The notes under the pieces: generated by a model
Database searches by the model: none
What the model saw: the letters and a program-made list of their open reading frames with translations, nothing else
What the model was told of the DNA's origin: nothing
In this document: one piece after another, positions 1 to 60,000 of the stretch
Position numbering within the stretch: the stretch's first letter is position 1
Layout of the letters: the number at the start of each line of letters is the position of its first letter
DNA from: Lytechinus pictus
Taxonomy: Eukaryota
Direction of reading: 5' to 3'
Length of the DNA stretch: 60,000 nucleotides
Assembly: GCF_037042905.1 (NCBI RefSeq)
Contig: NC_087251.1
Location: 47,184,001-47,244,000 of the forward strand
Position numbers and translations under genes: made by a program

Positions 1-187
1 TGGTCTATAATTTTGCACTTCGTAAATTTTGTGTTATATCTACTTCTTTTGTAGTGTCAATAATATGTCAATTGCAAATATTACAGTAATTAGATTTCAA
101 TATCGATTAAATTATATTCATTCATGTTTCTATGGTAGTCTTTTATCTCCATAATGTATACATTCCATTCTTTTAAATTTTTATCAG

Positions 188-3100
188 TTTATTCTGAGTG
201 AAAAAGAAGTGACTATAAAAACCAATCTTTGGATGAAGGAGAATGGAGAATACATGAAACAAATGGAAGGTAACTCAGATTTAAACGTTTGATGTTTTTA
301 CTATTTATTTTGATATTCCTGACATATATGAGATATGCTTTGAAATTGTAATGCTGACAGGCGCAATGAATTAACGGCATATTAATACTTACTTCCGCTA
401 AAATTTTATTCGGACAAGATTGTCTCTCAAATTCACTTTTGTTGTGAATAATGCCATTAATAGAAATACAATAACTAGATGCTTGCCACTAATCAGAAAT
501 TTTGAAATAAAAGAAAATAATATTCAGGGATCAGTTATTTCTATCCTTTAGCTAGTTTGCATTTTTAAAATTACCTTTTTTCTTTATGGCTTTGCTAATA
601 TTTATGTCTTACACTGTAAAACGCATAGAGAGAGCTTTTTCTATTATGCGCTTAATAAATTAATCTTTATTATTGTTGTTATTATGGATACGCTTTTTAG
701 ATCCTCTTTTCTTCACAGGTGTAAAATTAAAGATGTATTTGATTTGATAATTTTCGGTAAAGAAAATTTGAAATTAAAGATGTACCGTACATGCATTTAA
801 TTTCATTATTTTCAGAAAAGGAGAAGAGATTACAAAAAGAGCGAGAAGAACAAGGACTGAAGCCTGATCAGCCAAAGAAGGTGAGTTTGATGTTGATGGG
901 TTTTTTTTTACAACTGAATGTGTGAGATGAAGTATTAGTACAGATAACAATATTGAGAAAATAGTTCATAAACACTTGTCAGAAAATTTTATCTTTTGTT
1001 TATTTTTTCTTGTAGAAAGAATAATGTGGATGCCTCACTGAAATTACATTGCTTTATCTACATTTCTATCTTCGTTTATCTTATAGCACGTAGAAACGTA
1101 TTGTGATATGTGCTTCATATTAAGTTGGTATATTGTTATAACTGTATGAAATATATGGAGGATCCCACTTTCATTACTTACTTTATCCACAATTGTTATC
1201 TTACTATTTCTTTTAGCACCTAGAAACATATTGTGTAAAGCACTTTCTATATTTGGGTATATCATTATTGTTATTACTGTAGGAAATATTCAGATTGATA
1301 CAAATCATTTTCATACATTTATAACAAATATTAACGATACAAATCAGTGTTATTACAATTATATTTAAAAACATCAATGAAGAGAAGAGGGAGAGAGAGA
1401 GAGAGAGACGCAATGGTTGCTATTTGCCTACAGAGACTTACTGAATAGATTTAAAATAACAAGTTAACCCACAGAACAAGACAAAACGAAAAAAGAGTAA
1501 AATAAAACGAAAAAAAAAGCAGGACGACAAAAGAAGAAATAAACATAGATAGAAACAGGACGAATTGCAACCAAAAATAGAGAATAAAACAAAATGATAA
1601 AGACTAATAAAAATAACTTGATGTCTGAGAGATGATAACGAGCAGAAGAAAGCTCTCTCCACTTTCATTAATTACCGTATCCACATTGCTATCTATTTTT
1701 TTTAGCACCTAGAAACATATTGCGATACATGTATGAAAATGATTTGTATCAATCTGAATATTTCCTACAGTAATAACAATAATGATATACCCAAATATAA
1801 AAAGTGCTTTTCACAATATGTTTCTATATCAATGTTATTATTGTAGGAAAAATATGGAGGAAACATTGCTTCACTTTCATTAATTACTTTATCCACATTG
1901 CTAGTTTACTATTTTTATAGCACCTAGAATCATATACGCTTTATATCCTCATACTCTATCTATGTTCATTGCTGTTATAGAAGAGGAAAAGCACAAAGAG
2001 GCCCCCCATCCAGGCCAACACTGCCGGCGAGGCAATCGAGAAGCTCATTGTCGAGAAGAAAATTTCGAGCAAGATAAACTATGATGTCCTGAGAGATCTC
2101 ACCCAGCCTAGCCAAGCCAATAAACCTACCCCACCCTCAAAACCAGCAGAGACCCCACCCCCAGTGAACCTTGGCACCCCGTTCAGGGCGGGAGGAGGTA
2201 CGGGGCAGGGGGGCCAGTTGATGAGGGCAGGGAGTCTGGGTGGGGTGAAGCGACTCAGGCCAACCGTTACACCTGCAAGGCCAACTGTCAGAGATGTGGG
2301 TGAACTGATGTGTTTATTTGTGTGCTGAATCTATTCTGATATTATTCTTTTTTATTCTGAAACTTCTTTAGAAAAATTATGAAATAGGAAATATAAACAG
2401 AAACTGTCCATGTGATGGGTTGGCCTCATTCGAGGTTTCTTCTTTCTTAGCCATTACCGTCCTCTCTTTAATTCATTTGATGTCCACTATTACGCATTAT
2501 CTGTATTATGTATTTCTTATACCCGGTAGTTTGTCTCAAACGTCAAGTCCACCCCAGAAAAATGTTGATTTGAATCAATAAAGAAAAATCAATCTATAAT
2601 AACGTTGAAAATTTCATCAAAATCAGATGTAGAATAAGAAAGTTATGACATTTTAAAGTTTTGCTTATTTTTCACAAAACAGTTATATGCACAACTCGGC
2701 AACACGCAAATGAGAGAGTCGGTCATGTCCTCCACTCACTATATCTTTTGTGTTTTAATGTTTGAATTATACAATATTTCCATTTTTACAGATTTGACAA
2801 TACTGACCAATTTTACTGAACCATAAAATGTTAGAACAATTGTAAATCCCCATGTTCATGAAGGAAGAAAACTTATTTCACCTTCCAATAAGGAGAAAAT
2901 TAAGATATTTCATATAATAGAATACAAAAGAAATAGTGAGTGACGTCATCAGTCCCCTTATTTGCATACCGACCAGGATGTGCATATAACTCTTTTGTGA
3001 AATTTAGCAAAACTTTGAAATGTCATAACTTCCTATTTCACATCCAATTTTGATGAAATTGTGTTATGGTTCTTGGTTTTTTCTCTATTTTGTTCAAATC

Positions 3101-4407
3101 AACTTTTTGTTGGGGTGGACTTGTCCTTTAAGGAGAAATAAATGAAACTTGAAACTTTACGTTTTTGTGTGTTCAGATCGAGTTTTCTGTTATAAGTATA
3201 TGTCACTTGTGCTAAAATATTCTTTTTAATGCTAGGAGATAGTTTTCATGAATATTGACTTTGAAATAAGGTAATACTTAGATTTCAGCTTACTAAACTA
3301 TAGTGAATTTGAACACAACATAATTTGATTTCTGTGAAGATAGTTTTTTGATAGATGCTTGGTAAACTGAAATTCATGTGTACAAATTCATAAAATAACT
3401 TTGACATCTGAAATATCATATATGATTACATTAATGTCATTTGATTAAGATTGTCTTCATCTGGATCTTTCATTCAGGGACCTGCTCAGAAAGCTGTGAA
3501 ACTGGAGACCAAAGAAGAGAAAAATCCAAACCCCTTCACCATCGCGCAGCCTAAAGCCCCCGATGACATAGTGGTAGAGTCCGGCCCCGTACAGTACCAT
3601 GCAGAGGAAGGAATCCACCATGATGATGAAGGGGAGGACGAGTATTATGATGAGGAAGATGATGATCATCTCCAAAGTGCTGCTCAGTTGATGGGACATA
3701 GAGGTAGGTCAAATAAATTGTGCAATGCTTACATTAAAATATGCATATTTGGCTGCCATTTATCTGGACCTCTTTGTTAATTTTCTCATGTATAAATCCC
3801 AATGCTGCTTAATTAAATCTTAATTAATTTTCTTTCATCCCCTTCACTAACCTGATTGGTCTTCTCTACACACTAATGCCCCTTTTGTCTCCTTGTTTCT
3901 AGTGTTGCTGTAGCTTGTTTGTGGTCTATATTATGGTTGTTCCACTTTATATGTTTGTCATTTTGCCTCCGACGAAGATTCTGCTAGGATCGAAAGCTTA
4001 GGCCCCTTTTTGACTTTCTAATTAAATCTTAAAGTAACAAACATAAAACAATGGTGATTTGATTAGATAAATCTGATGCAATCAATGATTGAAAAGGCCA
4101 ATGATTTTTAAAATTGCGTACTGTAAGAACCCGTGTGCGTTCAATATGATTGAGCGACTATTAGAGTGTTCATTTATTAAAGTTACAACATCAATTACAA
4201 CTTTGTTTAAAGTCCAACTTTCTTGAAGCAACTGCAACTGATGGATGATCACCAAACGAACTATGGAAACTCCAGTTCTTTTCATCTCATGTGATGTGCA
4301 CGCATAACTGCAATAACCTCAATTTTAAATTCTTTTTTTCTTCTCATTTATCATCTACAGGTGATGATGATTATCAAGATAACTATGATATGGATGACCT
4401 TGAGTAG
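188..4407 (+). CDS. BRF1: Transcription factor IIIB 90 kDa subunit (BRF1), 3' part only. Exons 188-269, 816-880, 1981-2295, 3478-3703, 4361-4407
   Basis: Spliced translation [32 protein letters not shown]...[32 protein letters not shown]...[10 protein letters not shown]...SAAQLMG...acidic tail* matches the BRF1 C-terminal TBP-binding region ([15 protein letters not shown]). All junctions are GT-AG and in phase. The 5' exons lie outside the window. Confidence 0.93.
2536..3131. mobile_element. TTAA-flanked ~600-bp non-autonomous DNA transposon (Kolobok-like MITE), copy 1
   Basis: Terminal inverted repeats (TIRs) GTCAAGTCCACCCC / GGGGTGGACTTGTCC-TTTAA; closely similar to the copies at 23207 and 27972. 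Confidence 0.8.
3824..4018 (+). mobile_element. Penelope/retrozyme-like short retro-insert with a 14-bp target-site duplication (TSD), in the last BRF1 intron
   Basis: TAATTAAATCTTAA flanks both sides (3810-3823 and 4019-4032). The insert ends in a hammerhead-like motif. Confidence 0.65.
3965..4003 (+). ncRNA. Minimal hammerhead ribozyme-like motif (U4C core variant)
   Basis: Stem I GCCU, core CCGACGA-A, stem II GAUUCU/gcu/AGGAUC, GAAA, palindromic AGCU stem III, U, then AGGC closing stem I. Confidence 0.6.
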
Positions 4408-7400
4408 TAACTGGGGTAGAGCCTCAGTTTTTGATATACCTCTGATATCCAGACACATTTCCATTGCTGGATAAGAAAGAAAAAAGAAGAGGGAGGATGA
4501 GGAAAAGGAGTGAAGGAGGATTTTGAAGAGGAGAAGGGGAATGAGAATGAGAGGGAGAAGAAGAAATCTACATGGACACCTTGCATTCTATGTGAATTTG
4601 ATGTATTCTAAAAGGAACCTCAACTCACAAATTTTGTTTCCAAAAAAATGTTACTTGCTACTGACCAGCAATAAAATGGAAAATGTTTTCAGCCATGCAT
4701 TAGCCTGAACGATGAGTACTACCACACAAAAACATTTGTCCTTGGTTTTTTAACCCCCGCTCCAAACCCACGGCAAAATATTGTAGATGTCAAACTCAGG
4801 AACTCAAATACGATGTAACTTCTTGAATCGTTTTATATGCACTGTATCAATTGGCGAGTGACCAAAGATTAAGGTTAATTCATTAGCTTACAATAGTGAT
4901 AAAGAATGTCTTGAATAAAACATCTAAATAATAGGACCGTTTATTACAACAAATGAAAACCCTTTGAATTAAATAAACAAGACTTTGATGAAGAATTTTT
5001 CTGTTTAATGTTCATTCCATTTGCATCAACCAATCTAACTCTTCAAACTGAAATTCACATAATAAAACTACATAGAATTTCTCAATATACAGAAAAATCA
5101 AATGACAATATTTCAAGAATATTCTCCATAGGAGAGCAATGAGTGAATTAACAAAGTAATCAAGTTTACACTTTGAAATGGAATTACAAAATAGTATTTG
5201 ATGAATTATAACTGAATTTAATACTTGCATTGATATCTTTCAAAGCAAAATCTGCAATTCTCTTCGGGCAATTAGAAAACCACTGTGAGTTGGGACAGTG
5301 ACTTATGTTGGCAATTTTCCAAAATAAACAACTAGCATCAAGCCGAAGTTTAGAAGAATCCTCCGACATTCAATCAGAGTTTTTGTTTTATTTTGTTTTG
5401 TTTTTTGCACATTTTTTCCTCCATTAAGCTTGTCTTTTGTTCATTCTTGCATTTCCTCTTGAGGAGTGCAAGTTGAAAAATTTGAGCATCCCTTTAATAC
5501 TTAGCAGCACCACTTAATGGGGAACATGACTTTGGATCAGAAGATTAAGATTAATACGGTACGTATTTGAGTTCAGGTTTTATGTTTGGCTTCATGAGCC
5601 AATTATTCCTTTGTTTCCTTTGGAGTTCTTATTGCAGAGCAAATGTCAATTGCACAGTTTTAAACTGTCATTATGCCTGCCCAAAATGAAATAAAGAATG
5701 AATTCCCGACTCGAATATATAAGAGTACAGTCTATAATTAATGTTTCTTGGGTACTAGTAATACGATGGTCTCCAGTTGTGTGCAAAATGATTATGGTTT
5801 TTATTGCTAATGAATTAAATAATCATTGGTACAAATAGTAACATTTCAAAGGTAAGACCAGAAACAAGATATTCATATGAAAGAAATTATTTTTCAGAAT
5901 TTTTCATTTATATTGATAGATTATTTCTTATTTTAAAATGTTTTGATAAAAGTATATCAATAATCTAATTTCCTTGTCTTTTTAAAGGCAGTAAATATGA
6001 AAAGAATATTAAGTATATGGGTAAATTATTCCAGAATAATTATTTTATGGGCATTACAAGTATTACCCTCTCCAGTACCAGACAGTCTATAAATTTGAAT
6101 GAATTTTTCCACTCATATTTATTTATTTTCTTATTAAAATGGAGTCATGTTGTATCAAAAGCCTACAGGCACAAAGTTAGCTCAAATGGAAGAAAATCAA
6201 GAAATCAATTTCTTTTACTTTTGGTGAATGAAGACATTCCATATCTTCTAGAATAAACAATACGTATCACCAAAATTACATGGGTGAATAAATCAAGAGA
6301 AAATATTCAGCTTATGAATGCTAAAGAGGAATGAAGCAGATTAATTTCTGCATCATTTATGACCATGAACTCGTAATTTCACTGTAATATGTTTTTTGTT
6401 CATATATCCACCTTGTGTAATGTACAAATGTATATTATGTAAATGAAATAGTTGTGGAGTAATGTATAAAATAATAAAAAAGAAAAGCCTACGAATCCAT
6501 TCTGTGTACATTTGTGATCATTGCATAGAGATATTTCATACCACTATTTGGCAAATGATTATTACATTCTTTATGCGTAATATTAAAAAAAAAAAATCTA
6601 TGCAATTTTGCATTTGAGATTAATTCCTTGATTATCTTCTGGTAGATACTCTATTTTGCAACATCACAGTCTAACCTCTAAAACATGTTGCAAATTAAAT
6701 AAATACAATTAATTTCAGCTGCTCTTTAACTCTAAAATCCCCCTCCAAAGCTCAATGCTGACAAATCTTGAAAAACAATTTACAGTTGAAGTTATTGGTT
6801 TGAATTTGACTTTAAAACCTTCAAGTATTGAATTAAAAAAGAATTTTGATTTTCTCTCATATGCTCTTTTGGTGATGATCTTAATTTCATAAAAGCAGTT
6901 TCTTTTTTAGTCATCTTAATGTCATCCTAAAACTCCTGCACTATATACACCATTGTCTCAATGCAATGGTGTAATAACTTCATCAATATGAAATTAAAAA
7001 TCAAACACAGCTGCACTGTTAATAAGAGGGGGCATCCTTTCAGAGGAGCATTTCATGAAACTGTTATTGTTAGAAGATACTTGCATCTGATTGGCTCAGA
7101 GCAAATTAGTCAGTGAAAGTCACCGACAAAACTCTTCATGAAATGTGATACATATTCACATTCATTCCTGTCATCTTGGTAACTAGGGAATATGGAAATA
7201 TGCTTAAAACTTAGGGCCCTCTTTTATAACTTGGCCAAGATGTTACAAGCTACTGAAATGATGCCATTTCATTGGCTAATAGTGAATTTGTCATGTAAAC
7301 TCTGCATTTGTCATTGATAACACATTTTATTGAGCAAGCAGCATCAATTCTGTTCTTCCTGAAGTCCCATCTTACGATTTCATCAGTCATTCAGTATTTG

Positions 7401-8380
7401 CTCTCTCTCTAACCACCATACTGATCTCCATCTGCCTACATGTTGATTTAATCCCATCATCTTTTTATTGGTGTGGTGCTACCCTTATAAGGGATACTTG
7501 ATATCCATCAAATTTCCTCCAAGTGGGTGTTTCATAAAGCTGTTTGTAAGATACGAACAACTTTACGAATGACTGGTTATCCTTCCTCAGGCGCTAAATC
7601 AACACCAATAAAACTTTGGTGTGTATCCTTTACCAGAAGGATCACCAGTCATTCGTAATGTTGCTCGGAATTTACAAACGGCTTCATGTAAACACCCAAT
7701 GGAATATTTCAAAATGTTGCAATTGTCACCTTGATGTGGAGGCAAGGGTAAGAATCATTAATATTCTTTTGACTTTTCATCATTTCCTGTTGCATACAGC
7801 GATGAAGGACCTCACCTTTGCTCCCTGTATCAGTAAATTAACTTGACTTTTCGTATAAGATTCCATCTTAACAGAGATACTTTAAGACCATCACTTTCCT
7901 TGAGGCTGCTTGCATCACTGATGTTTTCTCTCTCCTTTCCTTCTTACCAGGATTTCAACAAATTCATTACTTTCTTTGAGGATGTTCACAGTTCATCTTC
8001 CTTTTATTATTCCTCCTTCTGTTATTCCTTCTGGAGCAAGACCCGTCACTGCTTGCTTCGAGGATGCTTGCATCATTGCTCGTTCTGTTGACAAGATCTG
8101 TCTTTCTCCAATTGTTCCTCTGACTGTCCTTTTGATTACTTTCACTCCCAATTCCTTGATTGACATTTCATTCTGCCTTGCATTATTCTCCCCCTTCATT
8201 GGTTCTGCCAACGGATCTTCGTTTCTTGATATGATCCAACACCATGTCCTTGTTTGGATCTTCCCTCATCTCTTGCCGATCATAGATCCATCATCCTTCT
8301 GTTATTCCTCTCTCCGTCTTTCCTTCATGTATTCCTCCTTCCATCTTTCCTTCTGTTATTCCTCCCTTCTGTTTTTCCTT

Positions 8381-11300
8381 CTATAATACGACTCTCTGTT
8401 TCTTGATGTGATCCAGCACCATGTCCTTGGAGAGTTTGTTTGGTTCCTCCCTCATCTCTTGCAGATCATGAAGTCTGATCCCTTCCTCCCAGGCCCACAG
8501 CAACCGATGGATTCTACAAGCTCTGCAAAATGATGAAAATTAATAATAGATTAACATAAAAATACAGGGGGGGGAGGTGCGCTCCGTAATTTTCAAGATA
8601 GAATGGTGCACCTCATAGAATGCCTTCATGGGGCACATGGTAGAATACATTCATTTTGTGCTCTTTAAATGTTTGGTGAGAGGAAATGCCCTTCATTTGT
8701 GAGCATGTCAAATTTTTTTTCGGACAAATTCGCAACCTGTAAAAGTATGGGGCCGGATCCACACCTGAAAATAGTGAATACCTGATGATACAAAATACGA
8801 CGATCATTACCCCTCCAAGCTCGAACTTCCGCTTAATTCTGGCACAAAGTGCCATCAAGTAATTATTCCTGCCCACCTCACCTGGGTAGAGTGCAGCATC
8901 ATGCGGATGAATTTCTTGCTGAATGAAAGCATTGATTGTATACCCTCACTTTGCCTAATTCCCTTTCAGTCTTAACCCCACAGTCTATTCCAGTTCAACT
9001 TTCAACCTAATAAAAAATTGGTGTTATTCAGTTTTATAGTCTTATTAAATAATTCTTATCCCAACAAGTTTAAAAATTTCCATTTTGTCTTATACCAACT
9101 TGGTCCAACACTGCATGGTCTATTTGATGACATATATCCTACATATATTCATACTATACTAGACAACCATGAAATGAAAGTATATAAAAATCACAAAGTC
9201 TGAACCATTCAACAGTTCAGTCATAATAATAATCATAAAGAACCATGATACATCAAAGTAGAAGAAAAACTATTCTAGTACAATGAAAATATACTGTAAA
9301 TTAGATTTCAGTGTTCTCAGATGATATATTCTGAGATGACACAAGAAGAACTCACTTGAATGAGGCAATGCTCTCTGGTGGGTACTCAAAGACAGATTTA
9401 CGATTGCTCGTGTTGAAGAAATACAATCTCCTCTGAGATCTACTCCATTGCACTGTCCACGGATCTACACACAATAAACAGTCAACTCATTATTTTACAA
9501 GTTTGACAATCAACAGCAATGGTTTTATGAACAACATGATATTGCAGACTGTCTGGATACACCGTAGACTACTAAATCAACCTTCATAAGTCAAATAATT
9601 GCCTTTAGTTGGAACATTTTTTTTTTCAGAACAGAAAATGCAAACAATGATCCTATGCATCTTCCAAATTTAATTTTGCTGCAGTCATGCAGATTTCTGT
9701 GGGCCCAAACAATGACTTGGGCAGATTCACCTGTAAATTCAGGAGCAACAGCAAAGTTCCATTTAAAAAAGAAAACCTTGCATCTGCTTCTTTGATAATT
9801 GCTTATAGAAAGGGTGAGAATTGTGATATGGTTTTGGCCGAGGATAAAGGCAAGGATTGGTGGTGTTCATTGGATATTTTGTTCCCAGAATACATGATAT
9901 CGAATCATATAGAATTAGTCTTACCATTGCATGTCTTGATGAAGAATATTCCTTGTGGCATGTAATGTCTGCCATTATCAGTCCTGTAACACAGTCTTCT
10001 GTTCCTTCCTCCACCCTTCACCACAAGCATCACTAGTCTGAATGACAACGAAAAAGACATTGGAACCATTATGGGTAAAGTATATATTTGATGGATTCAT
10101 TCACAACATGCAAATTTTCAATTAATGGCACTTGTTTAGAAATCACTTTGTGCAAAGTCTCTCTGACACCAGGAAATACTGATACAGATTTAAATTTTTC
10201 ATTCAGTGAAACATGTGTAGAGAGATTAGTAACAAGTATGTGTGGACAGGTCCTCAAGTGCTCAAATGACAAACAATATTCAAAGGAGATACAAGACGAA
10301 CCCTGTTCTCATCTAATTTCTTGAACTGGTCTCCCTTGAACCACTTCGCAAAACCAATTTAGAGGATTGCTTTCTCATCACACACAATCTCCTGATCTGC
10401 TTTTCACGTAGAGCGATCTTGTTGCTATGGGAATGCTCTCAGTAGGGTCACACGTTTTGTGCAAAATTTGAAACCACGGAGTAGGCATTCTACACACAGT
10501 GTAAGATGAGTACTGTACCCAACATGCACAACTCATACTTGTACTCACAGGTCAAGATTGCTTCCTGAAGAATGGTTGTGTCCTCATCTACGCTCAAACC
10601 AGTGAAACAAGGCAAAGCGGTTTTGGAAACCACATCGTGAGGTTTAACATGTAATTAGAATGTTCGAAGCAGTCTTGAAAGCGATCTTAAGTGGTTGAGG
10701 TGGTTTTTCCAAAAGGGTTTGAAAAACCATGTAAGATCACTTCTAAGACCGCTTTGAACATTCCCATTACACATTAAACCTCTACCGTAGAACGCGAGGT
10801 AAAATCATCAAGAAAAAAATATGAAAATCCTATCAAAATATAAACACATATTCCTTTCGTAGAACTCTGACAAGTTTGGGGGCCTTCCTCTTTAGAGAGA
10901 TTGTCATTTTATTGTTCATTTTGTTTGATTGTGTTACCACCACATTACTCACCTCTCCATGTGTTCAATTTGTGAGATTGTGTTACCACGACATTACTCA
11001 CCTCTCCATGTGTTCAATTTGTTAGATTGTGTAACCACGACATTACTCACCTCTCCATGATCTCAGTGACATCCTGACATCTGAAAACCTCTTTGACCCT
11101 CAGGGGTGTAAGGTCAGATCTCGTAGGTCGGTCTACTGCTTTGACAAATAAACTTATCCTTTGAAGCCTGCAAGGGGTTAATAAAAATCATCATTTTTAT
11201 TTCAACCAATGAAAAGGCAAAGGTCAATGCTTTTTGAATATTTAGACTTGATAATATGCCCTACAAATATACATCATATGTAATTAATTACAGGAGGGTA

Positions 11301-12161
11301 CAGCGGACGTACAGAAACAGAAATGCTAGAATAAACATTGTATTCTTTTCAAAGTTTATTACAAAGTCAATTGAATGTGACCCCATCCCTTTCTAATTTT
11401 TTTTCACTATATTATTTTAAAACCTAAAATGATCCATAAAAACACTTCCCCAAATGTAATCCGGACCTTGGTATGGGCAAAGCAAAATTGACGATTGAAG
11501 AAGGATATAATGTGAACAAATGTCATCACATATTTCACATTTAATGAATGGTCAAAGTACTCACAAGCAACATTCATGATTTTTGTTTCAAATGCAGAAA
11601 TCAATTGTCCTTGAGATCTTTGACAAGCAGAATTAGCCTCATTTCATACAGAAGCTTTGAGTTTTTTTATACCTTACCTTTCTGAGTATGGTAAAGAATG
11701 AATATCCTGACCTGCTAACCACATAGCATCTACGATATGAGCTGTCAACATTCTTCTCTGCCCTGAACCCTAAATGAAATAAAAATGAAAATTGTATTAA
11801 TAAAAATTGAGACCAACATCATCATCATCCTCTTCATCCTCATAATTATGATCATAATCAGCAGCAGAATCAGCATCACCACCGCCACCAATGTCAACAC
11901 CATCACCACCACAACCATCATCATCATCACCATCATCACCATCATCATCATCACCGCCACCACCACCACCACAATCATCGTCATCATCATCATCATCATC
12001 ACCATCATCATCACCATCGTCATCATCATCACCATCATCATAATCATCATCATCATCACCGCCACCGCCACCACGACAATCATCATCGTGAAAATTTTCA
12101 TCACCATCATCGACATCTTTATCACCATCATAATCATTACCGTCATCATCACCATCATCAT

Positions 12162-12238
<77 letters not shown>

Positions 12239-15200
12239 ACATCAACATCAACATCATCATCATCACCACCACTACCAATATTACCTCTCCTTTGAGTTCT
12301 TCAATGAGTTCCGCTTCAAACAATGTGCCTCCTGGTAGCTGTAGCTTACATCGATCTACCTTCCTCCATCTTGGGGGTTGGTTCTTCCCATCCCAGAAGT
12401 ACACGTATGATCTCTAAAAAAAAAATAACATGGTAAATATAGAAGCAAACAATATTTGACAAGAATGATGTAGCATGTACATCTAGCTATGATAAACTTA
12501 CATTTACATCACGTATTCATGAGGTGTATTACCGTAAGTATATTGATTAACATTTAATGTCTGCAAATAATATACCATAGGCTCGTGTACAAAACTTACT
12601 GTCCGATATTAGACCGTATTCATCACTCATGTGCGCATGCGTGAAATATACAATGCGTACTAAAATGAAAGCAAAGTGATGCGCAGCAAAGAGCACAATA
12701 ATACTCAATGACGTTATAATAAACTACATGCAAGTCGCATGCAGATTTGATCTTGTAAAGTGAGGCCATATTAACTGATTGTGGTAAGTGACATGACTTT
12801 CTCAATCAAAATTTTCCCTCTCTTTTTTTTTTTGGGGGGGGAGGGGGTGGAATAGATAATACTTATAATGGATAGCTTTATTTCACGGAATACCAGAAAC
12901 ATTCCATTCGTTTGGGCAAATACACGTATTTCACTCATCTGCGATTCGTAGAGTATTGGCCCAAACTCTTGGGAATATTTTTGGTATTCCATTCTGAGCC
13001 ATCCAATATAATCAAATGATTTCTTATATGACCTACCCCAATGCCAAGAACAAAGTATCTTTCCCCTGCAGCCACTGTACATCGATAGTCATACACACTC
13101 TTGACCTTCTGAGCAAAGGTCTCCTTGTCCAATGGCATGGCTCGCCTGCAGAAGTAACCATAGTCCCCTTGATCTTCCTATGGAAAAAATAAAACACACA
13201 GATAAGTCCCCTTGATCCTCCTATGATACAAATATCAAGACACAATAGTATCATTTCTATTCTTCCTTTCATTACAATATTCTAAGTTTAGTTTAGTACT
13301 TGCAAAAAAAACAAAAACAAAGTAAACATAGTCACCATAATCTTACTGTGAAAAAAAATTCTAATATCTAGTTAGTCATTTTGTATATTACTTAATTAAT
13401 TCATTCATTTATTCAATCATTCTCTTGCTTGCTTTATTTTTTAAATATTAATCTATTCACTGACTAATAAAGTAAATGATTGCTTTATTCATTGAGTGGT
13501 TAAGCTATTCACTAATGATGATGATGATGGGTTCTTGTATAGCGCCGGTATCCACCTCAGCTGGGCGCTCATGGCGCTTGCTCAAAAATAGGAAATATCT
13601 CACAAATTTCAATGTCTTCAAACAGTGCTTAGGATCATCATTCATCACTACTACTAGTTGATTGAATAATTGAGTTGACTGATTGATATTTACCTGACAT
13701 AGGTCATCAAATTTTGTAGCAGGATCTGGGACTTTAGGAGCGGCTCTTGATCTACCTGGAATCTAAAACAAATTTTACATAAATTACATCAAACATCCGA
13801 GTGTGACTGTTCAGTTTTAGCCTCATCCAAAAAAAAAATCGCATAAAAAATTTCAAACAAGTGGAACGCCTCTGACAGTCTCGCCTGCATTACGCGATTT
13901 AATATAGCAGCAGTGCTAACTTTGAAAACTACAATAAAATAATCATTCACAAAAACACCATTCATATAATGACATAATACCACGTTCATTGACCATAAAT
14001 GACATTTGAACAGTGACTTAAGACTTGTCAACTACACCCATGTCCATATTTCATCCACTCTATCCATAAACTTTCAAAGTTATGATGGCAATTCAACAAT
14101 TACCCCAACATGGCCTAAGTTTATTGACCTTAACTGACCTTTGACCTTGGTTTTGTGACCTGAAACTCACAGGGGATGTTCAGTGATACTTGATTACTCT
14201 TATATCCCAAGTTTTATGAACTAGATCTATAAACTTTCAGAGTTAGAATGGTTATTCAACAAATATCCCCAACATGGCCAAAGTTCATTGACCTTTAATG
14301 ACCTTTGACCATGGTCATGTGACCTGAAACTCGTACAGGATATTCAGTGATACTTGATTACTCTTATGTCCAAGTTTTATGAACTAGATCCATAAACTTT
14401 CAGAGTTAGGATGGTAATTTAACAAATATCCCCAACACGGCCAAAGTTCATTGACCTTAAATGACCATTGACCATGGTCATGTGACCTGAAACTCGCACA
14501 GGATATTCAGTGGTACTTGATTAACCTAATGTCCAAGTTTCATGAACTAGATCCATAAATTTTCAAAGTTATGATGGTAATTCAACAAATACCCCCAACT
14601 TGGCCAAAGTTCATTGACCCTAAATGACCTTTGACCTTGGTCATGTGACCTGAAACTCAGGCAGGATGTTCACTCATACTTGATTAACCTTATGTATAAG
14701 TTTCATGAACTAGATCCATAAATTTTCAAAGTTATGATAGTAATTCAACAAATACCCCCAACTTGACCAAAGTTCATTGACCCTAAATGACCTTTGACCT
14801 TGGTCACGTGACCTGAAACTCGAGCAGGATCTTCACTAATACTTGATTAACATTATGCCCAAGTTTCATGAACTAGGTCCATATACTTTCTAAGTTATGA
14901 TGTCATTTCAAAAACTTAACCTTCGGTTAAGATTTTGAAAATAATTCTCCCAACATGGTCTAAGTTCATTGACCCTAAATGACCTTTGACCTTGGTCATG
15001 TGACCTGAAACTCAGGTAGGGTGTTCAGTAATACTTGATTATCCTTATGGCCAAGTTTCATGAACTAGGTCCATATGTTATGATGTCATTTCAAAAACTT
15101 AACCTTAGGTTAAGATTTGATGTTGACGCCGTCGCCGCCGTCGGAAAAGCGGCGCCTATAGTCTCGCTCTGCTATGCAGGCGAGACAAAAATCATCAAAA

Positions 15201-18200
15201 TATGATTAAGATGTTTATGTGTGATCTCTTTACAAGGTTGATCTTTCTCATACATTTTTTTTCTTACAATTAATTATTTTTTTAGCACAAATAGTAGTCA
15301 AGGGTATATGTCAGTTTACATTAAGGAATAGGCTTAGTCTTATTTGATTGAGAAGCATTTAAGCTCAACCTATAATTAAGACTAAGCCAGAGGTCTTCAA
15401 TTCAGGTGGACAAGCATCTAAATGAAAGTAAATACAATATGAGAATATCAGCCTCATGGATCCTCCCGCATTTTTCTATGATTTTTTTCTTAAGTTAGTT
15501 TCTTCTATACTTCAATAACAGTCACTGGTAGAAATCAATATTCATCTTTGATAATCAAAGAATCTCTATAATCTAAGGTCATTTCAGCTAAGTGGAGTGA
15601 TCTTAAGAGCAAGACAAAGCGGGTGTAGACCAACTGCCAATTTAATGTTTGAGGAGGGAAGTTAGACTTACCCCCCAGAGAGCTAGACATTCATCTCTCA
15701 TCCTCTTCTGTTCCATCTCAATCAGATCCGAGTTCTGAACGTAAGCCTGGATCTTGGCAAGAGCCTGGGTCTGAGTCTCAGCTTGCCTGAAAAAAAAAAT
15801 TGTGTCAATGTCCTGCGTTCTTGGGTGTGATTCATAAACAACTTAGAAATATGGTTATTACCATGGTAACAGGGCTCAGCAGGCAATTAAAATCAAGAGT
15901 TCCATAGTTGTTACCAATTAAAATCAAGAGTTCCATAGTTGTTACCATAATGAGAAAGTCACGATTGATGAAATCTTTAATACCCCTTCACAAAAAAGTA
16001 TGATGCCAAATAATACACAAATGTTTTAGAGAATACCAGCCACCCTCTCTTTTTTTGTTGTTTTTGTACAAAGTACAAGAAATATAATTTATAGAGATCT
16101 GTGTTACCCATATTATGTTAGTCATTTTTATTATTGACTGGTATTGTCATAGATTCTCTAATTGTCTCCTTGTAAAGTTTATTCCTTTGCTTGATTTCTG
16201 GAGATGCATTTCATAACAACACTTTCTGCAATGGGCCCCTTCTTGGCCTTTAATCATACATTAATATAAGGTTGAAAAAATGCGAACCATCTTAACTACC
16301 TTTCATTCTGTTCAATGATGTAGTCCATGAAAGCATCGTCTGCTCGCAGTACATCCAGTGGCACACTCTCAAGGACGTCCTGTTTGCTTGATTTCAGCAT
16401 GTTCAAGGTCTCGTTCAGGTCAAAGAGGAAATCATGGGTGGGATCTGTGCCTGACCTACGACCCTTGCAGATGACGTATCTAAATTTACAAAGAAGATTT
16501 CTGGATTTGTAATTATGGATTTATTTTTTCACTATCAGCAATATAATAATAATAAACAGTTCTTGTATAGCGCATATCACGATTATGAATAATGTCTCTA
16601 TGCGCTTCCAAAGGACTTGGATATTATTACCCCAGCTGTAGCTTGGCAGCCGTAATTACTAAGATTACAGCGCACACGCATATTTTATATAGTTCTAGAT
16701 ACCTTTGTTTTCAGTACATAAACAGGTTGGTCAAACTCGATCTCTAAAACTATGATCTATATGGTACTTCAAATTAGAGCCAATCCTCAAAATCATCATT
16801 ATTATCCACTTCACGAATATCATTATCATCATCATCATCATCCTCATCACTGTCATCATCCTCCTCCTCATCATCATCCTCATCACCATCACTATCACCA
16901 TCATCATCATAATCCTCATCACTGTCATCATCATCCTCCTCACCATCATTACCCTCCTCATCATCATCATTATCAACATCATCATCATCCTCCTCCTCAT
17001 CATCGTTGTCGTCGTCATCATCATCATCCTCATCATCATATCATCCTCCTCATCATATCATATCATCCTCATCATCATCATCATCATCACTGTCATCGGA
17101 ACCACTAAGATTTTGGAATCATCAAACACCTTTAATCAGAGCTTGATCACTAACAGTACTCTATTTTGAACATGCCAAGGCAGGCAATCCACAAATGAAT
17201 GTTATTGTTCTATTCAACTTGATTCTTTTGTGCAACCACTAGCTAGACTTCATTGTTAAGTAGTAGCGAAGAATTCAATCATGTACTTTTAACTTGGCTG
17301 AGGAATGCTATTTCTTCTCCTACTATTGTTAGATTTTTCATTCACAAAGCAACAATCGGCCACTTAGAAGGAGGAAAAACTGATCATCAAAACCATACTT
17401 CACTGCACTCAGTAGACAGCTTTGACCTAGTGTGGACATGTGCAATTTCTACTGGCCATCCTTATTTTCTCTCAATTCAGAAAGAGGCTTTCAAACGGTT
17501 GTGGATTATTACACACTGAATTTTCTACAATAATATGAGAACTAGCACTTAGTTGCACCATTTTGACTACCATCTACAAATTATCCAAGTGTGAGCAATA
17601 TTATTTTTACGAACACTTCACTCAACCTCATCCCGATGTGTTTTGTCAAGACTTCACAGAAGTGGTCGTCATTGCATCATGACCTCCACATATTTGTACA
17701 TATGTTTTTGAATCACTGGAAAGCATTTCATGAAAAGTGTTGTCAGATCAGACAAGTCCTGTTATATCTGTCAGTTGCCATAGTTACAGAACTTCTCAGC
17801 CAATCAAAATCACATAGGACAACTTGTCAGAAAACAAATGTTGATGAAGCGCTCCCCTATTGTTAACGGACATCATGCGATCAGGCTCTGGATGCAATAT
17901 GAATACAGTATGTCATATGAACATTCACGTTTGAAGGATTTGTCAACTATTTCTGCATCAAGATCTTGAAGACTGGTGAGTTTTTTTATATAAGCCAATT
18001 GCAAAATGTCACACTCGGACATTTAGCTAGTGTATGCATTAAATAATGTAAGCATGGCAAACCGGTTGTTGCTTTGAATCTTAATTCTAGATATCAATAA
18101 TTGCACACAAGATATCTAGAATCATATTCTTTCTGTAAAAAAATGTGTTATTAAAAAGGGCAATTATTGATATTAGGAATCACGATTAAACACGAAAATG

Positions 18201-21200
18201 GCTTTCCATACCTATGTCAGCTTACATTGGCTAAATTCCGCTAAAACATTCTGGGGCCCCATTTCATAAAACTTGTTGTTATAATAACAAATTGACATAA
18301 TGGTTTAAAGCTACTGAAATCCATCTATTTGATTAGCTGATAGTGCATTTGATATTATAACAAGTCTTTTTGAAATGGGACCCAGGTATGACAGCCCCTT
18401 CAAAGACCCAAACTCTTTTGATTCCCTTGATCTGATGTATTTGTGTGTGAGTATGGGTGTGTGTGTGTGGGTGTAGAATCAGTTTCTAATGTGCATACAC
18501 AGATTGGAGAAATAATACACCCCTGAAGACGGACAGTCAACCTGCCCAAAACGTCGAGTAACCTCTCTTCACTTCATCCTGCTACTACTCAAACCATCGC
18601 TACTCAAGCCATATTCACCTCATTCAATCTGGTTTACAGTCCTTTTCAGGACTTCACTCACTTTCAAGAAAAGAATACTACTAATTTCCTCTTATCATTC
18701 TTTCTCGTCTTTCAATTTCAATCTTTCTGCCTGTATTTCCTTCCCTTCTTCATATTACACATGGTGAACCGTAAACCTTCTCCACGTTACAAACTCCACC
18801 ATGCAAACCTACAAAGATCACATGAATGCACGCATTGTTGAATAGATGTGTAAATCATCGGTATTGTATATATCTAGAGCTGCTAACCTGAACAAGAACA
18901 TATCAGTACTTTACAATCTGAAATTCAGTACTTTTGGTGAGGAAATCATTATTTTCAAAGAAATACCAAAGGACAACACATAAAACTGGAAATTTAAAAA
19001 CCAGTATTTTGCATGAAACCAACAGTATTCTTCTATCTTTTCAGTAGTAATTACTGAAAATCAGTACTTTTGGTGAGGAAATCATTATTTTCAAAGAAAT
19101 ACCAAAGGACAACGCATAACACTGGAAATTTAAAAACCAGTATTTTGCATGAAACCAACAGTATTCTTCTATCTTTTCAGTAGTAATGACTGAAAATCAG
19201 TACTTGGCAGCTCTGGGGATCATAGGGCTACTACTGACCTCTCTGAATTTGCTGGTCGACTGGTGACCGGTTTGAAGATAGAGACCTGTTCAAATGACCG
19301 ATACAGGACATAGATCAGACCAACACTGAATGGTGTGAAGAGGTCAAAGGTCTTACAAACAAAGTGACCACCTGAAAAGAAAACATTATAAAAAACAAAT
19401 GAACACTACCACCATATTTTGTTGTCAGTATCCTGCAAGTTTTATGAAAATTTTATTTTTCTCAAATGAAACATAGTACTATTACAGAAAGAAGAAAATA
19501 CTAGTAGTGCCTTTCTTATCTAACAGAACAATGCTAGCTGCAAGGGTGGCAACCGTTTTCTAAAAGCTTGTTTCATAGTTTCTCTTATCCAATCACTGAC
19601 TATAACCTGATAACTCATTAAAACTAGTTTTAATTGAAATAGGGATCTGATTCATTAAATTCTTATAATGGAAAATTAATATATAAGCTTTTTAATCAGA
19701 AATTTATTAATTCCGGAAAAAATACCTATATATTTATTTACTTTTTATCAAAGTGAGGACTGGAGACCATGTCTCTCATTTTCAACAATCCCTTTCCGAA
19801 AGCCTTTTTGAGGGATTATGAATGTATCATCTTGAATTATGACAATATTGTATCTACATTTTTTTTTCCATATTATGGATAACACATAAGATAAAAAGCA
19901 CAATTTGCACACTAAATATGGTATATACACAAGGTAAGGAATAACTGCTTTATCAATCCTCACCCAACATATAACAATGATAGCAGAGTTCATCCTTTTC
20001 CTAGATATATCACAAAAAATGTGGGGGAAATCTGTTTAATCATGCAGTTAAAATCACATGATGTAATTATTGGGCTACATTGATGACTTCAAAAGAAAAT
20101 ATGCAAATTACCTTCTCTCACAATTGACATAGCAACCAGAAATTGGCATAGCAACAGTTGTTTAGTAAGAATCTCTTGGATGTTCTCTTGTCCTGCCACA
20201 GAGAATCCCTAGGGGAGATGAAAGATTATATGATGGTGATCCCCAAGTCTACGCACCTAACTATTTGAGTTAAAATTTTACACGAATTTCCTTTTATTTA
20301 ACAAAATCTTTCAGTAAATAATGTTCCTTATATAATTATGAGTAAGTGTAACAAATATTTTATAGAAATTTGAAAGAAATATAGGATTTTCTTGGAAAAA
20401 ACCTCGGGCAGTCATTTTCAGATTGAAAAAAAAAAATAGTACCCCATGTCTGCGCACCCATTCACTTTGCACACGATTCGGGTATTTTGATGAGAAATGC
20501 TGCATTTTGAGGCCGTCATATAAAATGCCCAAAATTCATTATTTTTCAATTTTGAGTCAAAATTTTTAATGAAAATCTGTCTATGTGTTGCCTGTGTAAA
20601 GTTTGTGTTCGTTGCATATCTTCTTTTACTAGAATCGCACAGATACGCGTGTGCGCAGACATGGGGGACTGTGCAGACTTGGGGGAACTTGCCATAAGTT
20701 AACTCAGAGGTGTATTCAAGCTGGAGTCATTTTTTCTTCATGACAGAATCGATTGATGTGATGTTGAATTCAATTTCAATTCAAGTTTTTGTATTTGTCT
20801 TTTGAGTATAAAAAATAAACTTGTTCTTTGTTATGAAAATGAAATTACTGATATTATCTAAAGATGAAAGGTATCAGCCTCTCACCCCATCGGCCATGAC
20901 AAAATGGACGCCTTTGCCGCCGGTGTGCTCCATTACAAATCTTCTGAACTCACGCTGGTTATCACTATTTGTAGCATCCCCATCACCTTCACTTCCGTTC
21001 ACACCTAGCATATAAAGAGAACAATGTAACAGCTGAAATCCATTACATTTTGCAATTAATTAGTTTGCTTTGGGTCCTCCAGTTTGACATGAAAAACTTC
21101 CACTTGCAACACCAAGTTCAATCACCTGATATAAATTTGTATCACAATGAAACTATTAGTATTGGAGGTTATTGAAATTTATATTTGACTTTTAACCCTA

Positions 21201-24200
21201 ATAGTGCTTGGTTATTTTTAGACCCTTCTCATGGCAAGAAGGGGGGGGGGGGTGAAATCGCCCCATAAGCTTATCATAGTTTAACTCCTCACTGATAACA
21301 TATTTCAGAAATTCATTTTCATAATTTATTTTGAAACTTTTTATGACACCTTACCCTCGTAAGGGCTCCCATACTGAATCTAGAAACTTTCGAACTTTGA
21401 AACGATATGCCCAAGCAGTAGGGAGTCATCAACAATTTACTGGTATACACAGAGGCACCAGTGCTAATCTGTTTTCATCCACAATGCAGTTCGCACCTCC
21501 TCCCAGTGACGAAGCAGATGCAGTTGATTTATGGTCAACGTCTGCGAGAGAGCTGCATTTGAGTCATATCGGTCTGCTAGAGTCAGTTTAATGAATTTTT
21601 ATTATGTAATATTGTCATCTCATCGAAAGACTGATGAGCTTGAATAATTAATAAACATAGATTGGACTTCTCCTTTAAGCCTCTCACCAATAACAATGCA
21701 GACAGCCAAAATGTGAAACCATGCTGCACTACTTACCATAATGAGGTTCAAAGAATTCTGGAGGTGCGGAATAGAAGTCCTCCAACTTGAAATCATTGCT
21801 CCCTTTCAAGGTGAACCCAAAACCTTTGACCTTGAAGTCCTTCTTTTGGCGAGACTGTGTTCTTCTCCATACCACGTACTCTGAGAAACCTCCAGGGCCG
21901 GCACACGCGTCGGCAAAGTACAACAGCTCATTGTCTTTCACAACAGGTGTCTGTGTTGGAATGGTAAAATGAGACCAATATTTTCATTTCACTGCCTGCC
22001 CACATTTTTGTTACGTGTTCTTCTTCAGTGCTGGCAGGTTTTTCCTTTTGTTATTGTTTTTTTTTAGTTAATTTTTTGGACATAGAAAGGTTAATATTTC
22101 AATACCATAGTCAATATGGTGAGTGTTCGCCCTTCATCTGATATTACGTTGCCACACCCACATTACGGGTGACTTATTATTATTCCACAGTCACATCGAC
22201 AAAACTATCAAAGGTCTGTCGGATAACAAGATTAACACTTGTTTGAATGGCTTCAGCGTGATTTGAAAATTACGTTTTCAATTTTGTTTACAGACTGTCA
22301 AATCTATTGCATTATTCCTATAAAATGACATACCATCGGTCAAGTTTCATTTCGTGTGACTCTAGCATTGAGTTATAAGACTTACCCCATCTGGGTGTTT
22401 TGGTGATGTGAACATGTAATCACAGACAAAGTCCATATTGGCCATCTTCATGGCTGCTCTATTCAAGAAGATACCGCCTCGGATCGTCTCGTGGGGATTG
22501 GAGCGTGTTCTTGCTTGCCTCATCTCCTCCCCATCAAGAAGGTCAAAGGTCGTCTAGTCAAAACAATATTACACGCATATTTATTGCACGGCTGTCATGT
22601 ATTAACGTGCTACAGCTGATTCCCCACATTTATCCGATCAGCTGTCAAGGACCTATTGATGTGTTGTACAGGATGTTTTAATGTCCATTTAGGAAATTCA
22701 TCTTGTTTTGACTGAACCCAAGCCGGCAATTATTTACACTTAGGTATATGAACAATGTGTACTAAGCTGAAATTAATTTGTGATCATCAATGGGGTTTAG
22801 GCTGAATTGGTTTGGACCATCCTCCTCATCAGCATCCCTATCACCTGTGAAACTTTCTTTCTTACTCAGAACAATTATTCTAACTTAGGATTAATCGCTT
22901 TAAATGTATTATACTGATGAAACAACTATCACAAACTAATAAATCCACTTTCACCTTTTGATCAAGAAGTGTCTTCAGCAAGGTTTCATCACAGAACTCT
23001 GTCTCATCATCAATTGTCAGCTTTGGCTGTAGACAAAAGAAATGATAATTCATTACATTCTCAAAATAAAGCATGGATCACTGCAAATGAATACAAATTA
23101 CAATTAAAAATGTGTCCATAAATAGCTGTAAATGTGAAATATCTCGAATGAAATATAAAAATCTTATTAATGTGAGTGAAATGTTCATAAAATCTGGGTC
23201 TGTTTCTTAAAGGTCAAGTCCACCTCAGAAAAATGTTGATTTGACTCAATAGAGAAAATCAATCTAGCATAACGCTGAAAATGTCATAAAAATCAGATGT
23301 AAAATACGAAAGTTGTGACTTTTGAAGTTTTGCTTATTTTTCACAAAATAGTTATATGCACAATTTAGTCACATAAGAATGAGAGAATCGATGATGTCCC
23401 TCACTCAATATTTCTTTTGTTTTTTATTGTTTGAATTATACAATATTTCAATTTTTACAGATTTGACAATAAAGACCAACTTGACTGATTCATAAAATGT
23501 TAAACAATGGTAATTCCAAATGTTCAGGGAGAAATAAAACTTTGTTTCACAGGACAATGGGGAGAAAATTAAAATATTTCATATAATAAAATACAAAAGA
23601 AATAGTGAGTGAGTGATGTCATCAGTTCCCTCATTTGCATACTCACCGGTATGTACATATAACTGTTTTGTAAAATTAAGCAAAACCTAAAAATGTCACA
23701 ACTTTCTCATTTTATATCTGATTTTGATGAAAGTTTAAGTGTAATGCTTGTTGGATTTTTATCTTTTTAATCAAATCAACTTTTTTGGGGGTTGGACTTG
23801 TCCTTTAAAGACTATGATTATCATAACGTTGCCATTTTTAAACTACCATGAAAACGTTGATTCTGATTGACTTTTGCTGCCATTTTTGCCATGGTGGTTA
23901 CTAATATAATGGCATAGTCAACATTATCAGAATTAAAAGTGATGAATGCATAAAGTGATGACCAAGTTAAAATAATTTTTTTATTTTAATGTCTGATTAT
24001 CATGCACATTTCTAGCAACAAAAAGTGACACCCTCAAGTCCTTACCTTTTGAGCATCCCATAGAACTTTCCATTCCTCTATCTCAGCGCTGGTTAGGATG
24101 CCTTGCGACGGCTCCATCCATTCTACAGTCTCTTTGGAAGATATCTAGAATAAGAAATCAATGAAATGCTGAAAACACATGATTTGATGGTAGAAGTGTT

Positions 24201-27200
24201 CAAAATAATTTGTAAAGAACAATGATTATCAAATAAATACTACTACGTGTTCTGCATATTATTCTTTCTTGATCACTGAGACAATGTTTTATCAGTGCTA
24301 GTGCAATATTCATGATTTAGATTTAACGATATGTGTGCCTATGTGTGCCTATAACAATAATTCTACTTGCTTATATAGTGCTTTATCAGAAGTCCCTAAC
24401 TGCTCTCTAAGAAAACATCATAATTGCTCTCCTTTTGGCAGTGCAGCCATACGTGCTTTGCATTTAAAGGACTGAATAACCATAAAAGAAAATTTGTAAA
24501 GTTACTCTTTCATTAAAAGTGTACCAGCCATAATAATAAAAGCTTCATATATAAAGACAAACCTCTTCATCTCCAGTCCAGACCACTTCAGAGCTGGGTT
24601 CAAAGCCCTTGGTCTTGAGACCAAGACCACGGCGCCCTCTTTGTTTGGATGCCTCCACGATCTCCACACGTCCTTTGCCAAGTTTGCCAAGTCCAGTGCC
24701 TTTTTTGTAGCCCATTTTAGCCTAGAGGAGAGAAGAAAAAAAATTGATTTCAAATATACCTTCTCCTTGCATATTCAATATTCGATCAGCTTTCCTCCTT
24801 ATACATGTAACTGGCAACAAAAATATTTTCAGTTTAATTCATGTATCTGAAATAATTAAGAATTGAGGAAAATAGGTTGAAACTTGGTGTGTGTGTGTGG
24901 GGGGGATACAGTATTTTGGGATGTTCCGCCTCATTGCCAATTTAGAGTTTAATTACTAACTGTTCCTTTTAAAATGTTCATTTTTTATGAATGATTCCGA
25001 TGAAATTAAATTGGGCACGGTGCATTTTCTTTCCTTATGGTTTATTTAATTTGGAAGTACTGCATCAAAGTTTCTAGACCTAAACCGACATCTCAAGTAA
25101 AAGCAGTAAAAAATCAATATGGTGTTGGGGGTTATGGGATAAACAAAAGTCTACATGACAAGTAAAAGAAATGGTACATAGTACTGTTTTTGCCTTTCCC
25201 CACAATATCCTATTTAAAGAAATGTTGGAAGAATAAAAGTGTATCTACATAACCCCCCCCTCCCCTGATATAGACACAATTATGAGGAGAAGCAAAAATA
25301 TTTGTTTATCGGTACACAGAGATGGGGAAATATGGACAGGGATGTGTGTCCAAACCAGTAGCCTGCATAGAGTCCAATGGTACATTGCCAATATAGGATC
25401 AGGGGCTTGTTTTATAAAGACTTACAACGATTATAACTATGGTAAGAGGGCTCAGCAGCCAATCAAAATCAAGGATTCCATGTAAGTCACGATAATGGCA
25501 AAGTGACAACAGTTGTAAGTCTTTATGAAACGTGCCCCAGCTCCTCGTTTCTTACCATCATATTCTGTGCAATGGAGCTGTATCCCGAAGAGGATGATTC
25601 CGGTGCTGGCTTGGTTGAGACCACTGTTGCACCCATGGATGCACCCATTGATGCACCCATGGGGGTATAAAGAACCGGGGGAGGGGATCCCACTGAAGAT
25701 GAAGAATCAGAGTCGGTGGATGCATCACTCAAGGATTTGAACATCTGCTGGGGGGCATAGGACACACCCCCTCCATCACCGCCCGCATCTTATGAATATT
25801 CAAGGAAAAAAAAATCATCATGCAAGTCTTGTAAAGTTTGATGTGTGTTTATCAGTAAACCTTAAGTATAATACTAGTGAATTTAAAATTCATTACATGT
25901 ATGCCCACATCTGTCTATCAGGTCAACACTTACAAAAGGAATTCAGAATAGTTCAAAATCAAACACTTCATTGTTATCATTATTAAGTTTACATGTAGTA
26001 TCATCATATATTCATACTGTGCCAGGGAGGTGAGATCAAACTGAATCACTGTATTCCGCTTGTTTCTCAGACTCCTAATATACCTGATTGGGGGAGTGCA
26101 TGCACTTGTATTCTGTCTGACATTACGGCACTGTACTTACATGAATCTAGACAATTAAGTTACTATTTTAAAACAATTTGCTTGTCAATTTTAATGTAAA
26201 TTAATGTATGTCAATCGTAACCTAAGTTTCCCCCAAAGCAAATATAATTCATTTCTGTAATTCATCCATCTTGCTGCAAAAGAATTTTCAATAAGCTATA
26301 TCCTACATGTAAGTTCATCTAATATTTCTTTTTAAAGTTGATAACAACATTATTATTATTATGTATTTGGACCAGCTGGCAGAGTAAATAAAGTTCATTG
26401 GAATATTATACAAATAGCGAATAGGCATGAGTGCGATGGTGCGAGATTTCGCATGAGGTGAAAGAAAGATGCTCTATTCAACGAGGCGTGAGCCGAGTTG
26501 AATAGAGCGTTTCTTTCTTTCACCGAATGCGAAATTTCGCACCATTGCACGAATAAGAATATTCGCTATTTGTGTTGTACAAAGCCTCGGAATTCAGCGA
26601 AAATATGAAAAAAACAAAGAGTTTATCCCTATAGTAATCTATGAAAAGGGAGCAAAAATACCGAAAGCAGAAAGCAAAATCCCACAAGCGCACATGACCT
26701 TGGGCAGCCTTGCGCATTTAGCCAGCTGGCTTATACGCGTATTGTTCATTTTTACCGAGCGCAATGAATTAAATCGTATTGTGACGTCACCTCCTAAAGC
26801 CGTGCAACAGTACATTTTGGACGGTACATTTTGGATGGTACGTCTTTTGTGCAACGGTACGAATGTTTGACATTTAGCCTCCCATTTGCTCGCGTACAAC
26901 AAGCTAAGTAGGCGTTGTACAAAATGGAATGTGATGGAACTACATCTAAATGTTTTATTGATCAGATTCGCACAATGCATCATTCAACACAGAGGCACCA
27001 CAGGTACATGTATTTAAATCATCTTGTACTTGGCTTATTATTGCACTTATTGTCACTCACAATTACTGTAAAATACATAAATCCATCAAATGTAATATTT
27101 CCAACATAAATAGGTCTATTACATTTAATTGAATTAAAAGCAACAATCAATGAATTGATTCTTGAAACAATGATTCAAAATGAATTGTTTATCACAGCAT

Positions 27201-29563
27201 TCCAATCAATGCAGCTACTGAGAATTCTGCCTGTGGTGTATTGCTAAGAACCATAAATGCATCTACATGTACATAAAAGTAAAAAGGGCCTGGCTGCACA
27301 GTGAACAATTTGCAATTTTGCGCAGCTTTGGCAAAGGCCCTTTGGACCGTCTGAAGAGGAGAGCTCTATGTAGAAAACAATTAATGTCCATGATTTAGAT
27401 TTCTCCTTAGGGAAACAGCTAAACAACAAATTTTGTCAATTTTGCACACAGCTGCAACATCATGGACAGGGACTCAGGCTCAAGTTACAATAGGACTGAA
27501 AACAGGTGAAACCGGAATTTTGCATAATAATTGTCGACTTGATGCGCTGGATGCCCGGGGGGGGGGGGGGGGACGGGAGGCAGTCAAAGATATTGCTGTA
27601 CACATACATTACCCAAAAAACGTGTTTTAAAGGGGTGTTTTTTCAGTTTTGGACGCGGGCTGCGTGTGCATTTGTTTAGGGTATCAAAATGACAAAAACA
27701 CTGATTTTCAAAAAAAGGGGGGGTCTTGAAAGACTGGTCCATCACGAGGCCAATCATATTTAGGGTACCGTATGTTTTTTTTCCAAAGCTTTTTTTATAA
27801 GACCTGCCAAACGTGTTTAGAGTATGTTTTTCCGCCAAGCTTTTACCCCGGGGCTTTTTCCTCCTCGTTTCTGAAAAGTGTTCGGGTTCTTCCCAATTGT
27901 TAGATTTTAACTCTAACAGCACTGGGTCTGGGGGGCATGCAATACGGTACCATGAATATAGTTTTGTCTAATTAAAGGTCAAGTTCACCCCAGATAAATG
28001 TTAATTTGAACAAATAGAGAAAAATCAAACTAGCACAACTCTGAAAATTTCATCAAAATTAAGTTTCGCTTAATTTCACAAAACAGTGATATGCACATTT
28101 AAGTGACATGCAAATGAGATAGTTGATGATGTCCCTCACTCACTATTTCTTTTGTTTTTTATTGTTTGAATTATACAATATTTCATTTTTTACAAATTTT
28201 GACAATAAGGACCAACTTGACTGAACCATAGAGTATTAAACAATGCTAATTCCACATGTTCAGGGAGGAATTAATTGTTGTTTCCCTTGACAATGAGGAG
28301 AAAATCAGAATATTTCATATTTCTTATAATAAAAATACGGTACAAAAGAAATAGTGAGTGGATGACGTCATTGGTCTCCTCATTTGCATACCGACCAGGA
28401 TGTGCATATAACTTTTTTGTGAAATCAAGCAAAACTTTAAGATGTCATAACTTTCTTACTTTGCATCCGATTTTGATGAAATTTTCAGGGTAATACTTGT
28501 TGGATTTTTCTCTTTTTATTCAAATGAACTTTTTGTAGGGGTGGACTTGTCCTTTAAGCTTATTGTTAGCAAGTAGACAAATCTTGTTTAGGGGTCATAT
28601 TCTGGCGACAACTTGTTTAGGCCATTCATTAGTTGCCAAAATGTGTAAAGCTAAAACTAAAAGACCATAAAGAAACTTGTTTAGGGAGTTTTGCACGCAT
28701 ACAAAACTTGTTTAGGGGTGTTTGGAAATAATTTGGTCACGTAGGTGTAACAGTTACACTAGATCTACAGCAATACATTTGACTGCCCCCCCCCCCAAGC
28801 CAAGGGTTGGATGCTGCTTTTTTTTCTATATACAAGGAAAGTTGGAATGATGGAATCACAATCAATGGTGACATTTTTAAAGATTAACTCATACGGAGAA
28901 AAGAAACAAGGAAAAAGCAAATGTTGTCCTATTCTCAATATCCCACTGAGAAAATTTTTAACCCATTTCCCCCGCGAGCGGCTAGTCTTAACCGGGTTTG
29001 TGATCTAACCAAGGGAGCTCCGGCCCGCGATGCGGACCGGAGCCCAGGAGTCGACCATGCAAAACGAGGGAGACAATGGGGTAGATTGGGGTCTCAATAG
29101 TAATCTTAATGAAATGTGGAAACAGAAATTATGCACTTACCACCTGAAGGTCTATTGTGACACACAAACTGAGGTTCCAGTCTGTGCCTCGATGTCACTT
29201 TTTGTCAGGATTTGTGTGTCACGATACGGTAGACCTTCATCCATATAATCGTGGTAAGTGCATAATTTCTGATTCCACATTTTATTAAGATTACTATTGA
29301 GACCCCAATCTACCCCAGTCCCATGACCATGTCTCCCTCGTTTTGCACGGTCGACTCCTGGCCTGGGCTCCCTGGGTTAGTTTGTGATCTTGAGTTGAGC
29401 TCCGCCGAAGAACCCGGCGGGGCTCCTGACCTTACTTCGCCCGGCCCCTTTTTCATGCGTTTACATTCGAATCTAAATAGATGAGATTCTCACCGCTAAT
29501 GTGTGATTTTTTGGACCGAGGGGGATCCTCAGACTCCCATTGCTGCTTCCTTTTCCTATCCAT
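8381..29563 (-). CDS. CMTR1: Cap-specific mRNA (nucleoside-2'-O)-methyltransferase 1, ~856 aa. Exons 29494-29563, 25556-25788, 24563-24721, 24046-24144, 22955-23026, 22386-22553, 21737-21950, 20886-21004, 20112-20208, 19239-19371, 16300-16479, 15672-15786, 13694-13762, 13037-13177, 12285-12413, 11678-11769, 11051-11167, 9925-10037, 9356-9464, 8381-8522
   Basis: Basic NLS-like start (MDRKRK). G-patch ([18 protein letters not shown]...GRRGLG). FtsJ-type methyltransferase with [14 protein letters not shown] and a K-D-K-E tetrad ([27 protein letters not shown]). GTase-like region and a WW domain ([18 protein letters not shown]). The 20 exons join in frame (2571 nt) with GT-AG junctions. Confidence 0.95.
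10927..11059. repeat. Three tandem copies of a 49-bp unit containing the CMTR1 exon-17 splice donor
   Basis: ACATTACTCACCTCTCCATG recurs, with ACTCAC at 10947, 10996 and 11045. Confidence 0.9.
11815..12275. repeat. Imperfect (ATC/ACC)n microsatellite in a CMTR1 intron
   Basis: Directly visible; explains the poly-Met and poly-Ile ORFs. Confidence 0.95.
13856..15190 (-). mobile_element. Helentron-associated (HINE/DINE-like) non-autonomous element with ~6 internal 163-bp tandem repeats
   Basis: Subterminal inverted repeat GTCTCGCCTGCAT / ATGCAGGCGAGAC, a hairpin near 15160-15186, a T-run at one end and CTTGTT at the other. Repeat units start at 14092, 14255, 14418, 14581 and 14744 and carry TGACCTTTGACC. 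Confidence 0.7.
16790..17095. repeat. Imperfect (ATC)n microsatellite
   Basis: Directly visible; explains the poly-His and poly-Met ORFs. Confidence 0.95.
18519..18560 (+). ncRNA. Degenerate hammerhead-like relic of Penelope type
   Basis: CUGAAGA-C, stem II GGACAG/ucaac/CUGCCC, AAAA in place of GAAA, palindromic ACGU, GUC triplet. Confidence 0.4.
18876..19214. mobile_element. Small TIR element (AGAGCTGC...GCAGCTCT) with an internal 136-bp tandem duplication
   Basis: Near-identical units start at 18926 and 19062; the ends are inverted. Confidence 0.6.
20234..20696. mobile_element. MITE-like element with CCCCAAGTCT.CGCAC inverted repeats
   Basis: CCCCAAGTCTACGCAC / GTGCAGACTTGGGG at the ends and CCCCATGTCTGCGCAC / GTGCGCAGACATGGGG internally. 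Confidence 0.55.
23207..23808. mobile_element. TTAA-flanked Kolobok-like MITE, copy 2
   Basis: TTAA-AGGTCAAGTCCAC...GGACTTGTCCT-TTAA; homologous to the copies at 2536 and 27972. Confidence 0.85.
26410..26575. repeat. Long near-perfect palindrome (hairpin-forming transposon end)
   Basis: CAAATAGCGAATA...CTCTATTCAAC-GAGGCGTGAGCCGA-GTTGAATAGAG...TATTCGCTATTTG. Confidence 0.8.
27555..28796. mobile_element. G-tract-flanked TIR element interrupted by a Kolobok-like MITE
   Basis: GGCAGTCAAAGATATTGCTGTA (~27578) versus TACAGCAATACATTTGACTGCC (~28766), with poly-G and poly-C outside. Confidence 0.65.
27972..28557. mobile_element. TTAA-flanked Kolobok-like MITE, copy 3 (nested)
   Basis: TTAA-AGGTCAAGTTCACCCC...GGGGTGGACTTGTCCT-TTAA. 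Confidence 0.85.
29040..29370. repeat. ~330-bp foldback (inverted duplication) in CMTR1 intron 1
   Basis: 29041-29143 is the reverse complement of ~29251-29370. Inner arms TGAAGGTCTA/TAGACCTTCA and GTGACACACAAA/TTTGTGTGTCAC continue the symmetry. Confidence 0.85.
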
Positions 29564-29790
29564 CCTTAAGATGGCGTTAATTTGCCGAAAACAAATCCAA
29601 AAAATATATTGATCCTGGACAAGAAATCCCAGTTGGTTGCCGAAGACGTAGCTCGAACTCGACGATACTGTGGCGACGGCTTTCTTATCATCTCGGCCAC
29701 CACGAAATTTGTATACCGATGTTGATAAATTCGATCCAGTCACATGTTTTAGATTCCCATTATCCCCGCCATTATCCCCATTCTTAATCT
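29564..29790 (-). promoter_or_regulatory. Probable CMTR1 promoter and 5' UTR, CpG-enriched, with a YY1-type motif
   Basis: Local CpG enrichment; AAGATGGCG at 29568-29576 next to the start codon. Confidence 0.45.
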
Positions 29791-30137
29791 ATACAAGGGC
29801 ATTTTGCTACTGTATGAAGTTGTTCAATGTGATCTAAAGACAAATATTCGGATGGAGTCGCTTTATTGTGTTTATATGGATTGAACTCCGGATTGAGTCT
29901 CAAGTGACTGAGAAAGATAAGAAAAAATTATGGAAATGGGGAAACTCGGTATACATGTGGACTCGGCCTATTACACGGATGCCGATTTTATGCGGGACAG
30001 AGTTGCAAGGATGGATTTTCGCTCCAACAGGGGATGTTTAGGGTATTCCCCGCCGTACTTTTGTTTAGAAAGTGTGGTAGAAAGTTCCGCTAATGAAAAC
30101 GATCAAGTCAATAAGGATTCGTTGTTGATATTTATGC

Positions 30138-30368
30138 TTGGAATCTTTTTGATTCCAACCGCCTACAGAAGTAGTGGAAGCTAAATCAGTGGAAATGTTT
30201 AAACATCTGTTGGATAAATTTTGGTGGGGGGAAAGATTCAAAACCTCCATTTCTCAACGCACGTGAAGTCTCACTGTCTAGATAATCGTCAATTACCAGT
30301 TCAAGTAAAGACCGGAAAACCTACAGGACAAAGTCCTTCATTTCCGTATCTGATGTGATGTGATGATT
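30138..30368 (+). mobile_element. CR1-type LINE 3' remnant
   Basis: Degenerate translation ...LPTEVVEAKSVEMFKHLLDKFW, typical of CR1 ORF2 C-termini; ends in a (TGATG)n tail. Confidence 0.65.
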
Positions 30369-31150
30369 TAGCACTGTTACCCCCATATCCTCCTCCCCTT
30401 CTCTTTGTTGCTTGTAAGACATGATGTGCAAATATATCGTCTTTCTCTAGTCTCTGTATTCATTATTATATAGGCCTTATTTGTAAGTCGGTAATTAACA
30501 TTTGCGTAACTCATTTTCCATTCCCTTTCTCGACTCCCCATCTACCATCTTCTCCCCTTCTCTCTCCCTATTCCCCCTCTCTCTCCTGACCCTCCCCCCC
30601 CCCCCGATATATCTCTCCACTGTTATCTCTCTCTACTTTTTTAATTCCTTCCTTCTTAATCTCTTTCTTTCTCCCCCTCTTTTTGCCCCCTTTCTACATA
30701 CTGACACCTCACTTTCTCACTCCTCTCTCTCCAATTTGTCATTTGCACTGCGAAGGTTCATATTAGGGACACTGATTTTTTTTTCATTTCTATTTGAAAA
30801 TACATTGTAATCGTGAAATAAAAATAGACATTTATTCATTAAATCCTACTGAACCACATACTTTGCCTCAGTCAAATCTTTAAGAGGGACCACAGAAATC
30901 TATTTGTCTTGGATTTAATCTTGTCCAGAAAATACTTCTACAAATATTTGACTTATTACCTGAGAGTAGAAGTTCTCAAAATTCACAGAAAATCAACTAC
31001 AAAAAATATTTACGTAACTCAAATACGTCGCACGTTCGCATGTGGCAGTCCCTCTCACCAAGTTGTACATTTCAGTAGCATGCAACTTCTTCTTTATTAG
31101 CTGATAGACCAATATTCCTCCTGATGTTTATACATTAATTTTTAAATCAT

Positions 31151-31820
31151 TTAATCCTAAAAGGACTGGGCTATCATGGCCCCCCCCCCTTCTGATCTCG
31201 GCCGCCGTTCGCAAATCGCACCCAAATTTGGCACACATATTCCTTACCACATAAACTACAAGATAGTATAAAGAAAAATTCTGAAAATTATTATTTTTTA
31301 TTTATCATGAATAAAATATGCAAATTTATTAGTGAAAAACATTATTTGCATATTTAACACCCTATTCCACTTTAAATTTTCTTCTTTTTTTTTGCAGATG
31401 TCATCTCTGCAATCTGATTTAAAGGTTTCAACAAAGAAAAATTGTAAAAGCCAATTTTTTCCTTATGTATTTCTTTGTTTTTTGATCTTTTGTTTTTCAT
31501 TGTTTTTTTCATTGGAAATTATTAGACCATTTAACAACTAAAGTAAACCCTGAATTAATTAAGCAGACCGATTAGAACGAAAAATAATCACCGTTTTATG
31601 AATTTCATCTCCCGTAGACTTTGTACAAAAAATATTAAAATGAGCCATTTTCGGCAAAACATTGCCTCGTAAAGTCACGTGACGTCGCGATGGTAGAACC
31701 GTATGTCGCGAATTTGGTCTCAAAAGTTGTGCGAGACTTCAAAGAAGTCATAAAATTTTGCAGTGCTATCTTTTTGCATTTCGGAAATATCGCGAAGCGA
31801 TATAGTCCTTTTAGGGTTAA
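31151..31820. mobile_element. piggyBac-like non-autonomous element
   Basis: TTAA-TCCTAAAAGGACT...AGTCCTTTTAGGG-TTAA. Confidence 0.7.
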
Positions 31821-32054
31821 ATATGTGCAGACTATGACCTTTGCAGTTTCCAGATATGTTAGTCAATCTGAAGTTGTACATAGCAATCTGAGATGGACAT
31901 TACAGCTGATAGAAGACAGAAGCCATAAAGGTTCCAAACATAATTAATTAATTAATCAATTAATTATGAGACATATTCTTTCAACTGCCAGTAAGCTTAA
32001 AAATGTACACATATTTTACTCACAGGCGATTATCAACAACTTACAGGTAAAGAG

Positions 32055-32234
32055 CAGGGGCCGCGGAACGGTTTTCAAAGTGGGGGGGCTGAGCCAAAAG
32101 TGGGGGGGGCTGACCATGCAAAAATTCACAATCATATGGTAATTTTTACGTTTTTGTACACGGATTTTGAAAAAAGTGGAGGGGCTGAAGCCCCCCCAGC
32201 CCCCCCCCCCCCCCCCCCGCTTCCGCGGCCCCTG
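32055..32234. mobile_element. G/C-tract MITE
   Basis: TIRs CAGGGGCCGCGGAA / TTCCGCGGCCCCTG. Confidence 0.75.
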
Positions 32235-33888
32235 TAGAGCATGTACAAGTATCACTTACAGACCTTAGAATATTTTCACTAGTCAGTGAATGTGTCAATA
32301 TGAAAATAATAACCAATCAGATTTGGCTCATAGTTTTATTCAGATTTATTTGATCTTATATGTTTAGATTATCAGTGGAAATGATGTACATTCACAAGAG
32401 ATCCTACCCTGAAAAATAACATCAAAATCCAATGTTAACATTAAATATACTCCTTCAAATGATTTTTTTCAATATCATAGTTTTATTGAACAGTGAAGTC
32501 ATCAGAAAATGTGCTAGAACAGGAGAGAACTTGACAAAATTAATTTAAGGCACTGATTCATCAAATGTGCTAATAAATAATGCCAATGTTTTGGAAACAA
32601 ATTCACTCTTAGTCAATCAAATTACACAATTCCAATATCTCATAATAGTACTTTGTAAATTGACATTGAAAAGAAGTTTAATGAAATAGGATCCTCAGTC
32701 CATTCCAGGCAGAATCTGATTACACCACATTTTTTTATTAGCTACTGCAAAGTCTAAATAAACTCTCCCATCGACATTCCGGAGTAAGAAACTATATCAA
32801 ATCCCACATGCCACCCTAACAATTTCAAGTACAAAACTATATCATTATGAAAAATATGTTTTGGGGTTAAATCCCAACTTTCTTGCCCAAAAGATGGTTT
32901 TCTGTACCCCTTTGGATAAATGGACAAATGATTTTCATCAAGATTAATGCACAGCTCGATCAAAGCCATGTACCTGGCAATGCAACGTGCATACGGCACC
33001 CTTACAGAGTACATATATAGCATGCTTTTACAACTTTTTGCTCATTCTCCTGAAGACGACAAGAACACACTTGTCGAAAGACAGAGTTTGGGTGGTCCTT
33101 TTCAGGACCAACATATGCTAATGAAAGTTGCACGGTGTACAATGAAACCACTTCCCTTTCCTTCCACAACATGGAAATCTTCAGAAGTTCCAATTACCAA
33201 GTAATTAGCAAATAAGAATGAATGGCATGCCGTCAGATAGATGGGTCTTTACCAGGCAATTAATATTACGGTAATGTATTAATGTGCCCAGGTGATTTTT
33301 CAGTGTACATGCATTTTGGTCTAGAGTCATTCATGGTGATTGGTTTACATTTTACCATGTCAGAACTTGATAGACCTACATCTATGATGTTTGAGTAACC
33401 ATGATTTTAAAGACTTTCTGTCACAATAATTTGCCTGCTGTAATCATTCACTTGGTTTTAACATTTCAGACCTCGCTGCTCTAACAATCCTGTACGTGAG
33501 TACTGAGTGGTACTTCCTCATTAATCACCAGATTTTAGCTCAGTCCAAACCAGAACATTCCACAACCATCTTTGATTCTCAGTCCTGTAGTCTCAACATC
33601 CAGACCTAATGGTATTGCTTTGGCACTTCACACCTTTACAGTCAATGGTGGTGCAGCAAATAGACCTCAGTCCCAAGGCCTCTGTCTTAATATCCAACAT
33701 CTCTTGGCCAAATGGCTTGATTACAATTATCCTAGCCAATCACAATGTTGCTCCTGCATCATGTAACCTTGAAAGCTGTAATCTTTTTGTCTCTCCAACC
33801 GATTACCAAAAATGTCTCAACATTCAACTTCTCTGGGCCCTGGGACTTGACTGCAATCACCCTGGCCAATCACAATGCTGCTTTTGCA

Positions 33889-36800
33889 TCATGTGACCTT
33901 AATAGCTGTAATCTGTTTGTCTCTGCAACCAATCACGACTTCTTGTTTTCCTTCCTTATCAACCTCTGAGAGAGACATGGCTATCACCCAGTCAGATGTC
34001 TGGTATTTGGCAAGGCACTGAAATAAAAGAAGTAGAATGTGTCAATAATACAATACATAAAGTGCAACTCTGTCGAGTGAGGTTTAGGAAGAATCAAACC
34101 TAAATGTACACTTTTTTATTCTACTGATTTTTAAAATGTCAAATTAGCTTATTTATACTGCTTTCATTAACTCGTAATTTTTGGTCCGCACCAAGCCTGC
34201 GCTTAATATAGTCCGCACAATAAAAATTGTGCTCAGTAACTACTAGTATAGCAGAGCCGTGCTACTTTAACAATTACCCATAAAAAAACTTGGGCATGCA
34301 GACCTGGTGCTGGTCTGGCGCTGATAAAAGCAGCAGCAAAATAGCCCAGGTCTGGCACAGGCTATTTTAGCCTGCTCCATTCATAAACTCAAAATTTTAC
34401 AACTAAGCCCAGGACTGGTCTGGATCAGCGGTATTGGGACCAAAAAGTCAATGGTTTACCAAACAGGCTTAAAATTTCAATATCTTTCAGGTAAGGCAAC
34501 CTATCTTTAGGATTGATTTAAATCCTGGGTTAAGTTTACTCTATACAAATCGGCCTCTGTATGGTCTTAACCTGTATGCATATAAGAACACTGACTGAAA
34601 GAGCCTCAATGCCTCAATACAGAAAAAAAAATTCCACAGATATAAAATCGATATTGACGACCTGGCATTGGCAATTCCACAGATGGGTATTCTCTAAAGT
34701 GATTAAAAGCAGAGGCATTTTGTAGATGAATCAGTTTATTTCATACTTACAACTGCTGAATGATAGAGGAAAACAGAGTTAAAATGCCCTGAACACAAGA
34801 GGGAGTCCTTTCCATCGTTCTGAACTGAGGGAAGACGTAGCATCTGGGTGATTGGTAAATGCACATTAGCATACTGCAGCTCGGATAACTGACAAATAAA
34901 AAAAATTGTGATCAAATTAGAGTGACTTGGAAAAGCAGTACAACAACAATTCTGGATTGATACAGGGATGTCAAACCCGGGTCCCGTTGCAGAAAAGTTT
35001 TTTTATGGTGACTTTGCTATCCAATGTAACTACCATGGTAACAGTGCTCATCAGCCAATGAAAATCAAGGATTCCATGAAAGATACCATTGGATGGCAAA
35101 GTTACCATAATGGTAACTTTCATGCAACGGGGCCCTAGACATTTCAGCCAGTTCTGACATAGCACAAGATTAATTCATTACATCTATACATGTACACTTA
35201 GGATCATAAAAAAACAATTACATTGAAAATTATATGCACTAAAAAAACAATCTGACTATCTGAGTAAGTAAGATATCAACCCTCAGTTTCTAGATGTTTA
35301 TGTAATATTGATACCAATAATAATGATATTTTGACAGTATGCATCATATCATACATTGAATTCACTGGATAGCGCTATCCACTTTAATAAGAAACAAACC
35401 TAACAAAAGATAGATATGCTAGTTTTGCTAGGGTGGTGAATTTTAGTGTTCACACCATTTAAACAATTGATCCTTATCATTACAGGCTCTACGCTTGGGT
35501 GGTGAATGGCAAGTGTAGATTGGTGGCCATACCTTGAAATTTGACATGATAGATATTGTTCCATCCTCTCCACCCAGAGCGACTTGATAGTCTATTCCAT
35601 TCTTCATCTCGGGGATGTCAGTTTCATCTGGGAGGGACATGAAATGACCACTGCACATCTAGGGGAAAAAAAATTGTTATATATAAGTCGAATTGTAAGA
35701 GCAATTACGTTCATTTATTCAGTTATTTGCTTTTTAAGGATATTCATAGCATATAATGATTGAGAATATTCCAGAATGTCACAGTAAAGCTTTGTTAGGC
35801 ATGCTATCGAATGAGATAGAGTAATCTTTGTTATTTCTGGAATGTACTAAGATAGACAATAGACTCCTAGTGGCAGTGAAAAGGACAATAGGATTAGCTT
35901 GTTGTTTACATTGTTAATTTCACTGAGGTCATTCAAGAGTCTTCTAAAATTAGACTGTTCTAGAAATTGGCAGAATGTTATTTTTGTAGACAATACTAGA
36001 AGCTTCCAGAATAGTGAATAATTTGTATATAAGCTGGCAGTTTCTTCAAGGACATCATCATATCAGATCAGAACTCAGTTTCACACCAGACTTTATGTCA
36101 GAGCATAGTTTATTTCCAACTGGAATACCACATTTATCTTCTGTTGAATTATTTGCACGCCATCAATGAACTGTTTGCAGTTACTTTGAGAGAGGAATTC
36201 TCAGTTCTCATCGAGCTGTTTTAATGAATGCTTTTCGACCAATGGATCGCTGAAATTGACTGTTAATCATCATCAACATCATCTGCACAGACATTTCAAC
36301 GTGTTACAGTGACTCTTGTTATTCATCGTGCTTCAACATCAATTTCACCATCGCCATCATTGTGAACTTTTATTTAAGGAAACTTCACCAACCAACTTGG
36401 ATTTTATCTGGATTAAATACAGGACTATCATAACTTTGGATTGCACATCTGACACTTCGAGAGATGTAAGATCATTATTATTTTTTATTTGTTTAGTTAA
36501 TGGTTAATTATTTCCTGTAATAAAAAAAGGAAATCAAATCATTGTTATTTGTTGCAGTATCGTAACAAAATCAAATAAACGGTGTATATGAATATGATCA
36601 CATTTTCATGTTATCAAAAAGATAAGCAAAACTGAATTAATACTGGTAGTAACATTAGCAAAACAAAATAGTGAATAAAAATTCATCAAAATTGAATGAA
36701 AATAACAAAATCATGAAATTCTGATGCAAACATTTAAAAAGAAATGATACTCTGAAAGAGCATATGCAATTTATGATAACTATTTCTTATGTTTTGCTTT

Positions 36801-39800
36801 CTGAATTATACATTCACAACATTTTCAAATTTTAGTAAACAGTGAGAGAATATGGTTTCATTTCCATTGGAGAGTGCTTGAAAATTAAAGATGCACAATT
36901 GCATTGAAGTAAGAAACAGAAACTTACAGCTTTAACACAGGTACCCGTTGGTAAACTAAGTACGAGAGCACCCTGTTGAATAAAGTGAAGATTCTTTGCC
37001 CTATCCGAAGCAAGAATGTAGTTTGTAGCAATGCCAGAAGTACTACTGTATAGCCTCGCTGCTAGAAGCTGACCTACCCCTTCAGACGACTGTTGCTGAG
37101 TTGAGGATAAAATAAATGATTAAAACAGAAGTTTGATTGAAAGAAAGGAACAAAACAATAGATCATAAAAGAATTTGGGGTGAAAAACAAGTTGCGAGCT
37201 TGAAAAATGCATTCCTTACCTTTTAGGACGAAAAAAATGCCAATTATATTGTAAATTCAATTTATGGCTTTCAAGTTTCAACCCAGTAAAATTCCAATTA
37301 TAGTGAAATAATCGCTAGAGGGTATTCATTTGTCTCGCAATCTACTATGGTCAACAAGGAAATTCGTGATCACTCTCGCAGAAAGTGTTCACTAGCTTTC
37401 TAGGAAATTTGTGATCACTCTCGCAAAAAGTGTTCACTAGCTTACAAGTTCACGAGCTTTCGAGTGCCGCTGCAACTCTTTATCAAGTGACGAAAATTAT
37501 TTGATAACGAAGTCTATTTATACCAATCCCCAGGACCGTATGCACGAACGCGGGAACAAAAGGTGGGCACTGATCCGTTATGTGATTGGTCTAGCGATTA
37601 TTTCAGTCCGCAATAATGAACCTATTTAGTTTAGTGAAATATCTTTCAAATGGCCTCAGATGGCCATGTTACTTATTATGATAAATATGTATGTGGTCCC
37701 ATAGACTCTTTTTGATATTGCCATGCACCATATGTAGTTGAAATATTTAACATATCTAAATTTTCAATATGATCATTCAAATTAAGTACAGAGTTTTAAC
37801 TTTCAACTTTATCAATTGGAATGTCTGTTCATAAGACAACTTTTAAACAACAATTAGCCTAAACAAGTGAACACGGAGTTTTGCTCTTATACTATTACAT
37901 TTTACATCAATAAGCCTGCACACCTAACCAAACAATGGCATTTCATTACAATCAAAGCCACCCTTCCCCCAAAAAATAAATAAGTAAAAGATATGAATAA
38001 AATAATAAGAAATAAATATAAAAATAATCATTTAAATAAATACAAATATATTAGACTAACTAAATGAAAAATAAAAATCAATAAACAAACAAATACAGGA
38101 AATGAAATGTAAATAAGTAAACAAATAAATGGATAAATGAATAAATAATAAATAAATAAACCAACAAATGAATACATGAATAAATAAATACTTATAATTA
38201 TAATTAATCTTACCTTATCTTTTGGAGATCTGTTGTTGGTTTGTGGAAGTCTAAGTTTCCAAAGATTTGAGAAGGGCAGAACTGAATGCACTTGTCCCTC
38301 TACATCTCCTGCAACAATCTCTATATTACCAGCTTCAAAAATATGGGAGGAAAGTCAGGAAGCATTTGTAACACTAGGTAAACAAACTGAAAACAATATC
38401 TATTTATAGACTAAAGTTCTTGATCATACCAATGCAAAGTTAACCTATTACTTGTCCAAATTTGATCAGGGTTATATGGAAATTTAGTGCCATCATCGTA
38501 ACACCAGTATAGTTTGGATATTAGAATATGTATGTTCCTATCACTCACTGATACAAGTAATGTAACAGTTCTATGGAACAGCTACTTGGATATTATCTTT
38601 AAGACACAAGTTAGAAAGGGTTTTGATGAAAATAAATCATAACTTTGGAAATCACTTAAATGCATTCTCAAAGAGGAAGAAATGGGATCACTTGATTTAC
38701 AAGGATTGAAAATTTGTAGAGACAGTGCTAAAATCATTCATAAACTTGTTTTAAATAAAATCTTTGATACTATATTCAAATCAAACAGCAAGGAAACTTG
38801 ATTATAAATACTCCTTTTATAGGATTCAATAACGAAAGTTGTCTTTATTTGTATTGGCTTAAAGTTTGTAAGAACAGCACCAATATATAAAGAACCTTTA
38901 ATCACCTGAAACAGAATATGGAGTCTTCATAGAGAGATGGTCCTTTAGTATAATGGGACTTCTTTGCAAGAAACTAATGTTCAATTCCAACAAAATCGTA
39001 AGTCAACAATGAAGGGCAATTCCTCAGAATATATGCACATTTGTAGTTAATTTGTGTTCAATTGCAACTGAAATTTCATACAACACCCCACATGCTTGAT
39101 GGGACTGACTCTTGAATTGCACCTGAGCATAGGTTTCGTGCAATGCCCCACTAGTACTAATGGATAATAAACACAACAAGAATTTGTATACTGCACTCAC
39201 CGGCATCTTTGTCCACCTGTAAGCTGTTCAGACCATGGTTCGATACACTCCTCCTGTCAAGGATCTGCTGCTTGCTGAAAATGGTGATCATTCCTCGCGA
39301 GTCTGCCGTGATCAGCTCCAACGATCCAAAATTGGCAATGTTGTGGATGTGCATTGCTTGTATAGGTCCTCCTTTCGTCTCCAGGATCAAATTGGGCTTT
39401 AAAAAATAATTGGTAAGGATAAGAAACACAAATGATTTAGTTAACATTTAATTCACTTGTGCCTTGGAAGCAAAATGTGTAATGGTCTTCCCTTGCAATA
39501 TAGCTGAGCAAGAAAAAGCACGTGGACCAATATGTCAGGCCATACATCTACATGTTTTTTTATATTTGCAAATATATCCTCACAACTTGCGAAGACTAGG
39601 GTCAGAGAGTTATGCCCACAAATGATATTCTAGTAGCAGAGTTCTGGGAGTGTTTCATGAATAGATTTTTAAGTGGTTTTCACTTTCTAATTTGCTCCCA
39701 GCCAGTGAGGTGCAAGGGTTTGCAGTAGATATTAAAATTAGTTAGTCCTATCAGTGACAATCACTAACAAAACTTTTCTTGAAAAGTACCTTGGTCTTGT

Positions 39801-42800
39801 GATGCTATTGATTCCTTTAAATAATTAACAAATATACTCTCCTTAAGCACTAGTGGATCCTTTTGAGAGGCACAATTAGAATTTGTGGATGTAGAAATGC
39901 TGTTAAAACAGAAGTGTGCCCCTCCACCTTTTTGAAAGTGAAGACATCTTTTTTTTCCCCTTTTTTTTTTGCTTGTAAAAATTTTCCTCGCGGAAAATGT
40001 GTCCCCCTTTTGGAAAATCCTGGATCTGCCCTTGTCCTCAAGATCTGTGACTGAGTGCAAACTTACTTATTCGATCCCAGGCATTTTAATAGCAAGAGAC
40101 TATGGCCATCGGTGCCCATATTACTGACCACAATACCCTCTTTCTTTTAATAAATTTGGGAACACTGTTAATTTGTGCTTTCTAGTCTGGCTGTGGTGCC
40201 ATTTCCTTATAAATTTGATTTTAAATTATCAATTACATGCCATTTGAAAGGTTATATTTGAGCCCCCTCTCTGGCATTGGTGCCCTCAGCTGCCTGGCCT
40301 AATGCATTTCCATCTTCACAGCTCGTTCAATTTCTTCTTGTTAAATAAAGTGTAGCAATTGGCCTGCCTTCTGAAGTCTTGTTTAACTTAAAACATTGGT
40401 AGCCAAAAATATCAGAAATTCATTTAAATCTCTTTTTCAAATGTTTATTTTGGTGTTTCCCCGTGTTGTAATGGTGAAGAAAAACAATTTTAATTCTTAT
40501 TTCCTCAAATTTATGACTGATAGGAGTGTCAAATGAGCTGAAAAGTTGAATCTTCAAACCATACTGTTATAGATTTATGTCACAATTTGCTATCCATAGT
40601 TAAACTATGACTTCAGATCAGAATTTATTTCAAAATCTAGTTCAAAATACGGGCCTATATTTATTCACATGATCGGCTTTTTATTCATCATGTGGTTACA
40701 TAGCAAAATAACATACCTTTGAAGTAGTGATTCCTGCAGAATGTAAGGAATTCATGTGGTACATTCTGACGACACCATCTTCAGATCCAAGTAGTAGACT
40801 AGTGTTGCTGTGTCTTTATGATGGAGGAGAAAAATAAAGATAAGCATTACATACGTGTATTGTGGTATGAAATTATCGAAGGATGTCATTCAGAAATTAA
40901 CGCTAATTTCAAGTTGTCATTTCCGTATCCTAGATTGACCAAAAACATTAAACTTTATTAAAGCATGTATTTTGATTATAACATGCATGTAGTATAGCCG
41001 GTATGCCTAAATTTCTCCATTTCCATATAGTTCAATCCAGAATTAGCAATAACTCTGAGAACAGTTTTGAAGATCAAGGTGATTTTTCTTTCATTGTAAT
41101 TGTGGCAAGTTGCTGCATAGTGTGATAAAGCCAACTATTGTGAAAAAACCTATAAGAAAACCGATTAAGGCTGAAAATATACTGAATACTGCCCACCTAA
41201 ATAAGCATGTTCATGTTTTAATATACAAGTACATCTTAAAAGTTAAATTATGGCCTGTTTTACTGATAGCATCCCTTTCTTATTTTGCTCATTACCGAGT
41301 AATGAACCAGAGTATGATAGACATAACCATCTGCTCTTGGAAATTAATTTATCATTACTAAAAATATCTATTTCATTTCATCATTAAAGACATTATTGCA
41401 TAATGAGGAATTATGAAAATGTCAGTATTGATAGAATCATTTAGGCGATAATAGTACTGTAATGCAAACACTTTATGGTTACTTTATTTGATTCTGTTAG
41501 AATTAATATCATGATTGTTACCATAGCTGAATAATTTGTATTCATGATTTCAACCAGGTGCGCAAAAAGTTTCACATGTATATATGTTGCTCTCTCCAAC
41601 ATTAATGATCATTACCTTCTATTGACATGACTAAGTTCCACTTATCAACAATGCCAATATGACAAATATGAAGTTATCATTGATCATAATCATATTAATT
41701 ATGATCAAGACATAATTATTAATCCCCCACCATCATTCATCATGCATCATCAATCATCACCAAATAATTTGAATCAATTTTTAATGTCAATTATCATCAT
41801 CATTATTCAATCACCATCATCCACTCATTCTATGAACAAGGCTATCTGACATCAGTCATCATCAGTTTCAGTTTCAGTTTCAGTTTTACTCTGACAAGAA
41901 CACGAGGAAGCCTTTCGGGGAAAGAATATCGAAATTACCCGAGCCTCTCCAATATGAAATTGAGGATATGTACTCGTATACTTTTATACCTTTTTGGCAT
42001 TATCGGTCACCAATAATATCCATGGAGATATCGGATTATATATCGAAAAGTGACAATTTAACATTCCAGAAACAAACAAGTCTTGAATTAATACACAAGA
42101 AGTGGTATAACTTCTTACAAATCTTCACTGATGGTTCGAAGTCTCCTGAAACTGGAAAAGCAGCAGCAGCATTTCATGTACCCTATTACAAATATATATA
42201 TTCAATGAGACTCCAAGATAATACATCGTCTTATAGATCAGAGCTTGCAGCGATTATACTAGCATTAAATTGGTTGAACCAATTACCCAGTCTTTATACA
42301 GGAGCGGTAGTGTTTTGTGATTCACTCAGCGCACTAGAGGCAATCAAAACTAAAAAAGAAACTAACTTTGTGAATGAAATTCTGTTAATGTATACACAAT
42401 TGTATAATAAAGGAATAACAGTGTATTTTGAATGGATCCCAAGTCATTGTGATATCAGGAACAATGAGGTGGCGGATATCGCAGCCAAAAAAGGTTTACG
42501 GCACAGCCAAATTGATGTAAATAACAAAATTAGTAAGCATGAATCAAACTGCATTCTTAAAATGTACTTTACACAAGTATGGCAAAAAAAATGGGATGAA
42601 ACATTATCCCCTTTGAAGGACATTCAAAAATCAGTTTCGAAAACTTTCAAATGTGTTCTAAACCAGAGATATAGCACATCTATTTTACATTGTCTCCGAA
42701 TGAACAATATTGATCTTAACGAGAATAGACGGCTTGTTAACAACCACGAAACAGGTCTATGCTCATTCTGTGCTGTGCCGGAAACAACTCTCCACTATCT

Positions 42801-44054
42801 CACAAAATGTCCCGAATACTCACAAGAAAGGGAAAAGCTCTTACTTGAAATAAATAAAAGTGAATTGGATATAAAGAGAATTCTCAATTCAGCAGAGTAC
42901 TCGCATCAAAAAGCCTTGGTATCCTTCGTAAGAAGGACCCAAAGATTCACATAGTATATTCGAGTCGTTTTAACATATTGTTAATTGAAATAATTGAACG
43001 TTGTATTTAGTTCCATTCATGTATGAATCTCATGTTTGATGACTCTTATAAACCCATGTTGGGGAAAAATAATTATATACGTGTTGATATGAATGCATTA
43101 CACATATTATGTCTTTTGTATGATCTTATCAATTTGTAAATATCTGATTTATTGAACAAACTATGAGATGTGAAAATTAACCCAATGCACGATAATTGCA
43201 CAAGACTCAGAACGTTTGTTTTGTCTCGAACCTAACCATTTGTACTAACTTTGATTTTCGAAAATCGGATGAAGGAGATCATTTCGTCAACAGACATCAC
43301 ACAGCCTTGACTGGTATTGGGGGGGCCTAAGGCTACGCATGCGCATCATGCAGTAGCTGAGAAACCTGATCAATGTACCGATCCGGGCTTGGCCAGATAA
43401 TACATCTAAAGAGGTTAAGTGATTTGTGATGACAGTCTGTTGTGATCCTCCAAAATTGCGCGAATAATGCAGCGCTCTACCTTCCTTTTTACTGAATTGA
43501 TTCAAGTACAGAAAAGTTATAAATAAAATTACCGCAAATTATGCTGGCGCAAATATTCACTACTGAATGACACGCGCCGTATAAGCTAAAACAACAACAA
43601 CAACAACATCATCATCATCACCCCCCCCCCCCCCCCCCCTCTCATGAGTCATACTCATACTTTATACTTATAGCTCATTTTCCTTTCCATTTCTGAGTTT
43701 TCATCTCGGAGTCGGAGCTGGCAGCCGCATAGACCATAGTTGTGGCCTTGCACTATGCAGCAAACTTGCATCCCCGTCGCGTCGCCATCGTACAGTTGCA
43801 GACTTGCAGTTGCAGTCCATAGTCTTTTCATCTAGTGAGATACTCTGTATCGGTCCGGTTTAACGTTACAGCTTACACCTACCGCAGTATGTGGGGCACA
43901 CGTTACAAATCCGGACTTCGTTATATGTTCACATTTAGAACTTGAAAATAAATCGTATTTCTATTTACCTAAACGTACGCCCGACCAGGAGTGTGTTGAA
44001 GCTTTCCTTCACTTGAAGATTCCAAAGGGGTTGTATTTCAATTTTGAAAGGCAT
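33889..44054 (-). CDS. Uncharacterised ~350-aa predicted beta-propeller (WD40/FG-GAP-like) protein. Exons 43969-44054, 40717-40813, 39201-39396, 38214-38332, 36928-37089, 35533-35658, 34751-34888, 33889-34017
   Basis: Eight GT-AG exons join in frame (1053 nt) from ATG to TGA. Repeated blade-like motifs: LLLGSEDGVVRMY, LITADSRGMITIF, IVAGDVEGQVHSV, ILASDRAKNLHFI, VALGGEDGTISIM, VVIGCRDKQITAI. Family not recognised. Confidence 0.8.
34978..35136. mobile_element. Short GGG...CCC palindromic MITE with a central CCAAT. Related elements at ~7044, 7525, 17720, 18254, 25402, 39645 and 58231
   Basis: GGGTCCCGTTGCA...TGCAACGGGGCCC; the internal CAGCCAAT.AAAATCAAGGATTCCAT is shared with the copy at ~25456. 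Confidence 0.6.
35675..36567 (+). mobile_element. Probable solo LTR (~893 bp)
   Basis: TGTTA...TAACA termini, AAAT 4-bp TSD on both sides, TATATAA at ~36026 and AATAAA at ~36519. Confidence 0.6.
41885..43609 (+). mobile_element. 5'-truncated I-group (Nimb/Ingi/I-like) LINE in intron 1 of the beta-propeller gene
   Basis: Intact ORF2 C-terminus, ~650-bp 3' UTR and (AAC)n tail, inserted in ATC-rich sequence. Confidence 0.85.
41968..42954 (+). CDS. LINE ORF2 fragment: RNase H plus CCHC zinc knuckle (transposon-derived, no RT domain)
   Basis: IFTDGSK, SSYRSELAAI, VFCDSLSAL, EWIPSHCDIRNNEVADIAAK, and CSFC...HYLTKC. Confidence 0.85.
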   Translation: MYSYTFIPFWHYRSPIISMEISDYISKSDNLTFQKQTSLELIHKKWYNFLQIFTDGSKSPETGKAAAAFHVPYYKYIYSMRLQDNTSSYRSELAAIILALNWLNQLPSLYTGAVVFCDSLSALEAIKTKKETNFVNEILLMYTQLYNKGITVYFEWIPSHCDIRNNEVADIAAKKGLRHSQIDVNNKISKHESNCILKMYFTQVWQKKWDETLSPLKDIQKSVSKTFKCVLNQRYSTSILHCLRMNNIDLNENRRLVNNHETGLCSFCAVPETTLHYLTKCPEYSQEREKLLLEINKSELDIKRILNSAEYSHQKALVSFVRRTQRFT

Positions 44055-47000
44055 TTTCTAGCTCTCTTAGATGTCGCGGCACTTCCGAAAAAATCTTGCT
44101 AGTTGTGCCTGAAAATAAGACTAGTGGTGTTAAAAAAAAGCAAACAAACAACCAAAGCTTTGACTCTCAGAAAAAGAAAAAGACATCTCCTTGTATGTTG
44201 CTGGGGTTTCTTTCTTTCTTTCTTTCTTTGCAAAAGAGGGAGAGAAGCTAGAATAACTTAATAGTTATGAAAAAAAATAATTGAAACAAAATTAAAATAA
44301 TAAAATAACCATCCAAGTGTATTGACACTTCCCCTCTTTTTGTATTTGCTGGACTTCATGTTGAAGGCTCTTTCTCCTATAAGGCAAGTGTCAATCGACT
44401 GACTCAGAGTCACAAAGAGGAGGAAGAGCTTCCTCCCATAAGGGCCCCCTTTTTATTTTCCATGTATAGGTAGGTTAAAGGCGTTTGTCCCCTGGAAAGA
44501 TCAAACCTCAAGATGTTGATGGATCTGAATCCAACGACGGGACAGTTGTAACCCCGTAACTCTGGTACGGGTGTGGGAGGGGGCTCTTCTTTCTTTGCCT
44601 GTCTCTCTTTCAGTCATTTCAAATCAGTTTTTTCTATCTTATCACTTCTTGATCACAGAAATCCTCTCTCTCTCTCTCTACGTTCTTTACTTTACGGGTC
44701 AATATAACCCCAGAAAATATATCTTAGGCCACTGAGATTATTGGAATTGTAACTCATCTATATAAAAAAAAATGCTGAATTTATCACAAATGATGCTTGG
44801 TACACTGAGAATTCAAAGTACCTAAAAACTTGTTAAAACGTTATCCCCTCTTGTTAGAGTGTTTTCTTTTATACAATATCTCATAGATCTTCGATCAACA
44901 ACCTTATCGTTTTCGGGATGTAACCCCCATATTGTTTGCTAATATCTTATTCCTCAGGTTTTTTTTGTTTCGTATGTATTTAAAAAAAAATTCTTTAATA
45001 GAAAAAAGGAATGAATATAAAAGAAATAAAAACACAATAAAAATTAATAATAATACTTAATAAAAATTATACAGTGTTTACAGTATTATATAGTGTGTGG
45101 CAAAAATAGTCAATCATGACTTATTGCCAAATAAAACCAAGGGATGGAATGGAATGGACTGTGTCAGAGAAACGAAAAAATTATCCTCTTTTTTTTTTTT
45201 TGGGGGGGAATATAGTTTTAAAATATAACAGAGACGAAACAAACCACATTAGACTAGGTGCCATACATCTATAAGAGGAGTTTATCCATGGACCCTACTA
45301 AAAAGTAAAATTCAAATATTTATTTATTTCTTTTTTTTTTCTTCTTCTTTTTTTTTCTTTTCTATTTCCTTTTTTAAGGTACCTACTAGGATTTATAAAG
45401 TCAAGTAGGTGTGTCACAAAAATTAAAACCAGGGCTGTTACTGAAAATATGCTTAGACATATACTAGTAAAACTAGTATGGAGATGACAGAGAAAGAAAT
45501 GAGGAATTAGCTCCAATCCTACACCCGTATCGGAATATGGGGATACTTCTGTGAAGTTCTGTCCCGTTAATGTGAACAGATGCATCCATTAGCCTAATTA
45601 AAGAGTTATTTTATTATCGTTTACCGTTCGAAGTTCAAACCGTTTGTTAAAACTTTTACTTATCTGATACGAATTAAGATGGTTGATGTCAGATTGGCCG
45701 ATCCGTATTACGTGCATTATGGCATGCAGGGGGGCGGTCGCCTCCCAAAAAAACTTCCTCAAAAAGAAAAAAAGGGGAGGAGAAAAAGAAAAAGCGAAGA
45801 GAAAAAGGAAAGAAGGGTATAGCTTTATTGTTTATCCTTCCCTTTTGGCAAATGAATAAAACCCTAAACGAGACGTTCTTCTCTCACACAAAATTTTTAT
45901 TCCGCGCTCTGCGCGGCAAAAAATATTGAAATTGCCTTTTCCCTTAATTCGTTTCCCACAACTTTCTTCTACTCCCTTTTTCCTATGGGACTCTTGTATT
46001 TCTTTCCATAAATAAAGTATACACGTTGGTGTAAAGTATGAAAAGTATATATTTTTTTAATTGCATTGCGGGTAAACACTACCGCCACTCCCTGTATCTG
46101 CTCAAAGGGACAGGCATTTTAAGCCGTGCTATATGCACAAGTGTATACGATGAAACTTTATTCTATATCGCTGCACAGGAATTGTTACAAATTGCTCAAT
46201 CTTTTCCCATTGTAAGGGCGCTCATAAATTATTTCCTAAACAATTTTTTTAACACAGCAAGCCAATTGAAGATGAATTTATAAGGGTACTAGAGACGCAA
46301 GAGATGTCTTCTTCTGATTTGAATTTGATAAGACATCGAAAACTTCGCGCTTCGCGCGGAAATGGGGAGGGACTCCCCCTCCCTGTACATTTCCCCTAGA
46401 GAACGCGCTCTGTAAGTGTTGACATGCTTCATTTGGCATATAAAGCAAACGTGAGGCATACTTACGTGCACTTCATAACATATCCTTAATTGACTCCTGT
46501 CCCCTTTTCTAAAGTTCAACCGCAGCATAGCCATAATTTCTAAATTTTGAGGGGGGCGGTAAGTGCAAAAATGCATAAGAATATTTCCATTATCCTTTGT
46601 CGCGCGAAACGCGGAAGCTAAATGGGATTTATCAAAACGCCCCATATGTTATGCAAAATAAAATGCATAATTTTTTATTTTTTTTAAATAGCTCATGATG
46701 ACTAAACATTTTCTTCTTTTAGGAGCAGGTGTGAAATATTTTCCCTGTTGATATACTGAAGGCACAAAAAAAAACATTTTCATTTTTTGTGAGAAAATTA
46801 AATTAAATTGATTTTTTTTAAATTCACGATACATGCGAAGCTGCATGGTCGCATGATTATGACGTTACAAATACAAAAATATAGAATTCTGATAATTTTG
46901 ATGGATTTCCCTCAAAACTTCACCACTATTTTTAATTATTTTTCTGCTTTTTTTACAATAAACTTTTTCTCTGGGTGAATTTCCCCTTTGAACATCTTTA

Positions 47001-48279
47001 GCGCAAAACAGAGGAAGTCGGTAATGCAGGGCGAAGATAATCCTTCCGGCGCATGTCTTAAAATATCCGATGTTTCAAAGTACGAATGTTTCATCAAAGT
47101 TAATGCAGATATCTCTTTAACCTTCACCCCCTATAATTCAATTGCTTTTTTTATTTTTATTATTAAACATGATTACAAGGGAAATAGATCGGAAAAATTA
47201 GGAAACCTTTGTGATTCACTATCGAAATTTTGAAGAAAAAAAAACATGATGTGGAATTAAGAAAATATATATGAATCTAAATATAGAGAGAGAGAAAAAA
47301 AGAGAAAAACTCACAATGCTACTCTTTTCCCCTCTCCTCTCTTCGCTTTTCATTTTCTCCTCTTATCATCCTGTTTTTTATCTTTTGGGGAATTTTTTTC
47401 TCTCCCACCGGTCCATGGCTACTCGCCTGCTGAAGTTGGTGTTAATTATGTCACTAACAACCTAGTTATAGTCAAACTCATGAAAAATCTATTATCTATA
47501 ACTTTTTGTTCGAAGATACCAATACCACATAGAATATTATCACTTGATCTTAGGTTCTGTTTTTTACTAAATGAAATTAATGTAGGCCAACCCGTTCACC
47601 CCGGGCAGTAACAACTGTATTAAGACTCAATTGCTTTTACCTCTTCGAAGCGGTCGTATAAATACACCTATTAACAAAAAGAAGAATAAACTTTGTCGTT
47701 TGAAAGGAGTAAACATGGACAATGCCAAGTCTTTTACTTTCTAGATCACCTTCACTAAGTACCCAAAATCATGTTGGTTTCCAAGCTTTAATCGTAATGC
47801 AATATAATTCATTATGCTCTTCATAATCCTTATACATGTATTACGTTAAGATATAAATGTTAAGCGCTTAGAAACTACTGTAATAAGCGCTATATAAATG
47901 TACATTATTATTATTATTAATCACTCTTTTCATTCAAGCTCTTTACAGGAAAATACTTAAAATATTTTTATCATGTAGCATAATTTCCCCGGATGATTTC
48001 TTCAAGTAGGCATTTGGGTTGAAATAATATTCTATAGTTGAAATGCTTGTTTATTTGTCTTAGGAACTTTTACAACCTAATTCAATCCTGTTATTTTTTC
48101 TTTGAAAGTTGATATCATTTTGATGCATTTTTTCTTCTTAAAGTGGCTAAAAGTTCTAAATTTTTTGAACCCCGCATCACTCACATTAAAAATACATTGT
48201 TACGTAAAGTCAATACAAGAATTTAATGGTTTCCAACTGTCTTCGTATGATTTTATGATTTTTTTTTTACTTCAAATTT

Positions 48280-49235
48280 TCAGTTTCAGTTTGATTTATT
48301 TTCATTTCAACCCAAGTCAATTTAACAGTAAAAGAAATCATTACAAAGAAATAAATGAATATACAATTATATACAGTATGACATAGATAAATAAATATTT
48401 ACAAGAGACACTAAACAATATGATAATCATATTAATAATGATATTTACAATGAACTAGATAATCATAATAATAACTGTAGACTATTCATGATAAAGCATT
48501 TTGCATATAATTTATTTTATTCATCTTTATTCAACTTTACCTCAAAAGAATAAGTTAAAAGACAGATTTGTAGGTATAGGTATAAATGCAAGAACGAGAA
48601 AAGAAAAAAAATCCTAAAAAGCTATTGTGATGGATGGAGTACGGAAATGATGGATGGAAAGTGAAAGAAATTTAACCGAGAAGAAAGACTGGTGCACCTG
48701 TGTGGATGAAAGAGAAAGAAAGAGAAAAAAATAAGGGTGATGGCAGATGAAAGGGAAGGACAAAGAGGAAGGAAGAGAGAGAGAGAGAAAGAGAGAGGTT
48801 GGGTCTTGAGCGCTCAATTGGGGCTTACTCTATAAGATTCGAGAATGTGCTTTTTTAGCTTGATTTTAAAGCAATTCAGACTAACGGAGTTAATGATGTC
48901 GTGACTGAGTGTATTCCAGTATTTAGGACCGTAAAAGGAAATTGTTTTTTGTGCAAGTAGAGTGCGGGTACGGGGAAGGTGAAAACGGAGGGATTGTCTT
49001 GTTGGGTAATTGTGAATGGCGTTATTTTTTGTATACATGTTAATTAATATGTTTGGCAGTTCGTTTGAATTCAATTTGTACATGAATTGCCCTGTTTGAC
49101 AAAGAAATAGATCTGGAAGTTTTATAATATTCGACTTGTAAAATAAATTGTTAGTATGAGAACGAGGAGGAGCATTATGTATAATTCTTATAATGTTCTT
49201 TTGTATGATGAAAATTTTGTCTGTAAGATATATTT
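48280..49235 (-). mobile_element. L2/Crack-type LINE 3' fragment
   Basis: ...IQKNIIRII...SHTNNLF...HNYPTRQ...FYGPKYWNTL...FKIKLKKHIL; pyrimidine-rich 3' UTR, AATAAA and a (TGAAAC)-like tail. Confidence 0.8.
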
Positions 49236-52200
49236 CCTATACATGGCCTTTTCCCCATTTCTATAATGTATTTCTTGTTTTTGCTTAAAAATCGACTCAC
49301 ACGCAAGAACTATTTGCAGAAAAAACACAATTGCTTTTAAGTTCTTTTAACATGTTGTGGCATTTCTGTCGAGATTTCTATGTGATTCCTCTCAATTTCA
49401 CATTCCCCCCCCCCCCCATTGTCTCTATATATAACGCGCATTAAAAACAAAAACCATTTTAGGCACAAAAAAAAGAAAGAATACAATGTTATTATTGCAC
49501 AACCATGACGTCTATGGGGACGGAGAATGAAAACAAATATCGGACACGAACTAATTGAATGTCGAATCGGATATTCTTCTCTTTGGGCACTCTTGAAGAA
49601 ACAGTGTAAGCGAATTACGTCATTCAATATACATTTGTCATGCCTGTTATACATATATATATTTCATCTATTTTCCTGGGGTGTTTTTTTCTAAAATTTT
49701 CTTCTGTTCTTGATATGTACTAGTCTCAGGAAGTTTAATGTTTATTGGTCATACAATGCTATAGCCTATATGTTCTTTTTGCCCCCTCCGAAAAAAAGGA
49801 AAAAAGGGTTCCTGTAATTATTACTTTACACGTTTTGGAGCACAAAAATAAGTATTCTTTATTCTATAATGAAATACGTGTATACACAAATAATGTTGGT
49901 CTGTGTCATTATAATCATTGTATATAGAAACAAAGTATTCTTAAAAAATTGTGAATATTATCAATTTCTTATTAATTTCTTATTAACCTGAATGATATGC
50001 TTATTCGTGCATTATGTATAGAAGCACAAGCTTCAGATAGATGAAGTGTTGGGCGCTACAGGGGGGGGGGGGCAGGGGCGGACGCCCCCTTTGGTTATTC
50101 AAGTAGTGGGGGATTAACAAATTAGGAAGAAAGGGGGAGGAAAGAAACGAGGAGGAAAGAGTAAAGCAACTAGAGGTCTAAGTCGCGTAACTGCATGTAT
50201 ATCACAATACCCCTATAATTCAATTAAGAAAAATTGACGTCACATTTAGCTCGTTTTGTCCTCTCCCATCAAAATATCTTAACGCCACCCCTGAAGCAGG
50301 AAGAGAGAGAGGGAGAGAGACAGGGGGAAGGGGAGAGAGGGAGATGTAGAGGGGGAGGGCCGAACCGGGATGGGGGGTGGGAACAGTGAACATGGGGAAG
50401 GGATGTCAGATTTATATGGTCAACTATTTGTACTGCATTTTGGAAGTCTATTTCCTCTTTGTTTTTACACCATTCGGTTGACTGATTACGCCGTTTCCAA
50501 AAGTGACGATGTCCATCTTTAATCACTTTTAAAAAGTAATCTAGAGTTTTATGGGGCTATTGATTTCCATTAAGAAGTTGCGAGAGGACTGCCTGGGCAG
50601 GTCACCGTGACCTTTTCCTTTGGTATATGCCCGTTGTAGCAGAAGTCTTTATTTCCTCTATAAGGAAATTGAATTGTGGTCCAGTAAGTTCATTTGACAG
50701 TGTGCGCCCCTGATCACGCAATGTTTACATTACACAAAATACAGAGATGAAATTTAAGGTTGAAAATTAAGGATTGATAAAGATTTGTTTCTCATATTGG
50801 ATGGAGGTGAATTTGAAATTAAATTTATCGAGATTAAAAGAAAATAAATAATTTTCAGTGTATAATCTTCTCATTTATTTACATGCCCTTTTATCTATGG
50901 CTGAATAATGTATGAACACGCTACCCCAACTAACCAATAAAATAAAAAAAACGAAAATAAACGAAAGATGAGGGACATGACCATCGAATCTCAAAAGAAG
51001 GATGAAGGTAATGGTGTGCATGACGTTTTTTGTTAATTATTGACATTCGTTAGACACAGTGATCATTTCACATGATTGCGGGGTCCATCGATAATGTTAC
51101 AAGAAAGGGCGAGTGACCGAGAGGGGGGGGGGGAGAGATGAGAGGAGAGAAGAGGTAATCTCACAACGAATCTCTGAAGTGAACTTCCAAGGTACCAACT
51201 ATTCTTCATCAGCCACGGGAATTCGTCACATGAATCATGGTGATGCCAACACAGTTCTCCATGAATAAGCCAATATCAGAAGAAGACCAAAGAAATAAAA
51301 CATCCACAAAATATCACTGGATTTTGTCTTGAGAGGAATGCCAGGTAAAATACAATATAAAATAATTCATAAATTATTATCTTCTTTTTATTTTTGCCCT
51401 TTTATATCATGGGACGTTGGTTTTATTTTTGTATCGAACATAGTGTAAGAAAACGGGACCACAATCATGTCCATATATTTAGCTAGTCAGCTACTGTTTT
51501 CTGGTGATACAACGTGAGATAATTTCCAAAATAAAATTCGATTTCTTTTTAATTTAAAGAGATATATATATATAACAACTTTTAAAGACAAAGAGAGTTG
51601 TCACTTATTGCATCTGTTAGACTGACATCAGACATTCTGTCTACTTCACATTTTCTATTTAAAACCACCCAAACAACGTTACGCGTGTAAACCATTACAG
51701 AGGTATGAAAGAGATCCACCAAGGCAGCTTTCTAATTCCTTCATTTAAACTACCACGTTTCCGTATCTGAAGGTAATCTTCAAACCGTCACTTCAAATCA
51801 ATGGCATCTTCGCTAGCCTATCCGTCTGGCATTTGGCGGGAAAATAATAAATACCCGAGAGCGTCTGTCTGTTGAAACGGTCGGTATCAACTGTAAATGC
51901 TAGGAAAAGGCCTGGAAGCATCAGCTTTTACAACTTTTGCGGTTGCTTTACGCCATGTGAGGGATATTCGAGAAAAAATCCATTACTGTGCGACTGTATT
52001 TGCGCGTCTTTTTCCACCTTTTCCTGTATATGTCTGCAGTTATTTAAAATAATTAAATCCTCCCACGTATGGAAAATAGTTATCTGCATATCTCTCAAAG
52101 AGTGCCATCTTTATTTTTCCTTTGGATATTGACTTCGATTATTCTTTGAAAATCCTTAAATGCTCTGAACGTTTGAATGTGCCTTACTCTTTAGTATTAT

Positions 52201-52712
52201 CATAATCTTAAACCTCTTCGATGTCGCCATCTATACTTTTGCAAACGGTTGTGTTGTTCTCATGTAATATATGATATTTTATTTCATATGCAGTTTGTAA
52301 TATGTTAACGTTTTTCTATATTCAATTAGTCCAGACATGCATTGCAGACACATTAAAATTACTCAGATATTTTGAGTACATTATTTATTTACAACAAAAT
52401 CATATCCATATCCTACAGTTTAAATCGGTTATTAAACCTTTTTTTCATTTCACCTACCACTTTCTCTTGCTTTGCTATATAATGTTCCTTTGAATCTGTC
52501 TTAGCGTTTGTTTGGCTTAAAACAATTAAAAATCATATCTGTTCATTTCCAACAGAAAGCACAAATACATTACATATTAAAATTTCAGAACATTAATATT
52601 GATTATTTTATTTTGGGTGTTACTAACGATATGATGCTAATTCTGATAGTGTCTGTTACAAATGAATTACCGCCTTTAACCTTCTCAATGACAAAGGTTC
52701 TCGTGTATCCGT

Positions 52713-52985
52713 GGGCGCCTCGTGGTCTAGTGGTTCTGACTCTCGCCTTTCAAACAGAGGGTCGTGGGTTCGAATCCTAGCAATGGCGTGTTTTCCTTCA
52801 GCAAAAAATGTATCAACACTGTGCTGCACTCGACCCAGGTGAGGTGAATGGGTACCCGGCAGCATTATTTCCTTGAATTAAGTGAGCGCCGGTGATGGTA
52901 GATCAAGCTAAAGCTGGGGTAATGATAGTAGCGCTTTGTATCCTCAGGCAGAAAGTGCTTATAAATTGTTATTATCATTATTATT
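52713..52985 (+). mobile_element. tRNA-derived SINE
   Basis: Box A TGGTCTAGTGG, box B GGTTCGAATCC, central GACCCAGGTGAGGTGAATGGGTACC (a fragment also lies at ~8870-8925 on the minus strand), and an (ATT)n tail. Confidence 0.85.
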
Positions 52986-53786
52986 TTCTCAAAGAAACTT
53001 CTGTACATTCTTCCAATCCCCTCTCGTCTCCCTGTCTCCCTCTCTCTTTCTCTCTGTTTCTCTCTCTCCCCCCCTGCATCACCCTCTGATTACTTCTTAT
53101 CTCTTCTTTCTGCAATCTGTACATATTGTAATGTACTTTGAAAAAACCCACCTTGTTTAAGTTCTTTAAAATATAGGTTTTTGGGTGTCATAAAGGGGAG
53201 GGGGTGAATATGGTTTGAATAAATCACAGTCATTCTTTCTTTTATAAGAATTTTTATCAATCAGACTGTAATGATTCTAATACAATTATTGATTAATTGT
53301 TTCGTTGACTGATTGATACAAAGCTATTGTTTCTGGAAATCGTTGTCATATTTATTAAAAACAGAAAAAAAATATGAAATGCAATGTCGAGCTAAAACTT
53401 ACAATCTAATTCTGTAAGATGGAAGAGAATGTGTGTGTGTGTGGGTATTTGGGTTCATGCGTACAAAACATGGGTTCTTGTGTGTGAATAATTATGATTG
53501 CAAGTTTAATTTCATTCCAGTGGATGTACAGTTTCATGTTGGTGTGCGCAATAATGGGTGTGGGAGTCATGTTGGTGTTGGGGTGTGTGCGGGGTTATAG
53601 TGTTAAAATCTGTAAGGGTGATTGTGTTCAAGGTATGTGTGAGAGTGGGATGGGCATGTGGATGATGGTGGAAATCAGAGGATGGTGAATGGACTTTATA
53701 CCTATTATTCAAGTTATATATACTTTTTCTTGTTACATGGAAAAATATAGATGAAATTCCCTGTGGAGGTATGCAGGTTCATAAAT

Positions 53787-53789
<3 letters not shown>

Positions 53790-53860
<71 letters not shown>
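53790..53860. repeat. (TA)n microsatellite
   Basis: Directly visible. Confidence 0.95.
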
Positions 53861-54252
53861 GGCGTAAATAATTCAAGCATTGACGCTAGACGTAGCTTCC
53901 AAGTATCTCATTTATTGCTAGCTTTCGGCCAGTAGGGCCTTCATCAGGCCTATAATGCATTGAAACAAACAAAATAGAACAAAACCATACAAATAAAATC
54001 GTAATAACAACAAAGTAAATAAAGGGTAACAAAGGGTACAGAACAGAAGGATTACAGTAAGATAACAAAAAATAACAACAGAGGGGGTAATGACTTAAAC
54101 GAGATGGTTGAGTACAATAGAAACGATTGGGTAACTTAAGTGTGTAGAAAGACAAAGGCCCTATGAAGACCCTACTGGCCGAAAGCTAGCAATAAATGAG
54201 ATACTTGGAAGCTATACGTCTAGCGTCAATGCTTGAATTATTTACGCCTATA
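53857..54252 (-). mobile_element. Penelope-like fragment with inverted ~95-bp terminal repeats, inserted in (TA)n
   Basis: 53857-53950 is the reverse complement of 54156-54252; each arm carries a hammerhead-like core. Confidence 0.75.
53909..53957 (-). ncRNA. Minimal hammerhead ribozyme motif with a canonical core
   Basis: CUGAUGA-A, stem II GGCC/cuacu/GGCC, GAAA, palindromic AGCU stem III, CUA triplet; weak stem I. Confidence 0.7.
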
Positions 54253-55540
54253 CATAGAACATGACGCGCTGCAACACACGTTGTGCACAGGGCCCTCTTC
54301 CTTTTTACATATATATATGTATATATATATATATATATACATACATATAATCATCATGACCATGTACGTCGTATTAATATATGTGGGTAATACAGCGTCT
54401 GTGGCTGCGAACGCGTGCATTTCGTTTAATTATGAATATGGACGAGTATGAGTGTGGGTGTGTGTTTATAGGTTGGGTATGTGATTGTGGGTGAGTGCTG
54501 TCGAGCTTATGCACCATTTCTGATGTGTGAAGCAAACTTTATATGTGTGTTTTATTGAAATCTGTGTAAATTATTTTAAGGATATAGTCGAAAATAGTGG
54601 ATCTCGCTATGTCATTCAAGACAATTACAGATAAGATAAAGAGTAATTAAGCAACTCGGATTAGGTGGAAGCGATAGAAATGGGTATAGCCGGGAACGAG
54701 AATGGGATTTAATATGTTCTACAGTCTCGTGGGATTAGTTTCATTTAATATCCTATAATTAATCCCCATCTTAGCTGTTGGTCGCTGAATATAAATTGCA
54801 GATAATGCCCCTTGAAGCCTTGAAATAAATAATTGCATATTGTTATCAAATGTCAATGACGCAGTCGAATCCATTAAAATGAAAATAATTGTATATTCTT
54901 ATCCCCGCAATTCCATTCATTTTGCAGTCGGAAATAACATATTTAATATTATATCCGCTACAGCTATTCCCATTGTTTTCTGTGTGTTTTTTTTTATTTC
55001 AACTTTGCAATTTTCAAATGAAAGTGAAGAGGCTATTCTTTTTCTAAAAATAGATCGGTGAATCTGATTAAATTTCAAACGCACTTCTCAGCCAAGGTCA
55101 TTTTGACTGGCGATACTGGGATTTTTGTGTTGTTTGATAAGAACATAAAAGCATGTAAAACGCACGCATAAAAATAATATGAAGAAGAGACACATCGCTT
55201 AATTGGTAATTCTTTATGTGACTTTGATTTTTTAATGATATATCATGGATGATAACGACGTGACAACTTATAATCAAACACGTGGTTTTACCATCATCCG
55301 ACAATCCGATGTAACCGAGTTTCAAACCAATGGCAGTCATTGCCTGTCTAAATGTAAATAACTTAAGTGCTACCAAAGCCATTCTCAGAATAACAATATA
55401 TTGAGTACTTACATAGCAATAGGTAGCATGGATAATAGGCTTGGCAGATGCCACTTACATCAAAAGATCGTCCCCTCTGATTAACCTTTCACTATCTCTC
55501 AGAGCTCATTTACAGGTTACATTGCTAATTATTAGTGTTG

Positions 55541-56435
55541 GTTCACACGAGGGTCCTTAACTTCGAAGTTATCTAGACAGCATCGTAGTAACTTTTAAGT
55601 TTTGAAACCCCGAGATAACTATAAAATTCCCCGTGGTTATCTTGTTGTTAAGCAAAGATCACCCAAATGAGGTACCTAACTACGACTCGTGGAGACAAGT
55701 AGTTATATTAAAGATGTACTCCAGGCTGAAGATAATATGATTTGAACAAATAAAGAAAAATAAGGAAAAAAAACACTGAAAATCTGATCCAAATCGGACA
55801 AGGAAAAACAAAGTTATGACGGAGAAACAGTTCTAGGCATGTCTTCATGAATATTCAATGAACAAATTGATATCATATACCCTCTTGTTCTTTTGTATTT
55901 TATTATATGAAATTATGTTTATTACATTCTTTTCCTCCAATAAAAAAAATGGATTGACAACATATTTAGTGCATTAGATATTCATTGCTGCAACTTATTT
56001 TATTTCATTATAAAGGAGACATATCTTTCACACATGTTTGGAATAATGAAAAAATTATGATATCATGTAACAACATATTAATAAAAAGGATAGTGGAGAT
56101 GTTACATCATCATCCCACATAATGAATATTCATGACAACGTGCATATCTGTTTTCACAAATATTGCTTAACTTTAAAATTCAACAACCTCGTTATTTGTC
56201 ATCAGATCTTGATGAAATTTTCAGCATTCAGCTTTGTTAATTTCACTCTATTTATTCAGATATATTTTCAGCCCGGGGTACCTCTTTAACCACTATCGTT
56301 ATAGTTTAATGATGACCCTTTATACAGAAACTTCCGGTATCTTACACGTACCGACAACAACGACTTGATAACTTCGAAGTCAGAATATCATGTGAACCCA
56401 CTCGTTGTTAATTTAACTTTGACGTTAAGGTTCCT
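55541..56435. mobile_element. TIR element interrupted by a TTAA-flanked Kolobok-like MITE (55708-56289)
   Basis: Outer TIRs GTTCACACGAGGGTCCTTAAC / GTTAAGGTTCCTCGTGTGAAC; inner element TTAA-AGATGTACTCCAGGCTGAA...TTCAGCCCGGGGTACCTCT-TTAA. Confidence 0.7.
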
Positions 56436-56999
56436 CGTGTGAACAAGACTTTTGCTAATTACCATTAATAATGAGTGGTGAAGCGCGCTAGACTGAAGGA
56501 CATTTAGGGCATATTTCCTTGACATCTAGGCCAAAGAGAAAAAGGGATGACGGTGAAGGTGGTGGGTGATGTCAACAAAAATTTGAACAAACCCTCTTGT
56601 TAACCCACTCTATGAAATTGAATATACAGTGCGAGTCAGAAAAAATGTTACACGTTTTAAATTCAGTATCTTTTAAAGAAAATGAGAGATTCAGAGAGAA
56701 TTTCTAGCATGTATGGATTGAGTAAATATTCCTTTGTCACTTGGTAAAATTTGTTTCAGTGTTGTTTATGGTTGAGTGCACAGCAGCCATTAATTGAAAA
56801 GATGCCAAAACCCATTTGCGCCAAGTCAACTTCCGTATTAGTTAATCTACTGACAATCAATTCATATAATGAATTAATCCCAATTAAAAGACACTCGACA
56901 AGCGGTTAAAAAGGTTATAAAGTAAATTGATTACCTTATTCGCCAATAGTTATAGTATTTTACGTTATTATTCTTCTAACCAGTTTATTATTCCTTAAT

Positions 57000-57430
57000 A
57001 ACTACTATAATAACTACTTACACATGTCGTTTTGTTAGTACTCTCATTGCTATCATTATCATCATTATTATGATTACGATTATTATTATGATTATGATTT
57101 TTTATTATTATTATTATTATTACTACTACTACTGCTACTACTACTACTACTACTACAACTATTATTATTATTATTACCATTGACATAAATGTGGTGTACA
57201 CCTTATCCGAAAATGTTGCAATATCTACCATGGATAGAAGGCATCAAGTTCTGAATTATTATTATTATCATCATTATCATTACTTCGATTTTATTATCTT
57301 GATCATCATTAATATTATAATTATAATGGCCATTATTTTTATTGTAAACATCATTGTCATCTCATTGTCATCAATAAGTGGTGTACACCTTATCCCAAAA
57401 GTGCTTCAATATCTACTATAGATAGAAGGT
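57000..57430. repeat. (ATT/ACT)n microsatellites plus a ~187-bp degenerate tandem duplication
   Basis: GTGGTGTACACCTTATCC at 57191 and 57378. Confidence 0.7.
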
Positions 57431-58783
57431 TTCATGTTCTGAATTTATGTATTTTTTATTGTAGCATCTCTTTGGCTATTGGTGGTATTAGTTTTCACTC
57501 CTTGGTATATATTCTGTAAATGAATGATTGTATTCTGTAAATTGCAGTATATAATCTACAGGTGTTTCAACATCTACTATAGATTATGATTGCGAGTTGT
57601 TGGTGTATATTCTGTTATTGGTGGTATATGTTGCGGTTTGTTTTTAAAGGTGTTTCCAAATCTACTCTAGACGAATGACACTTAGTAAATTACTTTAATT
57701 CTTTAAAGCTTACCCGAAATAATATTTGTTTAAAATGGCATGTTTTAAATGATGGGCATAGTTATTCATTACACCGATATTTGCAGGCCTACATAAGATT
57801 TGTTTTATTTCCATTTCTCAATAGTTTTGGGGCCCCTTAAGCATTTTATCCAAAATGAAAATCAAGTTTGATAAAATGAAAGGCCTTTTCATTATTCTGT
57901 AGGTTTATAACCATTCACATCAGTCCATGCAGCAATCAAAAGCAACAAACCAAAGTGCAGCCAACACGTGTCTTCTGCCAAACTATATTATCATAATTCT
58001 GACGCATAATTCCATACCCATACAGTGACACATGCTTAATCATATACCCAGCGATCTTGACTGGGATTAGCCTATATACCACTTATCAGTTCAATGTAAA
58101 GTAAAGTAGAATACTATGTAGCGAGCAGAGATTGTTCATCCATCCATGGTGGAGCAACTGGACGTCATAGTGATTCCCAAGGTCACAGAGGTAGATTCTG
58201 TTCCTAGGGTATACATACACCAGACACTACTGGGTTGCTACAAGAAAATTGCTATCAATCGGCAAGTCTATTCTAGGTCCCTAAATCAATCATATGTTCT
58301 TCAATTGATTACAAATTTGCAATTGATTGTCGTTCCGCTTCTTGTAAAAATAAGTGCAATCTTGTTTGCTTAAGCTAAATTTGATATATCAATTGTAGAA
58401 TTGCGACAGAATATTTGCAATTAATTGGAAATATTTTATTGCAACACCCCCTAAGAATGTACATTTTTTCTGATTCATTATGTTCATTTATTTCGTCTTA
58501 GAGTATGCTTGTTTACCTATCTTACTTATTTTCTGATCTTACTCAGCAGCCACTTTTTATAAGCTTTCTAAAATTATGAACGAATCGTAACAACACTGAT
58601 AACGATAGAGATATAGATGATAATGATCATGATGATAATAATGATCATTATGAGTATGATAAGCTATTATCAGTTTCAACAGATAATTGTAAATTATGTT
58701 ATGGTTTTGTATTATTTTTCTGTTGGAAATTTAAAAATACGAATTGGGAATCAACTGATTTCGACTAATAATATTAAATGATA

Positions 58784-58976
58784 CACTCTTAAAATGTTGG
58801 GCAACATACTGTCCACACAACAGTTGGTTAAAATATTTATCCAACTCTGGGTAGTTTTCAACCAACACTATGTAGTTTTCACCCAAAGCACACATTGGTT
58901 TAAATCTACCCAGAGTTGGATAAAGTTTTAACCGATTATTGTGTAAACAGTATGTTGCCCAACATTTTAAAGAGTG
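58784..58976. mobile_element. Fully palindromic MITE with a TA TSD
   Basis: TA-CACTCTTAAAATGTTGGGCAACATACTG...CAGTATGTTGCCCAACATTTTAAAGAGTG-TA. Confidence 0.85.
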
Positions 58977-59414
58977 TAATGTTAAAACTATTGTTGAATA
59001 TATAGGGCCTATATAGTTATCTTCGTAGGAGAACTCAACTGTAGTGTGGTGAAACGTACAGTTTATTGCCTCGGAGAGTGTAATAAAATCATTTCAGTCT
59101 CTAGACTGAGATAGCTGTCATAAATATAATACTTTTTTTTCACTTTTCAAAGCTTGTATTTGAATGAATATATACACAGTATATTACGTTTTCAGCCCCT
59201 GTCATGTTCGCTTTTAAGGAGTTGCTAACAATTTTGCTCTCTTGTATTGCATCATATTTTCATAATTTTTATGGTTGAAAAAAAAAATGAAATTGAAATG
59301 GAAATAGAAATTGAAAGCCATACTAAGGGCACAGAAGATAGTGCGAGTTAAAAGAGATTGGGTCATAGAGGTGAAGGAGTTTGAGTTAGAGAAAGAAAGA
59401 GAGAGGGGTGGAAT

Positions 59415-59686
59415 CACTAGCGTACCTACGGGGGGGGGGCAGGGGGGCACTCTGCCCCCCCTGACGAGCCACAACCCATACAAAAGTCATATACCTGCCC
59501 CCCCTGACGAGCTTAAAATACCTTTTTTGCCCCCCCCCCCTGACGAGCTTGAAGACCTTTATTGCCCCCCCCCCCCTGCTGATGAGCTTGAAGATTTTTT
59601 TTTTTTTGTTTTTTTTTTTGCTTGTCAATTTTTTTTCTGGTACGAGAACCTTAATTTTTTTTATTGAAGACCTAGGTACGCCACTG
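59415..59686. mobile_element. hAT-type MITE with an 8-bp TSD
   Basis: GGTGGAAT duplicated at 59407-59414 and 59687-59694; TIR CACTAGCGTACCTA / TAGGTACGCCACTG; internal CCCCCTGACGAGC repeats. Confidence 0.8.
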
Positions 59687-60000
59687 GGTGGAATGGTCGT
59701 GTGTGTATGGGTGTGTGCTAGTGAGGGAGTGCGAGCGCGTGTGTGTATATGCACGTGAGGTTGCTTGTGTTTGCGTAGGAGTGTTTATGTGTATTTAAGG
59801 GAAACGAGACAGAAGAATTGCCAAAGAACCACGAGATTATGTTGTAATCATTAAAGCAGGGATTCTCAAATGGTGTCGCGCGCGCCACTTGTGGCGCACC
59901 GAGCCTTGCGGAGTGGCGCGTGGGAGCCGGTATGGAAAAAAAAATAAAATAAAAGTTTCATCTACTATTAATCTGGAATTGAGGTTTGAGCATTTTATTA

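Follow-up and report, generated by a model that had tools for sequence, protein, structure and literature searches.

The question raised by this locus is whether a short non-coding insertion that carries a hammerhead motif between inverted arms is a ribozyme-bearing unit in its own right or a remnant of a longer retroelement. The window (the whole 60,000-nt stretch of DNA analysed) is AT-rich animal DNA with a GC content of 29-40%, short exons and repeats, and the insertion lies at 53857-54308. Our preferred answer, to which we assign a probability of roughly 0.85, is that it is a retrotransposed, head-to-head insertion of a Penelope-like element (PLE), presumably twin-primed, whose hammerhead is most likely inert; it is an ordinary insertion of a known kind, and its motif is typical of such elements.

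The whole insertion (53857-54308, no strand assigned; left border uncertain by 4 nt, 53857-53860) consists of two 5′-truncated 3′ ends of one repeat family, placed head to head. The longer copy, on the minus strand, comprises the left arm (53857-53951), which holds the hammerhead motif and the 3′ end of this copy and stops at the family's "short" end, and a U-rich, non-coding body (53952-54155; T content 52% over 53960-54155), which is 5′-truncated at 54155. The shorter copy is inverted (plus strand) and comprises the right arm (54156-54252), with a damaged hammerhead core and a stem II change at 10.2, and a tail of ~56 nt found on this arm only (54253-54308), which belongs to the repeat family and in the predicted fold forms a small hairpin with an ACAC loop. 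Aligned over 53853-53951 and 54156-54256, the arms share 94% sequence identity (95 of 101 columns); apart from the outer border, the differences are TG/CT (core), G/A (stem II) and an inserted TA. In the right arm U4 and G5 are changed, and the minimal-hammerhead core is thus not intact there. TA runs flank the insertion on both sides (53790-53860 on the left and 54309-54349 on the right). Two claims of a previous reading made from the letters alone (the sequence-only reading), two inverted arms of ~95 bp and a damaged core in the right-arm copy, hold as they were made, and its proposal of insertion in (TA)n is supported. The last 23-26 nt of the left flank recur as the first 23-26 nt of the right flank, down to the lone G that breaks up the TA run (at 54319 in the right copy); this candidate target-site duplication (53834-53856 and 54309-54331, both plus strand; 23 nt, or 26 nt if the border is at 53859) is suggestive only, since it lies inside a microsatellite. 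A coding-potential check gave no convincing coding frame in the body or tail, and neither the element nor the rest of the window yielded a frame for RT or GIY-YIG.

On the minus strand (53917-53949) the left arm contains a predicted minimal type I hammerhead motif, with an intact core, a 4-bp stem II and a palindromic AGCU: C3 is at 53947 (in CUGAUGA), followed by an extra A at 53940, stem II (GGCC/GGCC at 53939-53936 and 53930-53927) with the 5-nt loop CUACU, GAAA, the palindrome at 53923-53920, and H17 (A) at 53919, with the predicted cut 3′ of 53919. The core is complete (C3-A9, G12-A15.1, U16.1, and H17), and the arm has the marks of minimal PLE hammerheads, namely the extra nucleotide between 9 and 10.1, G10.1-C11.1, and a palindromic 15.2-16.2. 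A descriptor scan allowing up to two core mismatches gave eight matches in the window, among which the left-arm motif alone has no mismatch; a perfect-core match arose by chance once in 30 shuffled windows (dinucleotides shuffled block by block, both strands scanned), and a looser pattern, written after the motif was seen, was matched in 2 of 100 shuffles. The inverted arms and the minus-strand motif are real, and a chance origin is unlikely. The scan agrees with the sequence-only reading on the minus-strand hammerhead, its loopless AGCU stem III and the CUA site near 53919; the word "canonical", which that reading also used, overstates the motif, in which contiguous stem I is only 2 bp, with 4 bp more past an internal loop once the hammerhead shape is forced. 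Some other copies of the family can be read as having three stem I pairs (through a GG insertion behind 53916, or a loose end before 53917). The Rfam search that the same reading had proposed found no hammerhead family in the window: none reached the gathering score, and among the 17 matches at E up to 5 over 52500-55500, mostly TA runs, there was no hammerhead. An AAUAAA directly behind the predicted cut site (53911-53916, minus strand) is presumably a poly(A) signal.

Using an exact core-plus-stem II pattern, we obtained two matches in metagenome contigs (L001 and L002) and none in viral contigs. In L001 a 309-aa frame is followed, 23 nt after its stop, by an identical core, stem II and AGCU, so that region 161-1206 of the contig (minus strand) reads as a C-terminal frame of PLE type and then a minimal hammerhead. 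The Atlas clusters nearest to this frame are eukaryotic and carry PF26215 (96%) and GIY-YIG (19-24%), with a score of 0.97; in Pfam the frame matched 0 families, and in PDB it had only two matches (E 0.65-0.78). We take L001 to be a PLE 3′ end with a frame that is Penelope/Poseidon-like by its motifs, a provisional call based on the Atlas clusters plus those motifs, and the contig is probably host-animal DNA in a metagenome assembly. It is a different family, with no tblastn match of its frame in the window, and it shows where such motifs sit rather than being the parent of the insertion. L002 was rejected as a related motif: its context is GC-rich and coding-like and it has a single stem I pair, pointing to a chance match, so the pattern alone proves little.

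The sequence at 53860-54304 was compared, at 80% likeness, with 4 of 24 listed sequencing runs (X2, which is DNA; X7; and X21 and X24, which are RNA). In X2, 295 of 18.9 million contigs match the 445 bases, with a summed depth of up to 10,869 vs 19-60 for the eight contigs listed, which is not a copy number. The insertion belongs to a dispersed, multi-copy, 5′-truncated family, of which longer copies exist. X2 depth persists at 1443-3410 over 54250-54304, and pieces of this part were also found in X7, X21, and X24; the ~56 nt beyond the right arm are therefore the element's tail, not host DNA, and the right end of the insertion, previously placed at 54252, moves to about 54308 (family depth covers 53860-54304 except at the junction, and 54305-54308 were assigned from the letters alone). 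Toward the 5′ side, X2 depth declines steeply (1677 at 54100, 127 at 54145-54159, 5.6 at 54160-54174), and two X7 contigs and six X21 reads run past 54155 into a sequence that is not a hammerhead (starting GGTATT on the plus strand). Since copies run on with other sequence, the body is 5′-truncated and not a self-contained unit; this and the depth drop indicate that the head-to-head junction is rare or private. At the junction (54155-54158, no strand), the family's continuation and the first letters of the inverted arm have AGG in common, plus one extra A, and no listed piece from the four runs spans it. A second opposite-strand joint, 53909/54083, occurs in one contig each of X2 and X7 (with sides of 41 and 22 letters), so inversion junctions vary. 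Of the other two listed joints (three in all), one skips 113 nt and one duplicates 53 nt internally; none of the three is head-to-tail. Within the body, 54036-54088 (53 nt) is duplicated in tandem in some copies (one X7 contig and one X21 read). One X7 contig, with a loose end before 53866, shows another copy of the family that stops at the left "short" end, next to TA-rich DNA.

The two arms carry the same allele at all five variable places checked, including 53910, where their allele is the minority in X2 (65% of the depth differs); hence they derive from one template or subfamily. The TA insertion near 54213 is private to the right arm, its two extra letters being absent in 140 of 140 X2 depth at 54213. 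Of 64 substitution rows for the family, 40 were listed; none of these 40 affects the core, stem II or the 5′ side of stem I (53920-53931 and 53935-53950), though some of the other 24 may. The variable places among those listed are loop II (53932, 53934, and a 3-nt insertion), H17, and the 3′ strand of stem I. H17 is changed from A to U in one X7 contig, which we assume the NUH rule still permits, and a change at 53915 turns AAUAAA into AUUAAA in 30% of X2 depth. Of the two things that the copies had been expected to show, unchanged cores are thus found in these 40 rows, where stem II is likewise invariant, and stem II covariation is not.

The explanation that survives best next to a PLE insertion, improbable as we judge it, is that the locus is a stray monomer, with an inverted end, of a non-autonomous non-LTR retrozyme, whose head-to-tail tandems are cut by their hammerheads, circularised and copied by PLE enzymes. 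According to a preprint (Li et al. 2026, bioRxiv 10.64898/2026.07.22.740005) and to Cervera and de la Pena 2020 (PMC7229834), a retrozyme must have two or more head-to-tail units in succession and a complete hammerhead in every one of them. The insertion resembles the animal non-LTR retrozymes of the latter paper in being non-coding, a few hundred bases long, low in GC and equipped with a type I hammerhead; the distance from its cut site to the 5′ end of the body, ~237 nt, is inside the 150-450 bp range given there, retrozymes are proposed to be PLE derivatives in the preprint, and the upstream part of our family is seen for 30 letters only. Unlike these retrozymes the insertion is not tandem: the locus has no head-to-tail unit, although arrays elsewhere in the genome are possible, none of the three listed joints connects the cut site to the body start, and what precedes the body is not a hammerhead. 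The motif is also of the minimal PLE type and not the canonical type described for retrozymes, and in the two raw-read runs RNA is scarce (15 matches in X21 and 12 in X24), with no common start or end and no circular junction seen. The sequence-only reading had called the locus a non-coding, ribozyme-bearing retroelement; the body is indeed non-coding, but a separate unit or retrozyme does not agree with copies that extend 5′ of 54155, with joints that vary, and with the lack of a head-to-tail joint among those listed. The piece is most likely non-coding because it is a truncated 3′ end.

Less probable still is a MITE, with terminal inverted repeats of ~95 bp, a duplicated TA and a passenger hammerhead. 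The two arms have the same end point, with TATA after each, and the window has other palindromic repeats, as this explanation would have it; however, family sequence reaches ~56 nt past one arm, the inner junction is marked by a collapse in depth, the inversion of another copy lies at a different point, and other copies have no inverted arm at 54155. What is found is therefore not a fixed element bounded by its terminal inverted repeats. Even less probability goes to the inversion being an assembly or read artefact, in which one PLE end would have been turned into a fold-back chimera. None of the listed contigs or reads crosses the junction in the four runs, and X2 depth at 54160-54174 is as low as given above, but this hole in depth proves nothing, as those individuals may be without the insertion; against an artefact, the arms differ by three substitutions and one 2-nt insertion, the tail is on one arm only, and the flanks are not mirror images.

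We next consider whether the motif could act. Folded without constraint, the left motif does not take the hammerhead shape, which costs 5.7 kcal/mol to force, and a forced dimer lies 16.4 kcal/mol above the free two-molecule fold; the same shape penalty is 10.3 kcal/mol for the L001 motif, so fold energies separate active from inactive motifs poorly. Across the whole insertion the arms pair with each other (-183 and -195 kcal/mol), and the probability of the G10.1-C11.1 pair is 0.0 there vs 0.105 in body plus left arm. By these models, a transcript spanning the insertion would fold into a ~95-bp hairpin that buries the core. Because the two motifs sit on opposite strands, no dimer can form within one transcript. 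With its partner on the other strand and damaged, and with its core buried in the modelled hairpin, the hammerhead in this copy is most likely inert. RNA matching the family amounts to 15 of 8.7 million X21 records (6% of the run) and 12 of 12.9 million X24 records (25% of the run); no match from either run is 99% alike, short circles may be lost from such libraries, and these 27 reads show no pile-up of read ends at the predicted cut site. In X21 all depth on 53860-54304 has the first mate on the minus strand (15 reads only), which, if we assume the usual stranded protocol, would make the RNA antisense with respect to the body and sense with respect to the tail. That the host maintains an active ribozyme here to cut a transcript at 53919 is very improbable: its one point in favour is the intact left core beside the damaged right one, and against it stand the lack of stem III as a monomer, the 5.7 and 16.4 kcal/mol penalties (which, given the 10.3 kcal/mol of L001, separate weakly), and the lack of a read end at 53919.

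A Penelope-like origin with a dimer-type hammerhead, as the sequence-only reading had also suggested, is supported by the comparison with L001, by the family pieces in the runs, and by the published pattern of PLE insertions. By four structural tests the insertion looks like a truncated PLE insertion, and would work like one, with its parent ORF unlinked. We infer a PLE enzyme and twin priming from this anatomy, along the following lines. A PLE endonuclease would cut the (TA)n tract on both strands, and each cut end would prime reverse transcription on element RNA. At one end, synthesis may have begun at the inner, "short" start and given ~300 nt (53857-54155); at the other, it may have begun at the outer, "long" start, ~56 nt further 3′, and given ~150 nt (54308-54156). 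Both cDNAs would have stopped early and joined head to head at the 3-nt microhomology, and repair would have left the target duplication. The hammerhead would be the family's normal terminal-repeat motif, with stem III formed only between two palindromes, so that a second copy would be needed. Tentatively, the pair, which has no ORF, might be read as the trace of twin priming by a PLE in vivo, with both target strands priming on the same RNA at two RT starts and the cDNAs joined at a microhomology; we consider this reading to be rather doubtful. A single fold-back cDNA would copy the left flank and not the tail, so the locus argues against a simple snap-back, unless the left tail was later trimmed, in which case fold-back remains compatible. 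A body start at an upstream hammerhead cut, with self-priming via stem I, was considered and rejected: copies continue with non-hammerhead sequence, the other junction is elsewhere, and the tail is on the inverted arm. PMC3846280 ascribes inverted pLTRs to self-priming and leaves the question open. If head-to-head pairs regularly combine a short and a long end with shared alleles, this would provide a genome-wide test of how inverted pLTRs form; the locus brings all the marks of a PLE insertion together within 450 bases, and its family can be used to count how inverted pairs arise. If transcribed, the ~95-bp hairpin could also yield double-stranded RNA; we saw no sign of host use.

We also observed other features of this kind in the window. 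A further hammerhead-like motif occurs in an insert at 3824-4018 (plus strand), which lies in an apparent intron of a gene with exons near 3445-3705 and 4360; the motif has C3 at 3969, U4 changed to C, an extra A, a 6-bp stem II, an AGCU palindrome, a 4-bp stem I, and H17 at 3999. The insert stops 19 nt beyond the cut site and sits between the two copies of a 14-nt duplication (3810-3823 and 4019-4032). From these features it is likely to be the 3′ end of another PLE family. The sequence-only reading had linked it to the body of our insertion through a shared motif. This motif is present, but its significance is weak: 949 of 5000 shuffles reach the score under plain scoring (67 of 5000 under a composition-adjusted scoring tried afterwards), and BLASTN at word size 7 found no match between the two insertions, so we rejected a link on this ground. 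The two insertions finish alike (4000-4018 and 54289-54308), with AGG, a C-rich stretch and then pyrimidines, possibly a shared RT-start feature. At 18523-18552 (plus strand) there is a decayed hammerhead-like core, CUGAAGA ... CAAAACGUC, with G12 changed and an ACGU palindrome, followed by pyrimidine-rich sequence. Tandem repeats at 14040-15118 and 18918-19205 (periods of ~163 and ~136 nt by self-BLAST) gave no match in the hammerhead scans. A MITE-like, imperfect palindromic repeat of ~600 bp has three copies (2534-3134, 23205-23811, and 27972-28558; 77-83% alike), each matching its own reverse complement, and shorter palindromes are located at 29041-29364, 58782-58978, 7524-7698, and 26410-26573. 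A 372-aa frame at 41836-42954 (plus strand) contains an RNase H domain (PF00075, E 1.9e-13) and is probably the end of a LINE; 48814-49236 (minus strand), without a Pfam match, resembles what we take to be another LINE C-terminus.

Minimal hammerheads were described in the pLTRs of metazoan PLEs by Cervera and De la Pena 2014 (PMC4209133), a paper that ascribes most of them to truncated PLEs, puts such ends in the thousands in animal genomes, includes dual minimal motifs on opposite strands 100-700 bp apart, and reports weak activity as dimers and none as monomers; dimer cleavage was reported by Lunse et al., as reviewed in PMC6765202. Our motif has the features given in PMC4209133 (type I core, extra nucleotide between 9 and 10.1, G10.1-C11.1, palindromic 15.2-16.2, no loop 3, and an opposite-strand pair), with a stem II of 4 bp vs 7-8 bp in the Schistosoma families and a contiguous stem I of 2 bp, as in Drosophila virilis, vs 4-5 bp in Schistosoma. 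Poseidon PAc of Anolis (Frangieh et al. 2024, PMC11167929), in which both strands are cut and extended, the tail is the distance between two RT starts, and insertion in vitro does not require hammerhead cleavage, which is assisted by protein, is similar in having two family ends downstream of the hammerhead and an AT-rich target. The hairpin in our tail, with its AC-rich loop, is also like that of PAc, a resemblance noted after the fact. The PAc ORF begins in stem II, where the ATG of our insertion stops after eight codons (frame 0). For EN+ PLEs, Craig et al. 2021 (PMC8557442) describe an inverted 5′-truncated copy, a one-sided tail of 30-40 bp and a (TA)n bias, and Arkhipova et al. 2013 (PMC3846280) describe inverted pLTRs with a tail on one of them and a target duplication of 8-10 bp. 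Compared with these accounts, no ORF is left between the repeats of our insertion, its tail is longer (~56 nt vs 30-40), and its candidate duplication is 23-26 nt vs 8-10. Its direct and inverted truncated copies, one-sided tail, microsatellite (TA)n target and candidate duplication nevertheless correspond to the published insertion pattern. As to the clade, the (TA)n bias and the hammerhead would fit Neptune best, going by PMC8557442, while the motif itself is closest to that of L001, with its Penelope/Poseidon-like frame.
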